Shown here: piece by piece, positions 1 through 64,000 of the stretch | Layout of the letters: the number at the start of each line of letters is the position of its first letter | Position numbering within the stretch: position 1 is the stretch's first letter | The notes under the pieces: generated by a model | Databases searched by the model: none | Told to the model about the DNA's origin: nothing | Seen by the model: the letters and a program-made list of their open reading frames with translations, nothing else | Origin: an uncultured bacterium | Lineage (GTDB): Bacteria; Zixibacteria; MSB-5A5; GN15; FEB-12 | Assembly (NCBI GenBank): GCA_965372795.1 | Contig: CBDVDR010000001.1 | Span: 283,800 to 347,799 of the forward strand | Direction: 5' to 3' | Length of the DNA: 64,000 nucleotides | Position numbers and translations under genes: made by a program

Positions 1-462
1 GATAGTGAAATGAAAGATGAAAAAGGTTCGAAAGATCAAATAATCAATTTCAATCCTACAATCAACACTACCTCTAATGCCGATGCAACAGCAGATGTTG
101 ACATTGAAATAACAAATGAAATTCAAATCAACATCAATGGTTTATCCGGTGCCTTTGATAATTTAAAAGATGATCTCTTGGATGAAGCAGAAGACGATGA
201 TACTAAAAAATCGGTAGAAAAAGAAATAGCTAAAGTCAAAAAAGCCTTTGAACAACTTCAACAATCAAAAACAAAAGATGATGTACATACTGGTGCAATG
301 GGTCGCATCAATAGATTTATCAAAAAAATACACGATACAAATACAACGATAGGTAAAGTCTTTGGCAAAATTGAAGATAATGTCTGCCTGGCTCAGGATT
401 TAGCTGGCTACTATAATAAAATCGCTCTTTTGTCTGGCTTACCACCTGTAGATATTTTCTAA
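1..462 (+). CDS. 3' end of a protein truncated by the window edge; C-terminus resembles that of bacterial LRR-Roc-COR (Roco) proteins
   Basis: Frame is open from base 1. It ends LAQDLAGYYNKIALLSGLPPV, similar to the recalled 'xAQxIAxxYNxIAxWxGLPxVP' tail of prokaryotic Roco proteins. Not searched. Confidence 0.45.
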   Translation, partial: DSEMKDEKGSKDQIINFNPTINTTSNADATADVDIEITNEIQININGLSGAFDNLKDDLLDEAEDDDTKKSVEKEIAKVKKAFEQLQQSKTKDDVHTGAMGRINRFIKKIHDTNTTIGKVFGKIEDNVCLAQDLAGYYNKIALLSGLPPVDIF

Positions 463-540
463 AAGAAAGAATAAGGTAAGCCCACGCATGGCAGAACCCC
501 GCCTTTGGCGGACTATTAGCCTTTAGTGCTCCTGCCAATT

Positions 541-567
541 TGTCGAAACCGCAGAGGTTCGACCTAC
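541..567 (-). repeat. REP-like hairpin (GTAG + imperfect palindrome)
   Basis: Minus strand reads GTAG-GTCGAACC-tctgc-GGTTTCGAC-A. Confidence 0.6.
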
Positions 568-750
568 GCAAGACTTCGGTTCACTTTCACCCTAAATTCA
601 TTGGTGATTGAGAAAAGGCTCCCCTTTATAAAAGGAGGAACGGAAAGTTATGCCCAATTTTATATCTGAAAATCTCCCGAAAATAAAAAGCACACGAAGT
701 GTGTCTTGGTTTCGAGAGCTGATCAATACAGATAACTCTTTCAAATTAAT

Positions 751-778
751 TGTCAGGAGCACACGGCTCCTGACCTAC
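751..778 (-). repeat. REP-like hairpin (GTAG + perfect palindrome)
   Basis: Minus strand reads GTAG-GTCAGGAGC-cgtgt-GCTCCTGAC-A, with the same TGTC...GACCTAC frame as 541-567. Confidence 0.65.
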
Positions 779-800
779 TCAAAAAGAAAACACAAAAGTA

Positions 801-1146
801 ACAAAACGAACCCATTTGGGTTGTACAAGGAATCACCACAATGACTTACAACAAAAAAATGTTTTTTTGGGGGTGCCACACCGCTTGCTGTGGGTTTAAT
901 ATTCATACTACAAAAAAAAATCTAAATTATGCCAAGGATAAACACACGAAGTGTGCAAACGAACCCATTTTCATTGTACTATGATATACAATTACGACTT
1001 ACAGCGAAAATAGTTTGTTCATGAATATAAACCACACGAAGTGAGCAAACGAACCCATTTTGACTATAAGGAAAATCACCACAATGACTTACAGCGAAAA
1101 AGAGTTGTTCTTGATTATAAACCACACGACGTGTGCACGAAGTGTG
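801..1146. repeat. ~90-bp periodic intergenic repeat with CACAC-GAA-GTGTG mini-hairpins and AAACGAACCCATTT motifs
   Basis: Hairpin-led units start at 943, 1033 and 1123 (exact 90-bp period). There is a partial unit at ~801-850 and a lone hairpin at 691. Confidence 0.8.
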
Positions 1147-1908
1147 TCAGGAACTTAGGTAAATTGCCAGGCGGTCTTTGAATTCGGCTTTAGCGATATC
1201 AACATCCAAAATACCTTTGTAAGCAATCGAAATCTGAGCCGTCTCCTCCGAAACCACAACAATCACCGCATCCGCTTCTTCGGACAACCCAATCGCAGCT
1301 TTGTGGCGCATCCCGTAAAGTTTCCCATAGCGCGGGTTAGTTGTCAACGGCAGCGAACAAGCGGCGGCAAGGATATGATCGCCCGAAACCACGACCGCCC
1401 CGTCATGTAAAGGAGTATATGGTGTAAACAGAGTGACCAGAAGTTCTGATGATAATTCGGAGTTGATCTCTTTGCCCGACTCAACAAAATTGCGCAACCC
1501 GGTTTGGCGTTCAATAACAATCAGCCCGCCATAGCGAAGTTCCGCCAGACGCAGTACGGCTCGGGAGACCTCGATAATTGATCTTCGCTGTTCTTCGGTA
1601 AACAATCGCCTTACAAAACGGTGTTGCCCGAACTGGGCCAGCACCGACCGGAGTTCCGGCTGGAATACAATCACGATAACGATCAGACCGAAGGTGGCAA
1701 GGTTTGAAAACATCCAGGTGACGCCTTCAAGCTGAAACCAATAGGAGATAAATGCGACCACCGCCAAAGTAAACAGTCCGAAAATAATTTGCGCCGAACG
1801 GGTGCCTTTCATCAGTTTTAGAAGCTGATAAAAGATAAACGATACAATCATAATATCGATGATATCTTTTATTCCGAACTTAATAAAATCTAATTGATAA
1901 AAGGTCAT
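1147..1908 (-). CDS. cdaA: Diadenylate cyclase CdaA/DacA
   Basis: Three N-terminal TM helices, FQPELR, PLHDGA and GMRHKAA DAC motifs; lies downstream of folP. Confidence 0.93.
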   Translation of the reverse strand: MTFYQLDFIKFGIKDIIDIMIVSFIFYQLLKLMKGTRSAQIIFGLFTLAVVAFISYWFQLEGVTWMFSNLATFGLIVIVIVFQPELRSVLAQFGQHRFVRRLFTEEQRRSIIEVSRAVLRLAELRYGGLIVIERQTGLRNFVESGKEINSELSSELLVTLFTPYTPLHDGAVVVSGDHILAAACSLPLTTNPRYGKLYGMRHKAAIGLSEEADAVIVVVSEETAQISIAYKGILDVDIAKAEFKDRLAIYLSS

Positions 1909-2786
1909 TTTGTTTCTCTTATAGCTTGCAAAACTTTCAGGGCTTCAACCGTTTGCTCAACATCATGCACTCTTACTATATCGGCACCATGAAGCAGAGC
2001 CACTACTGCCGAAGAAATCGAACCGCCTAATCTGTCCGAGGCTGGTTTGTCCGAATCATGGATCATTCCGATAAAAGATTTTCGCGAGGTTCCCACAAGC
2101 AACGGCAGTCCGGTTTCTTTAAATTTTTTCAGACCTGCCAAAAGCTCAAGGTTATCATTCAGCCGTTTTCCAAACCCGATTCCGGGATCGAGAATAATTT
2201 TTGAACGGTCAATCCCTTTGCTTTCACAGTACGAAATTCTTTCCTTAAAAAAAAGCAATATCTCTGCGACACAATCCTGATAATTTGGTTTTTTCTGCAT
2301 TCCCCCAGGCTCCCCCTGCATATGCATCAGCACGATGGGCGCTTTCCGCTTCGCCACTAATTTTGCCATTCCGGAATCAAACCGCAAAGCCGAAATATCA
2401 TTCACAATATCCGCTCCCGCATCAAGTGCCTGCCGGGCGGTTTCAGCCTTATAAGTGTCAATAGAAATCGGAACGGTGCTTTCTTTACGAATCATTTTGA
2501 TTACCGGAATCACGCGGCTAAGTTCTTCATCAAGTAAAACCGGTTCCGCTCCGGGACGGGCGGATTCTCCGCCGATATCGACAATATCCGCCCCCTGTTG
2601 TTCCATTTCGATAGCTTTTCTAAATGCCTTTTCAAGGTTTGAATATTCGCTGCCATCGGAAAAAGAATCCGGGGTGACATTCAGGATGCCCATAATCAAC
2701 GGTCGGCTTAGAGCAATCTGATTACCGTTTGAAAGCGGGATCACTTTTTTTATCTCTTCAGTACGTTTTAAAATCTGTTTTGACAT
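1905..2786 (-). CDS. folP: Dihydropteroate synthase
   Basis: MGILNVTPDSFSDG, DIGGESARPG, DPGIGFGK, SRKSF and RVHDV motifs. Confidence 0.97.
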   Translation of the reverse strand: MSKQILKRTEEIKKVIPLSNGNQIALSRPLIMGILNVTPDSFSDGSEYSNLEKAFRKAIEMEQQGADIVDIGGESARPGAEPVLLDEELSRVIPVIKMIRKESTVPISIDTYKAETARQALDAGADIVNDISALRFDSGMAKLVAKRKAPIVLMHMQGEPGGMQKKPNYQDCVAEILLFFKERISYCESKGIDRSKIILDPGIGFGKRLNDNLELLAGLKKFKETGLPLLVGTSRKSFIGMIHDSDKPASDRLGGSISSAVVALLHGADIVRVHDVEQTVEALKVLQAIRETK

Positions 2787-2860
2787 ATTGACCGTTAAGT
2801 TTTGTTTCTATCTTTATAGAACTTAAATCAAAGATGGAAATCAAGAATAATTCGTTTAAT

Positions 2861-2893
2861 AAAAAAAGCCGGTTTAATTAAAAACCGGCTTTT
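2861..2893 (-). terminator. Intrinsic terminator after ftsH
   Basis: AAAAGCCGGTTT/AAACCGGCTTTT stem with flanking A/T tracts. Confidence 0.7.
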
Positions 2894-2915
2894 ACCCTAA
2901 TCTATACTCAAAATT

Positions 2916-4877
2916 TTATTTTTCAGGAGATGGAATCGGCTGTTCAACCTCTTCAACGTCACCGGAAGATTGTCCGACAATTTCATTAACTTCACGGCTA
3001 TCAATAATTTCTTTTTCAAGAAGTCTTTTAGCCAGTTTATGAAGTTTGTCGACATTTTTAGTTAAAATAACCCGGGCGACTTCTTCGGCATCCATAACGA
3101 ATCGTTTGACTTCAGAATCAATCATTTTTGCAGTATCTTCAGAGAAATCATGGCGTTGTTGAATTTCTTTACCGAGGAAAATATGTTCATCGGTTTTGCC
3201 AAGCGTAACCGGTCCGATTTTTTCAGACATGCCCCAATTACAGGTCATCTTCTTGGCTAATCGAGTAGCCCGTTCCAGATCATTCCCGGCACCTGTATCA
3301 AGCTGGTCGAAAACAATCAATTCCGCAACCCGACCACCCATAAGTACCGCCAGAGTCGATTCAAGATATTCCTTCGAATGAGTATGACGTTCGTCGACCG
3401 GTAAAGATTGAGTCACACCAAGCGCCATTCCCCGAGGAATAATTGTAACTTTGTGAACCGGGTCAGCTTTAGGCAGATATTTTGAAACTAGAGTATGACC
3501 GGCTTCATGATAAGCAATCACTTTCTTTTCTTCCGGCATTATTACCAGTGATCTTCGAGCTGAACCCATTAACACTTTATCTTTAGCTTCTTCAAAATCA
3601 TCCATTGTGACCGAATCACGATTTTTTCGTGATGCTAACAGAGCAGCTTCATTAACCATATTGGCCAGATCGGCACCGGTCATTCCGGGAGTACCCCTTG
3701 CAAGAACAGTCAGATCAACATCATCACTAATCTTAACTTTTCGAACATGAACGTTAAGAATTCCTTCTCTACCTTTAACATCAGGATTTCCAACAACAAT
3801 TTGCCGATCAAATCGACCGGGACGCAACAGGGCCGGGTCGAGCACATCAGGACGGTTTGTTGCGGCAATCAAGATGACACCTTCATTAGATTCAAAGCCA
3901 TCCATTTCAACCAGCAATTGATTTAATGTTTGTTCACGTTCATCATGTCCCCCGCCTAATCCGGTTCCACGATGGCGACCAACAGCATCAATTTCATCAA
4001 TAAAGATAATACACGGGGCATTTTTCTTGCCTTGTTCAAACAGATCACGAACCCGGCTGGCACCAACCCCGACAAACATCTCGACAAAATCCGAACCCGA
4101 CATCGAGAAAAACGGCACGCCTGCTTCACCAGCCACAGCTCTTGCAAGCAAAGTTTTACCGGTTCCCGGAGGACCCAGCAAAAGAGCGCCTTTGGGAATT
4201 TTCCCGCCCAGTTTCTGGAATTTACCGGGCTCATTGAGAAATTCGATTATTTCCATCAGTTCTTCTTTTGCCTCTTCGGCTCCAGCAACATCCTTAAAAG
4301 TTACTTTTGGACGTTCATCAGTTATAAGTTTGGCTTTACTTTTCCCAAAAGAAAATAGTCCTTTTGGACCTGAACCGCCTTGCATCTGCTTTATAAAAAA
4401 CAGCCAGAGAAGGATAAGAAATATCCAGGGGGCTATTGAGATAAGGATCGAGAATAGATCGGGACCTTTTATTTTAGCCGTAATGTTGATATCGTTTTCT
4501 TCGAGCCTTTTTACAATTTCATAATTTATATCCGGAAACGGAATACGGGTTTTAAATTTGGAATAGGAATTTGAAGAATTTGATGAAGCAAAAATTTGGG
4601 CTTCACTGAGTCGACCTTCAATTTCCTGATCAGTAAAGGATACTTCCAGAACATTGTTGTTATTAATTTGAGTATTAAACTCGGAGTAAGTAATTTCTAC
4701 AAAATCCTGATTTAATCCTGTATAGTAAGTATAAAAGACGATTACAATCAGAAAGAGCGCGAACCAGAACATCATCGACTTGCCGGTGCTTCGCCACCCC
4801 ATCGGTTCTTTTTGTTTTCCGTCTTTATCCTTATTTAAGTTCTTATCTTTATCTTTTTTATTCATCAAATCTGACAC
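2916..4877 (-). CDS. ftsH: ATP-dependent zinc metalloprotease FtsH
   Basis: Two TM helices, Walker [19 protein letters not shown] ([20 protein letters not shown]) and HEAGH. Confidence 0.98.
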
Positions 4878-4957
4878 AGGTTCTCCAGTCTAAAGTTAAC
4901 TTTCATGTTATACAAAGGTTATGAGACTATATTCGATAATTATCCTAAAAAGTTACA

Positions 4958-5476
4958 TTATTCATCAACAACTTTACCAATAAACGGCAGATTTCTAAAT
5001 TTCTGGGTATTGTCAAGCCCATAGCCAATTACAAAATCATTAGCGATAGAAAATCCTTTATATTTTATTTCCAACTTTGTCCGGTGACTACCCGGTTTGT
5101 CTAATAAGGTAACAATCTCTACAGATTCAGGTTCCATTTTCTTGAATTCTTTAACTAATGTCGTAACGGTTTTCCCGGTATCTACGACACCCTCAACTAT
5201 TAAAACATGTTTCCCTGATATAGAGAAAGAATTATGTCCCCGGAGTTTAACTTTTTCATCCTGCGTTTTACCTTTTCGATACGAAGCTGCAGTAACAAAT
5301 TCCAATTCCAGAGGAAGCTTGATTTGTCGGATCAGATCAGAAAGGAAAATAACACACCCTTTTAAAACTCCCACAAATACAATATGTTTATCAGAATAAT
5401 CTTTGGTAATCTGTTTACCGAGTTCTGTAACCCGTTTTGCAATAGTCTTTTGATCTAAAAGAAGCTCAAAAGGCAT
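4958..5476 (-). CDS. hpt: Hypoxanthine phosphoribosyltransferase (alternative TTG start at 5509)
   Basis: VLKG, SY loop, VLIVEGVVDTGKT, FVIGYGLD and RNLP motifs; tilS-hpt-ftsH synteny. Confidence 0.88.
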   Translation of the reverse strand: MPFELLLDQKTIAKRVTELGKQITKDYSDKHIVFVGVLKGCVIFLSDLIRQIKLPLELEFVTAASYRKGKTQDEKVKLRGHNSFSISGKHVLIVEGVVDTGKTVTTLVKEFKKMEPESVEIVTLLDKPGSHRTKLEIKYKGFSIANDFVIGYGLDNTQKFRNLPFIGKVVDE

Positions 5477-5480
5477 TCGC

Positions 5481-6863
5481 TCAATTTTCTTTTCGTCGAG
5501 TGCATCCAATTCTGTATATCCTCTTTGTAGATTTTGTAATTTTTACTCTCTCACTAATTTCCTGCCCAACAAGCCATATAATCCCTTTTTGATCACAGAC
5601 AACAGGGATTTCATCTCTCATTACCCGGGCAATTTTTTTATCAGTCAGATAGTCGCCTATCTTTTTTCGACCTTTCATCCCCAAAAACATACATTTATCG
5701 CCAATCTCAATATTCCTGATTATTAATGGTAAATCAAGTTTTTCTCTATCAATATAGACGGTCATTTTACTTATTTTTTTGAAATCGGGCAAACTTTTAC
5801 TTCGATTTGCTGAAATTTTAAAATTTAAAGCAGGAGTGATCAATTTTACCTGTTTACCCGGTCTAAAATCTTCATGGTAGATTAGTTTATCGCGGTTTGA
5901 AATAATTAGAAATTCTTTTAAAACTACAACTTGAATTCTCCCGGGTACAGAGATCTCCTTCCCTTTATTAATTGCAAATTCCACCAGTCGATTTACTACT
6001 GTCTTGTCAGGCATCAAATTATCGTTTGAAACTTTTGTCAGACAATGCCTTATAACTCTTCGCCTAAGCCATAAATCATAACTGTTAAAGGAGTTCAAAT
6101 CAAGCTGAATTTTACCGCCGGCTGTGATTGACACAGATTTTCTGATCATTTTAGCTGAAATTTTTTCAAGAAATTTATCTTCTTCGACTGCAGTCTCAGC
6201 AAGATTCACCAGTGCAGAATTTACCGATGGGTTTAAGTTTTTGCGAATATCTTTTAATAGCCGGTTTCGAATAAAATTTCTTTTATAGTCATTATTGAAA
6301 TTTGACTGATCGATACAGTATTTTATTCCGTTTTCATTCAAAAAAGATAAAATTTCTTCTCTGGATAAATTCAATAACGGCCTGATAATCTGTCCTCGTT
6401 GGATAGGAATTCCTTTTAAACCGGTAATCCCGGTGCCCCTGAGAATGCGAAACAAAACAGTTTCCGCTTGATCGCCCTGGTGATGACCTAAGCAAATTTT
6501 ATTTAAGCCTGATTCTGATGCGATTCTTTCAAAGGTTTCATATCTAAAATCCCGAGCTGTTTCTTCTATCCCTTTTTTTTGTTCTTTGGCAAGTTTTGGA
6601 ATATTGATCGTTTCAATGTGCAATGGGATATTTAGTTCATGACATAATTCCCGACAAAAAGATTCTTCTTTTTTTGAAGCTTGGGGTCGGATTTGATGGT
6701 TGATATGGACAGCTTCTAAATTAAGGTTAAATCTTTTCTTTATTCTACAAAGCAGATATAACAAGGCAACCGAGTCGGGACCACCTGAAAGAGCGACCAA
6801 AATTGAATCTTTTTTGATTATAAGTTTAAATTCAAAAATTGTCTTAATTACTTTGTCAATCAT
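5481..6863 (-). CDS. tilS: tRNA(Ile)-lysidine synthetase
   Basis: SGGPDS PP-loop, HHQGDQAET, IIRPLL and a TilS C-terminal domain. Confidence 0.96.
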   Translation of the reverse strand: MIDKVIKTIFEFKLIIKKDSILVALSGGPDSVALLYLLCRIKKRFNLNLEAVHINHQIRPQASKKEESFCRELCHELNIPLHIETINIPKLAKEQKKGIEETARDFRYETFERIASESGLNKICLGHHQGDQAETVLFRILRGTGITGLKGIPIQRGQIIRPLLNLSREEILSFLNENGIKYCIDQSNFNNDYKRNFIRNRLLKDIRKNLNPSVNSALVNLAETAVEEDKFLEKISAKMIRKSVSITAGGKIQLDLNSFNSYDLWLRRRVIRHCLTKVSNDNLMPDKTVVNRLVEFAINKGKEISVPGRIQVVVLKEFLIISNRDKLIYHEDFRPGKQVKLITPALNFKISANRSKSLPDFKKISKMTVYIDREKLDLPLIIRNIEIGDKCMFLGMKGRKKIGDYLTDKKIARVMRDEIPVVCDQKGIIWLVGQEISERVKITKSTKRIYRIGCTRRKEN

Positions 6864-6911
6864 ATCATAATTAACAGTTTTTTTAAAATTAAGTCAAACT
6901 TCTAAAAGCAT

Positions 6912-6946
6912 AAAAAAACCCCCGATTATTTAAATCGGGGGTTTTT
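6912..6946 (-). terminator. Intrinsic terminator after K+ channel gene
   Basis: AAAAACCCCCGATT/AATCGGGGGTTTTT stem with T tracts. Confidence 0.75.
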
Positions 6947-6972
6947 ATAATTTGAGAAGTTTTTATATGAAC

Positions 6973-7989
6973 TTAAACGATATCTTTTTCAAGTCTTTTT
7001 AAACCATCAGTGGGACCGATAAGCACTAAAATATCAGCTTCTTCTAAAACAGTATCCGGTTCTGGTGCGATTGTAATACTTTTTCCCGGTTGTTTGATGC
7101 CTATTAGAGTGATACTGTAATCTTTTTTAAGATTCGATTCAATTAATGTCTTGCCGGCAAGTTTACATCCTGAGGGCACGATGAGTTCCTCAATTGAAAG
7201 ACCTCCTTCACCCAAGGAAGTCATACTCATAAAGTCCATCACATTGGGCCTCATAGATGCCATTGCCATTCTAATGCCGCCTAATTCATGAGGTATAACA
7301 ACATGATTCGCTCCGGCACGGAGCAGTTTTTTTTCTCCTCCTTCATAATCGGCACGGGCGATAATTTTTAAATCCCGATTCATATCTCGGGCAGTAAGGG
7401 TTAGATAAACATTTTGAGCTTCCTCAGGTAAAGTAGAAATAAGGGTCTTAGCATTTTTAATTCCAGCTCTGATAAGAGTATCGTCGTCGGTAGCATCTCC
7501 TTCAACAACGGGAATCCCTTTATCAATTAATTCAGAAATAGACTTTTCGTTCTTTTCAATAACAACAAAAGATTCTTTTTCCCGGAAGAATTCAAAGGCA
7601 ACATGCCTGCCTACTCGGCCGAATCCGGCAATAATGAAATGGTTGCTCATCTTTTTTATTTTACTTTCCATTTTTCTCCTTCCATATATCTCTTGGAACT
7701 GCCCCTCCAGTGCTAACTGTCCGATTACTGAAATAGTAAAACCGGCAATACTAACCCCGACAAGAATTAGAAAGATGACAAAGATTCTTCCGATTTCATG
7801 AAGCGGCGATATTTCACTGAAACCTACAGTTGAAAGTGTGATAACAGTCATATAGAGAGAATCCAGAAAAGTCATTTCCTCGATAAACATAAACCCGATA
7901 GTTCCAAAAGCCAAAACTATTACTATCCCAAAGATAGCACCTCTTAGTTTTTGGATAGGGGATAGGGTGTTATTATTTAATTCTCTCAT
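6973..7989 (-). CDS. Potassium channel protein (2-TM pore plus RCK_N and RCK_C domains)
   Basis: TLSTVGFSE pore loop, GFGRVG Rossmann motif and a C-terminal RCK_C/TrkA-C domain. Confidence 0.9.
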   Translation of the reverse strand: MRELNNNTLSPIQKLRGAIFGIVIVLAFGTIGFMFIEEMTFLDSLYMTVITLSTVGFSEISPLHEIGRIFVIFLILVGVSIAGFTISVIGQLALEGQFQEIYGRRKMESKIKKMSNHFIIAGFGRVGRHVAFEFFREKESFVVIEKNEKSISELIDKGIPVVEGDATDDDTLIRAGIKNAKTLISTLPEEAQNVYLTLTARDMNRDLKIIARADYEGGEKKLLRAGANHVVIPHELGGIRMAMASMRPNVMDFMSMTSLGEGGLSIEELIVPSGCKLAGKTLIESNLKKDYSITLIGIKQPGKSITIAPEPDTVLEEADILVLIGPTDGLKRLEKDIV

Positions 7990-8188
7990 ACGATGAGATA
8001 ATATGTTTTAATTTGCATATATTCCACAAAAAACATGCACAAAAAAAACATTTTTCCAGCTTGGATTTTCTGATAATTTTTTTAGCGCAAAAATTGCACA
8101 TTTTAGTTGCAATAATTTAAATTTGAAGTTTTTCTTAAAATAGTTATGAAAAAGATATTAATTAATAGATACAAATTCGGTTGAAATC

Positions 8189-8590
8189 ATGACGACTAAA
8201 AATAATAACAAATATAAGATATTTTTCCGCTATCATTTTCCTCTAATTATATATGCCGCAACAGTTATCATTCTTTCTTCAATCCCCGAACTGGGGATAA
8301 AGAAATTTCGTTTTCTATTTGTTGATAAAGCTGCACATTTTGTAGAATATGCCATTTTATCGGCCTTAACTTTCCGTTCATTTTACCAAATATTCCACAA
8401 AGACAATATCAATAAAGCACTTATCCTATCCGGCGCCTTTTTAATCGGGTTTGCTACTTTTGATGAAATTTACCAGAGTTTTATTCCCGGTCGTCATTCT
8501 GATATCTATGATTTAGCGACAGACATTTTTGGTTCATCTTTGGTACTAATCTTGCTTCAATACCGTTATAAAAGATTGAATAAGAGCTGA
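8189..8590 (+). CDS. VanZ family membrane protein
   Basis: DKAAHFVEYAIL, DEIYQSFIPGR and DLATD motifs. Confidence 0.88.
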   Translation: MTTKNNNKYKIFFRYHFPLIIYAATVIILSSIPELGIKKFRFLFVDKAAHFVEYAILSALTFRSFYQIFHKDNINKALILSGAFLIGFATFDEIYQSFIPGRHSDIYDLATDIFGSSLVLILLQYRYKRLNKS

Positions 8591-8622
8591 TTAACAGTAA
8601 TTATGTTAAATACTCAGAGGTG

Positions 8623-8650
8623 TTGACAAATGAGGCTAATACGCTATATT
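8623..8650 (+). promoter_or_regulatory. Sigma70-type promoter for the giant surface-protein operon
   Basis: TTGACA-N16-TATATT, ~280 nt upstream of the ATG at 8932. Confidence 0.55.
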
Positions 8651-8931
8651 GCCCGTAGCTAGAGAAAAAATTACACACCTTTTTTAATGTGAGTATTAAT
8701 ACATACCAAATTGTTCTGACGTTATTGAGTTCAATTATTAACTAAAAATTATTGGTGAGCCTTTGTTTTTTTTGAGTCGAATGAAAATCTATTTAGCATT
8801 TGAATTTATATGAAGCCAAGGGTAACAGAATTTTCAAAAATAGAGTTTTTGAACTGTGTTTAATAAATTGCAGATAGTTCTGCACAAAAATGGAAAAAAT
8901 AAACTTTAAATCTTATTAAGGAGTTCGGTAG

Positions 8932-11900
8932 ATGCGAACAAAACTTCTTTTCGGTCTTATCACTTTCCTTCTCCTCACAACAGGTGCAGCTTGGGGTCAA
9001 ACTCAAATGAATCTGGACCATGTTGAAGGCTTGACGCCAGAATTAACTTTAACTGCCGATGGTATTACCCCAATTATATTTCATATAGGGATGAATAATA
9101 CTTCAGGTTCAAATATTAAAGGCTGGACCAATGGATTTCATGTCTATACAACTACAGGTGCCCAATGGACCATCCCTGCCAGTGATACTATCGGGTATTA
9201 TACCGGGGTAATTCTTCCAAGCATGGCTGAACAAAAATTTGTCAATCAGTTCAGTGTTGATGGAATAGGTGCCGACACAGTTGGTTTTGGAGGCTTTTCG
9301 TTATTTGCCCCGGGTATTCCAACTGATTTAAACGAAATTGTCTGGACAATAAATATTGGTACAATTGATCCTGCCTACAACGGTGGCGAGATTTGTTTAG
9401 ATACTTCATTCTACCCTCCGGCTGGTGGTTGGAGTTGGTCAACACCAAGTGGTCCAGTTCTACCAACCTGGGGTGGACCTCAGTGTTTTGCTATTGGTGA
9501 AGCTGCTTCCAATACCGCCCCGGTTTTTAATCCGATTGGTAATAAAATTGGTGCAGAGAATTCAAATCTGACTTTTGTAGTATCAGCAACCGATGCTGAT
9601 TTAGACCCGTTAACATATTCGATCACTTCCACTGATTTACCGACAGGATATACTTTTGTTGACGGTACTTTCGACTGGACTCCTTCATTTAGTGATGAAG
9701 GTGCTTATACGGTAACTTTCCAGGTATCTGATGGAACAGATACTGATGAAGAAATCATATCTATTACTATCGCAAATACAAATCAGGCTCCGATTTTAAG
9801 CGCCATTGGTGACAAATCTACTGATGAAGGTATAAATTTATCCTTCCCGGTTTTCGGATCTGACCCTGATGGTGATGATCTTACTTATTCAATAACATCA
9901 ACAGATTTACCAACCGGTTATACTTTTGCAGCTTCAATTTTCAATTGGAATCCTGCTTTTGATGAAGCCGGTGTTTATTCTGTAACATTCCAGGCTTCAG
10001 ATGGTGATGATACTGATGAAGAGACTATTACTATTACAGTACTCAATACTAATCGCGCTCCGGAGTTAAATGCTATCGGTAATAAAGAAACCGATGAGGG
10101 TGTTAATCTGAATTTTGCCGTTACCGGCAGTGATCCGGATGCAGACGCTGTAACCTTCTCAATTACTGATACGGATCTTCCAGCAGGTTATACTTTTGTT
10201 GGCGGTGTTTTTGACTGGACCCCGGGTTCTACCGATGATGGAATTTATTCTGTTACATTTGAGATTTCTGATGGTCTTCTTACTGCTGATGAAACAATCT
10301 CGATTACTGTTATCGATGTTAATAACGCCCCGGTATTTGATCCTTTAGCTGATCAAATCGTGAGTGAAAACAGTAATCTGAATTTTGCTGTAAATGCAAT
10401 TGATCCTGAAGGTGATGGTTTAACTTACTCAATTTCTGCCTCTGACCTTCCGGGTGGACATACCTTTGTAGGAAGCACCTTTGACTGGACACCAACATTT
10501 GATGATGAAGGTGTTTACTCGGTAACATTCAGTGTGACTGATGGAGTTAATCCTGCGGTTGAGCAGATAATTTCAATTACGGTCAATAATACAAACCGTG
10601 CTCCTGTTTTCAATCCAATTGCTGATCAAATCGTGAGTGAAGACAGTAATTTGAATTTTGCTGTCAGTGCAACAGATGCTGACCTTGATGGTTTAACTTA
10701 TAGCATTACTACTAATGATCTTCCGGGTGGGCATACCTTTATAGACGGAGTCTTTGATTGGACGCCTACATTTGATGATGAAGGTATTTACTCGGTAACA
10801 TTCTCAGTTACTGATGGTGCTGATGCTGTTGAAACAACAATCTCTGTTACTGTAAATAACACAAACCGGGCACCTGTTCTTGGTTCAATTGGCAATCAAG
10901 AAATAGATGAAGGCGCTCTTTTAACCTTTACTGCTTCGGCAACCGATGATGATGGTGAAGCTCTTACATTTAGTATAACCGCTACTGATTTACCGATTGG
11001 ATATACTTTTGTAGACGGAGTTTTTGAATGGACACCCGGATTTACAGAAGCCAGTGTTTATAGTGCTACAATAGAAGTCACTGATGGTGATTTAACTGAT
11101 ACTGAAACAATTTCAATAACAGTTAATGATTCACCACGCTGGGTATTGGACCCGATTGGTGACAAAGAAGTTTCAGAAAACTCCAATTTAACTTTCCCGG
11201 TTCCTTTCAGTAATCCTGATAGCGAAATATTAACTCTGACAGCTAGCGGTGTTCCTGTCGGTGCTACTTTTGACGGCATTGAGTTTGTCTGGAACACTAC
11301 TTTTGATGATGAAGGTGAATATTTTGTAACCTTTACCCTAACAGATGGCGACATTGTTAAAGATGAAACCATTTCAATATTAGTTACTAATGTTAACCGG
11401 GCTCCGGTATTAACAGCTATTGGTGATAAATTTGTTGATGAAGATGCGAATCTGAATTTTGCTCTTGCAGCAACTGATGATGATGGTGATGATTTGACAT
11501 TCTCAATAAGTGCCACCGATCTTCCGGTTGGTTATACTTTTGTAGATGGTGTCTTTGACTGGACGACTACTTTTGATGATGAAGGCGTTTACTCGGCTAC
11601 TTTTGTGGTCTCCGATGGCGATGACACATCTGAAGAAACAATTGCCATTACAGTCACCGATGTTAACCGTGCTCCTTCGATTGACTCCCCCGGAGATAAG
11701 ATTGTAAACGAAGGCGTCAATCTGAACTTTGCTGTTACCGGTGATGATCCGGATGGTGACGGGCTTACATTTAGTATTTCCTCAACTAATCTTCCGGTTG
11801 GATATACATTTGTAGACGGTGTTTTTGACTGGATCCCTGGTTTTGAAGATGCAGGAATTTATTCTGCTACCTTCCAGGTAACCGATGGTGAGTTCACCGC

Positions 11901-14900
11901 CGAAACAACTATTACAATTGAAGTTGTAAACTTTGCCCGTTGGTCACTTATTCCTATCGGTGATAAAGAAGTATTAGAGAATGACAATCTTGGATTCACA
12001 ATTACATACAGCAATCCAGATAGTGATGATCTTACTCTTACTTCAACTGCTTTACCGGGAACTGCAACATTGACCGGTGATGTTTTTGACTGGACAACAA
12101 CTTTTGATGATGCCGGTATTTATCCGGTAACATTTACTATTACCGATGGCGTCTTTTCTCAAGACGAAACAATTAATATCACTGTTACCAATGTCAACCG
12201 CGCTCCGGAAATGACTTTAATTGGTAACAAAGAGACTGATGAAAATATAAACTTGAACTTTACCGTTCTTGCAACCGATGATGATGGCGATGCATTGACA
12301 TTCTCAATCAGTGCCACTGATCTTCCGGTTGGATATACTTTTGTTGATGGTGTCTTTGACTGGACACCAAGCTTTGATGATGACGGTGTTTATAGTGCAA
12401 CATTCTCAGTAACTGATGGTACTGATGCAGTAGAAGAAATTATCAGTATCACGGTCAATAATGTAAACCGTGTGCCGGTATTAACCGCTATCGGTGATAA
12501 AACCGGTTCAGAGAACAGCCAATTGACCTTTGTTATTGTTGGTTCTGACCCTGATGGTGATGATCTGATTTATACAATGACTTCAATTGATTTACCGGTT
12601 GAAGCATCCTTTGATGTAAATACTCAGACTTTTGACTGGACTCCTGCTTTTGGAGAAGCGGAAACTTACTCAGCTACCTTTACGGTATCTGATGGTGTTC
12701 TAAGTACTGAAGAAACCATCAGTATTGTAATTTCTGCTACAAACCGAACTCCGGTTGTAGATGCAATTGATGATTTCAATATTGATGAATGTGATGTTAT
12801 AGATGTAATCTTTACTTCTACTGACCCGGATGGTGATGCCCTTGCATTGTCAGTGGCTACTTTGGTTGACGGTATGACATTCACCGATTTAGGTGATGGT
12901 ACCGGACGCTTCCAGTACAACCCGACTTATGACAGTGAAGGTTCTTACCCGCTTACTTTAACAGTTTTTGATGGTTCAGAATCTGTCTTAGAAGACTTCA
13001 CAGTTAATGTAACTGACTGTTTACCTCCTTATATTCTCAGCTTAGGTTCACCGGCAACAGTGCCGGGTTCAAGAGTCGCGATAGCTTTGACTTATGAAAA
13101 TGCCTGTGAATTAGTCAACATGACTTCAACCATTGGTTGGACTTCAGAACTGATGAATCTTGATTCAGTAAGTTTTGTTGGAAGCAATGTTGATTACCTC
13201 GTTGGTAACAGTTCAGAAATATTAGCAGGTACTGCCACTATCAATAGTGAAGTAGGTGCCGGTGAAACAAATATCCCTGCGGGCGGCGGACTTTTCGCAA
13301 CCCTTCATTTCTCACTTGATGCCGGTATTGCAGAAAACCTTTATCCGATTACAATAAATTCATCGCAGTTTGTTTATGACTGTGGCGAAGGTCTGCTAAT
13401 TGCTGATCCGCTTGTTATCAATGGCGGTGTCTTGATTCAGTTCACTGAGACATTTGTCTGCGGTACTGTTATTGATGACCTTGGTGTTCCTATTGAAGGA
13501 TCAACAGTTGAACTCTGGGATGACTTCCCATTTGCTAAAGGGGTGCAATTATCGACTACAACCAACAGCTTTGGTTCATTTGCTTTTGCAGATGTTGCTG
13601 TTGGAACCTTCTCCCTTTATGCTTATCAGGAAAGTTACTATCCTGGAATCGAAAGAGATCTTAACTCCGGTACAACCGGAATTATGATAACACAGAAAGC
13701 TGTTCCGGCAGTTGTTATGGGTCCGGAATGGGTCAACCTTTACTGTGATTTTAATACTTTGAATGATGTGGCGGTACCTGTTGGTACAGTTATCGACGCA
13801 TATTCAATTGATGGCGTTCATGCCGGTACCTATTATGTCACAACCGAAGGCAGCTACGGCTTTATGTCGGTCTACGGTTCTGATATTTACAGTGGTAATG
13901 GCGGAATATTAAAAGATGAACCGATTCGTCTGTTCATAAACGAAATTGAAGCATTCTCCGGCACCGATCCAACCTGGACCGGTAATGGTGATAGAATTGA
14001 AGCCTGTTTGTCAGCTTCTCATATAACAACTCAATCCTGTGAATTAGTTGAAGGATGGAATCTTGTCAGTTGGAGAAACGATACCAACAATGACGAGATC
14101 GCCAATGTTTTAGCATCTTTAGGCGACTGTATTGAAGTTGTCCTTGGATTTGAACAAGGCGGTTTAACTTATGATCCTACCCTTCCTGCATTTTCAACTT
14201 TGAATGAAGTCGATCATTTGAGTGGTTACTGGATTAAAATAGCCCAGGGTTGTGCTACCACGATGCTTGAAATCGATGGTGCCCCGGTACCGGCTATTTC
14301 TCCTATCTCATTAACTACCGGATGGAACCTTGTATCTTATCTGCCTGAAGAAACTCTTCCGACAGAAAATGCTCTTGGTTCAATCCATGATAATTTGACC
14401 ATAGCACTTGGCTTTGATGGAGCAGGTTTAACCTACACACCGAATAATCCAAATGCGACTGATATGGATGATATGAGTTCATGCTTTGGCTACTGGGTTA
14501 AAGTTACTCAGGATGATATCCTAACTTACCCGGGTGCGGGAACTCCGGCTAAAGCCGTAGTAAGCACAGCCAAGCTTGCAACAGATGCCGGTAAGAATAT
14601 ACCTAAATCAACAAGCTGGGTTAATCTGTACTCTCATCAATTGACCTTAAACGATATCTCTATCGGTTCCGGTTCAGAGATTACAGCTCATAATCTTAAT
14701 GGTGATATCATCGGAAGTTACACTATCGGTGAAAGTGGTCGATTTGGTTTCATGTCAGTTTATGCTGATGACCCGACCTCTAAGGATGTTGATGGTGTTG
14801 TCGCCGGTGAATCATTCTACCTTTCAGTTGATGGTCATAAAACCAACGAAACCTTTACCTGGACTCAGAGTGGTGATAGAATTGAAGTCGCTGCCTTGAC

Positions 14901-15210
14901 GACCAGTGATGATGTTAAAGGCTCACTACCGGGTAGTTATAGTTTGAATCAGAACTATCCTAATCCGTTCAACCCGACTACAACTATCAAGTTCAGTTTG
15001 GCTAAATCCGGTCAGGCTAAACTCCAGATCTTCAATATTCTGGGTGAAGTAGTCGCTACCCCGTTTAATAGCTTTGCTGATGCCGGCCAGAATGAAGTAG
15101 TCTGGGACGGTAAAGATAATAACGGAAAATCAGTCTCATCAGGTATTTACTTCTACCGCTTAACTGCCGATAATTATACCGAGACTAAGAAGATGACTCT
15201 TCTTAAATAG
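8932..15210 (+). CDS. Giant secreted surface protein (2092 aa): N-terminal domain, 13 cadherin-like/Ig repeats, cohesin-like domain, C-terminal FlgD/T9SS-type domain
   Basis: AAGGAG SD and signal peptide; ~90-aa NxAP...D.D.D.L...FDWTP...G.Y...F.V.DG repeats; ends NQNYPNPFNP...KKMTLLK. Confidence 0.85.
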   Translation: MRTKLLFGLITFLLLTTGAAWGQTQMNLDHVEGLTPELTLTADGITPIIFHIGMNNTSGSNIKGWTNGFHVYTTTGAQWTIPASDTIGYYTGVILPSMAEQKFVNQFSVDGIGADTVGFGGFSLFAPGIPTDLNEIVWTINIGTIDPAYNGGEICLDTSFYPPAGGWSWSTPSGPVLPTWGGPQCFAIGEAASNTAPVFNPIGNKIGAENSNLTFVVSATDADLDPLTYSITSTDLPTGYTFVDGTFDWTPSFSDEGAYTVTFQVSDGTDTDEEIISITIANTNQAPILSAIGDKSTDEGINLSFPVFGSDPDGDDLTYSITSTDLPTGYTFAASIFNWNPAFDEAGVYSVTFQASDGDDTDEETITITVLNTNRAPELNAIGNKETDEGVNLNFAVTGSDPDADAVTFSITDTDLPAGYTFVGGVFDWTPGSTDDGIYSVTFEISDGLLTADETISITVIDVNNAPVFDPLADQIVSENSNLNFAVNAIDPEGDGLTYSISASDLPGGHTFVGSTFDWTPTFDDEGVYSVTFSVTDGVNPAVEQIISITVNNTNRAPVFNPIADQIVSEDSNLNFAVSATDADLDGLTYSITTNDLPGGHTFIDGVFDWTPTFDDEGIYSVTFSVTDGADAVETTISVTVNNTNRAPVLGSIGNQEIDEGALLTFTASATDDDGEALTFSITATDLPIGYTFVDGVFEWTPGFTEASVYSATIEVTDGDLTDTETISITVNDSPRWVLDPIGDKEVSENSNLTFPVPFSNPDSEILTLTASGVPVGATFDGIEFVWNTTFDDEGEYFVTFTLTDGDIVKDETISILVTNVNRAPVLTAIGDKFVDEDANLNFALAATDDDGDDLTFSISATDLPVGYTFVDGVFDWTTTFDDEGVYSATFVVSDGDDTSEETIAITVTDVNRAPSIDSPGDKIVNEGVNLNFAVTGDDPDGDGLTFSISSTNLPVGYTFVDGVFDWIPGFEDAGIYSATFQVTDGEFTAETTITIEVVNFARWSLIPIGDKEVLENDNLGFTITYSNPDSDDLTLTSTALPGTATLTGDVFDWTTTFDDAGIYPVTFTITDGVFSQDETINITVTNVNRAPEMTLIGNKETDENINLNFTVLATDDDGDALTFSISATDLPVGYTFVDGVFDWTPSFDDDGVYSATFSVTDGTDAVEEIISITVNNVNRVPVLTAIGDKTGSENSQLTFVIVGSDPDGDDLIYTMTSIDLPVEASFDVNTQTFDWTPAFGEAETYSATFTVSDGVLSTEETISIVISATNRTPVVDAIDDFNIDECDVIDVIFTSTDPDGDALALSVATLVDGMTFTDLGDGTGRFQYNPTYDSEGSYPLTLTVFDGSESVLEDFTVNVTDCLPPYILSLGSPATVPGSRVAIALTYENACELVNMTSTIGWTSELMNLDSVSFVGSNVDYLVGNSSEILAGTATINSEVGAGETNIPAGGGLFATLHFSLDAGIAENLYPITINSSQFVYDCGEGLLIADPLVINGGVLIQFTETFVCGTVIDDLGVPIEGSTVELWDDFPFAKGVQLSTTTNSFGSFAFADVAVGTFSLYAYQESYYPGIERDLNSGTTGIMITQKAVPAVVMGPEWVNLYCDFNTLNDVAVPVGTVIDAYSIDGVHAGTYYVTTEGSYGFMSVYGSDIYSGNGGILKDEPIRLFINEIEAFSGTDPTWTGNGDRIEACLSASHITTQSCELVEGWNLVSWRNDTNNDEIANVLASLGDCIEVVLGFEQGGLTYDPTLPAFSTLNEVDHLSGYWIKIAQGCATTMLEIDGAPVPAISPISLTTGWNLVSYLPEETLPTENALGSIHDNLTIALGFDGAGLTYTPNNPNATDMDDMSSCFGYWVKVTQDDILTYPGAGTPAKAVVSTAKLATDAGKNIPKSTSWVNLYSHQLTLNDISIGSGSEITAHNLNGDIIGSYTIGESGRFGFMSVYADDPTSKDVDGVVAGESFYLSVDGHKTNETFTWTQSGDRIEVAALTTSDDVKGSLPGSYSLNQNYPNPFNPTTTIKFSLAKSGQAKLQIFNILGEVVATPFNSFADAGQNEVVWDGKDNNGKSVSSGIYFYRLTADNYTETKKMTLLK

Positions 15211-15241
15211 GGATTAAACCTTATATAGGATTAACAATATT

Positions 15242-15267
15242 TTCCAGCCGGCTATAGCCGGCTGGAA
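15242..15267 (+). other. Strong intercistronic hairpin without a U-tract (possible mRNA stabiliser or stoichiometry element)
   Basis: TTCCAGCCGGC-TATA-GCCGGCTGGAA perfect palindrome between two co-directional genes. Confidence 0.5.
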
Positions 15268-15284
15268 TTAAATACAGGGGTACT

Positions 15285-18251
15285 GTGAAAAAAACTTCCT
15301 CATTGATAGCAATTATTGGAATATTATTTCTATTTCTATCTATTTCAATTTCTGCTGATGTAATTCCAACAACAGAATGGACTTCATTTTTCGGTGAAAT
15401 AACTTACAATGATCAACCGGCACCAGTAGGTACGATTGTTGATGCTTATGATCCTGATGGAATATTATGCGGATCGTTTACAGTTAAAGAAGAGGGTTGG
15501 TTTGGACTGCTAAATGTCTATGGCGATGATGCCATAACTGATACAATTGATGAAGGAGCCAATACCGGTGATATAATAACACTAATGGTTAATAATCGAG
15601 AAGTTGTTATTGATTCAGGTGATATAATCTGGCAATCAAAAGTATTACCTAAACAAATAAATATTTCCTCAAGTGCGGCTGTTGCATTTTCTCTTATTGA
15701 TTTTGAGGATGTAAAAACGGGTGAACCGGGTGAAACTGTAAGATTTGAAATCGGGGTTCAAAATGATGGAACCGGGTTAGATTTTTATCAAATTGACCCA
15801 GTAAGTTCCTCTAATTGGAATATTCCAGAAACATCAGGATTTGTCTATGCACTCCCTTATGACACAGCCTATGTTTATTTTGATATCGTAGTACCGCTTG
15901 CCCCATCACCGTTTATTGATACAATTACTTTTACGGTATCTTCACCTCTTGATGCCACTCAACAGGTTGAAAAAGCTTACATCATTAAGCAGTTTGATGG
16001 TGGAATTGATATTTATGATTTTGAAGTAATCGCTATTCCAAGTGATACATCCGGTTCTCCTGATGAGACCATTGAACTAAATATTGAGATTCAAAATTTA
16101 GGTATCACCAGTGATTCATACAGTCTGACTATAAATCAATTCAGTGATTGGACTATTACACAGCAAGCTTTGGTTTCGATACTTCCAGGTCAGACAGATT
16201 ATTTAAAGTTTTATGTTACAATACCGAATGATTTTACTGTTTTAGAAAACAATATCGACTATACCATTGAATCGATTGGCGACCCCACAAAAATTTATGA
16301 AAATAGTGTTTTAGTAGCTGTGATACCAAATCCTGTTTCGGTTCTGACAGTTGTTGATCCGCCCAATAATCAAAACGGCGTTCCGGGAGAAACAGTACGC
16401 TTTTTAATCGGAACTAAAAATGACGGCACGACATCTGATTTGTATACGGTAACTGCTGCGTCGGCAAAAGATTGGAATATTACCAGTCAGGATTCTATTT
16501 TCAACACGCCGGGCAATACTGAATATGTTTATTTTGATGTGGAAGTCCCACTTCATATAGGAACCTTGACTGATACAATCACCTACACAGTATCTTCATA
16601 CATCGACCCGACTCAATTTTACACTTCAACCGTTGAGCTTGTAAGTTCATCAGATATTTTTGTAGCATTCACGATAATTGAGCCGGCAGTAAATAAAGCC
16701 GGATTCCCGGGTGATACAATTACGTTTTCTGTCAAAGTCAGGAATGATGGAAACAGCACAGATATTTATCGGATGTCTACACAATCGATGAAAAACTGGG
16801 AAACAATTGATGACAATATGGTTTTTACCAGTCCGGGATTTATTTCAGAAGTTTCATTTAGCGTTATCATTCCTGAAGCCATTGACGCGACATACGATGT
16901 TTTAGATTATACGCTCGCCTCGATTGTCGACCCGTCTAAAACCTATAGTGGTAAAGTTATCTTAACCAGCTCTCAACAGGAAATATTCATAATGTCGGTT
17001 CTTAGCGAACCTGACGATCAACATGCAACCCCCGGAAGTACAGCTCGTTATACAATGACGGTTCGTAATGATGGGAATGCTGCTGACCTTTACAGCCTGG
17101 TTACAACTTCTGCCAGCGGATGGATGACAACTGATAGTTCAGCAATTTCAAATGAGCCGGGTGAAACAATAAAAATTTATTTTGATGTTGAAGTTCCTGC
17201 AGAAGCAACCAACGGCATGGTTGATGATGTTTTCTTCCGCCTGGTTTCAATTAATGATGAGACCCAGTTTTTGGAAGGATATGTTTATACAACCGTTGAT
17301 GATAACGCCAATGTAGTTCTTAATGCTTTCTTATCACCGGTTGAACAATCAGCTTATCCGGGTGATATTGTCAGATTTACAATAGGTGCTACCAACGAAG
17401 GAAACAGTACCGATATTTATAAGCTGACCTCATCTTCATCATTAGGATGGCTAACCGTAAATACCGATTCAACGTTTATAAGCCCCGGCGATACACAGTA
17501 TGTATCATTTGATGTATATGTTCCTGTTAATGCCGGCGATGTTGAAGATATTATATCATTCCGCCTGGAATCATACATTGATCCGGCTCAATACCATGAA
17601 GGCGTTGTAAAGTTAACAAGCTCTCGCCGAGGATTTGTTGCTCTTACAATGGTTGATTATCCTTTAGATCAATCCGGTGCTCCGGGAGGTACGGCAAGAT
17701 TTTCATTTACTATTCGTAATGATGGCAATGCTCAGGATATCTATGGAATAACAGCCACAACAGCCTTAGGCTGGACAATTACCACTTTAGATAATATTTC
17801 TAATGAACCTTCACAAACAGCAGCCTTGTATTTTGATGTAACAATTCCAAGTACGGCATTGAATATAGTTGAGACGGTTATATTCAGAGTCTTTTCTCAA
17901 ATTGATGCTAATGAGTACTTTGAAGATACATTAACTCTTTCAATTCTGCCTACTGATGTTGAAGACGGTAATGGAATAGATATTCCTGATAATTTTGCAG
18001 TCAGTCAGAACTATCCCAATCCGTTTAATCCATCGACAACAATAGAATATGCCCTGCCTCAAAAATCTGAAGTTCGCTTGGATATTATTAATATTCTTGG
18101 GCAGTTTGTTGAAACTAAAAATTTAGGATATCAAGCTGCAGGCTATCATACTATTGATTTTGACGGCTCAGCCTTATCCAGCGGTATTTATTTCTACCGT
18201 ATAATAACTGACTTCGGCGTAGAATCCAAGAAAATGGTCCTGCTTAAATAA
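15285..18251 (+). CDS. Secreted protein with seven NEW3/NPCBM-associated-like Ig repeats and a FlgD/T9SS-type CTD
   Basis: GTG start and signal peptide; seven G.PG.T..F...V.N.G...D.Y repeats; SQNYPNPFNP...KKMVLLK. Confidence 0.8.
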   Translation: MKKTSSLIAIIGILFLFLSISISADVIPTTEWTSFFGEITYNDQPAPVGTIVDAYDPDGILCGSFTVKEEGWFGLLNVYGDDAITDTIDEGANTGDIITLMVNNREVVIDSGDIIWQSKVLPKQINISSSAAVAFSLIDFEDVKTGEPGETVRFEIGVQNDGTGLDFYQIDPVSSSNWNIPETSGFVYALPYDTAYVYFDIVVPLAPSPFIDTITFTVSSPLDATQQVEKAYIIKQFDGGIDIYDFEVIAIPSDTSGSPDETIELNIEIQNLGITSDSYSLTINQFSDWTITQQALVSILPGQTDYLKFYVTIPNDFTVLENNIDYTIESIGDPTKIYENSVLVAVIPNPVSVLTVVDPPNNQNGVPGETVRFLIGTKNDGTTSDLYTVTAASAKDWNITSQDSIFNTPGNTEYVYFDVEVPLHIGTLTDTITYTVSSYIDPTQFYTSTVELVSSSDIFVAFTIIEPAVNKAGFPGDTITFSVKVRNDGNSTDIYRMSTQSMKNWETIDDNMVFTSPGFISEVSFSVIIPEAIDATYDVLDYTLASIVDPSKTYSGKVILTSSQQEIFIMSVLSEPDDQHATPGSTARYTMTVRNDGNAADLYSLVTTSASGWMTTDSSAISNEPGETIKIYFDVEVPAEATNGMVDDVFFRLVSINDETQFLEGYVYTTVDDNANVVLNAFLSPVEQSAYPGDIVRFTIGATNEGNSTDIYKLTSSSSLGWLTVNTDSTFISPGDTQYVSFDVYVPVNAGDVEDIISFRLESYIDPAQYHEGVVKLTSSRRGFVALTMVDYPLDQSGAPGGTARFSFTIRNDGNAQDIYGITATTALGWTITTLDNISNEPSQTAALYFDVTIPSTALNIVETVIFRVFSQIDANEYFEDTLTLSILPTDVEDGNGIDIPDNFAVSQNYPNPFNPSTTIEYALPQKSEVRLDIINILGQFVETKNLGYQAAGYHTIDFDGSALSSGIYFYRIITDFGVESKKMVLLK

Positions 18252-18272
18252 GCTAAAAATTACTACTTATCA

Positions 18273-18302
18273 AAAACCCGATTGTTAAAATCGGGTTTTT
18301 TT
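18273..18302 (+). terminator. Intrinsic terminator
   Basis: AAAACCCGATT/AATCGGGTTTT stem followed by a T tract. Confidence 0.75.
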
Positions 18303-18396
18303 GTTGTCATAAATAAAAAAAATACCGATATATTATTATAATAATTATTGGATTTTATCTTTTGAAATAAATTTGATAGTTTAGACAGGATATTGC

Positions 18397-19395
18397 GTGA
18401 AAATAAAACATAAATCATCGGGTAAAACTGACGTCGGGCTCGTTAGAACAAATAATGAGGATAATTTTTTCTTTGATTCCGCAAAAGGGATTTATGTCGT
18501 TTGTGATGGCATGGGTGGTCATAACGCCGGCGAAATAGCTTCATTAACTGCTTGTGAATTAATTGAAAAAATCTTTAATAAATTATTCTCTGAAATAAAC
18601 GAAGATAAAACTCTGGGCATTGAAGCTAATCTGCCATCAAGCGGAGATGTTTTATTAAAAGCAATCAGACTTTCAAATCGTAAAATTCATAATCAGGCTT
18701 TGATCAATGAGAGCCAGTCCGGAATGGGTACGACTGTTGTTGCCGCAGTATTGGAAGATGATTTTATCTCAATCGTTCATGTTGGAGACAGCCGGTTATA
18801 TCGCCTTGATAAAGAAAAGCTCACACCTTTGACAACGGATCATTCCTGGATTGCAGAAGTTCAACGGACCACTGATTTGTCGGAAGAAGAATTAAGCAGC
18901 GTTGTTGGGAAAAATGTTATTACCCGTGCATTGGGTGTCAAAGGAACTGTTGAAGCTGATTATTCTTTGGTCAAAGTAAATCCCGGTGATTTATTTATTC
19001 TCTGCTCGGATGGACTTTGCAGCCTGGTCCCTGATGATGATATATTTAAAAGAGCTGACAAGAACAGAGGCAATCTCGACTCGCTTGTTGATAGACTGAT
19101 AGAACTTGCCAAAGAACATGGCGGTAAAGATAATATTACAGTTATTGCTATTGAAATTGAAGATGTCTTAAAAACAGTTCAACCAAATATTGAACCGTTT
19201 ACGAATTCTGAAGAAGATCAGGAAATTCTTGATATAGAAGATAATTGGCTCGAGCAGATTGAAAATACTTCAGACGAGATAATCGAGACTGAAGAAAAAC
19301 CGGAACCTTCCTCACCCAACAAGCTGTTCCTATTTTCGATATTTGCATTATTTGTAATAATCGCTGTTGTAATGATTTATATGGTGGGGAATTAA
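18397..19395 (+). CDS. PP2C-type Ser/Thr phosphatase (Stp1/PrpC family) with a C-terminal membrane anchor
   Basis: RTNNED, VCDGMGGH, GMGTT, HVGDSR, LCSDGL and DNIT motifs; hydrophobic C-terminal helix. Confidence 0.93.
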   Translation: MKIKHKSSGKTDVGLVRTNNEDNFFFDSAKGIYVVCDGMGGHNAGEIASLTACELIEKIFNKLFSEINEDKTLGIEANLPSSGDVLLKAIRLSNRKIHNQALINESQSGMGTTVVAAVLEDDFISIVHVGDSRLYRLDKEKLTPLTTDHSWIAEVQRTTDLSEEELSSVVGKNVITRALGVKGTVEADYSLVKVNPGDLFILCSDGLCSLVPDDDIFKRADKNRGNLDSLVDRLIELAKEHGGKDNITVIAIEIEDVLKTVQPNIEPFTNSEEDQEILDIEDNWLEQIENTSDEIIETEEKPEPSSPNKLFLFSIFALFVIIAVVMIYMVGN

Positions 19396-19418
19396 TCAGT
19401 CAAAGACAAACAAATCTA

Positions 19419-19446
19419 TTGACTTATACCTGTAAGTTTATATAAT
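19419..19446 (+). promoter_or_regulatory. Sigma70 promoter of tRNA-Arg
   Basis: TTGACT-N16-TATAAT, 13 nt before the tRNA. Confidence 0.7.
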
Positions 19447-19459
19447 TCACATCAATTAT

Positions 19460-19533
<74 letters not shown>

Positions 19534-19600
19534 TTTTTTTATTTCTGACTTCTAAAGTAAATCTATGACTTCTCAAATTACAGTTTAATGAAATAGTTCA

Positions 19601-19765
19601 TTTGAAGAAAATCAATTAATAATTTTTATTATTGGGAAGCCTTTGAAGAAAATCATTTTATAATTTTTATTATTGGGAAGCCTTTGAAGAAAATCAATTA
19701 ATAATTTTCATTATTTGGGAAGCCTTTGAAGAAAATCAATTAATAATTTTCATTATTTGGGAACC
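19601..19765. repeat. Four head-to-tail 41-42-bp tandem repeats
   Basis: TTTGAAGAAAATCAATTAATAATTTT(T/C)ATTATT(T)GGGAAGCC units start at 19601, 19642, 19683 and 19725, with no spacers. Confidence 0.92.
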
Positions 19766-20217
19766 TATTTATCAAGTGGAAAACAATCTTCAAATTTTAT
19801 TATTTTTAAATTACTTTCTACAACTGACTCATCCAAATAACCGATTGAATTTATATTGTGATTTAAAAATTCTTTTAATTTATTCAATTTATGGAATTTT
19901 TGTGGGGGAGTAGCAAAATGTCCGGCATAAATTAATTTCAACCAATATCTTCTATATTCTAAAACAGACATATTAAGATACTTAGTGGAAAAACAAATAT
20001 TTCGAGGAATATATTCGGTAAGAATTATCTCGTATTTATTTTCCAATTTTGTAGTTTGTCCGAAATATAATTTTCTAAGATCATCAGAAGAAATTGAATC
20101 AATTTCAGATTCAATGTTTGTTACAATAGCAATTTCGGCTGTTACAGAAGATGTAATAGCAATAATGATGACAGCCAGTAAAATGCTCAATCGGGTTAGT
20201 TTAAAATATGTATTCAT
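19765..20217 (-). CDS. Small periplasmic phosphate-ABC-substrate-binding-like protein
   Basis: Signal peptide; IAIVTN...ISSDDLRKLYFG...YW...G...PP...IGYLD pattern typical of this porin-linked family (recalled). Confidence 0.65.
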   Translation of the reverse strand: MNTYFKLTRLSILLAVIIIAITSSVTAEIAIVTNIESEIDSISSDDLRKLYFGQTTKLENKYEIILTEYIPRNICFSTKYLNMSVLEYRRYWLKLIYAGHFATPPQKFHKLNKLKEFLNHNINSIGYLDESVVESNLKIIKFEDCFPLDK

Positions 20218-20218
20218 A

Positions 20219-21286
20219 TTAAAAAGCCACCGCTACTGATGAGCGGAATATTTCATATTGATCATCGGGTTCAGAATCGCCAATACCATAAAAATGGTAT
20301 TCACTTTTTAAGAATATTTTTTCTGTTAACGCATAATTAACACCGAACATAAGCAGCTGTTCAGCAGGATGATCTTCATGAATATCATGCAGTAGATATT
20401 CATAAATGATAAATGGAGTTATTCGTTCTTTAAAAGTATAGGCTGTTAAAATGTAAGCGCCTTTTGTTTCTTTAAAAATATTATTAGGTATTTGCTGATC
20501 ATTCAGCAGTTCAACTTTACCATGAATTGCTTCGGATTCGATATGTAATTTACCTAAGTCTGCTTCAAATTCAATTCCAAAAACTTTTTGCCTGCTATTG
20601 AATTCATTGCCGTTTTTCTCAGAATAAAACGAAGCCCCTACTGACATTTGTGATATTGGGAGAGTGACTACTAATCTCCCCCCGATTGCCTTATTAGGGT
20701 TATTATCAGATGAGCCGGGCTCTTCTCCCCGCCCATTACTGATTATAAATTGGTATCGAACTTGCCATTTATTATAATACTGGGTACCTAAGAATTGAAT
20801 TCCGGTCGAGGTTAAAGCGAAGTTACGATCTTCAGTTTCAGTTGCCAATTCATGTTTTCCATAAACACTATGAGGCAGTACTGTTGACAAAAAAGTAGGC
20901 GTAGCATCATGACGTTCGTTATAAATGCCAAAGGGAGTCATAAATTTACCGACCCGCACCCCAAAGTAATTAGCATATTTATATTCAAGAAAGGCTCGAG
21001 CCAGATAGATTTTTCCGGAGAAATTCCCTTCTTCGTGAGAAGGTCCATGCTCCCATTCCAATTCTGAAGTTACTTTAAAATTATGATCAAGTTTATAATG
21101 AGACATAAGATTAAAGTGGTGCTGATCAAAGGTCCAGCTTCTATTACCCTCTTGATTACTAACAGAAGCTTCCATATCAAAGAAACCATATAAATTCACT
21201 CTGGACTGTTGAGCAACGAGATCGACACTTAAAATAAGTATTAGGATTATAATTGTAGAAACTGTTTTTTTTATAAAACAAGCCAT
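20219..21286 (-). CDS. Outer-membrane beta-barrel/porin (OprO/P-like)
   Basis: Signal peptide, alternating beta strands, RVGKFMTPFGIYN motif and terminal Phe (VAVAF). TTG at 21310 is an alternative start. Confidence 0.75.
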   Translation of the reverse strand: MACFIKKTVSTIIILILILSVDLVAQQSRVNLYGFFDMEASVSNQEGNRSWTFDQHHFNLMSHYKLDHNFKVTSELEWEHGPSHEEGNFSGKIYLARAFLEYKYANYFGVRVGKFMTPFGIYNERHDATPTFLSTVLPHSVYGKHELATETEDRNFALTSTGIQFLGTQYYNKWQVRYQFIISNGRGEEPGSSDNNPNKAIGGRLVVTLPISQMSVGASFYSEKNGNEFNSRQKVFGIEFEADLGKLHIESEAIHGKVELLNDQQIPNNIFKETKGAYILTAYTFKERITPFIIYEYLLHDIHEDHPAEQLLMFGVNYALTEKIFLKSEYHFYGIGDSEPDDQYEIFRSSVAVAF

Positions 21287-21356
21287 TGGCCAGCACCCTT
21301 TTAAATTCAAATTCTATTTTTTCGTACTTTAGCAAATACACGATTCACCATAAATC

Positions 21357-21384
21357 TTATCGGGAGATTTTGTAAAAACATTTA
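21357..21384 (-). promoter_or_regulatory. Sigma28 (FliA)-like promoter for the porin operon
   Basis: Minus strand TAAATGTT-N12-CCCGATAA. Confidence 0.45.
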
Positions 21385-21594
21385 CTTCTTTGCCCATAAG
21401 AATTCAACAATTCGTTCTAAATATTTATTTTGTCTGTTTTTGTCAAATTAGTTTAATGTGATAACGAATCACATATTATTCATATAAAGGAGTACTATCT
21501 CTTTTATTGGCATTTAATAATATGTGAGTGGTTCACTCCCCTAACGTATTAGCGGCGGGTAATTTAACTGGAACAAATAAGAGCGTGGGGACTA

Positions 21595-21659
21595 CAAAGA
21601 TATATGTTAACCTGCCGATATTACGATTGATTGACATAAATTTATTAATTGGCTATATT
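21595..21659 (+). promoter_or_regulatory. Tandem sigma28-like and sigma70 promoters for the TSP3 protein
   Basis: CAAAGATA-N11-GCCGATAT (21595-21621) followed by TTGACA-N17-TATATT (21631-21659). Confidence 0.55.
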
Positions 21660-21694
21660 TTCTCTAAGTTAAACAGAATTATTTAAAGGACCTT

Positions 21695-23566
21695 ATGAAA
21701 AACAGAAATTTCGGCGTCAAAGATAGTATATTAAAACTTATAATTGTTACGGTCTCAATTTTTCTCTTCTCAGGAAACCTGTTTGCACAGGAAGGCATTA
21801 TTTCACTGGATCATGTCGATGGATTAATCGCTACCGATACAGTTGGAACCGATTCGGAAATTACTTTTCATATCAGATTTAATAATAACTCCGGTGTGCC
21901 AATCGATGGCTCAACAAATGGCTTTAGAATTTATTCTCCAAACGGTGCAGAATGGACAACTACAGTTGGAACTCCAACCGGTGCAATTACACCATCAATG
22001 TATGATGTCATTTCAGATACTTCAACCAGTATTGATGGAATGCTTGCTGATACTATTGGTTTCGGTGGAGCACGATTCTTAAATCCTGGAATTCCAAATG
22101 GTTTTAACGAAATTGTTTTTACTATTCAAATCGGTCCTATTGGAGATCAGCACCACTTGGGTACTATATGTATTGATAGTTCTTTCTATCCACAAGCCGG
22201 AGCATGGATATGGTCAATTACAGGCAATGATTTAATTCCAACATGGGATGGACCACATTGTTTTACAATTTATGATTGTGACCAAGTCGGTTTGCCAAAT
22301 CCTTGTTCTGATGATGATGATGGTGATACAGTTTTGGATACTGATGATAATTGTCCCTTTGTTCCAAATCTTGACCAGACAGATACTGATGGTGACGGTA
22401 CCGGCGATGCTTGTGTGGATGATATTGATGGTGACGGTGTTATAGATGCTGATGATAATTGTCCGACTGAATTCAATCCTTTGCAAGAAGATGATGACTT
22501 AGACGGTGTTGGCGATGATTGTGACAATTGCCCGACTGAGATCAATCCATTACAAGCAGATTTTGACAATGATAATGTGGGTAACGATTGTGACAATTGC
22601 CCGGTTGATCCCAACGAATTTCAGGAGGATGCCGATGGTGACGGGATCGGTGATGCCTGTGATACCTGTACCGATACCGATGGCGATGGTTATGGCAATC
22701 CCGGATTTCCGGCTAATACTTGTGAAGAAGATAATTGTCCACTAGTTTCAAATCCAAGTCAAAATGAATTTGATGGAGATTTGGTTGGCGATGCCTGTGA
22801 TAATTGTGAATTAATACCAAATAATAATCAGGGCGATACGGATAGCGATGGAATCGGTGATGCCTGTGACAATTGTCAGACTGATAGTAACCCGAATCAA
22901 AGCGACTATGACCGTGATCAAATCGGTGATGTCTGTGATGACTGTACTGACTTAGATGAAATCACAGATCACGGTTTACTAACCGATGGATTTGGCAACC
23001 CCGGATATGATATCAGCGGGTGCCTAGAATCAACTTATGATAATTGTCCTGACAGATGGAATGAATCTCAAACTGACACAGATGGTGACGGCGTGGGAAA
23101 TCATTGTGATAATTGTTTTGAAATTTCAAACCCACTACAGGAAGATTTTGATAATGATAATGTTGGGGATGAATGCGATAATTGCCCCAATGACTTCAAC
23201 CCGCTTCAGGAAGACAGTGATTTAGATGGGATTGGTGATTCATGTATCGTTGTCGGGATTGGCGATTATGATGATATGGAACTGCCTGAGAGTTTTGAAC
23301 TGATGCAGAATTATCCTAACCCGTTTAATGCCGGAACAATGATTCAATATTCGGTACCGCATAAATCAAATGTTAGAATTTCTATTTATAATATACTTGG
23401 ACAAAATGTGATTACGCTTACTGACGAAGTACATTCTGCGGGGTATCATCAGATTGAATGGAATGGTAATAATCATAATGGTAGAGTCACTTCAAGTGGA
23501 ATCTATTTTTACAAGATGGAATCGACAGCAGGAACGATTTCAAAAAAACTTATCATGCTAAAATAG
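21695..23566 (+). CDS. Secreted thrombospondin type-3 repeat protein with FlgD/T9SS-type CTD
   Basis: Signal peptide, many DNCP...N..Q.D.D.DG.GD.CD repeats, MQNYPNPFN...KKLIMLK. Confidence 0.88.
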   Translation: MKNRNFGVKDSILKLIIVTVSIFLFSGNLFAQEGIISLDHVDGLIATDTVGTDSEITFHIRFNNNSGVPIDGSTNGFRIYSPNGAEWTTTVGTPTGAITPSMYDVISDTSTSIDGMLADTIGFGGARFLNPGIPNGFNEIVFTIQIGPIGDQHHLGTICIDSSFYPQAGAWIWSITGNDLIPTWDGPHCFTIYDCDQVGLPNPCSDDDDGDTVLDTDDNCPFVPNLDQTDTDGDGTGDACVDDIDGDGVIDADDNCPTEFNPLQEDDDLDGVGDDCDNCPTEINPLQADFDNDNVGNDCDNCPVDPNEFQEDADGDGIGDACDTCTDTDGDGYGNPGFPANTCEEDNCPLVSNPSQNEFDGDLVGDACDNCELIPNNNQGDTDSDGIGDACDNCQTDSNPNQSDYDRDQIGDVCDDCTDLDEITDHGLLTDGFGNPGYDISGCLESTYDNCPDRWNESQTDTDGDGVGNHCDNCFEISNPLQEDFDNDNVGDECDNCPNDFNPLQEDSDLDGIGDSCIVVGIGDYDDMELPESFELMQNYPNPFNAGTMIQYSVPHKSNVRISIYNILGQNVITLTDEVHSAGYHQIEWNGNNHNGRVTSSGIYFYKMESTAGTISKKLIMLK

Positions 23567-23580
23567 CATATAAAAAAATA

Positions 23581-23645
23581 AAGAGGTTTGAAATTAACAA
23601 ACCTCTTTACCTGCCGGATCCGCCCCCACGATCCGGCATTTTTTG
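23581..23645. terminator. Two adjacent hairpins (likely bidirectional termination)
   Basis: AAGAGGTTTG/CAAACCTCTT preceded by an A tract; TGCCGGATC/GATCCGGCA followed by a T tract. Confidence 0.65.
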
Positions 23646-23671
23646 TTTCCCATCAAATCTGTTATAGCTTT

Positions 23672-23923
23672 TTAATAATACAGTTCTCTCTCAGTATTAA
23701 TTTCTTCACTAATATTGACCGGTTCGATAATTAAACTTGATGATCCTATTTTGGTTAAGCCATCCATAGTTTGAGTTAAAAGACTTGAATTATCCCCCCA
23801 AAATTGGGAGAAGTTGGCTATATCTTTCTCAGAAGTATTTTCTGTCCAGTCGAAGCTTAGTTCATCATAACAGATTGAATTAACAACTACATTTTCTATT
23901 TTAAGAACTAACCTAACTAACAT
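23672..23923 (-). CDS. Small hypothetical protein (83 aa)
   Basis: ATG with purine-rich leader, a sigma54-type promoter ~50 nt upstream and a terminator downstream. Confidence 0.5.
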   Translation of the reverse strand: MLVRLVLKIENVVVNSICYDELSFDWTENTSEKDIANFSQFWGDNSSLLTQTMDGLTKIGSSSLIIEPVNISEEINTERELYY

Positions 23924-23974
23924 ATTTTCTCTTTTTCCTTTGTACTTTTTGTTTCATCTCAACTATCTCAATAT

Positions 23975-23990
23975 TGCAAAAATAATGCCA
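23975..23990 (-). promoter_or_regulatory. Sigma54 -24/-12 promoter
   Basis: Minus strand TGGCATTATTTTTGCA (GG-N10-GC). Confidence 0.65.
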
Positions 23991-24215
23991 TGCCGTTTCT
24001 TGTCAAACAACTCACTTATCTTGTTGATAATAAGCTGATTACAAAATATCGGCAGGGATTTAGCATATTATAAACAGACTATTTTAGGGGAGATTAAACT
24101 GGTAGTATGGGGAGATTACTATATTTTTATATTCTTCCTATCAGATATTTTTATTAAAGTATTATAGTAATTTATACGATGAATTAAAATAAAAGGGAGC
24201 AATAACACCATAGTC

Positions 24216-24233
24216 TTGTGAATTTATTCTCAT
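24216..24233 (+). promoter_or_regulatory. Putative Rex operator upstream of the hydrogenase operon
   Basis: TTGTGAATTTATTCTCAT versus the Rex consensus TTGTGAA-N4-TTCACAA (2 mismatches). Confidence 0.55.
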
Positions 24234-24333
24234 ATAACTTGATTATTGTTATTAAACAAATTAGTTTATTCCCCTTAAAAGATAGTTTTTGAACTGAAAA
24301 TTTAAGGTAATCTGTTAGGCCCAGGAAACAAAA

Positions 24334-25524
24334 ATGACAGGAAATAGTAAAAAAGAACAATCGTTAAAAGTTGATGAGCAATTTGTCATCAATGCAACTG
24401 AGATCACAAAATTATTTGATCTGTTAAAAAAGAAAAAGTACAAACTTCATGGTCCTACGGTTCGTGAAGATGCTATTGTTTATGATTGTATTGACAAAGT
24501 TGAAGACCTTCCGATAGGTTTTATCGAGGAACAGGATGGCGGTCGTTATCGTTTAAAAAAGACCAAGAACAATTCCCTTTTCTCCTATGTTGTCGGGTTG
24601 CAATCATGGAAAAAATATCTACATCTCCCCCGAGTAAAATTATGGGAGGCTGTGCCAACCAAAAAAGGTTTTGAAATAAATTCCGAGTTTCCAAAAGCAG
24701 AGAAGAAGGCTTTTATCGGGGTTCGCTCATGCGAGCTTCATGCAATTGCAATTCAGGATAAAATATTTTTGGAAGGCGAATATCCTGACCCGATCTACAA
24801 ATCTCAACGAGAAAATATTTTTATCGTGGCAGTCAACTGCACCCGCAGCGGAGATACCTGTTTTTGTACATCAATGAATACCGGTCCAAAAGCTGAGAAG
24901 GGTTTTGATCTTGCCCTGACTGAAATAATTAAAAAAGACAAGCACCAGTTTGTCGTTGAATCAGGCTCGGCAAAAGGACTTGAAATTGTAAAACAATTAG
25001 CTTCAACAAAAGCAAAAAATGAAATTATTCAAGAAGCCGAAAAGCTGATTTCTAATACAGCTAATAATATGGGCAGAAAAATAGAAACCAACGATCTGAA
25101 GAAACTGCTTAAAAATAATCCCAATCATCCCCACTGGAATAAAGTAGGCAAACGATGTCTTAACTGTGCCAACTGTACTATGGTTTGCCCAACCTGTTTC
25201 TGTACCACAATTGACGATGTTACCGAATTGACCGGTGCCTCTGCAGAACGAATCCGCCGATGGGATTCATGTTATACTCAGGATTTTTCATATATTCACG
25301 GCGGTTCGGTCAGACCATCAGCATCGGCAAGATATAGACAATGGATAACACATAAACTTTCGAGTTGGATAGACCAGTTTGGAACTTTTGGCTGCGTTGG
25401 ATGCGGACGCTGCATAACCTGGTGTCCGGTAGGCATAGACTTAACCGAAGAAGTAAAAGCAATCCGTGCCAGCGCCAAACAACCAGCCTCAGTCATTACT
25501 GGAGAGGAGACTCATGAAAACTAA
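24334..25524 (+). CDS. Group 3b [NiFe] (sulf)hydrogenase beta subunit (4Fe-4S dicluster)
   Basis: [16 protein letters not shown] and [13 protein letters not shown] motifs; AsrA/HydB-like. Confidence 0.9.
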
Positions 25525-25981
25525 TTTAAGTCCTTATCTGTTGGAACATCCTTTTATAAAAGGGATGAATCCCAAGCATATCGAGACAATTGTCGGATGT
25601 GCTTCGAATGTAAAATTTGATGCCGGAGAATACCTATTTCGAGAAGGTGATGAAGCTACCGAATTTTATTTTATTCGTCATGGCCAATTAGCTCTTGAAC
25701 TTTATCGTCCCCAAAAAGGCGCTATTGTTGTACAAACTTTGAATCCGGGTGAAGTCCAGGGCTGGGCATGGATATTTCCTCCCCATTATCGCAATCTGGA
25801 TTGCCGGGCAACCGAACTTACCCGGGCTATCGCTCTTGATGGAACATGTTTGCGTGAAAAATGCGAAGAAGACCATGAATTAGGTTATGAACTTATGAAG
25901 AGATTTTCTCATGTCATGGAACAGGAACTTGAATCTTTGAGATTACGGATATTAGACGTTTATGGCAACAACAACAGTTAA
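25514..25981 (+). CDS. Stand-alone cyclic-nucleotide-binding (cNMP) domain protein
   Basis: GEYLFREGDEATEFYFIRHG...PGEVQG cNMP fold with no HTH; GGAGAGGAG SD before ATG 25514. Confidence 0.85.
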   Translation: MKTNLSPYLLEHPFIKGMNPKHIETIVGCASNVKFDAGEYLFREGDEATEFYFIRHGQLALELYRPQKGAIVVQTLNPGEVQGWAWIFPPHYRNLDCRATELTRAIALDGTCLREKCEEDHELGYELMKRFSHVMEQELESLRLRILDVYGNNNS

Positions 25982-26831
25982 AACAAGCAAGACAAGCAGT
26001 ACTGAATCAAATCCAATGCTGCCGGATATATTTGTAGTCGATAAGGCTTACAAAAATACAAAAGATACTTTTACAATTGAATTGATCCCTCAAAAGAAAT
26101 CAGATGGTTTCACGTTTGAACCGGGACAATTTAATATGCTCTACACTTATGGAGTTGGAGAAGTGCCAATTTCCATAAGCAGTGATCCATCAGATGCACC
26201 TCGTCTTATTCATACGATCAGAGCTGTCGGGGCGGTGACCAGAGCTATGATGAAGTTGAAAAAAGGTGCCCAGATTGCTGTTCGTGGTCCTTACGGTGCA
26301 AGCTGGCCGGTTGAGATTGCTAAAGGTCATGATGTAATTCTTCTTGCCGGTGGTATCGGTCTGGCACCATTGCGTCCGGCGCTTTATCATATTTTGAATA
26401 ATCGTGAGAAGTACGGTAAAGTAATAATTCTCTACGGTACAAGAACTCCAAAAGACATCCTTTATCGTAAAGAATTGGAACACTGGCGTTCCCGGCTTGA
26501 TTTATATGTCGATGTTACAGTTGATTCATCAGCTAAGGACTGGCATGGCAATGTCGAAGTTGTAACAAGATTAATTCCGCGGGCAAATTTTGATCCGCTG
26601 GATTGTATCGCCATGATATGCGGACCGGAAATCATGATGCGTTATGGTGCTTTAGCTTTGATGAAACAGGGTGTTTCACAGGATAACATTTATGTTTCAA
26701 TGGAACGAAATATGAAATGCGGAGTCGGGCTTTGCGGACATTGCCAGTTTGGTGATTCCTTCATTTGTAAAGATGGTCCGGTTTATTCGTATTCAGAGAT
26801 AAAAGATATGATGCTAATCAGGGAGTTATAA
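25962..26831 (+). CDS. Group 3b hydrogenase gamma subunit (FAD/NAD(P)-binding, 2Fe-2S)
   Basis: [26 protein letters not shown] and [11 protein letters not shown] motifs. Confidence 0.9.
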
Positions 26832-26833
26832 TT

Positions 26834-27616
26834 ATGAGCAGCTCAAAAAAACCAAAACTCGCTGTGTGGAAATTTGCATCCTGTGATGGTTGTCAGCTAA
26901 GTTTACTTGATTGTGAAGACGAACTCTTGGCGGTGGCGGAACAGGTTAAAATAGCATATTTCCCCGAAGCATCCCGTGCCTTTGAAAAAGGTCCTTATGA
27001 TATTTCATTAGTTGAAGGATCTATTACAACCCCGCACGATGAAGAACGAATCCATCAGGTTCGCAGAACTTCAAAGTTTTTAATTTCCATCGGGTCCTGT
27101 GCCACAGCCGGCGGGATTCAGGCAATAAGAAATTTTGCAGATGTTAAAGAATATGCATCAATGGTATATGCTCATCCGGAATACCTTTCAACTTTAAAAA
27201 AGTCTACCCCGATTTCTGATCATGTCAAAGTAGATTTTGAACTCAGAGGTTGTCCGATTAATAAATACCAGCTTCTTGAAGTTTTTAATGCTTTGTTAAA
27301 TAACCGTAAACCGATAACTCCACCTCATTCGGTCTGTCTGGAATGTAAATTAAAGGGGAATATCTGTGTGATGGTTGCGCATGGGACACCATGTTTGGGA
27401 CCTATCACCCATGCCGGTTGCGAAGCCATTTGTCCATCGTACAATCGAGGCTGCTATAGTTGTTTCGGTCCGAAAGAGACAGCTAATCCAAAATCGTTAA
27501 GTGATCAATTCATCCATTTGGGTCTGAATCAGAAAGATTTAGTACGCAAATATCGCACCTATAATGCCTATGCTGATGAGTTCAGAAAAGAAAGTGAATA
27601 TCATGAGTCAGAGTAG
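26834..27616 (+). CDS. Group 3b hydrogenase delta (small) subunit
   Basis: [21 protein letters not shown] and C-terminal Cys clusters. Confidence 0.9.
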
Positions 27617-28895
27617 AACAATAAAAGTTGATTACCTTGCCCGCGTCGAAGGCGAAGGCGCCATGACAATTAAAATGAAGGGTGACCAGGTAACTGACGT
27701 TAAATTCAGAATATTTGAACCGCCTCGTTTCTTTGAAGCATTTTTAAGAGGTAGAGATTTTCGGGAAGTTCCTGATATAACAGCTCGCATCTGTGGCATT
27801 TGCCCTATCGCTTATCAGATGGGTTCCATTAATGCTATGGAAAATGCTCTTAATATAACTGTTGATGATCAGATAAAAAAACTTCGCAGGATGATCTATT
27901 GCGGTGAATGGATCGAAAGTCATGCACTTCATGTTTTCATGCTTCACGCTCCCGATTTCCTCGGTTTTCAGGATGCAATCCAGATGGCGCAGAAACATCC
28001 TGATGTTGTAGAAATGGGCTTGAAGATAAAAAAAATCGGCAACGACATCATGACTCTTCTCGGAGGTCGCGAGATTCATCCAATTAATATGAAAGTTGGC
28101 GGTTTTTATCGAGTCCCGACTAAAGAAGAAATTCAAAAACTGTACAAGCCGTTGAAGTGGGCAAAGGATGCTTCCAAAAAGATGATCAAACTGGTTGCCG
28201 GTCTGCCTATTCCTGAGTTTGAGTACGATTACGAATATGTTTCATTGCGAAATGATCAAGAGTATCCTATTTGTGACGGTCGCCTGATTTCAAACCGGGG
28301 CATCGACATTGACATAAGTGATTTTTCACAGCATTTTGAAGAAGAACATGTAAAACATTCTACTTCACTTCATGCCAAAGTAATTAATCGTGGTAATTAC
28401 CACGTCGGACCTCTAGCTCGATACAATTTAAATTATGATCTGTTACCGAAACATATCCAGAAAATTGCAAAATCAGCCGGTCTTGAAAAGGAATGTTACA
28501 ATCCGTTTAAGAGTATTATTGTCAGGTCGATTGAAACTCTTTATGCTTGTGAAGAAGCCCTTAGGATAATCGAAGAATATGAACCTCCTGAAAAATCTTC
28601 TGTTGATGTCACACCAAAAGCCAGCGTCGGTTTTGGTTGTACCGAAGCTCCAAGAGGAATATGCTGGCATAGTTATGAGATTGATGATGACGGCACGGTT
28701 TTGAATGCCCGGATTGTTCCACCAACATCTCAAAACCAGAAAACAATCGAATCAGACCTTTATGGCTTCGTCAAAAAATACATTAATCTACCTAAAGATG
28801 AACTGACCTGGAAATGTGAGCAGGTGATCAGAAATTATGATCCTTGCATTTCCTGTTCCTGTCATTTTTTAAAATTGAATATTGTTCAGGAATAA
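27603..28895 (+). CDS. Group 3b [NiFe] hydrogenase alpha (large) subunit
   Basis: RVEGEG, L1 RICGICP and L2 [10 protein letters not shown] followed by a cleavable C-terminal tail. Confidence 0.95.
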
Positions 28896-28899
28896 ATAT

Positions 28900-29373
28900 A
28901 TGAGTAACGATACTGAAATTCTTGTTATTGGTATCGGTAATGAATTCCGAGGTGACGATGCGATTGGGCTTCTCACCGCGCGTCTTTTAAAAGAAAAACT
29001 TTCAAGCCAAATTACTATCCTTGAAGAAAGCGGCGAAGGCACTCGTCTAATGGAAGTTTGGAAAGGATTTGAGAAGATCATCATTATTGATGCTGTCCGT
29101 TCCGGAGATCAGCCGGGGAAAATTCATCAACTTGATGCTTCCGAACAAAAAATTCCATCTGATTTATTTTATTATTCAACTCATGCTTTTGGAGTAGCCG
29201 AGGCAATAGAGACAGCCCGAGCCCTGAAGAGATTACCTTCTGAAATACACATTTATGGAATAGAAGGCTCCAATTTTGCAATGGGGTCTGAAATTTCCGA
29301 AATTGTAAAAGAAAATATTGCCAAACTTCAACAAATTATTATTGAAAACGAATTTCAGTCAATTTCCAATTAG
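28900..29373 (+). CDS. Hydrogenase maturation endopeptidase
   Basis: GIGNEFRGDDAIG, IIDAV and STH motifs. Confidence 0.92.
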   Translation: MSNDTEILVIGIGNEFRGDDAIGLLTARLLKEKLSSQITILEESGEGTRLMEVWKGFEKIIIIDAVRSGDQPGKIHQLDASEQKIPSDLFYYSTHAFGVAEAIETARALKRLPSEIHIYGIEGSNFAMGSEISEIVKENIAKLQQIIIENEFQSISN

Positions 29374-29501
29374 CTTTGATTAATACCTGAAAATGTCATA
29401 AATACACCCTTCCTCATTTTAAGCTATTTCTTTGCTTATCAGCAACTTACAAAGTCTGACGAATACCTTGTTTGACTAATATTTAATCCCGCACCGGCTG
29501 G

Positions 29502-29528
29502 TAAAGTTCCTGTAATATTAACCGATAT
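29502..29528 (+). promoter_or_regulatory. Sigma28-like promoter for the lipoprotein gene
   Basis: TAAAGTTC-N11-ACCGATAT versus consensus TAAAGTTT-N11-GCCGATAA. Confidence 0.55.
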
Positions 29529-29586
29529 TTAAATCGTAGAGAATAAATTAGAAAAATAAAAAATTAATGCTAAATTAGGAGGTTAC

Positions 29587-30624
29587 ATGCTTAAGAGAAG
29601 CATCTTTTGCCTGACAGGAGTCATTTTAGTACTCGCATTTGGATTATTTACCGGTTGTGGTGATGACACATCAACACCTACCGGTGGATTAATTACCGGT
29701 GCAAATCAATTATCAGAACTTATATCTCTTGTTCAGGAAGTTGCCCCTCCGCTTTATGACGGTCCCGGATTTTCCGGATCTCCATCACTGTCACCGATGC
29801 CGGCCGACAGTTTCTGGCTGGAAGGTGAAACACCATGGATAGGAAAAGCTTTTGGTGATAAATGGCCGATGGCTCTTTACACAAACATTCGCAGAATCGA
29901 CAGCAATATTGTTTTACTTAATTTTGCCTTAGAAAATGGTGAAGGAACACACAACAGAGTAGTCGGAACCGATACAACATCGGTAACAGTAACTTATTCC
30001 GAATTAGCAGATCCAACGGTAGTCCCGGTTGGATTGCAAACCGTACTCGGAGCTACTACAGTTTCTTTACAAAATTACGTCAGAATAGTTGAAGGTGAAA
30101 CAGTCATAGACGCTGCCTTTTCGGTTTCTGATACTGAAAACAGTCTCATGATTTATCATAGCCTCCCTGCAGATGCTGAAGCAGAAATAGGAAGAGAAAC
30201 ACGGGTATTCTATGCTGATCTTAATCTGACTACAGGAATCATAAATTTAGCCGGTGGCAATTACCGTGAAATGGAAGTAGGTTTATTCTATGGATCAGCT
30301 TTCAAATTCGGAAATGATGCTGATAATAACTTTGATTTCAGAATGTCGTATCTGGTAGAAAATCAAACTTATTCATTCTCAATGGTTGAATGCCTTATCG
30401 GCGGCGGTCATAAAGATGATGGATTTGCTATTCGTCATGCAATGTTTATCCCTGCTGATGGACCTTTGAGTGAAAACAATGAAGTTGTATCTGTATTTTC
30501 CGCACCGAACTATACTTATGGCGGAACCGAAGTTTCAGATGGTTTAGCACCATATGTTGCAGATGCCAACCTTTTTGATGTAAATGATTTACCGTCCACA
30601 TGGTTCTCCAACCCATGGGAATAG
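29587..30624 (+). CDS. Lipoprotein of unknown function
   Basis: AGGAGG SD, lipobox FTG-C, beta-rich body, followed by a terminator. Confidence 0.75.
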   Translation: MLKRSIFCLTGVILVLAFGLFTGCGDDTSTPTGGLITGANQLSELISLVQEVAPPLYDGPGFSGSPSLSPMPADSFWLEGETPWIGKAFGDKWPMALYTNIRRIDSNIVLLNFALENGEGTHNRVVGTDTTSVTVTYSELADPTVVPVGLQTVLGATTVSLQNYVRIVEGETVIDAAFSVSDTENSLMIYHSLPADAEAEIGRETRVFYADLNLTTGIINLAGGNYREMEVGLFYGSAFKFGNDADNNFDFRMSYLVENQTYSFSMVECLIGGGHKDDGFAIRHAMFIPADGPLSENNEVVSVFSAPNYTYGGTEVSDGLAPYVADANLFDVNDLPSTWFSNPWE

Positions 30625-30649
30625 ACGCTTAGGTGAGTTTTTTAAATTG

Positions 30650-30680
30650 AAAAAGGACAGGTTTTACCTGTCCTTTTTTT
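30650..30680. terminator. Bidirectional intrinsic terminator
   Basis: AAAAAGGACAGG/CCTGTCCTTTTT between convergent genes. Confidence 0.8.
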
Positions 30681-30684
30681 ATGT

Positions 30685-32718
30685 CTACTTTGTCATAGAA
30701 TTATATTCAATATCATACGAAGGCGGGTCTCCACCCTCACCCTTCAAATAATGTTCCATCCATCTCAACATCCGTAAATTATAATCATATCTCGATGAAG
30801 CTTTACTGCTTCCATGACCTTCTCCCGGATATAAAACCAACCGCACCGGTGCTTTGCCGACTGTTTTTAAATAGCGATATAGTTCCATTGATTGACTTGG
30901 ATGAACTCTGGGATCATTCTTGCCATGCATAATCAAAATCGGGGTGTTAGCCTGTTGTGAGTAATAGATTGGGCTGCGTTCTAAAAACCATTGCCAATAG
31001 TCCCAGGGCCAGCGTCGGGCATGAACATCATACATCTCAATAGGAATATCAGTTGTACCAAATTTTGAAATTAAATCACTGACCCCTACTCCCATAACAG
31101 ATGCCGCAAAATGTTCAGTCAGGGCTGTTGCTGCCCAAGCCGAGGCATAACCACCATAAGAACGTCCGGTAATACCAACTTTGGAACGTTCCACCAGACC
31201 AATCTCCACCAGATGATCAATAGCGTCGACCAGATCATTAAATTCACCTCCGGCATAGTCAGCCTGTCCCATTTTTGAAAATTCAACTCCCCGACCGGTA
31301 CTCCCGCGATAATTAGGATAGAAAACAACAAAATCTTTGGCAGCGGCTATCTGTCCGGGACCGGAATACCAGGTCAACCAGCCATTTCTACGATGAGCTT
31401 CAGGACCGCCATGCACCGACATTATCAGAGGATACTTTTTGCCTTGTTTATAATTCAAGGGATAAATTAACAATCCTTCAAGCTCTAATCCATCACGTGC
31501 TTTATATTTTAAAACCTCTTGTTTGGCTAACTTGGTATTACTTAACCAGGGGTTGTTGTCCGTAACTTTTTTAACATCTTGTTCAACAATAAATAGTTCG
31601 TTGGGGTGGTAAGGTGAATTTGCAACAAAACAGAATTTATTAGTTTCAATCGAATATTTAAAATCACGATATATAATATCGGTTCTTTCAAACATCGTTT
31701 TCATATTTTTAGTAACCGGATTGAACACGCCAAATGAGGTTCCTACGCCTATATCAGCGAGGAAATATATAAGCTCAGATTTTACCCATAATATATTTTT
31801 CATATGTCCCTCAAATTCATTTATTACAAATTCGAGGTTTTCTGAATCTATTTTCCCGATTGATAATCTGCCTGAGGCAGGATCGTTTTTATCAGCAGAA
31901 CTTATTACAGCCACCGACTTACTATCCGGCGACCAGACAATGGAACCGACTTTGCCTTCACTTTTAAATTGAGTCTTAATTGATTTGGATTTAACATCAA
32001 CAATCGTTACTCGTTTAGACACATAACGATCATCAACTAACGGCGTTGGCGTCAGAGCTATGGACAAATAGTTTCCATCCGGGCTCCATTTCAAAGTATA
32101 GGCAGAGCCATCAAGATCAAATTTTTCGTACGATTTATTTTTTAAATCATATAACCAAATCTGTCTTTGCTGCCATCCTTCTTCATAAACCTCTTGTTTA
32201 AATCCTTTATCTTTAATCTCGGTTGATTTTGTATCGGTTGAATCTTTAGCAATAAATGCAATTTGATTCCCGGAGGGTGACCACTCATATTCAGAAATTT
32301 CAGTAGTAAATTCTATTATTTTTTGAGATTCTCCCCCGTCAATCGGAATTTTATATAATGATTTTTGCTTATCATCATTTCGCTTTGAAAGGTAGGAAAT
32401 AAAATTGCCATCTGGAGAAAATTTGATTGATGATATTGAAACTTCACCGGTAATATATGGATAGGATTTCTTGTTTTTGTAAACATAAAGCCATTTGTAT
32501 GATGAACCATCTTCTTCATTGAATGGATCTCTCGGGACTGAAACGGTATAGGCAATATTTTCACCATCAGGAGAAATAGCAATTTGAGAAACTTCGCGAA
32601 GGTTAAATAAATCTTCAGAAACCATCCCTCGTTGGTTCTCAGCAAATGTGTTTCCCCATAAAATAACAGAGAGAATAAACAACCCTGAAAATAACAATAA
32701 CGATTTAGTTTTTTTCAT
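30685..32718 (-). CDS. Exported S9 family peptidase (prolyl oligopeptidase/acylaminoacyl peptidase type)
   Basis: Signal peptide, PD40-like propeller, HGGP, GRSYGG nucleophile, ND.RV and GEGHG. Confidence 0.93.
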   Translation of the reverse strand: MKKTKSLLLFSGLFILSVILWGNTFAENQRGMVSEDLFNLREVSQIAISPDGENIAYTVSVPRDPFNEEDGSSYKWLYVYKNKKSYPYITGEVSISSIKFSPDGNFISYLSKRNDDKQKSLYKIPIDGGESQKIIEFTTEISEYEWSPSGNQIAFIAKDSTDTKSTEIKDKGFKQEVYEEGWQQRQIWLYDLKNKSYEKFDLDGSAYTLKWSPDGNYLSIALTPTPLVDDRYVSKRVTIVDVKSKSIKTQFKSEGKVGSIVWSPDSKSVAVISSADKNDPASGRLSIGKIDSENLEFVINEFEGHMKNILWVKSELIYFLADIGVGTSFGVFNPVTKNMKTMFERTDIIYRDFKYSIETNKFCFVANSPYHPNELFIVEQDVKKVTDNNPWLSNTKLAKQEVLKYKARDGLELEGLLIYPLNYKQGKKYPLIMSVHGGPEAHRRNGWLTWYSGPGQIAAAKDFVVFYPNYRGSTGRGVEFSKMGQADYAGGEFNDLVDAIDHLVEIGLVERSKVGITGRSYGGYASAWAATALTEHFAASVMGVGVSDLISKFGTTDIPIEMYDVHARRWPWDYWQWFLERSPIYYSQQANTPILIMHGKNDPRVHPSQSMELYRYLKTVGKAPVRLVLYPGEGHGSSKASSRYDYNLRMLRWMEHYLKGEGGDPPSYDIEYNSMTK

Positions 32719-32751
32719 AATTTACCCGAACTTAATTTTATGTTAAATATT

Positions 32752-34695
32752 TTAATCTTTTGTTTGTGTCCTTTTATATAAAAGGAATCCTACTCCAGCA
32801 AAAAGAATTATTGAAATTAATTCGCTAACATTATCTGATATTGGTAAATCAAGTCCGATATATTTCCCAAAATTGAATGTATACAACGCTACCCCGACAC
32901 TTAAGAAACCCTCGCCTCCAATCAGACCGGAGCTGAATAAAATACCCTTCTCTTTTCGTTTTGCGAGTTCTTCGGGTTGGTCTTTGTGTTTCTTTTCAAT
33001 AAAATATCTGATTATACCGCCAAAAAATATTGGTGTCATTGATGATACCGGAAGATACAATCCAACTGCAAAGGGTAATGATGGTATCGAACAGAGCTCA
33101 ACAATCATACCCAGAAAAGCACCGGTAAGAACTAAGCCCCACGGGATACCGGTTTCTAAAACCCCATCGATGATCGTTTTGATAAGGGTTGCCTGCGGAG
33201 CCGGCAAATCAACAGATCCGACTTGATAAGTTTTAGCCAGAATAATTACTGCCCCACACACAGCCGCGGCAGAGGTTGTCGCCCCGATAAGTTCACCTAT
33301 CTGTTGTTTATATGGCGTAGCACCGACAAGAAATCCGGTTTTTAAATCCTGGGAAGTGTCTCCGGCAATTGAGGATGCGACGCATACAACAGTACCGATT
33401 GTCAGAGCCGTTACTTTACCGATTAAATCAGTCCAGCCCAGCATAACAAAAATACCACTGACACCTAACAGAGTAACAATAGTCATCCCCGAAGTCGGGT
33501 TTGAGGATACCCCTACCAAACCGACAATTCTTGAAGAAACCGTTACAAAGAAAAAAGCAAACAGAGCAATTGCCGGAGCGGCAACCAGTCTGATAGCTAA
33601 TGAAGTACTCATGCCAATAATTCCCGGAACGAAAGCAAGAATCAACATGATCAAAAACACACCATAAAACACATATTTTAAATTGAGATCTTTATCGGTT
33701 CTTAAAATATTTTTTTCAGTTCCGGTCTCTGATGAAGACTTACCAGAACCAAATTGTTTGCCAATCTCTCTGGTAGTCAGCTTAAAAGATTTAATCATGG
33801 TTGGGATTGATCTGACAATTGTAATAATTCCGCCAAATGCCACTCCGCCGGCACCAACATAGCGAATATAACGAGTCCAAATTTCTGCGGGTGACATCGA
33901 GGAAATTGTTTTAATCGTTTCGGGCCAGATTGGCTGGTTGACATGTTCGCCAATAAATGCCATCAGAGGAATCAACACCAGCCAGGATACTAAACTTCCT
34001 GAAACCATGATCGCCGAGACACGGTAGCCTAAAATATATCCAACCGCCATATATGCCGGAGTGGCAGCAATTCCAAGTTGTGCTTTTTGAATCAGTGGAA
34101 GATCAAAAAATACTTTTGATTTCCAGAGTTTTAGAAATCCAACAAAAAATTTAAATACCAGCCCGACAACCAGACCAAGTAATACATTACCGGCTTTGGC
34201 GCCACCGCTATCACTTGCAATAAGAACTTCCGCACAGGCGGTGCCCTCAGGGTACGGTAGTTTTTCATGTTCCTCTTTGATTAAAAAACGGCGGAGCGGA
34301 ATCATAAACAGAATACCAAGCAAGCCGCCTAACATTGCCAGCATAGTCAGTTGAAATAGCGGTAAATCGACACCCCATAAATAAAGAGCAGGAATTGTAA
34401 AGATTACTCCGGAGGCAAGTGACGAACTCGCTGATCCGACCGTTTGTGCCATGTTGCTTTCGAGGATTGTTCCCTGTCCCCATATTCCATTCATCAGACG
34501 AAAGAACCCCACACTCATGACCGCGACCGGAATTGAAGTTGAAACCGTGATGCCTACTAAAAGCCCCAGATAAGCATTTGCAGCCCCAAATAGAATACCA
34601 AAAAAGATACCTATTAAAACTGATTTTACAGTGAATTCAGCAATGGATTCTTTTGGAGATATATATGGTTTGAATTCAGAGTTGTTATTACTGAT
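32752..34695 (-). CDS. OPT-family oligopeptide transporter; extends 59 codons beyond the listed ORF to an ATC codon
   Basis: In-frame upstream FKPYISP..EFT...FGAANAYLGL..G.TVSTSIP; LPYPEGTACA, SNPTSG and QDLKTG motifs; AGAGGA SD 5 nt before ATC. Confidence 0.88.
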   Translation of the reverse strand: MSNNNSEFKPYISPKESIAEFTVKSVLIGIFFGILFGAANAYLGLLVGITVSTSIPVAVMSVGFFRLMNGIWGQGTILESNMAQTVGSASSSLASGVIFTIPALYLWGVDLPLFQLTMLAMLGGLLGILFMIPLRRFLIKEEHEKLPYPEGTACAEVLIASDSGGAKAGNVLLGLVVGLVFKFFVGFLKLWKSKVFFDLPLIQKAQLGIAATPAYMAVGYILGYRVSAIMVSGSLVSWLVLIPLMAFIGEHVNQPIWPETIKTISSMSPAEIWTRYIRYVGAGGVAFGGIITIVRSIPTMIKSFKLTTREIGKQFGSGKSSSETGTEKNILRTDKDLNLKYVFYGVFLIMLILAFVPGIIGMSTSLAIRLVAAPAIALFAFFFVTVSSRIVGLVGVSSNPTSGMTIVTLLGVSGIFVMLGWTDLIGKVTALTIGTVVCVASSIAGDTSQDLKTGFLVGATPYKQQIGELIGATTSAAAVCGAVIILAKTYQVGSVDLPAPQATLIKTIIDGVLETGIPWGLVLTGAFLGMIVELCSIPSLPFAVGLYLPVSSMTPIFFGGIIRYFIEKKHKDQPEELAKRKEKGILFSSGLIGGEGFLSVGVALYTFNFGKYIGLDLPISDNVSELISIILFAGVGFLLYKRTQTKD

Positions 34696-34773
34696 GAGTT
34701 TCCTCTTTCCCGTTAAAGCCTAATATCTGTTTACAAAGAATAGAAATAAAATATATATAACAAGACTTTTAAA

Positions 34774-36114
34774 CTATGTATAATCTCTGCCATACTTATC
34801 GTATTTGCCATAAAAGATATCATCCCCCCAGACAGAAACTGTTCTTGCAAATGATGATCGCCTGGTTCCCGCTCTGACAATATTGTGAACAAAGGTCGGA
34901 GGATGGCTATAAGGACAAACTTTCATACATAACCCGCAGTCAGTTCCGACAATTCTCCAATAATGCAGACACTGTTCGACATTAAGCAGCCACTTTTCGA
35001 CCCCTCTGACAGACTTTTTCCCATTATGCGCGATAGCCTGAGAGGGGCAATTGTCAGCGCATTTCATACATTTTTCACAAAAATCCTGAACTCCAAAATT
35101 TATCGGTTTGTCAATTATTAATGGTAATTCGGTTGTAATAGCCCCAAGTCTGATTCTGGCACCCTGTTTTGGAGAAATTAAGTAACCCATTCTGCCTAAT
35201 TCGCCCAAGCCGGCTTGGTATGCCAGAGGCGGAAGCATTATTTGATAATTGCTATCAGAAATATGAGCCCTTGCCTGAAATCCAATTGATCGAATATATT
35301 TGGCAATTTCAATCGAAATTTCAGCCCCCTTGAGATATTGAATGGCGGCTTCGGTTGTGATCGGTAAAGTTGGCGCTTTTTCTACCTGATGATATGACAT
35401 TTCAAGAGTAAAGATAATTGCAAATTTATGACTGTTCTCTACCTGTTGTCCCCACGGTTCAGGACCTCGTCCAACATGTGAATAAACATATCGCTGCTCT
35501 AATAGAGCGATGCCTACATCTGAGGCCCCTGAGTCAATAATTTTCTTTTTTATTTCTTTAGTGAAATTTTCAGCTCTGTCTTCTCTTTTTTGTAATGCAA
35601 CTTCCCCGTCAACAGAAGTAGTCATACTGCCGATTTTCTTAAAAATCTCTTTAATTTCTATTGATCCTTTCAGATCATAAAATTTCCCTCCCGGGGATAA
35701 CAGGGCAGGAAGTTCTTTGAGCCTGTCATCGACAGATTTGTAATCGGGGTGCTCGTTATAATATTCAATATATCGTTCTGTACCTGCGTGATAATCTTCG
35801 CGGGCGAAAATTGTATCGCGTTCGTCAATTTTTTGATTCGATTCAACAATTTTAAGATTTATCAAAGAACCAACCGGGGCAAAAAATAAAATCAGAAACA
35901 TTAAAGTTGTGATAATAACAGCGATTAAAATAGTTTGATTAGTGAATAAGAATAGATATATCGCAGCCCAAATTGTGACTGTTATTAATGATGAAGCAAT
36001 ACTGGCGTAGACCGCCCGATTTCGATGTTCATTTACAGAAGCAAATAGAAAACTGATCAGGAATAGAAATAGAGCCAGAAAAATAAAATGTGTGACGAGT
36101 TGAAGGAAAATCAT
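34774..36114 (-). CDS. Reductive dehalogenase-like cobalamin/2x[4Fe-4S] protein with an N-terminal TM anchor
   Basis: AGLGELGRMG..I...G.R.R, FCEKCMKCADNCP and C..YW...DCGLCMKVCP motifs; ~3 N-terminal TM helices. Confidence 0.8.
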   Translation of the reverse strand: MIFLQLVTHFIFLALFLFLISFLFASVNEHRNRAVYASIASSLITVTIWAAIYLFLFTNQTILIAVIITTLMFLILFFAPVGSLINLKIVESNQKIDERDTIFAREDYHAGTERYIEYYNEHPDYKSVDDRLKELPALLSPGGKFYDLKGSIEIKEIFKKIGSMTTSVDGEVALQKREDRAENFTKEIKKKIIDSGASDVGIALLEQRYVYSHVGRGPEPWGQQVENSHKFAIIFTLEMSYHQVEKAPTLPITTEAAIQYLKGAEISIEIAKYIRSIGFQARAHISDSNYQIMLPPLAYQAGLGELGRMGYLISPKQGARIRLGAITTELPLIIDKPINFGVQDFCEKCMKCADNCPSQAIAHNGKKSVRGVEKWLLNVEQCLHYWRIVGTDCGLCMKVCPYSHPPTFVHNIVRAGTRRSSFARTVSVWGDDIFYGKYDKYGRDYT

Positions 36115-36229
36115 TATAACCTTTAATTTTCCTAAAGATACAATAATTAGTTTTATTCAGCAAGAGACAAAAAAAGAGCGACTCAATTAAAGAATCGCTC
36201 TTAATATCATAAATATCTGAGATACCGTT

Positions 36230-37552
36230 TTATAAACCGCTAAATTGTACTTCTTTAAAGTGCAGCGACGGTCTTCTTAAACTCGAATAGATATATGGAT
36301 CATTACCCATTGCAACACAATTTTTCCATAGTTCAATAAGATTTCCGGATATGTTCATTTCATTGACCGGTTTTATAATTTTTCCGTTTTCAATTAACAT
36401 ACCTTGTAAACCCCATGAGAAATCGCCGGTGGTACCGTTGGAGTTTCCACCGATGAAGCTGGTAACAAGAATTCCCTTGGTAACGCTTTTGATCATTTCT
36501 TCTAATGATTGGTCACCATACTCTAAAATTAAATTAGATGTAGAACCACCGTTTGGTTCCATTTCAAGTTTCCGTCCGTAATAACAGTCGATAAGGAATT
36601 CTTTGAGGACTCCTTTTTCAATCAGGGTACGTTTACGTGCAACCATACCTTCACCATCATAATGACGTGAGGCAAGACCACGTTTTATAAACGGATCATC
36701 AATAAGTGTTAATTTATCAGATGCAATTTTTTCGCCCAGTTTTCCATCGAGGAACGAACGTTTCTGTTGAATTGATCTTCCGGTCATCGGACCATAAAAA
36801 GCATAAATGGGGTTTCCGGCGGCACGATTATACACAATCATGTCATAAACACCCGAGTCAACTTTGGTCTGCCCTATTTTGGCTAAGGCTTTATCAACGA
36901 CACCTTTGGCAAGTTCTATCGTTGAAGGCTGATCTTTGAGATACCTGGTGGTGGCATAGTTCCAATCAGAGGGTCGGCCGCCTTCACCATCATCAACCGT
37001 TGCTTCAACTCCTGTTGAAAAACTTGTAGTACGCTTGACGCCTTCAAATCCGTTAGAGTGTACTTTGATTGATTCGCTGTCACTGTCATAATAACCGGCT
37101 GTTGAAGAAATAATCTTATCGCTTTTTGAGGCGGTAAGTTTTTGCAAATCGGCAGCCAATTTTACCCGTTGATCAGCCTGAATATCATCATAGCCGGGAT
37201 CAATTAAATCAAGTTCAATATCTTTGATACCCTGATAATATTTAGGATCAGGTAATTTCCTGAATTGATCTTTTGTGAGATACTTGGTCATATTAACAGC
37301 ATCTTCAACAAATTTTCCCAATGAATCCCGTCTAAGATCATTGGTAGAGTGGCCAGAGAATTTGTTATCAACATACACATCAATATTAAGAGAATTCTGG
37401 GTAGACTCTTTAACTTTATCAAGCTGTCCATCCCGGTATTCAATTTCAACCGCTCTTGAGTTTGAAATATCAACCGCAGCATCGGATGCACCCAGACCTT
37501 TGGCTGTATTAGCAACCCAGTGAGCCAGTTCCAATCTTTCTTTTGTATTCAT
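36230..37552 (-). CDS. TldE/PmbA family protein
   Basis: DDPF...S...DGEG, TGDFS and EMNISGN motifs; no HExxxH; follows tldD. Confidence 0.9.
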   Translation of the reverse strand: MNTKERLELAHWVANTAKGLGASDAAVDISNSRAVEIEYRDGQLDKVKESTQNSLNIDVYVDNKFSGHSTNDLRRDSLGKFVEDAVNMTKYLTKDQFRKLPDPKYYQGIKDIELDLIDPGYDDIQADQRVKLAADLQKLTASKSDKIISSTAGYYDSDSESIKVHSNGFEGVKRTTSFSTGVEATVDDGEGGRPSDWNYATTRYLKDQPSTIELAKGVVDKALAKIGQTKVDSGVYDMIVYNRAAGNPIYAFYGPMTGRSIQQKRSFLDGKLGEKIASDKLTLIDDPFIKRGLASRHYDGEGMVARKRTLIEKGVLKEFLIDCYYGRKLEMEPNGGSTSNLILEYGDQSLEEMIKSVTKGILVTSFIGGNSNGTTGDFSWGLQGMLIENGKIIKPVNEMNISGNLIELWKNCVAMGNDPYIYSSLRRPSLHFKEVQFSGL

Positions 37553-37607
37553 ATTCTAAATTTCCTTGTTTCTATATCTGATTCAACTGCCCGGAAAATC
37601 CGGATTC

Positions 37608-39152
37608 TTATGAAACACCACCTACTGTAATAGATGAAACTTTAATAGTCGGTAATCCCATAGATACCGGGACTCCCTGACCGCCTTTACCGCAGGTCCA
37701 GCCACCTTCAGCCATTTTCATATCGTTGGCTACCATAGTGACTTTGGTAAGAGAATCCGGTCCGTTACCAATTAAGTTTACATCTTTAATCGGCTGTGTG
37801 ATTTTCCCATCTTCGATCAAACTTCCCGATTTTACATAGAAAGTATAATCGCCGGCACCGATATCAACCTGTCCATTGGTAAACTGTTCGACAAAAATAC
37901 CTTTCTTAACACTTTTGATAATCTCTTCAACAGAGTGGGGACCATCAGTCATATAAGTATTACGCATTCTTGGCAGAGGTGCAAATCGGAATGATTGTCT
38001 ACGACCAGAACCGGTTGGTTTGACACTATAATGTTTGGCACTGATACGATCATGCAGATAGCTTTCTAAAATACCATCCCTAACCATATAAGTTTTTTGG
38101 CTGTCCTGAGCTTCATCGTCAACATTGATCGAGCCACGAACATTTTGATTGGTACCATCATCTACAATATTAACAAATTTCTCGGCTACTTTTTTTCCTA
38201 TCATAGTGCTAAAAATAGATTTATCCATACGGTTGAAATCAGCTTCCATCCCATGTCCAATCGCTTCATGGAGAAGAATTCCAGAACTTCCGGCTGCTAA
38301 GACAACCGGCATTTCCCCGGCTTCCGGTTTAACAGCATCAAATAGATTCACAGTGCGTCGCACAGCTTCATAACCGATACGATCCAAAGACTCGGGAGAG
38401 ACAAACTCAATACCGTTTCTACCACATAAATCAAAATAATTTGATTCCCGTTTACCATTCTGTTCAGCAGTACATGAACCGGAAACCCTAATCATGGGCT
38501 GATAATCACAGACCAGCCGACCATCAGAGGTTGCAATCAGAATATAGCAACTGTTATCAGAAATACTGGCAGAGGTTTTGATGACTCTTTTGTCTGATTC
38601 ATGCATCTTTTTATTTATTCGCTGGATAGTAGGAATTCTTTGGTCAATTTTGACATCTTCCCACTTGGTTTTTATCGGATAGTAATCCGGAGTTGGATGA
38701 TATTCCAAAGTTGCAATTGTTCCCGGTGTTGCCGACCGAGCGATATTTGCGGCAGTTAGAGCAGCGGTTTTCATCGCTTTGGCTGTAACTTCTTCGGTAA
38801 ATGAATAGCCGGTCTGGTCACCTTTTACGACTCTTATGCCAACGCCAAAATCTACATTAGTGTAGGCGCGATTAACGGCATCATCTTCCAAAGCTACATA
38901 ACTGCTGATCTTGTGTTGAAAGAATAGATCACAATAATCCCCGCCTTTTTCCATCGCGGCTCTCATTATTTCGCGGATCATGGTTTCATTTACGCCAAAA
39001 TGATCCATATAATCATTTAGTGAGCCTGTGTTTGCGGGAGTTGTAAACGCTGCCAAAGGATTTACCTTAAAAAAGAAAGGGAGACTGGCTAACGCCATCC
39101 CTTTGGCTGTGTTTTTTACAAATTTTCTTCGGGACATTGGAGCCATTATCAT
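37608..39152 (-). CDS. tldD: TldD metalloprotease with a twin-arginine signal peptide
   Basis: LLHEAIGHGMEAD, PRMRNT and CGKGGQ motifs; N-terminal SRRKFVK. Confidence 0.9.
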   Translation of the reverse strand: MIMAPMSRRKFVKNTAKGMALASLPFFFKVNPLAAFTTPANTGSLNDYMDHFGVNETMIREIMRAAMEKGGDYCDLFFQHKISSYVALEDDAVNRAYTNVDFGVGIRVVKGDQTGYSFTEEVTAKAMKTAALTAANIARSATPGTIATLEYHPTPDYYPIKTKWEDVKIDQRIPTIQRINKKMHESDKRVIKTSASISDNSCYILIATSDGRLVCDYQPMIRVSGSCTAEQNGKRESNYFDLCGRNGIEFVSPESLDRIGYEAVRRTVNLFDAVKPEAGEMPVVLAAGSSGILLHEAIGHGMEADFNRMDKSIFSTMIGKKVAEKFVNIVDDGTNQNVRGSINVDDEAQDSQKTYMVRDGILESYLHDRISAKHYSVKPTGSGRRQSFRFAPLPRMRNTYMTDGPHSVEEIIKSVKKGIFVEQFTNGQVDIGAGDYTFYVKSGSLIEDGKITQPIKDVNLIGNGPDSLTKVTMVANDMKMAEGGWTCGKGGQGVPVSMGLPTIKVSSITVGGVS

Positions 39153-39295
39153 TCCTCCATGAAAAATTATAAATATATTTTGATTTATTACTGAAGAACT
39201 TTTGAAAAATTACTGAAATATTCATATACATTAATAAATAAATTTATCAAAAAAGTTAACTTAAATTATCTTATTTATTTCATCACATTGAAAAA

Positions 39296-39541
39296 TTATG
39301 CACGTACAATTTTGAAAAACCCGAAAATTGCTAGACCAATAATGATTAGTGGAAGAAGTGAGGTAAACAAAACTGCTACTATTCCAATGACAGCCCCAAT
39401 AATACCGGCAAAGATACCAATAATTGCACCAAATATCCCGGCAATTAAGCCAAAAATTCCGCCAATCAGGCTCAAACCTGTGGATCCCAAGACAATTAAC
39501 AATGCGATGATTAGTACAATAGCGAATAGAGATTTCAGCAT
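39296..39541 (-). CDS. Small Gly-rich membrane protein (envelope-stress type)
   Basis: Almost entirely hydrophobic with G/A-xxx-G repeats; preceded by a SigW-like promoter. Confidence 0.65.
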   Translation of the reverse strand: MLKSLFAIVLIIALLIVLGSTGLSLIGGIFGLIAGIFGAIIGIFAGIIGAVIGIVAVLFTSLLPLIIIGLAIFGFFKIVRA

Positions 39542-39591
39542 TTTTAAACCTTAGCAGTTTATAAGATTATCATCCTCTCCCATTACTCAAT

Positions 39592-39619
39592 TAGACGAGA
39601 AATAATCAAAATTGTTTCA
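39592..39619 (-). promoter_or_regulatory. SigW/ECF01-like promoter
   Basis: Minus strand TGAAAC-N16-CGTCTA. Confidence 0.6.
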
Positions 39620-39710
39620 TAATTGTATACAAATTATGTCGCATTACTTGATAAACTTTACTCTTTTGAAAATGGAATTCATTTGCAACCATAAGTGGAC
39701 AGAGAAATCC

Positions 39711-39739
39711 TTGACAAAAACCAGTAAATTCAATATATT
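39711..39739 (+). promoter_or_regulatory. Sigma70 promoter
   Basis: TTGACA-N17-TATATT, ~100 nt upstream of 39838. Confidence 0.55.
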
Positions 39740-39837
39740 TAATATGTTACTACAAAATAATTTACATATATCAGCAGGTACTTTTATAGTTCTTTCTTTA
39801 ACGTTTTGACAAATAATTTTCTTTTAAAGGAGTATCA

Positions 39838-40770
39838 ATGTCGCGACGTTTTCATCTTTTAATTATCTCAGTATTTTTCAGTTTGCTATTATTTTCAGCT
39901 GTCTCTGCTCAGGAAAACAATGCCATTAGTATCGAACGGTATCATATGTCAGATCTTGGATGTGAAGTTGAACTATCAATTAATTTGGACAGCATCGTTT
40001 TAGAAGCAGAGTTTGGTGGATTTGATTTATTAATCGGTTATAATGCTTCGATAATTGCTCCTCTTTCAATAACATCAGGTGAATCCCTGGAATTATGCCA
40101 GTGGGAATATTTCACTTACAAATTAGAGTTTGATTCAGATTGTGTTGGCTTCAACTGCCCTACCGGTTTGATTCGAATTATAGCACAAAGCGCTCTTGAT
40201 TTGCAAAACCCTTCTAATCTTTGTGGATTAAATTCATCTGGCGAATTAGCAATATTGAAGTTTGTCATAACGTATAATCGCGATATTTTATGCCAATTTA
40301 TTCCAGTTGGTTTTTATTGGAAAGAATGTGGTAATAATAGTTTTAGAAACTTATCAGATAATATTGCCAATATTTCAAATCAGGTATTTAATGTTAACGA
40401 TCAAAATATCACTTCTGATAATACATTCCCCAGTTGGACAGGTGCATCGTCTGAATGTGTGACAAGTGAAATTAATCGAAACATAAATTTTTATAATGGC
40501 GGGATAGATTTAGCCTGTTATGATGATGTATCAGAACCACCAGGTGACATCAATCGGAATAATATACCTTTTGAAATCGGAGATTATGTTTTATTTGAGA
40601 CATACTTTATTTATGGTCTTTCTGTTTTTTCTATAAACATTGAAAGTCAAATAGCACAAACCGATGTCAATTCTGATGGACTATCCCTTTCAGTGGCTGA
40701 TCTCACTTTTTTGAAAAGAGTAATTGAAGGTGATATAAAACCAATTGGTAATTACTGCAATTGGAAATAA
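39838..40770 (+). CDS. Secreted protein with cohesin-like and dockerin-like domains
   Basis: AAGGAG SD, signal peptide, GGFDLLIGY cohesin-like strand; GDINRN...EIGD and TDVNSDG.LSVADL paired EF-hand-like loops. Confidence 0.65.
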   Translation: MSRRFHLLIISVFFSLLLFSAVSAQENNAISIERYHMSDLGCEVELSINLDSIVLEAEFGGFDLLIGYNASIIAPLSITSGESLELCQWEYFTYKLEFDSDCVGFNCPTGLIRIIAQSALDLQNPSNLCGLNSSGELAILKFVITYNRDILCQFIPVGFYWKECGNNSFRNLSDNIANISNQVFNVNDQNITSDNTFPSWTGASSECVTSEINRNINFYNGGIDLACYDDVSEPPGDINRNNIPFEIGDYVLFETYFIYGLSVFSINIESQIAQTDVNSDGLSLSVADLTFLKRVIEGDIKPIGNYCNWK

Positions 40771-40794
40771 ATTTATTTTCTAATAAAAATATAT

Positions 40795-40828
40795 AACAGA
40801 GCTGATAATTATCAGCTCTGTTTTTTTT
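40795..40828. terminator. Intrinsic terminator between convergent genes
   Basis: AACAGAGCTGAT-AATT-ATCAGCTCTGTT followed by a T tract. Confidence 0.75.
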
Positions 40829-41897
40829 ATAAATTATTCTTCTTTCTAAATCTCTGAAATTGAGTGACTTTTTTCCAACGCTGTTTATGTTCATCAATTG
40901 CATCTCTATCGCCTTGACGGCGGGCAAGATGTTTTAATTCTCGTTGAAGTTTCAGGTAACTTTTGAACCGGTTTGCATCAAGTTCACCGGTTTCAATAGC
41001 CTCAAGAACCGCACATCCGGGTTCATTGTTATGAGTACAATCAGAAAAACGACACTCTGAGCCCAAAGTATCAATATCTGTAAAGGCTTTGTTCAAACCA
41101 TCTGATTCCGACCAGAGTTGAATTTCTCTCATGCCGGGCGTATCAATCAAAATACCGCCACCCTCAAAAATTATCATCTCACGATGAGTAGTGGTATGAC
41201 GCCCGCGACTATCATCAATTCGTATCGATCCGGTATCCTGATGCTCATAACCCAGAACCGAATTAATCAGGGTAGACTTCCCAACTCCGGATGATCCCAA
41301 AAAGGCAGCCGTTTTCCCCGGTTTAATATGATCCATTAAAGCTGCTGTACCTTTTTGCTCTAAAGCAGACATATTTAAAACCGGAAGACCAACTGCAATT
41401 TGAGAAACTTCCTCGATAATTTCATCACATCTGTCACAAAGGTCCGATTTATTTAACACAATTACCGGGTCAGCACCGCTGTCATAAGCAAGAGTTATAT
41501 ATCTTTCGATTCTGCGGAGATTAAAATCTTTATCCAGGCCGGCTACGATAAATATTGTATCAATATTCGATGCGACCACCTGTTCTTCGGTCAGATTTCC
41601 GGCAACTTTGCGGGAGAAATAACTTTTCCTTGGCAGCAGAGCCTGAATTAGTGCTTTATTTTCAGAGAGAATCGGAGTTATCGCTACCCAATCCCCGACA
41701 GCCGGAAAATCGGAAAGCTGCAGGGCATCAAACCTAAATTTCCCGGTTACTTCAGCATCAAGTTCTCCAAATTCAGATACGACTATATATTTTTCTTTAT
41801 GTTCTTTAAGAATTCTTGCCGGTTTAAAATCCGTATTTTTGTAATTTTCAAATAATTGTTCAAAATGGCTATTCCAGCCTAATTGATTTAGGTCCAT
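40827..41897 (-). CDS. rsgA: Ribosome small-subunit-dependent GTPase A
   Basis: Circularly permuted GTPase motifs NKSD, GSSGVGKS, GRHTT and DTPG; CRFSDCTH..EPGC zinc site. Confidence 0.93.
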   Translation of the reverse strand: MDLNQLGWNSHFEQLFENYKNTDFKPARILKEHKEKYIVVSEFGELDAEVTGKFRFDALQLSDFPAVGDWVAITPILSENKALIQALLPRKSYFSRKVAGNLTEEQVVASNIDTIFIVAGLDKDFNLRRIERYITLAYDSGADPVIVLNKSDLCDRCDEIIEEVSQIAVGLPVLNMSALEQKGTAALMDHIKPGKTAAFLGSSGVGKSTLINSVLGYEHQDTGSIRIDDSRGRHTTTHREMIIFEGGGILIDTPGMREIQLWSESDGLNKAFTDIDTLGSECRFSDCTHNNEPGCAVLEAIETGELDANRFKSYLKLQRELKHLARRQGDRDAIDEHKQRWKKVTQFQRFRKKNNL

Positions 41898-42018
41898 TAT
41901 TAAATCCTATTAATTTAATTAGAGTGATTATTTTTAAGCACACTAACTCGTAAGGGATAATTAATTTCTCTTACAGGGAAGGATTTCTGCTGAAATTAGA
42001 AAGGAAAACTCGGCAGGA

Positions 42019-42069
42019 TCAGCTTCCGAAGCGTGACTTATTAACTATAGTAATATTTAAGACACTCAT
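42019..42069 (-). CDS. Putative leader peptide MSVLNITIVNKSRFGS upstream of rsgA
   Basis: GGAGG SD 9 nt before ATG; 16 codons; ends ~120 nt before rsgA. Confidence 0.55.
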   Translation of the reverse strand: MSVLNITIVNKSRFGS

Positions 42070-42235
42070 AACAACCACGCCTCCAGCTAAAAGTTTGAAT
42101 TATCAATTTCTTTAATAAAGAAATGATTATAACTTTCTTTGTCAAGTTTTTATGCATTCTCGATCTGTGAGTTAAAATTCGTAGGTATAAAATGACAAAT
42201 TATGTTATATTATTATTTCTGATAGGAGATTTGTT

Positions 42236-43036
42236 TTGACTCAAGAAGGCTTGATATTTAATATTAAGAAGTTTGCGATCCATGACGGACCGGGTATTCG
42301 CACAACTATATTTTTCTATAGCTGCCCGCTTGATTGCTGGTGGTGTCATAATCCTGAATGTAAAATAGATAATCTCGATAATATTAATAAACAATTAGAC
42401 CAATCAAATTCTGAATCTAATCAAAAAACAGTTCAAGCTTATAAAATTTCATCAACCGCCCTTCTTGAAGAAATATTGAAGGATGAAATATTTTATACTG
42501 AATCTAACGGAGGAGTTACATTCTCAGGCGGTGAGCCGATGATGCAGGTTGATTTTTTGCTTGAAATGCTAAAAATTTGCAAAGCCGCCGGAATCCATAC
42601 TACCGTTGACACTACCGGATATGCTCCTTTTGAAAAATATGAACAGATATATGATTTTGTCGATATCCTGTTGTATGATTTGAAATTAATCGACAATGTC
42701 AATCATCAGCGATATACCGGCGTTTCCAATTTACTGATATTGGAGAATTTGAGAAGATTGACTGAACTTGGGAATAAAGTAAAACTGCGGCAGCCGCTTA
42801 TCCCGGGGATTTCTGATACTGATGAAAACCTTCAAGCTACTGCCGATTTTATACAAGGCTTAAGAAACATTGACCAGATCAGCCTACTTCCTTATAATAA
42901 GTTTGGAGAAGATAAACTAAGACGGTATAACCTATCAGAAAAAATCGGACCACTTGAAATTCAAACAGATGATAAACTGAAAAGATGCGGACGCTTTTTT
43001 GAAGAAATAGGTTTAAATGTATTTTACGGAGGTTAA
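42236..43036 (+). CDS. Glycyl-radical enzyme activating enzyme (radical SAM)
   Basis: HDGPGIRT, CPLDCWWCHNPE and GGVTFSGGEP motifs; directly upstream of the GRE. Confidence 0.93.
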   Translation: MTQEGLIFNIKKFAIHDGPGIRTTIFFYSCPLDCWWCHNPECKIDNLDNINKQLDQSNSESNQKTVQAYKISSTALLEEILKDEIFYTESNGGVTFSGGEPMMQVDFLLEMLKICKAAGIHTTVDTTGYAPFEKYEQIYDFVDILLYDLKLIDNVNHQRYTGVSNLLILENLRRLTELGNKVKLRQPLIPGISDTDENLQATADFIQGLRNIDQISLLPYNKFGEDKLRRYNLSEKIGPLEIQTDDKLKRCGRFFEEIGLNVFYGG

Positions 43037-43041
43037 TAAGA

Positions 43042-45405
43042 ATGAATGACCGGATTTCTCGATTACGGCAACAGAGTCTGGATGCAATTGCTACAATTTC
43101 TGAAGAGCGATCTGTTTTATTAACAAAGTTTTATCAATCAGGAATAGCTGAGAAAAAATCTATCCCTGTAAGTAGGGCTTTGGCATTAAAATATATTCTT
43201 GAACATAAAGAACTGTGTATTAACGATGGGGAGCTAATTGTTGGTGAACGGGGACCGGCGCCAAAGGCAACCCCGACCTATCCCGAAATTTGCACGCATA
43301 CATTAAAAGATTATGAAATACTGAATTCCCGCGAGAAAGTTTCTTTTAAAGTATCAGAAGCAACCCGTAAAGTCCAGGAAGAACAAATCATCCCTTACTG
43401 GTCAGGACGGTCATTAAGAGATAGAATATTTGATGAAGTTGATGATGATTGGAAAGCTGCCTATTCAGCCGGTATCTTTACCGAATTCCAGGAACAACGC
43501 GCTCCGGGACATACGGTTTTAGATGATAAAATTTATAAAAAGGGGATGCTTGACTTTAAGAATGAAATAACCGCAAGTATCGCTAAACTTGATTTTTATA
43601 ATGATCCTGAGGCTCTGACCAAAAGAGAACAATTAGAGGCCATGCTGATTTCTGCGGATGCATTAATTAGTTTTGCAAAAAGATATTCCGAAAAACTTAA
43701 TGTACTTGCCAAATCTGAAGCTGATCCAGAACGAAAAGCTGAGTTGCATCAGATGGCGGAGATTTGTGAAAGGGTCCCGGCGTATGCTCCCCGTAATTTC
43801 TGGGAGGCTTTACAATATTACTGGTTTGTTCATTTAGGAGTTATAACCGAGTTGAATACCTGGGATTCATTTAACCCGGGAAGGCTGGATCAACACCTGC
43901 TTCCTTTTTATAATCATGATATAGCGACCCGGTTATTATCCAAAGATCGTGCGATAGAAATTTTACAATCATTCTGGATTAAATTCAACAATCAGCCGGC
44001 TCCCCCAAAAGTTGGCGTGACAGCTCAGGAAAGTAATACCTATACCGATTTCTGCCTAATCAATTTTGGCGGTGTTAATGAAAAAGGTGAAGACGCTACT
44101 AATGAATTAACCTATATTATTTTGGATGTAATTCAGGAGATGCGTCTTTTACAGCCAAGCTCAATGGTTCAGATCAGCAAAAAGAATCCTGATCGGCTGC
44201 TTAGAAAAGCATTTGAAATTATAAGAACGGGTTACGGACAACCATCTTTGTTTAATACTGATGCCATAATTCAGGAACTGGTTCGTCAAGGTAAATCAGT
44301 CGAGGATGCCCGCAATGGCGGTGCCAGCGGATGTGTCGAAGCCGGCGCCTTTGGCAAAGAAAGTTATATCCTTACCGGATATTTTAATATTCCAAAAGTG
44401 TTGGAAATAACTTTACATAATGGAATTGACCCTCAAACCAATCAGAAAATTGGAATAGAAACCGGAGCCGTAGAAAATTTTAAAAACTTTGAGCAACTTT
44501 TTGAAGCTTTCAAAGAACAGTTGAAACATTTTATAGAAATAAAAATTAAAGGAAATCTGATCATTGAAAAACTCTGGGCAGAATATCTACCCTCGCCTTT
44601 TTTATCAATTCTAATAGATGACTGTATAAAAACAGGAAAAGATTATAACAACGGTGGCGCCCGATATAACAGCTCTTATATCCAGGGGGTTGGATTAGGA
44701 ACGATCACCGACTCGCTTACTGCCATTAAATATAATGTCTTTGATAAAAAGAAGATTTCAATTACGGAATTAATGAATGCCTTAACGAATAATTTTAAAG
44801 GCTATGAAGAGCTTCACAAAAACCTGTTAGATCACACTCCCAAATACGGCAATGATGATGACTATGCTGATGATATTATGAGGGAGATTTTTGAAACGTA
44901 TTTTGGTTTAATTGATGGTCGTCCGAATGTAAAAGGCGGACAGTTCCGTATTAATCTGCTTCCTACTACCTGTCATGTTTATTTCGGTTCAGTATTGGGA
45001 GCAACGCCGGATGGACGTTTGCAAAAGATTCCGACATCCGAAGGTATCTCCCCGGTTCAGGGCGCCGACCGACATGGTCCCACAGCGGTTTTAAAATCAG
45101 CAGGGAAAATTGATCATATTCGAACCGGCGGAACATTATTAAATCAAAAATTTATACCCCAAATATTTGAGAATGAAGAGAGCGTGACCAAGTTAGTTCA
45201 TCTGGTCCGATCTTATTTCCGGATGGATGGCCATCATATTCAATTTAATGTTGTAACTGCGGATATTTTAAAAAAAGCTCAGGAAAATCCCGAGCAGTAT
45301 AAAGATCTAATCGTGCGAGTAGCAGGATACAGCGATTACTTTGTGGATTTGGGCGAAGACCTTCAAAACGAAATCATACATCGAACCGAACAATGTTTTA
45401 ATTAA
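43042..45405 (+). CDS. hypD: trans-4-hydroxy-L-proline dehydratase (glycyl radical enzyme)
   Basis: FTEFQEQRAPGHT, WDSFNPGRLDQHL, NNQPAPPKVG..ESNTYTDF, SGCVE, LPTTCH and RVAGY match recalled HypD motifs. Confidence 0.85.
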   Translation: MNDRISRLRQQSLDAIATISEERSVLLTKFYQSGIAEKKSIPVSRALALKYILEHKELCINDGELIVGERGPAPKATPTYPEICTHTLKDYEILNSREKVSFKVSEATRKVQEEQIIPYWSGRSLRDRIFDEVDDDWKAAYSAGIFTEFQEQRAPGHTVLDDKIYKKGMLDFKNEITASIAKLDFYNDPEALTKREQLEAMLISADALISFAKRYSEKLNVLAKSEADPERKAELHQMAEICERVPAYAPRNFWEALQYYWFVHLGVITELNTWDSFNPGRLDQHLLPFYNHDIATRLLSKDRAIEILQSFWIKFNNQPAPPKVGVTAQESNTYTDFCLINFGGVNEKGEDATNELTYIILDVIQEMRLLQPSSMVQISKKNPDRLLRKAFEIIRTGYGQPSLFNTDAIIQELVRQGKSVEDARNGGASGCVEAGAFGKESYILTGYFNIPKVLEITLHNGIDPQTNQKIGIETGAVENFKNFEQLFEAFKEQLKHFIEIKIKGNLIIEKLWAEYLPSPFLSILIDDCIKTGKDYNNGGARYNSSYIQGVGLGTITDSLTAIKYNVFDKKKISITELMNALTNNFKGYEELHKNLLDHTPKYGNDDDYADDIMREIFETYFGLIDGRPNVKGGQFRINLLPTTCHVYFGSVLGATPDGRLQKIPTSEGISPVQGADRHGPTAVLKSAGKIDHIRTGGTLLNQKFIPQIFENEESVTKLVHLVRSYFRMDGHHIQFNVVTADILKKAQENPEQYKDLIVRVAGYSDYFVDLGEDLQNEIIHRTEQCFN

Positions 45406-45432
45406 AAAAAGGCTGTGAGATTCACAGCCTTT
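45405..45432. terminator. Bidirectional terminator
   Basis: AAGGCTGTGA-GAT-TCACAGCCTT between convergent genes. Confidence 0.7.
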
Positions 45433-45455
45433 CTGATCTCTTTAATAATATCAAA

Positions 45456-47573
45456 TTATTGCACTGACAAATTCAACGGTGTTTCAGTAACCTGCCATTG
45501 ACCTTTACCAACATTTTTGGGTCCTTTGAAAACCAGATAAGAATATTTTCCATAATGGGGTACCAGTTGACCGATTCGCGGCAGAGATTCATAGTCATCA
45601 GTGAGAATAATCATAAGTTTTCCTGAACCTACATTGCTTTTTCCAGTTAGAACAAAAGTATGCCCTTCACGAGGGAATTCAACTTCATTGATAGTGATTG
45701 TCGTTTGATTTGCAGATATATTTTTAAATATATAAGGAGGTATCATAGATGGATTAAGAAGCAGAGGTACAAATTCACCTTTTGAATTTGGTGAAGATAA
45801 TATTTGCGACATCAAGCTGTCATCGGTAATGTTAAATGCAAATTCTGAAAATTTACTTTTAGCTTCTTCGTTTGGCTGAGTAAATATAAAATTCTTTTCT
45901 TCAACCCCGAGGATGGCTGAAACTATCGGCTCAACCTCGTCGGGATACAACTGTCTAAAGATATGATAATCGGGATCAATTTGAATTTGGTCAACATCAA
46001 TTGACAGATTCATTTCAAATTGTTTTTCAGCTGAATCGAGCAATAAAGTTGTATCAAGAATTGTTTTTTCACCGGCTAAAAACCTAACCGGAATTTCAAG
46101 GCGGTAGTTCTGTTCACTTTTGTCAGCGAGAGTAAATTTGATTGATTTGGTATCACCTGAAATTTTTGATTCAAGATTATTGACCTCAAGCATTGGCGCT
46201 CCGGCACGATCAATCCATTCAGGAATAATATATGAAAGATCCTCGCCACTTTCTTTTTCAAAGAAACTAATCCAATCCTCCCATGAAACTCTTACACCGA
46301 TATTTTGAGCAAACATATTTTTCCATGCTTTAAAAAACGGTTCTTCCCCTATCGCTTCTTCAATCATGTGAAAAACCATCATCGCTTTATTATATCCGAT
46401 TGTCCGGGTGTTCGGTGATGTTCTTGATTTAAACTCACGAATGGGGAAATCATTTGATTCGTTGACATAGCTGTTATACTGTTTGAGAATATTTTTTCGG
46501 TAATCCATCGCATCTGATTTTGATTTTTTTAATTTGTATCTGTAATCAGCACCATAAACAGTAATTGATTCGCACCAGTTACCTTTTTCGTAATCAACAT
46601 AAAGAGAATTTCCAAACCAGTTGTGAAGGACCTCATGCCCCAACGATGTTGTTATAATAAATGGCAGTCTCAGTACCTGCTGTCCCAACAAAGTCCAACC
46701 CGGCATCCCATAACCGGTAGGGAAGAAATTTTCTGCGACGGTAAATCTTTTAAAAGGATATGGTCCGATCAAATCAGAGTAGGTTTTGATATAATCTGCT
46801 GTTGCAGTTAGGTATCTATCTATCAAGGAACTGTCCTCAACAAAGAAATAACAGGCCACCTCAACTGAATCAACAAAAGTGGATTTTGTCAAATATGGAG
46901 CCGCCATAAACATTAACCCGTCAGACTTAAACGGGTTTTCCCATACCTGTATTTTCTTATCTCCCTCAGTCGTACTTGAAATTCTGTTTCCATCACTGAT
47001 AGATTCCCAGTCCGATGGAATCGTTACTGTCAGTTTAAAGTTAAGGATATCCTCACCCCCCATAGGGTAGAAAAAGGATGATGGGCTTAAATAGGCACCT
47101 CGTTTAAGAAAGGTTCCGTTTACTTCGCTGCCAACTCTTTCATTAGAGAATCTAATATTTTCGACTTCTTCATAAAAAGTGGCTGTATATTTAATTTCAA
47201 AATTACTTTCAGAACTTTCTTTTGTTTCAAAATACACATAAAGAGCATCACTGGGTTCTTCGATAGTTTTTGAAACTTCTGCTGCTGAACCTATAAGTGT
47301 CGACGTGTCCGATGGGATAAAAGTATAGTATTCTATTTCTTCACCATTAATTCTTATTTCTGAAATGTATGCCGTTTTATTCAAGATAAAATAATGCATT
47401 CCGGTATTATAAGAAAAAATACCTTTATCTATAAAAGTACCGGTATGATTTTCGATGTCGACCTTCATTTCAATTGAGTGATTGATAAAGTTTACCGAAT
47501 TGATTGCATTTGTTGAAGTTGCCAGAAGAATGACAAACATAATAATTTTAATGACTTGTTTGATTGGCAGCAT
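45456..47573 (-). CDS. Exported M1-family zinc aminopeptidase
   Basis: Signal peptide, TGYGMP, HEVLHNWFG-(x)-E and YNKA motifs. Confidence 0.85.
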   Translation of the reverse strand: MLPIKQVIKIIMFVILLATSTNAINSVNFINHSIEMKVDIENHTGTFIDKGIFSYNTGMHYFILNKTAYISEIRINGEEIEYYTFIPSDTSTLIGSAAEVSKTIEEPSDALYVYFETKESSESNFEIKYTATFYEEVENIRFSNERVGSEVNGTFLKRGAYLSPSSFFYPMGGEDILNFKLTVTIPSDWESISDGNRISSTTEGDKKIQVWENPFKSDGLMFMAAPYLTKSTFVDSVEVACYFFVEDSSLIDRYLTATADYIKTYSDLIGPYPFKRFTVAENFFPTGYGMPGWTLLGQQVLRLPFIITTSLGHEVLHNWFGNSLYVDYEKGNWCESITVYGADYRYKLKKSKSDAMDYRKNILKQYNSYVNESNDFPIREFKSRTSPNTRTIGYNKAMMVFHMIEEAIGEEPFFKAWKNMFAQNIGVRVSWEDWISFFEKESGEDLSYIIPEWIDRAGAPMLEVNNLESKISGDTKSIKFTLADKSEQNYRLEIPVRFLAGEKTILDTTLLLDSAEKQFEMNLSIDVDQIQIDPDYHIFRQLYPDEVEPIVSAILGVEEKNFIFTQPNEEAKSKFSEFAFNITDDSLMSQILSSPNSKGEFVPLLLNPSMIPPYIFKNISANQTTITINEVEFPREGHTFVLTGKSNVGSGKLMIILTDDYESLPRIGQLVPHYGKYSYLVFKGPKNVGKGQWQVTETPLNLSVQ

Positions 47574-47674
47574 ATTTACTCCATATTTATTTTATTAATT
47601 TATATGATCTAAAAATAAATTTAGGTAATTTTGAACTGACAATCAAGCTCTTGTATACTCGTAATTATGCCTTA

Positions 47675-48160
47675 TTAATTAAGATCCTTTCTCATTGAAT
47701 AGCCGAATTCTTCTGGAGTACGACCTTCACCTTCTTTAAATATCTTATAATCACGATTTTTATACATTTTAATAGCTCTATGGTTATCTCCATCGACACC
47801 CAATGTGATAACTTTTTTCCCAAGTTGTTTTGCTTGTTCTTCAATAAAATCCATCATCTTCCAGCCAATGCCCTGTTTTTGATGATCGCTTCTGACTTGT
47901 AAATTATGAACATGGCAGATATTTTTACCATCAGCCAATTCCGGATCATTGTCAGCTTTATTTAGTATTAATTGAATCATCGCTACGACTTTATCTTCCT
48001 CATAAGCGATAGAGATTATACGGTTATCACCGGCTTCACTAAGATCATGCTTAAGTTCTTTAATTATAGCTTTCAATTCATCATCTGTTTTTTTATATGT
48101 TTCAGCAATTGCAACCAATAGATCTAAATCACTGTTATTGTTTAACTCTACAATTTTCAT
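47675..48160 (-). CDS. GNAT family N-acetyltransferase (alternative start 48193)
   Basis: V..DHQKQGIG motif A and N.RAI.MY motif B. Confidence 0.85.
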   Translation of the reverse strand: MKIVELNNNSDLDLLVAIAETYKKTDDELKAIIKELKHDLSEAGDNRIISIAYEEDKVVAMIQLILNKADNDPELADGKNICHVHNLQVRSDHQKQGIGWKMMDFIEEQAKQLGKKVITLGVDGDNHRAIKMYKNRDYKIFKEGEGRTPEEFGYSMRKDLN

Positions 48161-48199
48161 TTTATCCCCAATTAATAAATTCAACTTATTCATTTATAT

Positions 48200-48229
48200 A
48201 CAGGCGAAAGAGAATACAAAACGTTTGCA
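48200..48229 (-). promoter_or_regulatory. Putative ECF promoter, copy 1 (GNAT)
   Basis: TGCAAACG-N15-CGCCTGT. Confidence 0.75.
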
Positions 48230-48236
48230 GAAATTT

Positions 48237-48270
48237 AAAAAAAGCCGTTTAGATTACTCCAAACGGCTTT
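48237..48270 (-). terminator. Intrinsic terminator (duplicated at 51904-51937)
   Basis: AAAGCCGTTT/AAACGGCTTT stem with a T tract on the minus strand. Confidence 0.75.
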
Positions 48271-48288
48271 GTAGTTATTGAGCAGGGA

Positions 48289-51200
48289 TTACTTCAACAG
48301 TAACATCTTCTTGCTATGGCTGTAATCACCAGCTTGTATCTTGTAGAAATAAACTCCGCTGGAAACTTGCTTACCATTGGAATTAACACCATCCCATTCG
48401 ATAGAATGATAACCGGCTTGCATCGAACCATCAATAAGCGTGGTTACTTTTTGTCCGATGACATTATAAACCGCAAGCTTCACCTCGCCCGGATTCGGCA
48501 AGGCAAACTCGATCTGTGTCACCGGGTTAAACGGGTTTGGATAGTTCTGGTTAAGGGAGTAAACATCCGGTAATGTTGGCTGTTTCATTGCTTCACCAAT
48601 TGATGGAATAACACTAATGTGGTTCATATCTGCAACAACTGCTGAAATTATTTCATACTCACCATTTAGTTGTACCAGATTAGTTGAACCGGCTTTGATA
48701 GTTTCTGAACCTTGAAGGTCAAGCAGACCGATCTGTGTTTGACCATCCTGTTCATGATAAAACATTTCGATATTTTTATCTGCAAGTTTTACCGGAGCTT
48801 CAGTTGATGAACCGATTAGTTCAATCTGGATTCCTTTCAAATCAAAATCAGAATCAATCGAAAGGGTTGTCATATTATTACCATAATAACTGTTGATTGA
48901 AACATCACCAGATTGTTTGTAAGCTTTAGGAATGCAAAGATCAGAACAATATGGAAGTGAGGGACCATCTCTAAACATGAAATCAATAAGGAAAGTTAAA
49001 TCAGAGATATCAAGGATACAATCCAAATTGAGATCAGCTTCTTCAAAGCATACCGGTTCCGGACCTGCTCTAAACATCCAATCAATGAAATAAGTCAGAT
49101 CAGAAATATCTGGCAGAAGTGGGTTGTCATTATCTCCATTGACATCTCCTCTTGGACCAACACAACAGCTACCATCTCCGATTATAATACTACCTGGGTT
49201 AAATTCTGGTATTACTACGCTATCAGGATAAACAAACTGATAACTATAATCAACCGCGTTATAGTTTACAGTAACTGTATCAATTACAACAAGCTCATCA
49301 TAAGCTTCTGGAGCGATGGTGAAGTACATTTTTGCTGTTGTAGTACTACAAGGGATTATTGGTTCTTCGGTAGACCTTTCACAAAAATATGGGAAAGCAT
49401 CATCTACCTTGCGAATAATTACTGTCGAATCATCAACATTTATAATTTCCAATCCACTAATTCCGGAATTTGCAATTACTGAATCAAGGATAACATTTTC
49501 ATATTGAGATGTATAATATCTTAATGGAATTGTAAACTCTTTAAGAGAATCATTAGTTGAGATTACAACTGGAATTACAACTTTCTGATCTGGTCTGGTA
49601 TATTCATCACCTACATCAACACCAGCCTCCACAAAAAACGATACATAAATATATTTTGATTCACTTATTCCATCAAAATCATATATTTCAATAACTCCTG
49701 AGTAAATCCCAGCAGTATAATTTGAATCTACAATTGAAATTACCAGAGTATCAGGATTTGATCCTGTTAGTTTATCTACTTGTATCCAATCAAAGCCGGA
49801 TTTTATTTTGGATCGCCAATTAAGAATTCCATCTTCACACGAACTATTGATATATACAACTTGAGAATCAATTGGATAGATAGAATTCTCTGTTGTATTA
49901 AATAACAGATATTTGTCACTTAACTCCACAGGTCTTTCTTGGGTGATATTGATAGTATAATCACTTGTATCAGAACCATTCAAGTTCTCCGCAATTATAT
50001 TAAAAACATACTCTCCTTCTTTAATATAATTAAAACAAAGAGAATCATTAGCCCAGGAATAATTGATTGGATCAATTAAAATACCATCAATAGTTAGAGA
50101 AATATTAACAGTTTCTTGATTGATTATCTGTAATTCAATACAAGTGTCATTACTTACTTCAAAACCACATGTTGCAAAATAATATTCTTTTTCTTGACGA
50201 TACACATACGGTTTTGAAAGGCAGAATTTGCATTGTAAACTCATCCAAAAGGTACTAGTTGGTGCACCATCTCCCTCTCTTATAAATATTGTATAATCTC
50301 CTGACTCAGGTAGCACATAATCTATGAAGTTTACCTGACGACCACCATAATCTCCCCAAACATCAGTGTAATCATCATAATCATATATAAACAATGTATC
50401 TGAGGGACCATACAACTCAAGCATACAACGAAATTTTGTATTTGTTCCCGCTGGTTCTACTCGTAATGTAATAATATCACTTGAATCACCATAAAAAGTA
50501 TATCCATCAATCGCTCCAAAAGGTGTTATAGCATCTTCATAATAAAAATCATATACAACCTCCATCGCATTATTTATAATATGCTCACGACACTGTAAAC
50601 TCATCCAATAAGCACTAGTCGGAGTACCGTCACCTTCTCTTATAAATATTGTATAATCTCCTGTCTCAGGTAACACATAATCAATGAAGTTCACCTGACG
50701 CCCTCCGTAATTTCCCCATACATCGGTGTAATCATCATAATCATATATCAAATATGTATTTGAGGGACCATACAACTCAAGCATACAACGAAATTTTGTA
50801 TTTGTCCCTGCTGGCTCTACTTGAAGAATAATTCTTTCACCTGCTACTCCACTAAAAGTGTAAGCATCTATTTCACCTGATATTGCTACAGTATCATTCA
50901 CCAAGGTATCATAAGATATCGGTAATGCATTATCCATCAAATGCTCACGACATTGTAAACTCAACCAGTAAGCACTAGTCGGAGTACCATCACCTTCTCT
51001 TATAAATATTGTATAAGTTCCTGTCTCAGGCAGCTCATAGTCTATGAAGTTCACTTGACGACCTCCATAACTTCCCCAAACATCAGTGTAATTATCATAA
51101 TCAGAAATAAATAATGTATCTGTTGGTCCATACAACTCAAGCAAACAACGAAATGTTGTATTTGTTCCTGCTGGCTCAACACGGAGAAGAATTCTTTCAC

Positions 51201-51822
51201 CTGCAACTCCACTAAAGGTGTAAGCATCTATTTCATCATATAAAGCTACAGTATCATTCACCAATGTATCATAAGATATGGGTATTGCATTATCGATCAA
51301 ATGTTCACGACACTGCAAGCTTAACAAGTAAGTAAATATTTCATTCGCCTGAGTTTCAGAAATAAATAAATTATATGTTCCTGTCATTTCTAATTCTAAA
51401 TCAACAAATCTTACCTGCCCACCATTGCTTGCCGTAGCCGTTACAAAAAGAGAATAATCTGGATTATAAAGTTCTAGTGTTACTTCAGCAGAGCCACTTG
51501 GATCAACACGAAGTATGATCCTATCACCTGCTGTACCACTAAATGTAATTCTGTCAATATCACCAAAATTATCAATAGAATCCGTTATTAGAGTATCATA
51601 AGCTATTGTAATTGTTTGTGCGTTTCCTGACATTGGGATAGCCAGAACAGCGATTAAAACAAGCATAAATGCACCTGTCTTAATCCTAAATTGATCAAAT
51701 GTTTGCATAACTTCTCCCCTGGTTATATTATTTTTTGATTTGTGTGCTCTGGTATTAAGCCTAAATAATGGCATAAAAGACCTAACAGTCAAGCTATTAA
51801 AGGTTTTTTTGAACATAAACAT
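48289..51822 (-). CDS. Secreted multidomain protein: PPC-like repeats, BACON-like, cohesin-like, dockerin, FlgD/T9SS-type CTD (second start at 51708)
   Basis: Signal peptide after M39; ~121-aa repeats; CCVGPRGDVN...DISDLTY dockerin; NQNYPNPFNP...KKMLLLK. Confidence 0.82.
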   Translation of the reverse strand: MFMFKKTFNSLTVRSFMPLFRLNTRAHKSKNNITRGEVMQTFDQFRIKTGAFMLVLIAVLAIPMSGNAQTITIAYDTLITDSIDNFGDIDRITFSGTAGDRIILRVDPSGSAEVTLELYNPDYSLFVTATASNGGQVRFVDLELEMTGTYNLFISETQANEIFTYLLSLQCREHLIDNAIPISYDTLVNDTVALYDEIDAYTFSGVAGERILLRVEPAGTNTTFRCLLELYGPTDTLFISDYDNYTDVWGSYGGRQVNFIDYELPETGTYTIFIREGDGTPTSAYWLSLQCREHLMDNALPISYDTLVNDTVAISGEIDAYTFSGVAGERIILQVEPAGTNTKFRCMLELYGPSNTYLIYDYDDYTDVWGNYGGRQVNFIDYVLPETGDYTIFIREGDGTPTSAYWMSLQCREHIINNAMEVVYDFYYEDAITPFGAIDGYTFYGDSSDIITLRVEPAGTNTKFRCMLELYGPSDTLFIYDYDDYTDVWGDYGGRQVNFIDYVLPESGDYTIFIREGDGAPTSTFWMSLQCKFCLSKPYVYRQEKEYYFATCGFEVSNDTCIELQIINQETVNISLTIDGILIDPINYSWANDSLCFNYIKEGEYVFNIIAENLNGSDTSDYTINITQERPVELSDKYLLFNTTENSIYPIDSQVVYINSSCEDGILNWRSKIKSGFDWIQVDKLTGSNPDTLVISIVDSNYTAGIYSGVIEIYDFDGISESKYIYVSFFVEAGVDVGDEYTRPDQKVVIPVVISTNDSLKEFTIPLRYYTSQYENVILDSVIANSGISGLEIINVDDSTVIIRKVDDAFPYFCERSTEEPIIPCSTTTAKMYFTIAPEAYDELVVIDTVTVNYNAVDYSYQFVYPDSVVIPEFNPGSIIIGDGSCCVGPRGDVNGDNDNPLLPDISDLTYFIDWMFRAGPEPVCFEEADLNLDCILDISDLTFLIDFMFRDGPSLPYCSDLCIPKAYKQSGDVSINSYYGNNMTTLSIDSDFDLKGIQIELIGSSTEAPVKLADKNIEMFYHEQDGQTQIGLLDLQGSETIKAGSTNLVQLNGEYEIISAVVADMNHISVIPSIGEAMKQPTLPDVYSLNQNYPNPFNPVTQIEFALPNPGEVKLAVYNVIGQKVTTLIDGSMQAGYHSIEWDGVNSNGKQVSSGVYFYKIQAGDYSHSKKMLLLK
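50230..51320 (-). repeat. Three near-identical 363-bp intragenic repeats
   Basis: LQCREH/LQCK anchors recur at a 363-bp period with high nucleotide similarity. Confidence 0.85.
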
Positions 51823-51857
51823 TTTTTACACTCCTAGTTTTCTTTCATCTTTAAAAG

Positions 51858-51887
51858 ACTGGCGAAGGAGTACCCAAAACGTTTGTC
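51858..51887 (-). promoter_or_regulatory. Putative ECF promoter, copy 2
   Basis: GACAAACG-N15-CGCCAGT. Confidence 0.75.
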
Positions 51888-51955
51888 AGAAAATAGTAAT
51901 TATAAAAAAAGCCGTTTAGATTTCTCCAAACGGCTTTGTAGTTATTGAGCAGGCA

Positions 51956-54900
51956 TTACTTCAACAGCAACATCTTCTTGCTATGGCTGTAATCACCGGC
52001 ATGAATCTTATAGAAATAAACTCCGCTGGAAACTTGATTACCATTGGAATTAACACCATCCCATTCGATAGAATGATAACCGGCTTGCATCGAACCATCA
52101 ATAAGCGTGGTTACTTTTTGTCCGATGACATTATAAACCACAAGTTTCACCTCGCCCGGATTCGGCAAGGCAAACTCTATCTGTGTAACAGGATTAAACG
52201 GGTTCGGATAATTCTGGTTGAGCGAATATACATCCGGTAATGTTGGTTGTTTTAAGGCTTCACCAATTGATGGAATAACCGACTGATGATTTATGTCTGC
52301 AACAACTGCCGAGATAATTTCATACTCACCATTAAGTTGTACCAGATTGGTTGAACCGGCTTTGATAGTTTCTGATCCTTGAAGGTCAAGCAGACCGATC
52401 CGGGTTTGACCATCCTGTTCATGATAAAACATTTCGATATTTTTATCTGCAAGTTTTACCGGAGCTTCAGTTGATGAACCGATTAGTTCAATCTGGATTC
52501 CTTTCAAATCAAAATCAGAATCAATCGAAAGGGTTGTCATATTATTACCATAATAACTGTTGATTGTAACATCACCCGACTGCTTGTATGCTTTAAGCAC
52601 ACATTGCTCTATGCATGCCGGAGGAGGAGGACCCGCTCTAAACATGTAATCAATTATATAAGTTAAGTCGGAAATATCAATCACACAATCCAAAGTAAGG
52701 TCTGCTTCTTCAATACAGACAATTTCGGGACCTTGTTTGAACATATAATCTACAAGATAGGTTAAGTCTAATATGTTAATAATATCTTCAGAATCATTAT
52801 CAATATTTCCCCTCATCCCAACACAACATGCTTCACTTTCAATATAAATTCGTCCCAAATCAAAGGCTGGAACAACAGTTGTATAAATATCATTATTGCG
52901 ATAAGTGAATTGATAGCTGTAATCAGCTTTGAAACTTAAAGTCGTTGTATCAATTATGATAACTTCAGACACAGCATCCGGTGCAAATGTAAAGTACGCC
53001 GTTGCAACCTGATATGAATTTGAATCAGGAAGGATCGGTTCTTCGGTATCGCGATAGCAGATGAACGAAGTATCATCAATTATAATAATCGTACCTCCGA
53101 TATCCTGCATTGCTATAACAGAATCGAGGCTGACTTTATCAGGTTGGAAAGTGCTATACACTAATGGAATCGTAAATCTTGCCAGCGAGTCAATTGGGAC
53201 AATAACAATTGGAACTTCAATAGATGCCCCCGGCTTGGTGTATTGATCAACAATATCGGTACCATCGTTGATGAAGAAAGAAACTTGAACATAGGTCTGT
53301 GAGTTATCACCGGAAAGGTCATCAAAAACCAGAACTGCTGTATAAACACCCGGATTCAATATCCCCCGATCAACTGAAACCGTGATGTTATCAGGGGTAG
53401 TTCCTGAAATTTTATCAATGCTTAGCCAGGTTGAATTGTTGTTGTTGGAATAAAAAATATCGGTTAATTCCCAATCCAGTTCTGCTGCACTGCTTGTGAT
53501 TTGAATCTGTTGTGAAACGGGAGGGATAATCGCATCATCGGTTGTGGTGAATGTTAAGTAATCGGTATCAAAGTTCAGTTTTGGAACAATGTTACATCCA
53601 ACCCCCAGAGCACCTATCAAAACTCCACAACTATTATTAGCTTGTGCACAAATAGAAGAACCTTCAATATGAAAGTCACCTAAAGCAGTATCACAAAAAA
53701 GAGGGTCAAGAGAAAAGTTTCCATTCAGATTTTCAAAACCAGCGATACAATCAACCCAATCACCATTGGTGTTACCAAATATATCCGTACAATCAATTGT
53801 GATTGTTGAATTTTCATCTCCACAATTGATTGAACCATTGTCATTATCAGAACTAGTGTTAAAAGCAAGGATTGAATTGCTTATCTGTACTGTAGAATTT
53901 GTAAATACAGTAATAGCACCTCCATATGGAGCATCATTATTCACAATTGTACAGTTTAATAAAGACAGGTTAGATGTAACAGCAGTTATTGCACCCCCAT
54001 TATTTGCTGATATATTATTTTTAAAATAACATGAATTTAGCAAGGAAGATGCATTATTATCGAGAAGGCCTCCGCCACTGCTAATTGAAGCTTCATTTGA
54101 ATCAAAAGTACAATTTAATATCTGTGGAGAACTATTATTCCAACTAAATATTCCTCCACCTGCACCGGCGACATTACTGAAAAAATTGCAATTATCAATT
54201 ACAGGATTCGATAATGTTCGTATCGCAATACCACCTCCACGACCATTTATTAGGGTTGAATTAAAACTAAAATAACAATCGTAAATATAAGGTGAGGAGT
54301 TATCACAAAAGATTCCACCTCCATCAGTGCTACCACTTTTACAGTTAGTAATAGAAATGTTTCTAATCATAGGTGAAGAATTATTAGTACAAGATACTCC
54401 ACCTCCAGATTGTGAATATCCATTCACTATGTTTAAACCTATAAGCTGAGAAGTAGAATCTTCTCCATTTGAAAATATAAATCCTCGATGCATATCAAGC
54501 GAATCTGCCTGGCAGTCAATGTCTACTATTATTCCATCTACAGCTTTTACGACAATCGCTTTCCCAAGAAAATCTATATCACGATTACCATCGCCAGTAT
54601 ATGTACCTTCATGCACTAACACCGTATCACTAGCTGTAGCCATATCAATACCATGCTGGATAGTTGCGAACGGAGCAGCTTCGCTGCCGTCACCGCTTAT
54701 ATCATTACCGATTGTTGAGACATGGTATGTTGATCTATCTATAGCCCCGCATCCGACATCATAGGCACCTATCAGTGTATCACCATTTGCAGCCGGCGCA
54801 CAAGGAGAGTTGGCATCAAGTGAATAATTATCTATGGAAGTATCACAAAATAATGGTTTTGCTGTAAAGTTTCCACTGGTAAACTCTAAATCTGCAATAC

Positions 54901-57805
54901 AGCCAACCCAATTACCACCTGAATTACCATACACATCATTCTGGTAAAGATATGGGTTACTTGGAGGATCAGTTACCAAATCAGGAGCGATTATATAACA
55001 TTCAACTGATTTACCAAAATTATAGGCAATGATACAATCATACAAAGTAGGACTTGAACTTGAGCAAAACAGACCAGCGCCATCAACTCGTGCCCTATTT
55101 TTGACAATAGTACATCTTGATAAAGTTGGTTCTGCACCTGTGTTTAAGCCAATTCCACCACCATAGTAATCAGAATAGTTTTCTGTAATAAGACAATTTC
55201 TTAAACTGGCTCCGGAAGTGCCATGACTAAAAAAGATTGCTCCTCCACTCCAGTTCGCATCATTGTCTTTAAAAATACAATTAGAAATCCATGGTGAACC
55301 ATTTGAAATCAAAATTGCTCCACCTATGTTTGCATAGTTTTGTGAAAACCAGCAGTTAATTATTCTTGGGCTGGAATTTTCAATCCAAATACCACCACCA
55401 AAAGGATTCCCTCCTGGAGTATAACCACCAACAATATTAAAGCCGATTATCTTAGTTGATGAAGTTTCATTTGTATGAATATAAAATCCCCGGTGTGGAT
55501 TCGAGGCAGATCCTTCAATCTTTATCATGGTATTTTCTGGACCGTTTTCTGACATGACGATAAGTCTCTTGCCCAATAAATCTATATCACGATTGCCATC
55601 ACCGATATAAATTCCATCATGTACTAAAACCGTATCACCATCCGATGCTAAATCAATAGCATGTTGAATAGTTTCAAGCGGATCAGCTTCACTGCCGTCA
55701 CCGGTTTCTAAGCCATAGATTGACACATGCCAAACAGGACCTTCATAAATAGAAAAGTCTGTTTTGAGAACCATTAAAGAAGAACCATCAGCCAAATAAA
55801 CCAAGCTGTCTGATACGAAAACTCTACGTGCATGACCCGGAGTATCATAACTACCAACTAATTCAGGATTGGTCGGATCAGAAATACTAACAATTTGAAG
55901 ACCTTTATCTCCATTAGTTAAATATGCATGATCATTTGATATAAAAAAATGGGTTGTAAAACCCCCTGATGTATAATAACTACCAACATATGTAGGATTT
56001 ACAGGATCTGATACATTGATTATTCGAAGTCCACTATAACCATCAGCCACGTACAATAAAGTATCTAATACTACAATATCGAATGCATTATTCGGAGTAT
56101 CATAATTGCTAACAAATATAGGATTGGTCGGTTCAGAGACATTAATAATTTGAACTCCATTTGTTCCATCAGCTACATATGCTAAAGTATCAACTACAAA
56201 TACATTATATGCATATTTTATAATATCAGAACTACCTACATATACTGGTGTAGTAGGATCGGAAACATTTAGAATTACAAGACCATTCAACCCTGAGCCT
56301 ACATAAGCAAGTGTATCTGAAACAAAAACACCCATTGCATCACCTGAGTACTCTCCAACAAATTCTGGGTTGGTAGGATCAGATACATTAATTATCTTAA
56401 GTCCCCCTGATCCATCTGCAATATAAGCGAGACTATCTGATAAAAATACAACCTGTGCATAACGAGTATCATAATTGCCAACCATATAAGGACTGTTAAT
56501 ATCTGATATATTTACAATACTAAGTCCATTATTCCAATTGGCTACATAAGCTAAAGTATCTGAAACATAAATGCCAAGTGCCAGACTTGGAGTATCATAA
56601 TTGCCAATATAATCAGGGTTGACTGGTTCTGACACATTGAATAATTGAAAACCACCTGTACCAGCTACATAAACCAGTGTATCTGACACAAAAACATCAA
56701 GAGTTGCTCCCGGTGCATATAAACTGCTCACAAATTCAGGATTGGTGGGTTCAGATACATTGATTATTTTAACACCACTACTTCCATATGCAACATACGC
56801 CAATGTATCTGATACAAATACATCATAAGACCTACCTGTTGTATTATAACTACCAACAAATTCAGGATTGATAGGGTCTGAAACATTGATTATTTGAAGA
56901 CCACTATCGTAAGCTGCCACATAAGCTAATGTATCTGAAACAAAAACACTTCTTGCTGAACCAGGAATATCATAACTTCCAAGTAGGTATGGATTGATTG
57001 GGTCTGAAACGTTGATTATTTGAAGATCGCCACTATGACTATTTGCAAAATACACTAGTGTATCTAAGACAAAAACACTAAAAACTCTTTCAGCATAATT
57101 GCCAACAAATTCAGGATTGAAAGGATCTGAGATATCAATAATTTGAAGACCACCATAATCATCAGCGATAAACGCCAATGAATCTATTACAAAAACACTA
57201 TATGCCCAATCTGGAGTATTATAACTGCCTATAGTAATAGGATTAACAGGATCTAGAACATCAATGATTATAAGCCCTTCACTTCCATCCGCTAAATATA
57301 CAAAATCTCCTGATTTATCAATTCCCTCTCCAGTACCCTGTAAATACATATAACTTACACTGTCTGGATTTGTAGGATCTGAGACATCAAGGATCACTAA
57401 CCCATTAACATAAGCACAATAGGCATAATCGCCATCCACAACAACATCTTTAACATCAGACCACAAGCAACTGCTGACATATTCAACATTGAAGTCACTC
57501 TCGGCAAAGACATCTTTGGTAAAGTCGTATTTACTAAATGAGTCATCTCTTAATAGAAAATCCCGGGGGTCTTCCCCCATCATTGGAAATCTTTCCTGCG
57601 CCGGGCAGAAAGTGTTCAGCACTAAGATTAACATTATTGCTAAAACTGAAATAGACAGGGCTTTGCCTATTAAGGTTCTGTGGAATACCATGTTCCCTCC
57701 AAATAAAGTTAATAATTTTGTATGGTGTGCTCTAATCGTCCGTATCCAATATAGCATTTTTGACCTATATGTCAAGAATCCTGATTGTTTATCACATTTC
57801 ATCAT
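51956..57805 (-). CDS. Giant secreted protein: LVIVD-repeat propellers, two parallel beta-helix domains, BACON-like, cohesin-like, dockerin, FlgD/T9SS-type CTD (second start at 57691)
   Basis: About 13-14 V.V.DTLAYVA...GL.IINVSDP.NP repeats; two GDGSE..P..TIQH.ID domains with GGAI repeats; CCVGMRGNID dockerin; CTD. Confidence 0.85.
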   Translation of the reverse strand: MMKCDKQSGFLTYRSKMLYWIRTIRAHHTKLLTLFGGNMVFHRTLIGKALSISVLAIMLILVLNTFCPAQERFPMMGEDPRDFLLRDDSFSKYDFTKDVFAESDFNVEYVSSCLWSDVKDVVVDGDYAYCAYVNGLVILDVSDPTNPDSVSYMYLQGTGEGIDKSGDFVYLADGSEGLIIIDVLDPVNPITIGSYNTPDWAYSVFVIDSLAFIADDYGGLQIIDISDPFNPEFVGNYAERVFSVFVLDTLVYFANSHSGDLQIINVSDPINPYLLGSYDIPGSARSVFVSDTLAYVAAYDSGLQIINVSDPINPEFVGSYNTTGRSYDVFVSDTLAYVAYGSSGVKIINVSEPTNPEFVSSLYAPGATLDVFVSDTLVYVAGTGGFQLFNVSEPVNPDYIGNYDTPSLALGIYVSDTLAYVANWNNGLSIVNISDINSPYMVGNYDTRYAQVVFLSDSLAYIADGSGGLKIINVSDPTNPEFVGEYSGDAMGVFVSDTLAYVGSGLNGLVILNVSDPTTPVYVGSSDIIKYAYNVFVVDTLAYVADGTNGVQIINVSEPTNPIFVSNYDTPNNAFDIVVLDTLLYVADGYSGLRIINVSDPVNPTYVGSYYTSGGFTTHFFISNDHAYLTNGDKGLQIVSISDPTNPELVGSYDTPGHARRVFVSDSLVYLADGSSLMVLKTDFSIYEGPVWHVSIYGLETGDGSEADPLETIQHAIDLASDGDTVLVHDGIYIGDGNRDIDLLGKRLIVMSENGPENTMIKIEGSASNPHRGFYIHTNETSSTKIIGFNIVGGYTPGGNPFGGGIWIENSSPRIINCWFSQNYANIGGAILISNGSPWISNCIFKDNDANWSGGAIFFSHGTSGASLRNCLITENYSDYYGGGIGLNTGAEPTLSRCTIVKNRARVDGAGLFCSSSSPTLYDCIIAYNFGKSVECYIIAPDLVTDPPSNPYLYQNDVYGNSGGNWVGCIADLEFTSGNFTAKPLFCDTSIDNYSLDANSPCAPAANGDTLIGAYDVGCGAIDRSTYHVSTIGNDISGDGSEAAPFATIQHGIDMATASDTVLVHEGTYTGDGNRDIDFLGKAIVVKAVDGIIVDIDCQADSLDMHRGFIFSNGEDSTSQLIGLNIVNGYSQSGGGVSCTNNSSPMIRNISITNCKSGSTDGGGIFCDNSSPYIYDCYFSFNSTLINGRGGGIAIRTLSNPVIDNCNFFSNVAGAGGGIFSWNNSSPQILNCTFDSNEASISSGGGLLDNNASSLLNSCYFKNNISANNGGAITAVTSNLSLLNCTIVNNDAPYGGAITVFTNSTVQISNSILAFNTSSDNDNGSINCGDENSTITIDCTDIFGNTNGDWVDCIAGFENLNGNFSLDPLFCDTALGDFHIEGSSICAQANNSCGVLIGALGVGCNIVPKLNFDTDYLTFTTTDDAIIPPVSQQIQITSSAAELDWELTDIFYSNNNNSTWLSIDKISGTTPDNITVSVDRGILNPGVYTAVLVFDDLSGDNSQTYVQVSFFINDGTDIVDQYTKPGASIEVPIVIVPIDSLARFTIPLVYSTFQPDKVSLDSVIAMQDIGGTIIIIDDTSFICYRDTEEPILPDSNSYQVATAYFTFAPDAVSEVIIIDTTTLSFKADYSYQFTYRNNDIYTTVVPAFDLGRIYIESEACCVGMRGNIDNDSEDIINILDLTYLVDYMFKQGPEIVCIEEADLTLDCVIDISDLTYIIDYMFRAGPPPPACIEQCVLKAYKQSGDVTINSYYGNNMTTLSIDSDFDLKGIQIELIGSSTEAPVKLADKNIEMFYHEQDGQTRIGLLDLQGSETIKAGSTNLVQLNGEYEIISAVVADINHQSVIPSIGEALKQPTLPDVYSLNQNYPNPFNPVTQIEFALPNPGEVKLVVYNVIGQKVTTLIDGSMQAGYHSIEWDGVNSNGNQVSSGVYFYKIHAGDYSHSKKMLLLK

Positions 57806-57839
57806 AAATGCTCCTTAGTTTTGTTTACTTCTTTAAACT

Positions 57840-57869
57840 ACTGGCGAATGAGTACCCAAAACGTTTGCA
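57840..57869 (-). promoter_or_regulatory. Putative ECF promoter, copy 3
   Basis: TGCAAACG-N15-CGCCAGT. Confidence 0.75.
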
Positions 57870-57926
57870 AAAAAAAAGACGACAACCACTTTTGGTCATC
57901 GCCTTTGAGCACATCCCCCCCTCGTC

Positions 57927-58400
57927 TCAAAATCCGATTGTTATACCGGCTTTTATATTGATGCACTCCAGTAGATCAACATTTTTCTGTCTATTCAGCT
58001 TATTTGTAAAATCAGGAGCAATATCAAAATACAGACCCAAAGAAGGTGTTTCTTCCTTTTTTGTTAAAACAAAATCCGTCATAGTCGTTTCGGTTGATTC
58101 TTTTGAAAGTTCATCCCAAGACTCATCAGATTTTTCTTTATTTGAAGCATCTTCAACCTGTAACTCTTCCCCCTTGTCATCATCCCCTGCCAATTTTATA
58201 AAACCTATAATTATCCCTACACCAACCAAACCTATAGTGGTGTATAACATGAAGTCGGTCGCTTTATTTAATTTATTATCATAGTCAACATATTTATCGA
58301 TATCAGCAGCAAAGACAGATGATCCGGGAAGGATCACCTGTATTGCTAATGCTATAACGACGATTAAGGCAGTTGTTATATTTCTTGGTAACTTAAACAT
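57927..58400 (-). CDS. Small exported protein with an internal hydrophobic helix and a C-terminal beta-signal
   Basis: Signal peptide, KYVD, hydrophobic segment, acidic linker; ends IKAGITIGF. Confidence 0.7.
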   Translation of the reverse strand: MFKLPRNITTALIVVIALAIQVILPGSSVFAADIDKYVDYDNKLNKATDFMLYTTIGLVGVGIIIGFIKLAGDDDKGEELQVEDASNKEKSDESWDELSKESTETTMTDFVLTKKEETPSLGLYFDIAPDFTNKLNRQKNVDLLECINIKAGITIGF

Positions 58401-58412
58401 CGTTATATCCCC

Positions 58413-58892
58413 CTAAAATCCGAAAGTTACGCCGGCTTTTACGGTTAGATCCGAAAAGTCCAGAGTGTTGCTTTTAATTTGTGAAGATTCGCTCTGATCA
58501 ACATTCAGGAATAATGTCAAGCTTGGTTTGGAACCTTTGTCAAAAATTCCATCAGCAATAAATTTTGCTCCACTGCGACCTTCATCGTAACCCAAAAACT
58601 CATCATCTTCCTCAGCTTCTGTATCTTTGCCTGTTTCCTTTTGAGGGGTGACTTTGATCTGATCATCATCTTTTTTTGATTTCTGCATAAGTTTAAGTGT
58701 AACAGCACCAACCAATAGTGCTCCTACTGCAATCACGAGTCCGCTCGAAAATGGTGACGAATTCATTCCCGGAAGTTCACCTGAACGATCTACATATTTT
58801 GCCTGTGATGATGCCGGAACAAAAAACAGCTGAAATGCAAATACTAAGATCGCAATAGCTGTAACGGTTGATTTTGTTTTTTCTGTTTTCAT
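58413..58892 (-). CDS. Paralog of 57927-58400 (true start probably 58892)
   Basis: AAGGAG SD, signal peptide, KYVD, hydrophobic segment; ends VKAGVTFGF. Confidence 0.7.
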   Translation of the reverse strand: MKTEKTKSTVTAIAILVFAFQLFFVPASSQAKYVDRSGELPGMNSSPFSSGLVIAVGALLVGAVTLKLMQKSKKDDDQIKVTPQKETGKDTEAEEDDEFLGYDEGRSGAKFIADGIFDKGSKPSLTLFLNVDQSESSQIKSNTLDFSDLTVKAGVTFGF

Positions 58893-58942
58893 GACTTTCT
58901 CCTTCATGTTTGTGAAATTGTCTTTTTTGTTGTTCATGACTG

Positions 58943-58972
58943 ACAGGCGGAGCAAATCAAAAAACGTTTGCA
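58943..58972 (-). promoter_or_regulatory. Putative ECF promoter, copy 4
   Basis: TGCAAACG-N15-CGCCTGT. Confidence 0.75.
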
Positions 58973-58996
58973 AAAAAATTACCAAAAGACTATACT
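58968..58996 (+). promoter_or_regulatory. Sigma70 promoter giving a probable leaderless ECF mRNA
   Basis: TTGCAA-N17-TATACT, then 6 nt, then ATG at 59003; no SD. Confidence 0.6.
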
Positions 58997-59002
58997 TTCT
59001 TC

Positions 59003-59563
59003 ATGCTTCAGCAATTCAATGAATTTCAAACTGTTAGCGATTATTTATCGGGCAACAGGCAGGCTAATCAATTAATTGAAAAATATATTCAATCCGCTTT
59101 TAACAGCTGGAAAAGGAAATTTGGATTTGAGACCGATGATATTTTATCAGATATCAGGTATAAAATATTTCTCTCATTAAAAGAGAATAAATTCAGTTAT
59201 CAGTCAAAGCTCGAAACCTACATTAATAGGATAGTTAATCATACCTGTATCGATTATGTACGATTTAATAAGCGATTCACAGCTACAGAATTTGAAGAGC
59301 TCAATTTGACTTCAAAAGAGTTAAATCCGGAAGAACAGCTTGAAAAACGCCAATACGCAAAATTAGCTTTCCGTGTCCTGCGGCAACTCCCTAAAGAGTG
59401 TATCATGCTATGGCGTATGCACTTAAAAAAAGAGCTGAACTGCCGTGAAATTGGCGACATTTTAGGCAAAAAAGAAGGTAATATCAGACGTAGATTATGG
59501 GCTTGCCGGCAAGCCGCTAAAGAGATCAGAGAAAAATTATTAAAAAAGGACAAACTATTTTAA
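59003..59563 (+). CDS. ECF-family RNA polymerase sigma factor
   Basis: 186 aa; region 2 (DDIL...LETYINRIVNHTCIDYVR) and region 4 HTH (LP...REIGDILG....NIRRRL). Confidence 0.92.
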   Translation: MLQQFNEFQTVSDYLSGNRQANQLIEKYIQSAFNSWKRKFGFETDDILSDIRYKIFLSLKENKFSYQSKLETYINRIVNHTCIDYVRFNKRFTATEFEELNLTSKELNPEEQLEKRQYAKLAFRVLRQLPKECIMLWRMHLKKELNCREIGDILGKKEGNIRRRLWACRQAAKEIREKLLKKDKLF

Positions 59564-59578
59564 TGTTAGATCGCCAAT
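59549..59578 (+). promoter_or_regulatory. Putative ECF promoter, copy 5 (overlaps the sigma stop codon; faces anti-sigma and CHAT)
   Basis: GACAAACT-N15-CGCCAAT, same spacing as the other four copies. Confidence 0.6.
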
Positions 59579-59610
59579 CTATCATGAAAAGATAGATAAC
59601 GAAAGATAAG

Positions 59611-60429
59611 TTGATGAATATGAACGATTTAATACCAAAATATCTGAATGGGCGAATGTCCGAAGAAGAAAAGCTTCAATTTGAAAAAGAAGTAGAAGCT
59701 AATTCCGAACTAAAAAGAGAACTTGCCGAATTAAGCCGATTATTTTTGGGAATCGAAATTACTGAAAAACTTGAACAAAACCATGTCGACTCTATGCAGC
59801 TTGTAATTTATGCAGAAAATCCTGGTGAACTGGATGATACAACGCAATTAGAAATATCAGACCATTTAAAAGAATGTCAGGATTGCACCGAAGAGTATAA
59901 AATCTGTTTGGAGGTTACTCAAAACAGCATCGTTAAAAATAAAGTGAGAAAAATATCTGAGAAAAATATAATTCAAAAAATTATCGGTTTCTTGCTCCCT
60001 CCGCAAATGCATCTTCGCCCTGCTGTTGCCTATTTTGCTTTAATCCTGCTCTCTGTGACCTCATATTATTCTTATGAAAGATTCACAATTCCCACTCCGA
60101 CAGTAGATGTTTATACTTTGTCGACAACCACTTTACGCGGCGAGACAAATAAAAATATAATTGAAATCACTATTGATGAAAAATATATCAATCTCGAATT
60201 TTCCATGCCTATTGTGAATAACCAAATGTACGATTTAACAATTTCAGATAATTTAAGTAGTCCCATTTTAACATTTCATAATCAAATTTATAATAATCAA
60301 TTCAAGATATTAGTATCAACTGACCAAATTAGTGAGGGTGATTATAAGATCTCAGTAAAAGATTCCAAGGCTGATTCAGCTAATGATGAAATATTAGAAG
60401 TATCATTTACAATAAAAATTATTGATTAA
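59611..60429 (+). CDS. Membrane anti-sigma factor with zinc-finger (ZAS, HxxxCxxC) domain
   Basis: YL.G.MS.EE...FE anti-sigma-like N-terminus, HLKECQDC, one TM helix, extracytoplasmic TLRG plus beta-rich domain. Confidence 0.8.
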   Translation: MMNMNDLIPKYLNGRMSEEEKLQFEKEVEANSELKRELAELSRLFLGIEITEKLEQNHVDSMQLVIYAENPGELDDTTQLEISDHLKECQDCTEEYKICLEVTQNSIVKNKVRKISEKNIIQKIIGFLLPPQMHLRPAVAYFALILLSVTSYYSYERFTIPTPTVDVYTLSTTTLRGETNKNIIEITIDEKYINLEFSMPIVNNQMYDLTISDNLSSPILTFHNQIYNNQFKILVSTDQISEGDYKISVKDSKADSANDEILEVSFTIKIID

Positions 60430-60456
60430 ATAATCCAGTCTCTTTAACTTCAATAA

Positions 60457-63201
60457 ATGCGTTATCGCTTCCATTTATTATTTATATTAGCAGCACTTAT
60501 TATTTGTTGTTCAAAAAATGAAGACAAATTCGCTGAATTTTCATCATTGTATATTAAGCATCAGGATTCATTATTAACAGCCAAAATCAATACTGCCCCT
60601 GATAAAGTCCGCCGGTATATTATTCATTTACTCAAAGAATATCCTTCAAACAAATACAATCAATCACCTAATTATTCTAAAATTGAATACGAAATAGCTT
60701 GGTTTATAGACAAGTATATAAAACAGACCAATCTGGATGAACTACAAAAGAGGTTTGATCTATACAAAAATTGGAGTCGAAAAGAATTATCAAATAAAAT
60801 ATCGCTTGATTCAACTTTTAGTCACTTGAATAACAACGCCAATACTAAATCTTTTCCAATCAGTTTGAAAAAACTTTTACCTGAGTATGAGAATTTAAAC
60901 GACTCTTTTAAAATTGCTTCTATTTTCTATCAAATTGGAGATTTTTATTTTAATAAGAAAATAAATGATTCAGCAATTACTTATTTTGATAAATCAGTTG
61001 AAGTTGCAAAACATTTTGATAATTTAAATATGATAGGAGATGCCTGGTTTAAAAAATCTATAATCTATCATTACAGATTAGAAAACCGCATTCAAGCTGA
61101 TATTCACTTATACAAATCTGAAGATATATTCAATAAACTAAACCAACGAGATCGTCTGATTTATATCTGGAACATTCAAGGTCATTCTCTTTATAAACAG
61201 TCATTTTTTGATAAGTCTTCTGCAAAGCATAAAATGGTTGCCGATACAGCAAAAATGAAAAACATAAAGAACCTTGAAGCTCAAGCATATAACTATATAG
61301 CGGAAGCATATATTGATTTAGAAAATTTTGATAGTGCTCTAATTTATTGCGAATACTCTATAAAAATTAGAGAAACCATCAACAGCAGTAACAAATCTAA
61401 AAATTCAAATATTGATCTGGCAAATTCTTTTTGTACAAAGGCTCTTATTAAGCAACGACAAAAATCATTCAAGCATGCTAAAGAACTTCTTGATGAAGCA
61501 TTTGAGATTTTCATTAGTTATAAAAACAGCGATGGCATACGATTATGTAATGAACGAAAAGCATGGCTTGACGTTGACATGGGTAATTTTATAGATGCTG
61601 AACAGAAATTCATGAAAAATCTTAGCCTGGGAACTAAGAATGAAACCATCCTGCAGGCTCTTTACGGTTTAGGTGTATGTTATTACAGATTAAATGATAA
61701 CTCAAAAGCATTAGAGTACTTATTGACTTTCGATCAAGTAATAGATGGCATACTTAATCAAATTGATTTTAAGGAATTTAAAAAAGGTATGATTGGTGAC
61801 AAGTCAGACGCTTATGAGTTGATTTCAATACTATATAAAGAAAAATTCGAAACCGACGGCCAAATTTCAAATTTGGATTCTGCATTAAAATATATAGAAA
61901 AAAACAAAGCTCGATCTCTTTTTGAAATGATGGATGTTAAAATTGAAACTACTCCTGAAATTGATTCCCTTGTTTTATTAAAATCAAAATTACTCGTCAA
62001 TCTGCTTAATCCGGAAATTGATCAATCATTTGTCAAAGACTCAATCAATACTATCCGGAGTTCATTATTATTATTGCAATTAAATAATCAAAACAAAATT
62101 AAAAATATCAACGTCACCAAACACAATGATAATATCCGTGATATTGTTACCAATCAAATGCTAAAAGATGATGAGATGATTATCGAATATGTTTTATCAC
62201 CATATGGTTCTTTCATGTTCTTCATTACTAATAATTTGTTTACATATTCTCCTATTACTCTGCCTTTTGATTCAATAAAAGCTTTAACAACACAATACTA
62301 CGATTTGATCTCATCGCCAGAGTCTAAAATTTCAAATAATTTCACGGAACTGGGGAAAACATTATATGACATTTTTATTCCCCACCAGATAATCGAAAAG
62401 GAAAATATCAAGCATCTCATTATAATTCCAACAGATTTATTATACTCACTACCGGTAGAAACATTTATAAACCAATACAATCAATTCCTTATTGAAAATA
62501 ACAGAATTTCCTATGCAAATTCGATACATATATTGGAATCAGCAAATAAAAGAAAATATGCATCGATGACAAAAAAACAAATTGTAAGTTTTGGTGATCC
62601 AATCATTTCAAATGGACTGTCATTTGAACCAATTCCATATACAGCGAAAGAAATAAAATCTATAAATTCAAAATTTAAATCTGCCCAATCAGACATTTTC
62701 TTAAGCAGTGAAGCTACTGAATCTGCATTCAAATCTTATTCGTTTGAAAATGTTCAATATCTTCATATTGCTTCTCACGGATATTGCAATTTTTCAGATC
62801 CGGATCAATCAGGTATTTTATTTTCTCCTTCAACTGAAAATGCGCCGAGCGATATGCTTCATATTGATGAATTCAGAAATCTAAAGATACCAGTGAAACT
62901 TACTTTCTTATCTGCCTGCCAAACCGGCACAGGGAAAGTCCTTCCAGGTGAAGGCGTGATGGGATTGGCTAATCCTTTTATTTTAGCCGGAAGTAAATCG
63001 GTTATTGTAACCCTATGGAAAATAGATGATCGGGCATCATCGAAAATGGTCCCAATGTTTTATGATTATTTACTAAAAGGTTTGCCTATCTCAGAAGCTC
63101 TTTCGTCTGCAAAGAATAAAATGATAAACTCTGATATATCTCTGTATAAACATCCCTTTTATTGGGCTCCATTTATTTATATCGGTTCAAATGACATTTA
63201 A
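60457..63201 (+). CDS. TPR-CHAT (caspase HetF-associated) protease, probable lipoprotein
   Basis: Short signal with Cys (LIICCSK), TPR-like helices, E..KARSL, LIIIP, LHIASHG (His), FLSACQTG (Cys), LWKIDD and HPFYWAPF. Confidence 0.92.
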   Translation: MRYRFHLLFILAALIICCSKNEDKFAEFSSLYIKHQDSLLTAKINTAPDKVRRYIIHLLKEYPSNKYNQSPNYSKIEYEIAWFIDKYIKQTNLDELQKRFDLYKNWSRKELSNKISLDSTFSHLNNNANTKSFPISLKKLLPEYENLNDSFKIASIFYQIGDFYFNKKINDSAITYFDKSVEVAKHFDNLNMIGDAWFKKSIIYHYRLENRIQADIHLYKSEDIFNKLNQRDRLIYIWNIQGHSLYKQSFFDKSSAKHKMVADTAKMKNIKNLEAQAYNYIAEAYIDLENFDSALIYCEYSIKIRETINSSNKSKNSNIDLANSFCTKALIKQRQKSFKHAKELLDEAFEIFISYKNSDGIRLCNERKAWLDVDMGNFIDAEQKFMKNLSLGTKNETILQALYGLGVCYYRLNDNSKALEYLLTFDQVIDGILNQIDFKEFKKGMIGDKSDAYELISILYKEKFETDGQISNLDSALKYIEKNKARSLFEMMDVKIETTPEIDSLVLLKSKLLVNLLNPEIDQSFVKDSINTIRSSLLLLQLNNQNKIKNINVTKHNDNIRDIVTNQMLKDDEMIIEYVLSPYGSFMFFITNNLFTYSPITLPFDSIKALTTQYYDLISSPESKISNNFTELGKTLYDIFIPHQIIEKENIKHLIIIPTDLLYSLPVETFINQYNQFLIENNRISYANSIHILESANKRKYASMTKKQIVSFGDPIISNGLSFEPIPYTAKEIKSINSKFKSAQSDIFLSSEATESAFKSYSFENVQYLHIASHGYCNFSDPDQSGILFSPSTENAPSDMLHIDEFRNLKIPVKLTFLSACQTGTGKVLPGEGVMGLANPFILAGSKSVIVTLWKIDDRASSKMVPMFYDYLLKGLPISEALSSAKNKMINSDISLYKHPFYWAPFIYIGSNDI

Positions 63202-63238
63202 AAAAAGCCGCCGCTTTTGCAAGCAACGACCTTTTTTT
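63200..63238. terminator. Imperfect bidirectional terminator
   Basis: A tract, imperfect GC stem and T tract between convergent genes. Confidence 0.45.
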
Positions 63239-63257
63239 GTAAGAGCACCAAGTTATT

Positions 63258-64000
63258 TTAACAACCGGACGGTGGAGGTCCGGAATTAAATAAATAATCT
63301 ACTATATAAGTCAGATCAGATATTCCAATCGTTCCATCAGTATTTATATCTGCTTCAATTTCACAAGAAGCAGCAGGTCCCATGTTAAAGAGATAATCGA
63401 CAATATAAGTTAAATCCGAGATTCCAATTGTTCCATCATGATTAACATCACCACGAGCGACACAACAGGTTGCATCTGCGCCGTCACAATCCTGATCAAC
63501 GCCATCATCAAGAATTTCTACCGCTCCCGGATGGATACTCGCATTACCATCATTACAATCGGTATTGTCAGAAACATATCCCGGGGGGCAACCGCCTGAT
63601 GATGCTATCATATTTACCGGACTGCCATAACCATCAGCATCTGAATCGGCATAACAAGTGACAGCATCAGCCCCATCACAATCTTCATCAACTCCATTAT
63701 CAGGTATTTCAACCGCTCCCGGATGGACACTGATATTACCATCATTACAATCAGTATTGTCAGAAACATATCCCGGAGGGCAACCGCCTGATGATACTAT
63801 CATATTTACCGGACTGCCGTAACTATCAGCATCTGAATCGGCATAACAGGTAACCGCATCAGCCCCATCACAATCTTCATCTACTCCATTATCAGGAATT
63901 TCTACCGCTCCCGGATGGACACTGACATTACCATCATCACAATCTCCGGCACATTCTGTCCATCCATCACCATCATTATCTATTTCAGAAGCGGGAATTA
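63258..64000 (-). CDS. 3' part of a secreted protein with MopE-like putative metal-binding repeats and a C-terminal dockerin (5' end outside window)
   Basis: Frame is open to the window end; 64-aa (192-bp) DCNDGN..IHPGAVEIPDNGVDEDCDG repeats; CCVARGDVNHDG..GISDLTY dockerin. Confidence 0.82.
   Translation of the reverse strand, partial: IPASEIDNDGDGWTECAGDCDDGNVSVHPGAVEIPDNGVDEDCDGADAVTCYADSDADSYGSPVNMIVSSGGCPPGYVSDNTDCNDGNISVHPGAVEIPDNGVDEDCDGADAVTCYADSDADGYGSPVNMIASSGGCPPGYVSDNTDCNDGNASIHPGAVEILDDGVDQDCDGADATCCVARGDVNHDGTIGISDLTYIVDYLFNMGPAASCEIEADINTDGTIGISDLTYIVDYLFNSGPPPSGC

Follow-up and report, generated by a model that had tools for sequence, protein, structure and literature searches.

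A predicted local ECF sigma factor regulon with a putative TPR-CHAT protease step in an uncultured Zixibacteria bacterium

The analyzed window, a 64-kb stretch of DNA from an uncultured Zixibacteria bacterium, contains several copies of a bipartite motif around a gene encoding an ECF sigma factor. This raises the question of whether the motif is the promoter read by this sigma factor and how the sigma factor itself is controlled. Five copies had been predicted, with an N15 spacing between longer boxes that is equivalent to the core pattern CAAAC-N16-CGCC, and all five were found at the given positions and strands. Four of these ECF-type promoter sites are located on the minus strand, namely before a GNAT gene (position 48203-48227), a gene for a 1177-aa secreted protein (51861-51885), a gene for a 1949-aa secreted protein (57843-57867) and a pair of small paralogs divergent from the sigma gene (58946-58970). 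The fifth site (59551-59575, plus strand) overlaps with its -35 box the final codons (D-K-L) of the sigma gene and thus points into the genes for the anti-sigma factor and a TPR-CHAT protein, not into the sigma gene. The core pattern was matched six times in the window versus 0.18 expected, a number reached in none of 100 shuffles, and other spacers of 12-20 nt gave 0-1 match each. The sixth match (40240-40264) was attributed to chance, being antisense within an ORF and absent from the 30 best hits of the matrix described below. The spacers had been described as mostly divergent, but behind the -35 box there is a T-tract (T at two positions in 50/58 and 55/58 sites from other genomes), and the spacers of the 57843 and 51861 sites differ at only 1 of 16 bases.

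Judging from the sequence comparisons, the motif is very probably the promoter of the neighbouring ECF sigma factor. This reading follows from the fixed 16-nt spacer, the AAC and CG cores, the -35-proximal T-tract and the orientation of the sites, which always face a gene. It also follows from the fact that the same places are kept in related loci and carry another motif where the sigma factor belongs to another group. Two groups were assigned from the sigma tree (group II support 99/95). At the anti-sigma promoter, CAAAC-N16-CGCC was found in 23/24 group-I and 0/18 group-II loci, GAAC-N16-NGAC was found in 17/18 group-II and 0/24 group-I loci, and neither count rose above 0 at spacers of 13-15 and 17-19 nt; these relaxed patterns were composed after inspection of the loci counted, which are kin and not independent trials. 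The strict pattern C[AC]AAC-N16-CGCC was present in 20/24 group-I loci, and the anti-sigma promoter of one locus (L057) lacked a site. In 4/5 genomes with both groups, each motif was located at its own locus. The original assignment of the motif to the adjacent sigma factor is thus supported by conservation and by the switch with the sigma group.

The whole genome (3.35 Mb) was scanned, as proposed in the original prediction. With a matrix built from 58 sites taken from other genomes, the five sites occupied ranks 1-5, the next match (21.4 bits) had a different -10 box and no clear site was found beyond the locus, in line with the predicted local regulon. The bare core was at background, with 29 matches at N16 versus 11-40 at other spacers. 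A genome-wide regulon was rejected on both results. None of the 30 best matrix matches fell at the two other sigma-CHAT cassettes of the genome. The genome contains 21 sigma-70/ECF-family matches above the cut-off, which leaves room for another ECF sigma factor, or a DNA-binding regulator, encoded elsewhere and reading the motif. Such a reader is very unlikely, given that the motif changes with the local sigma group even within single genomes and shows neither palindromic nor direct-repeat structure. In addition, an extended pattern, itself derived from these loci, was found in 10/13 genomes of the family that encode a group-I sigma factor, compared with 11/95 of those that do not (reversed control pattern: 15/108).

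The five copies are not fully independent, as three of the sites lie in duplicated DNA. Positions 48229-49046 and 51895-52713 match at 90%, and positions 51831-51893 and 57811-57874 match at 86%. Three of the five sites are located directly after intrinsic terminators; minus-strand terminator-like hairpins were found directly before the 57843 site (57875-57906), before the 51861 site (51908-51937) and before the 48203 site (48241-48270), the last being a copy of the second. The duplications, and the overlap of the 59551 site with conserved sigma codons, would fit leftovers of tandem duplication without a common function. For the set as a whole this is hardly credible, since group-I loci of other genomes contain 61 matches at N16 versus 3-11 at other spacers, located before unrelated genes, and the 59551-type site is conserved in its CGCC half as well, most of which lies outside coding sequence. 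Conservation before non-homologous genes refutes this explanation for four sites, and it appears true for the GNAT site alone. No homolog of the GNAT acetyltransferase (47675-48193, minus strand) was found in the 44 other loci compared; its site probably came along with the duplication as a by-product, making the gene probably an accidental regulon member. The claim that each copy points into a transcription unit stands for all five, with this reservation for the GNAT site.

The sigma gene (59003-59563, plus strand) encodes a 186-aa protein matching TIGR02937 with 55.4 bits (cut-off 42.9), and its family profile matches E. coli RpoE over the full length (E 6e-9). The protein has regions 2 and 4 only, with a size close to the ~190 aa characteristic of ECF sigma factors, and its sites have the corresponding bipartite -35 AAC/-10 CG structure with a fixed ~16-nt spacer before target genes. 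Positive autoregulation is common among ECF sigma factors, but does not define them. In the window, no ECF site faces the sigma gene, which appears to lie outside the regulon. Instead, it is preceded by a sigma-70-like promoter, TTGCAA-17-TATACT (58968-58996, plus strand), located 6 nt before the ATG, so that the mRNA is predicted to be leaderless. The TTGC of this promoter is the reverse complement of GCAA in the -35 box of the divergent ECF site, and this overlap suggests that the ECF sigma factor represses its own gene. An overlapping sigma-70-like promoter was found in 22/24 loci versus 3/43 control sites, and in 20/24 loci the distance from the -10 box to the start codon is 4-8 nt. A comparable arrangement is known for HrpL of Pseudomonas syringae (PMC5263251), where ECF polymerase occupying a divergent target promoter keeps the sigma gene's promoter repressed. 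HrpL, however, occludes the activator sites of a sigma-54 promoter, whereas here the two -35 boxes overlap on common base pairs, and the mRNA of the sigma gene is predicted to be leaderless.

Sigma factors with Trp or Tyr at the position of RpoE Ser172 tend to have CCAAC at the anti-sigma promoter (7/9, versus 0/15 of the others). Independent origins of this residue were considered and dropped, since a single clade was not rejected (p-AU 0.149), and the change may therefore be a single event. Separately, Arg at this position pairs with A in group I and with G in most of group II.

The targets of the regulon, as far as can be predicted, are exported or envelope proteins. In small exported protein A (58413-58892, minus strand; 159 aa from an RBS-led ATG), the signal peptide is followed by the family motif W-x-D-x-S-D-E-L-P-G-M, a hydrophobic helix and, at the terminus, a Phe; protein B (57927-58400, minus strand) is its diverged paralog with 23% identity. 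No family was found for these proteins in Pfam, NCBIfam or, above 0.82, the Atlas, and 6 homologs were found among 8000 candidates scored. The 1949-aa secreted protein (51956-57805, minus strand) contains LVIVD repeats, a beta-helix and a FlgD-like/T9SS-type tail, and the 1177-aa secreted protein (48289-51822, minus strand) has PPC-like repeats and a tail of the same type. Both genes have a second RBS-led ATG (57691 and 51708, respectively) and an in-frame N-terminal extension with a nested minus-strand sigma-70-like promoter: TTGACA-16-TATATT (57748-57775), the best match of the promoter scan, and TTGACT-16-CATTAT (51765-51792). These sigma-70-type promoters presumably serve the basal expression of the large genes. 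A search for conserved RNA structure in their leaders gave 0 pairs in 10 sequences.

The anti-sigma factor (59611-60429, plus strand; 272 aa) matches zf-HC2 with 30.7 bits (cut-off 22.2), and its structure was modeled with a pLDDT of 89.7. It contains two helical units in tandem, the second with H58/H85/C89/C92, one predicted membrane helix (~137-159) and a predicted outside beta-sandwich (165-271), for which a fold search gave weak beta-sandwich matches only. Arg176 (codon position 60136-60138, plus strand) is located in a variable outside loop between strands 165-170 and 183-187. It is kept in 41/42 anti-sigma factors and 114/131 further homologs; the single exception among the 42 is Lys, so that the position is basic in all of them. 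Small residues (Ser, Gly, Ala) predominate at the next position, matching the site at which HetF, a CHAT protease of Anabaena, cuts PatU3 (R117|S118; PMC9457339). By this resemblance, Arg176 is a likely candidate cut site; it could alternatively be a structural or binding residue. Atlas neighbours of distant anti-sigma homologs are mostly from Acidobacteriota, which is a lead only.

The TPR-CHAT protein (60457-63201, plus strand; 914 aa; CHAT E 6e-63) has a His774/Cys821 dyad, present in 33/33 sequences. Its structure model matches Csx29, DdvA and separase; among the matches listed, 8ROT has the highest TM-score (0.49), and Csx29 chains lead by E-value. A sequence search against solved structures gave no match, and a profile search found TPR proteins. 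The N-terminal lipoprotein-like signal, judged by eye and with a loose pattern (17/19 in group I, also 7/13 in group II), suggests that the protein is exported. In group I, the CHAT and anti-sigma genes share a predicted transcript from the ECF site. The CHAT gene is unlinked in 2/21 assessable group-I loci: L038 and L041 have no adjacent CHAT gene despite the room available, and one elsewhere in each genome. Complex prediction for the module gave weak support (0.50 versus 0.01 for the best control), with runs agreeing in at least 96% of contacts and a partner pLDDT of 79. This mark was reached by 116/157 solved pairs and 2/215 mismatched pairs, and values at or below 0.60 included only 18/157 solved pairs and both mismatches. 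The score may be partly due to likeness to the solved DdvA.

By its predicted proteins, the module comprises a Zixibacteria ECF sigma factor, a zinc-finger membrane anti-sigma factor and a separate exported TPR-CHAT protein, from which a circuit can be proposed. The sigma factor would be made from its leaderless sigma-70-type promoter and held by the anti-sigma factor via the zinc-binding domain, as in its family. An outside signal would lead the exported TPR-CHAT protein to cut the anti-sigma factor after Arg176, the outside domain would be unfolded or removed, and RseP, which is present in the genome, would then cut in the membrane and free the sigma factor; we consider this release route rather more plausible than its alternatives. 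Once free, the sigma factor would drive transcription of the genes for the small exported proteins, both large secreted proteins, the anti-sigma factor and the protease, so that more of the last two would be made. Polymerase at the divergent ECF site would cover the -35 box of the sigma gene, so that the response would limit itself; the overlap is observed and the repression is probable. The circuit as a whole, from promoters through the protease step to self-limitation, is favoured with similar, moderate confidence.

The protease gene itself lies under an ECF promoter, by prediction co-transcribed with the anti-sigma gene in group I, as would also be expected if the protease were an output or a stabiliser. 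The TPR-CHAT protein might then shield the anti-sigma factor, a role like that of RseB in E. coli, or process secreted targets, with the first cut made by another protease and the promoters acting as proposed. The unlinked CHAT genes agree with such a role, as does DdvA, whose TPR-CHAT domain is a steric block against RseP and whose CHAT cleavage is a proposal only. The invariant dyad, the lone basic residue of a variable loop and the small residue after it argue against this reading, which is possible though clearly less probable than release by TPR-CHAT.

The module looks like a split, two-piece relative of DdvS/DdvA of Myxococcus xanthus (PMC11506125, PMC6061681; PDB 8ROT, 8RW5, 8RLZ). Both have an ECF sigma factor, a zinc-binding single-pass anti-sigma factor, an outside TPR-CHAT part with a His-Cys dyad, an RseP step (predicted in the present module) and a local regulon (four promoters with a 16-nt spacer in DdvS), and the anti-sigma profile matches the DdvA N-domain (E 0.0025). 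In DdvA, however, TPR-CHAT is fused to the anti-sigma factor in one chain, whereas here two genes were found wherever both were seen, and the anti-sigma factor carries a beta-sandwich of its own, which includes a conserved Arg. The DdvS promoter is GTAA-n16-CGT, DdvS transcribes its own gene, which the sigma factor here apparently does not, and its regulon consists of CBASS and CRISPR genes instead of the secreted proteins found in this window. Fused DdvA forms were reported only from Myxococcota and one Comamonas (PMC11506125, PMC6061681). The DdvA dyad mutants behaved as wild type at rest, and the DdvA active site lacks the three-helix motif; separase cuts after Arg (PMC11506125).

In Craspase (Csx29/Csx30/CASP-sigma; PMC10028731), a separate TPR-CHAT protease also cuts a sigma inhibitor and promoters are local, but the system is cytoplasmic, has no membrane anti-sigma factor, is activated by RNA-bound Cas7-11 and cleaves behind Met or Leu. 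No Cas7-11 partner gene was found among the ORFs of 40000-64000, and TPR-CHAT here carries a predicted signal peptide. HetF/PatU3/HetZ (PMC9457339), unlike this module, is divisome-linked; the likeness lies in the mechanism, in which PatU3, inhibiting a transcription regulator, is cleaved by a CHAT protease behind a single Arg. ECF54 (PMC7826278 supplement; PMC8999054) has TPR-CHAT neighbours and proposed proteolytic control, but, unlike the module here, is actinobacterial, lacks an anti-sigma factor and has the motif GTATCAG/CTCC.

As the closest characterised systems, DdvA and Csx29-Csx30, are defence-linked and the module is patchy (related sigma in 49/285 genomes of the phylum), it could be an early-warning anti-phage switch with exported targets as surface shields or decoys. 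This purpose, which is compatible with the proposed circuit, seems unlikely: PADLOC gave no match beyond one weak stretch for 8 window proteins, no defence genes (including CBASS and CRISPR) were seen within the window, only part of the DdvA-like pairs have defence genes nearby and the targets are exported or envelope proteins.

A local ECF regulon with a -35-proximal T-tract is the ordinary part of the finding: about half of ECF sigma factors are predicted local regulators, and small regulons near the sigma gene with AAC-N16-CG promoters and a T-tract are known (PMC7776599, PMC5758882). The locus provides a first readable regulon for such Zixibacteria cassettes, and the two promoter classes with their sigma factors represent matched, probably orthogonal switches. 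The -35 box common to opposed promoters suggests an ECF sigma factor repressing its own gene, and such an ECF promoter would be overlooked by methods scanning only the upstream same strand of the sigma gene. The main value lies in the protease step. For DdvA, the TPR-CHAT domain was proposed as the first cutter of its anti-sigma factor, with a signal lacking for a test (PMC11506125); here protease and substrate are separate and conservation marks one residue, so that a test would need only the two proteins in purified form and a pair of point mutants. More tentatively, the module may represent an undescribed trans-envelope class with a free exported Arg-specific caspase-like protease making the first cut, gated by a peptide ligand, for which the Trp-acidic N-terminus of the small exported protein would be a candidate, and with feedback in overlapping DNA. 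That DNA would include the -35 box of the two opposed promoters, the promoter within the terminal sigma codons and the sigma-70 promoters inside the in-frame N-terminal extensions of the targets.

On the plus strand, the locus contains genes encoding the ECF sigma factor (59003-59563), an anti-sigma factor and a TPR-CHAT protein of 914 aa that carries a lipoprotein-like signal, in this order. The minus strand encodes two small exported paralogs (A and B), for which no known family was matched, two large secreted proteins (1177 and 1949 aa), both with FlgD-like/T9SS-type tails, and a GNAT protein. The nearest named relative is a Zixibacteriota assembly. GNAT is followed directly, also on the minus strand, by the gene of an exported M1-family peptidase (45456-47573), and read-through from the 48203 site could extend into it. 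At 42236-45405 (+), characteristic motifs identified by eye suggest a radical-SAM activase and glycyl-radical enzyme pair.

The original prediction claimed five copies of a bipartite motif as the promoter of the adjacent sigma factor, and all five were found in place: 48203-48227 (GNAT), 51861-51885 (1177-aa protein), 57843-57867 (1949-aa protein) and 58946-58970 (paralogs A and B) on the minus strand, and 59551-59575 (anti-sigma and TPR-CHAT) on the plus strand. The window contains the core CAAAC-N16-CGCC six times (0.18 expected), a count reached in none of 100 shuffles; other spacers give 0-1 matches. In the whole-genome scan that had been suggested (3.35 Mb), the bare core stayed at background level (29 matches at N16, 11-40 at other spacers). 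A matrix search ranked the five sites first to fifth (31.9-23.5 bits); this matrix was built from 58 sites of other genomes after seven doubtful rows had been taken out and its core was inherited from the window motif, so its independence is limited to the flanks and spacer. The spacer starts with a T-tract, a feature known for some ECF promoters (PMC5758882). Hairpins resembling intrinsic terminators precede three of the five sites, and duplicated DNA is common to three. One end of an 820-nt duplicate holds the GNAT site; the matches listed for the other 44 loci include no GNAT homolog.

In the phylum, 285 genomes were searched with a profile of 20 sigma factors; 59 places in 49 of them matched. 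Forty of the 58 outside the studied genome were compared together with four metagenome loci; the 18 omitted all scored at most 146 bits. Locus L054 was omitted as a copy of L053, and L035 stops inside the sigma gene. L053 and L054 (G010:C14 and C11) represent the cassette twice in one assembly with identical proteins, either a recent duplication or an assembly artefact. The sigma tree contained a supported group II (18 rows); group I comprises all remaining rows, with the deep branches left open. At the sigma 3' end, [CT][AC]AAC-N16-[CT]GCC was found in 23 of 24 group-I and none of 18 group-II loci (the strict pattern in 20 of 24), whereas GA[AT]C-N16-NGAC was found in 17 of 18 group-II and no group-I loci; neither motif occurred there at spacers 13-15 or 17-19. 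Whole group-I loci contained 61 strict matches at N16 versus 3-11 at other spacers, and group-II loci 13 versus 1-20, but such counts overstate significance because the loci are kin. A regulator acting from elsewhere in the genome could in principle read the motif. Both sigma groups occur together in five genomes. In four of these, every locus carries the motif of its own group; the exception (L057) retains the divergent site but lacks the group-I anti-sigma site. A distant regulator does not explain this switch between loci within one genome. Recognition by the adjacent ECF sigma factor is supported, and the motif changes with the sigma group. The residue at the RpoE Ser172 position sets the -34 base (PMC7776599); Trp or Tyr at the aligned position pairs with CCAAC in 7 of 9 such group-I sigmas and in none of 15 others, a pairing that could go back to one event (p-AU 0.149).

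In both groups, the anti-sigma promoter overlaps the last sigma codons, and therefore the sigma gene lies outside the reach of its own promoter. The predicted regulon accordingly leaves out the sigma gene itself. Read on the strand opposite the divergent site (58946-58970 in the window), the ECF -35 bases give TTG, and in 22 of 24 loci TAnnnT lies 16-18 nt further on. In 20 of 24, this box is followed by an in-frame start codon (ATG or GTG) 4-8 nt away. Of 43 other sites put through this test, three were positive; L051 was beyond its reach. In the window, this pattern, TTGCAA-17-TATACT-6-ATG (58968-59005, +), is a putative sigma-gene promoter. Since the -10-like box lies so close to the start codon, the sigma mRNA is probably leaderless. 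The two opposed promoters have the -35 bases in common, and therefore two polymerases would be unable to occupy them at once. HrpL is a known case of an ECF gene that is repressed from a divergent target promoter (PMC5263251).

The anti-sigma factor has zinc ligands, a membrane helix and an outside beta-sandwich. A tandem pair of helical units is encoded at 59611-59920; the zinc ligands lie in the second unit only in group-I proteins and in both units in many group-II proteins. Of 42 anti-sigmas, 41 have Arg176 while neighbouring residues vary, and the model places it in a loop past the first outside strand, roughly 17 residues away from the membrane helix. In the sole locus with Lys (L052:12181-15843), the CHAT protein retains the dyad and has no lipoprotein-type Cys. 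Further homologs have this Arg in 114 of 131 cases (122 within two columns; background 6%), a count that is partly circular because the search profile itself contained the Arg. His774, Cys821 and Asp858 are kept in all 33 CHAT proteins of at least 500 aa; by analogy with separase, Asp858 may line an arginine pocket. The TPR-CHAT model (pLDDT 88) matches the fold of Csx29, DdvA and separase. Prediction of the CHAT/anti-sigma complex gave weak support (0.50 versus 0.01 for the best control; contacts agreeing at 96%, partner pLDDT 79), to which likeness to the solved DdvA may contribute. Of 157 solved pairs, 116 reached the mark used, but only 18 at scores of at most 0.60; of 215 mismatched pairs, 2 reached it, both within that low range. 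An RseP gene is present in the genome. We propose that the exported TPR-CHAT protein would cut the anti-sigma factor at Arg176, a candidate site in the outside loop. HetF cuts PatU3 between R117 and S118 (PMC9457339). Several points speak against such a step: CHAT adjoins in 19 of 24 group-I loci, whereas three loci run into a contig edge and the two others lack it, with a similar gene elsewhere in their genomes; in L043 it is split in two; and CHAT cleavage of DdvA is itself still a proposal (PMC11506125).

Related loci have exported targets, namely large tail-bearing proteins, small lipoproteins, a barrel-like protein and members of the protein A family (labels other than Pfam matches were assigned by eye). 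Among natural sequences, the TPR region best matches kinesin light chains, which bind peptides. Since, in addition, the segment behind the signal peptide of protein A opens with W-x-D-x-S-D-E-L-P-G-M, protein A is a candidate ligand of the TPR-CHAT protein. L056 (1292-3403) and L065 (16448) contain five tandem small-secreted-protein units, each after its own GGAAC-N16-CGAC site; several have an N-A-R-S stretch resembling the anti-sigma Arg loop, and the units are possibly decoy substrates or inhibitors.

A putative nested TTGAC[AT]-16/18-nAnnnT promoter lies downstream of 13 of 47 group-I sites (anti-sigma promoters excluded), a set that includes chance sites and in which the two window cases represent one duplication; none of 23 group-II sites has one. 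An RBS-led start precedes the nested promoter in 12 of the 13 cases, and 11 read in frame into the main gene, whose second RBS-led start then mostly comes 38-48 residues later. In the studied genome, 42 tail-bearing proteins were found, and only 2 of the 26 with an RBS-led start have this layout, both in the window. Apart from the demands of the DNA motifs, the N-terminal extensions show little conservation, and comparison of sequences found no RNA structure common to the leaders of the large genes; the extensions are therefore read as putative leaders that arise by read-through across a basal promoter. The word GAGCAC, a possible operator, occurs 7-16 nt past the nested -10 box at about 57725-57732 and 51744-51751 (-), and likewise in L035, L042 and L044; nested promoter plus word has five matches in the whole genome.

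A second cassette of sigma, zinc-finger membrane anti-sigma and exported TPR-CHAT genes was found at G000:C4:10058-14559 (+); the gene divergent to it encodes a secreted protein with a tail. An Arg also follows the membrane helix of this second anti-sigma, and no site of the window motif was found there among the 30 best matrix matches in the genome. A third sigma-CHAT cassette (G000:C1:56963-67526, -) is followed by a 2210-aa secreted protein; no membrane helix or signal peptide was visible in it. In L002 (407-5213), a similar CHAT end precedes a subtilase-like secreted protein.

A local ECF regulon is in itself ordinary, while the predicted cut site and the overlapping promoters offer a question that can be tested. 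In its working mode the window module resembles DdvS/DdvA (PMC6061681); however, the protease of the window module is separate and its motif, autoregulation and targets differ, so it is not a DdvS/DdvA member. ECF54 shares CHAT neighbours but, unlike the window module, is described without an anti-sigma (PMC7826278 and PMC8999054). Craspase was a further compared system (PMC10028731; preprint 10.1101/2023.06.23.546230). In the open-access literature searched, no paper dealt with a split and exported version or with ECF regulons of Zixibacteria. The module is most likely an envelope-sensing switch raising the output of surface or secreted proteins.

Follow-up and report, generated by a model that had tools for sequence, protein, structure and literature searches.

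A conserved ECF sigma factor, anti-sigma factor and separate TPR-CHAT protein appear to form a signalling locus for surface proteins in Candidatus Zixiibacteriota

We identified a three-gene locus in a genome of the uncultured phylum Candidatus Zixiibacteriota that, by comparative analysis, appears to be a split form of the Myxococcus DdvA/DdvS system controlling surface proteins, presumably through cleavage of an anti-sigma factor by a caspase-fold protease. In the window (the whole stretch of 64,000 nucleotides analysed here), positions 59003-63201 hold three co-directional genes on the forward strand. They encode an ECF sigma factor (186 aa; 59003..59563, +), a ZAS-type single-pass anti-sigma factor (272 aa; 59611..60429, +) and an exported, lipoprotein-like TPR-CHAT predicted protease (914 aa; 60457..63201, +). 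A first-pass annotation had proposed these three genes from the DNA alone. The open reading frames lie exactly where it placed them, and family models agree with its assignments (TIGR02937, PF13490 and PF12770, respectively).

A sigma factor, an anti-sigma factor and a TPR-CHAT protein

The sigma factor matched TIGR02937 (sigma70-ECF) over residues 21-172 (55.4 bits; cut-off 42.9), and its Pfam Sigma70_r2 and r4 matches both fell under their cut-offs. It consists of the sigma-2 and sigma-4 regions only, the architecture of ECF (group 4) sigma factors. Two further ECF hallmarks were found, namely a co-encoded anti-sigma factor and promoters with an AAC-type -35 and a CG-type -10 element; we infer that this sigma factor reads the sequence CAAAC-N16-CGCC.

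The anti-sigma factor matched PF13490 (zf-HC2) (30.7 bits; cut-off 22.2). Its H85-x3-C89-x2-C92 motif and a fourth, upstream ligand, H58, as expected of a ZAS protein, are invariant in 17 orthologues and 99% conserved among 140 family sequences. It also matched the RsrA model TIGR03988 weakly (E 4e-4, far under the cut-off). Membership of the ZAS family predicts that it binds and inhibits its sigma factor. The AF2 model (pLDDT 83.3) contains a single long hydrophobic helix (137-159) followed by an eight-strand beta-sandwich (165-271). From sequence features, which we used to judge the topology of both this protein and the CHAT protein, a cytoplasmic domain is predicted at approximately residues 1-110, a membrane helix at 137-159 and an ectodomain at 165-271. 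Within the ectodomain, R176 (codon 60136-60138) is conserved in 96% of the 140 family sequences, whereas its neighbours reach at most 43%. In the model it lies in a variable loop (171-182) between strands 1 and 2. This conservation makes R176 a candidate cut site, probably in an exposed loop just outside the membrane, although the residue could serve the fold or binding instead of being the P1 position.

The third protein matched PF12770 (CHAT; 213.5 bits, E 5.7e-63) and several TPR families. Its AF2 model (pLDDT 86.1, pTM 0.81) has a TPR solenoid at approximately 26-568 and a CHAT domain at 573-914. Foldseek searches with this model gave the best E-values for craspase Csx29 (E 1.5e-16) and the best full-length TM score for DdvA (8rot_A; E 1.1e-13, TM 0.48/0.49 over 925 columns), with separase at approximately 1e-11. 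In a PDB profile search, the sole CHAT sequence match among the best 60 hits was 7zoq (craspase; E 5e-5), and none of these 60 was DdvA. The intact His/Cys dyad that had been noted from the sequence corresponds to H774 in IASHG (62776-62778) and C821 in LSAC (62917-62919); all 18 orthologues compared keep H774, G775 and C821. The conserved dyad and the fold mark the protein as a predicted protease. The lipoprotein-like signal noted with it was also found: the N terminus, MRYRFHLLFILAALIICCS, reads as a hydrophobic signal that closes with a Cys (Cys17/18), and a Cys ends the hydrophobic stretch in 16 of 18 orthologues. The proposal that the CHAT protein is exported thus gains support, and, judged by the conserved signal and lipobox Cys, it appears to be so.

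Pairing of anti-sigma factor and CHAT genes

A neighbourhood survey upheld the idea that the triad is a conserved unit, since 17 of 20 related loci carry it in colinear form; one of the three misses is a contig cut at which an anti-sigma fragment is present. Among distant members of the anti-sigma family, a CHAT gene lies within approximately 7 kb in 36 of 40 loci and within 6 kb in 35 of 40. These distant pairs are mostly directly adjacent and convergent. Because the pairing is kept in a mostly tail-to-tail order, it is independent of co-transcription. The same genome carries a second, paralogous set of sigma-like, anti-sigma and TPR-CHAT genes (G000:C4:10058-14559), divergent from a gene for a type IX-sorted protein. 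The pairing is common in the phylum, with an anti-sigma family member present in 75 of 285 genomes. The anti-sigma profile has matches in more than 1,000 representatives at 50% identity, many perhaps through the zinc-finger part only.

The split architecture was likewise borne out. The anti-sigma stop and the CHAT start are 27 nt apart, so that the two are separate open reading frames rather than one DdvA-type polypeptide, and the best 150 anti-sigma family representatives measure 116-346 aa, none longer. Fusions of anti-sigma factor and TPR-CHAT were found in three open reading frames labelled as Acidobacteriota lineages, in addition to DdvA. Prediction of a complex between CHAT and the ectodomain scored 0.49, compared with 0.00 for the best control, which we regard as weak support for binding.

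Promoters and predicted regulon

The ECF-type promoter CAAAC-N16-CGCC occurs six times in the window, compared with 0.22 expected, and none of 100 shuffles reached six. Across the window region and 20 loci (235,365 bases) there are 36 matches, compared with approximately 3.6 expected by our own arithmetic. A matrix built from 26 non-window sites, all in other genomes, and scored on the 3.35 Mb genome placed four window sites at ranks 1-4 (29-32 bits); the next site scored 21.9, and this genome-wide scan yielded no further strong site.

The highest-ranking site (57843..57867, -; 32.4 bits, rank 1) precedes a gene for a giant secreted or surface protein of 1949 aa (51956..57805, -; then a terminator at 51937-51908) with LVIVD repeats, a beta-helix and a type IX C-terminal sorting domain (PF08309, 273 bits; PF13229; PF18962, 29 bits). 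Another (51861..51885, -; 29.1 bits, rank 4) precedes a second giant of 1177 aa (48289..51822, -; then a terminator at 48270-48241), which carries a type IX sorting domain (PF18962, 29.9 bits) and PF04151. The last approximately 200 residues of the two giants are nearly identical, and the domain content of such proteins varies between loci. A search for GldM of the type IX machinery gave zero matches, as did its controls.

A third site (58946..58970, -; 29.8 bits, rank 3) points away from the sigma gene, and its equivalent was found in 11 loci including the window. It precedes two small membrane-protein genes, c4a (159 aa; 58413..58892, -; start chosen from the ribosome-binding site) and its paralogue of the same layout, c4b (157 aa; 57927..58400, -; then a terminator at 57906-57875). 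The c4a product, which found no match in Pfam or NCBIfam searches, has a signal peptide, a short conserved ELPGM, one membrane helix, an acidic linker and a conserved C-terminal ...KAGVTFGF. The c4 cluster is present in 10 of 21 sources. The fourth site (48203..48227, -; 30.5 bits, rank 2) lies before a predicted regulon member, a GNAT acetyltransferase of 172 aa (47675..48193, -; PF00583, 60.6 bits). Downstream is a gene for an exported M1-family-like peptidase of 705 aa (45456..47573, -; PF01433, 33.9 bits), before which the promoter motif was not found; it may be co-transcribed with the GNAT gene, and its membership of the regulon is uncertain.

Within the triad, a weaker site (59551..59575, +; 16.5 bits, rank 9) lies 36 nt before the anti-sigma start, and the C-terminal codons of the sigma gene (KDKLF) double as its -35 element. 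The same site is present in eight loci including the window and missing from about half of the orthologous loci. This promoter would drive the anti-sigma and CHAT genes, that is, feedback. It had escaped the first-pass annotation, as had the small membrane proteins and the second module of the genome. The sigma gene itself is preceded by a putative housekeeping-like promoter, AAAnGTTTGC-N19-TAnATT (58962..58996, +; read by eye), and the same arrangement was seen by eye in 15 loci. With 6 nt between the end of this promoter and the sigma ATG, a leaderless mRNA is probable.

The motif marks only surface-protein, c4, GNAT and anti-sigma/CHAT genes, with no CRISPR-Cas or CBASS island among them. 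Its position before two giants with PF18962 agrees with the first-pass view that the module acts on surface proteins and not on defence genes, and this indeed appears to be its output. The locus also offers a first way into the regulation of giant type IX-sorted surface proteins of an uncultured phylum.

Proposed mechanism and alternatives

We propose that these genes make up a self-contained locus for envelope signalling in which a signal-gated CHAT acts as a site-1 protease, an explanation to which, taken whole, we give an even chance. The ECF sigma factor would be made from the housekeeping-type promoter and kept at the membrane by its zinc-finger anti-sigma factor, whose beta-sandwich ectodomain would have the exported TPR-CHAT lipoprotein as its dedicated partner. 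A cue received through the TPR solenoid would cause CHAT to cut the ectodomain, probably at the R176 loop. The M50 site-2 protease encoded in the genome (227.6 bits) could then complete proteolysis and release the sigma factor. Free sigma factor would act on CAAAC-N16-CGCC promoters, giving feedback on anti-sigma and CHAT and expression of two small membrane proteins, two giants and the GNAT protein. The pairing across gene arrangements, the conserved R176 and the weak complex prediction together suggest, indirectly, that CHAT probably cuts the anti-sigma factor; we likewise infer CHAT-ectodomain binding, the place of the cut, the kind of signal and a part for the site-2 protease.

It is also conceivable, though unlikely, that CHAT binds the ectodomain without cutting it. 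The ectodomain would then be a holder or securin-like pseudosubstrate, with c4 or the giants as the real substrates, or CHAT would shield the anti-sigma factor from another site-1 protease in the manner of RseB. TPRs bind short peptides, and the conserved periplasmic ELPGM of c4 resembles such ligands. CHAT shares sigma-dependent promoter control with the surface-protein genes, each of the genome's two modules has type IX-sorted proteins beside it, and securin is described as a pseudosubstrate that holds separase (PMC11506125). However, an invariant dyad with a near-invariant Arg in a loop of its partner is most simply an enzyme and its cut site. Moreover, c4 is present in fewer than half of the sources, and the giants vary in domain content between loci and so would make poor conserved substrates.

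We consider it improbable that CHAT is an output of the sigma factor only, for example a protease for housekeeping or maturation in the periplasm, with the neighbourhood reflecting co-regulation and no link to the anti-sigma factor. Third genes of ECF operons are often outputs, and because a sigma-dependent promoter precedes the anti-sigma and CHAT genes in eight loci, CHAT could be a mere output; yet the pairing survives convergent order and the loss of a shared transcript in the distant loci, and the fused forms in DdvA and the Acidobacteriota-labelled reading frames also speak against this. Slighter still is the probability that the input is cytoplasmic, with a zinc site that, like those of RsrA-type ZAS proteins, senses thiol oxidation and with extracytoplasmic parts that have no role in signalling, since the conserved ligands and weak RsrA match that favour this reading leave the conserved membrane span, ectodomain, R176 and obligatory CHAT neighbour unexplained, and many zinc-binding anti-sigma factors are not redox sensors.

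A bolder version of the cleavage mechanism, which we think distinctly doubtful, would make the locus a sensor of surface state. CHAT would be Arg-specific and cut after R176, and something encoded in the module's own regulon, such as the c4 ELPGM tail or unprocessed type IX cargo, would gate its TPRs, so that the cell would measure and adjust its load of giant surface proteins. If true, this would be an undescribed class of ECF signalling by extracytoplasmic caspase-fold proteases, and a widespread one because of the numerous profile matches (many of which may be to the zinc finger only) and the CHAT neighbour in most distant loci.

Comparison with known systems

To our knowledge, DdvA is the only anti-sigma factor with an extracytoplasmic TPR-CHAT to have been studied. 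DdvS and DdvA of Myxococcus xanthus are an ECF sigma factor and a transmembrane zinc-finger anti-sigma factor that carries a TPR-CHAT in the periplasm (PMC11506125, PMC6061681). The two systems share the ECF sigma factor, the zinc-finger cytoplasmic domain, the single span and the extracytoplasmic TPR-CHAT with its His/Cys dyad. In contrast to DdvA, the anti-sigma factor and TPR-CHAT are two proteins here, and the anti-sigma factor has its own beta-sandwich ectodomain. DdvA lacks the three-helix motif. The predicted regulon here comprises surface proteins, whereas that of DdvA is a CBASS/CRISPR island. A full-text literature search found no paper on a split anti-sigma/TPR-CHAT form. The fused CHAT of DdvA was proposed as a site-1 protease ahead of RseP; in that study, dyad mutants had no phenotype, autoproteolysis was not seen and the protease role is still a proposal (PMC11506125). 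With the signal unknown and a single chain serving as both enzyme and substrate, the self-cleavage proposed for DdvA could not be tested (PMC11506125). Here, one soluble domain is the enzyme and another its presumed substrate; a cut site, R176, is predicted and a promoter is defined, and the question of a caspase-fold site-1 protease is therefore open to a simple in vitro or reporter test.

In the craspase of type III-E CRISPR systems, the TPR-CHAT protease Csx29, together with Cas7-11, cleaves Csx30 and thereby frees a sigma factor (PMC10028731). In both systems, a TPR-CHAT protease is proposed to cut the inhibitor of a sigma factor. Craspase works in the cytoplasm under RNA guidance, however, whereas the CHAT protein here carries an export signal, its inhibitor partner sits in the membrane and the predicted output lies outside defence. 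No Cas genes were seen in the list of open reading frames at 40-64 kb, which sets the locus apart from type III-E craspase. The proposed pathway also resembles classical regulated proteolysis (RseA/DegS/RseP and RsiW/PrsW/RasP) in its single-pass anti-sigma factor, its proposed extracytoplasmic first cut and the M50 site-2 protease that would follow. The first protease in those pathways is a serine or metalloprotease, whereas here it would be a caspase-fold Cys protease with a TPR sensor, encoded beside its presumed substrate.

A conserved sigma, anti-sigma and TPR-CHAT module

The three co-directional genes described in the first-pass annotation were recovered as open reading frames (ORFs) at 59003-59563, 59611-60429 and 60457-63201, all on the plus strand and separated by 47 nt and 27 nt. 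The first encodes a 186-aa ECF sigma factor (TIGR02937, 55.4 bits; cut-off 42.9), which in a Pfam search stayed under the cut-offs for sigma regions 2 and 4. The second encodes a 272-aa anti-sigma factor (zf-HC2, 30.7 bits; cut-off 22.2), and the third a 914-aa protein with TPRs N-terminal of a full CHAT domain (213.5 bits). When 285 genomes of the same phylum were searched at the protein level, full-length CHAT relatives turned up at 26-32% identity. Twenty of these places were fetched, and in 17 of them sigma, anti-sigma and CHAT genes were colinear. At the non-colinear loci, a contig end cuts the triad with the C-terminal part of the anti-sigma gene still visible (L053), another gene lies upstream and the anti-sigma orthologue of the same genome sits on a separate short contig (L038), or the gene found is a weaker paralogue (L051). 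The closest public loci, searched for with a six-sequence C-terminal alignment, are labelled Candidatus Zixiibacteriota and in some cases Ignavibacteriales. The triad is a real, conserved module.

We then considered the anti-sigma family more widely. Its profile matched 12,480 of 1.84 billion representative sequences at E<=1e-3; stricter thresholds leave 1,229 (E<=1e-10) or 77 (E<=1e-30). The best 150 of the 12,480 matches mostly cover the full length and span 116-346 aa, so none of these is fused. Within the phylum, 75 of the 285 genomes held a match at E<=1e-12. We fetched 40 places in the same phylum with more distant members (L136-L175; E 1e-19 to 1e-40) and found a CHAT gene in 36 of the stretches, within 6 kb in 35; at the four loci without one, the contig is short or comes to an end. 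For the most part, the anti-sigma and CHAT genes are immediate neighbours at these loci, but are arranged tail-to-tail. That the pairing outlasts changes of gene order and orientation argues for a functional link over co-transcription alone, and on these sequence comparisons anti-sigma and CHAT are probably linked functionally, and probably also physically. In one family of genomes among these loci, a second type sits on the other strand at a distance of ~2-5 kb.

The genome itself carries a second set outside the window, with a sigma-like ORF (G000:C4:10058-10591, partial ECF match), an anti-sigma gene (G000:C4:10567-11280), a TPR-CHAT gene (G000:C4:11308-14559) and, divergent from them, a gene for a type IX-sorted protein (G000:C4:7415-9727). 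The CAAAC-N16-CGCC motif described below is absent from this paralogous set (G000:C4:7415-14559), which probably has its own promoter specificity.

Fused forms were seen elsewhere. Three ORFs of ~1200 aa (L115:1956-5531, L130:1896-5522 and L132:1932-5522), from loci labelled Pyrinomonadaceae, Acidobacteriota and Blastocatellia, join an anti-sigma-like N terminus to TPR-CHAT. Their N termini matched NF052375 under cut-off (E 1e-7 to 4e-3), as did the ECF-like ORFs preceding them with TIGR02937 (E about 3e-7 to 2e-4). The paper on DdvA, the fused Myxococcus anti-sigma/TPR-CHAT protein, describes such forms as confined to Myxococcota and one Comamonas (PMC11506125); if the three fusions are real, DdvA-like forms extend past these groups. 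In a wider survey, 105 upstream ORFs from 80 loci were run against Pfam, and most Flavobacteriaceae and Myxococcus loci had ORFs of ~183-253 aa that received no label. Exported TPR-CHAT proteins of ~940-980 aa, each following an ORF of ~183-250 aa without a Pfam match, were seen in loci labelled Flavobacteriaceae (L071, L074, L080, L086, L090, L092, L094, L114 and L120) and Myxococcus/Pyxidicoccus (L091, L099, L104 and L124). These shorter ORFs may represent another family of anti-sigma-like partners.

The CHAT protein may bind and cut the anti-sigma ectodomain

Both catalytic motifs attributed to the CHAT protein, IASHG (H774) and LSAC (C821), are present, and H774, G775 and C821 are invariant among 18 aligned orthologues. 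The lipoprotein-like signal also held up, as 16 of the 18 have an N-terminal hydrophobic stretch ending in Cys. An AF2 model (pLDDT 86.1, pTM 0.81) shows a TPR solenoid (~26-568) and, C-terminal to it, an alpha/beta CHAT domain (573-914). In a Foldseek search, this model was matched to the craspase protease Csx29 (E 1.5e-16), to DdvA (E 1.1e-13, with the top TM-score, 0.48/0.49 over 925 columns) and to separase (E about 1e-11). A single-sequence search of the PDB gave 0 matches, and a PDB profile search returned chiefly TPR proteins plus one TPR-CHAT.

In the anti-sigma factor, H58, H85, C89 and C92 are invariant across 17 orthologues. Its model (pLDDT 83.3) is helical to residue 159, the last helix being the hydrophobic span 137-159, and continues into an eight-strand beta-sandwich ectodomain (165-271). 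The neighbours of the ectodomain in a fold search were generic beta-sandwiches (cupredoxin-like; E about 3e-5, TM <=0.47), so the search assigns no function; a single-sequence PDB search with the anti-sigma factor gave noise only.

Complex prediction with CHAT residues 35-914 and ectodomain residues 157-272 scored 0.49 (runs 0.48-0.50), against 0.00 for the best of three controls, with a partner pLDDT of at least 77 and at least 93% of contacts shared between runs. The mark used is one that 116 of 157 solved complexes reach, against 2 of 215 mismatched pairs, counts that apply approximately here since custom alignments were used; scores of 0.60 or less account for only 18 of the passing solved complexes, but for both mismatches. 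The grade given to this pair was weak support.

Under the proposed mechanism, the exported CHAT protein would cut the anti-sigma ectodomain as a site-1 protease; an M50 site-2 protease is encoded in the same genome. When the window protein was aligned with 139 family representatives, R176 was 96% conserved, surrounding residues reached at most 43% and the zinc ligands up to 99%. In the model, R176 lies in a loop (171-182) between strands 1 and 2, ~17 residues outside the membrane helix. Metacaspases cleave after Arg. Separases do so as well, according to the DdvA paper (PMC11506125), and R176 is a candidate P1 residue. The same source likewise proposes CHAT as an anti-sigma protease for DdvA and treats this as still unproven.

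The module resembles DdvS/DdvA in its way of working, but two of the features that define DdvA, a single fused polypeptide and a defence regulon, are not found here. With craspase it has in common only TPR-CHAT and the logic of a protease that frees a sigma factor. A full-text literature search for CHAT with anti-sigma factors returned DdvA and CRISPR papers only, with no description of a split form; in its main text, the ECF re-classification names neither CHAT nor caspase, and its supplements might list such a neighbourhood. Because enzyme and presumed substrate are split, the module makes the idea of CHAT as a site-1 protease directly testable, and it ties that idea to surface-protein control.

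A predicted regulon of surface proteins

Upstream of the sigma gene, AAAnGTTTGC-N19-TAnATT is kept in orthologous loci (15 read by eye), where 6-11 nt separate its end from the start codon. It looks like a housekeeping-type promoter that would give a nearly leaderless sigma mRNA. We rejected it as the sigma-dependent promoter: further copies in the locus face against their genes and have no -10. The opposite strand of the same region carries an ECF-type promoter, CAAAC-N16-CGCC, directed away from the sigma gene; read on this strand, the motif is consistent.

CAAAC-N16-CGCC has six occurrences in the window where 0.22 would be expected, and 0 of 100 shuffles reached that count of six; the sixth occurrence (40240-40264), antisense within an ORF, is probably chance. 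With CG[CT]C as -10, there are 36 occurrences in 235,365 bases (window region plus 20 loci), where simple arithmetic gives ~3.6. A matrix built from 26 non-window sites, leaving out five hits inside ORFs or with CGTC, ranked four window sites 1-4 over the 3.35-Mb genome (29.1-32.4 bits) and the site before the anti-sigma gene ninth (16.5 bits). The short form GCAAAC-N16-CGCC has nine matches genome-wide, like other spacings and hence without enrichment, so the locus sites are set apart only by the extended matrix. The best non-window site (G000:C54:352-392; 21.9 bits, -10 CTCC instead of CGCC), on a small contig, may be a further regulon member or chance.

The predicted targets on the minus strand are the small genes c4a and c4b (58892-57927), the genes for the 1949-aa (51956-57805) and 1177-aa (48289-51822) proteins and a GNAT gene; every minus-strand unit closes with a strong terminator, the next promoter following immediately. 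On the plus strand, the motif precedes the anti-sigma and CHAT genes. There, the last sigma codons (K-D-K-L-F-stop, 59549-59563) double as the -35 (GACAAAC); sigma orthologues in which the promoter is kept retain a ...DK(L/Q)... C terminus, and those without it have other ends. The surface-protein output suggested earlier agrees with the motif upstream of the two giant genes, each product having a type IX sorting domain. In other fetched loci, the motif precedes c4-cluster genes, the gene for a conserved lipoprotein (c5) and genes for type IX-sorted proteins whose domain content varies. A GldM search for type IX machinery gave no match anywhere, its controls likewise being without match.

A gene convergent to the CHAT gene (63258-63998, minus strand, open at the window end) encodes repeated MopE-type metal-binding motifs and a C-terminal dockerin domain; no promoter motif for it was seen inside the window. 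The lipoprotein c5 (~300 aa, no Pfam family) is absent from the window; in five loci (L039:915-1766, L045:2376-3305 and three more) its gene stands between those for c4 and the giant protein, with its own motif copy upstream. The paralogues c4a (58413-58892) and c4b (57927-58400), of no known family and conserved in 10 loci, are the first genes downstream of the divergent promoter. Their shared layout comprises a signal peptide, the short conserved stretch W/Y-x-D-x-S-x-E-L-P-G-M, a single membrane helix, an acidic linker and, conserved at the C terminus, ...K-A-G-V/I-T/S-F/L-G-F; the two proteins may be part of the signalling itself. The giant proteins are nearly identical over their last ~200 residues, their promoters (51861-51885 and 57843-57867) agree at all but 2 of 25 bases and their terminators are almost the same; together, these likenesses suggest that the 3' part was recently duplicated along with its flanking signals.
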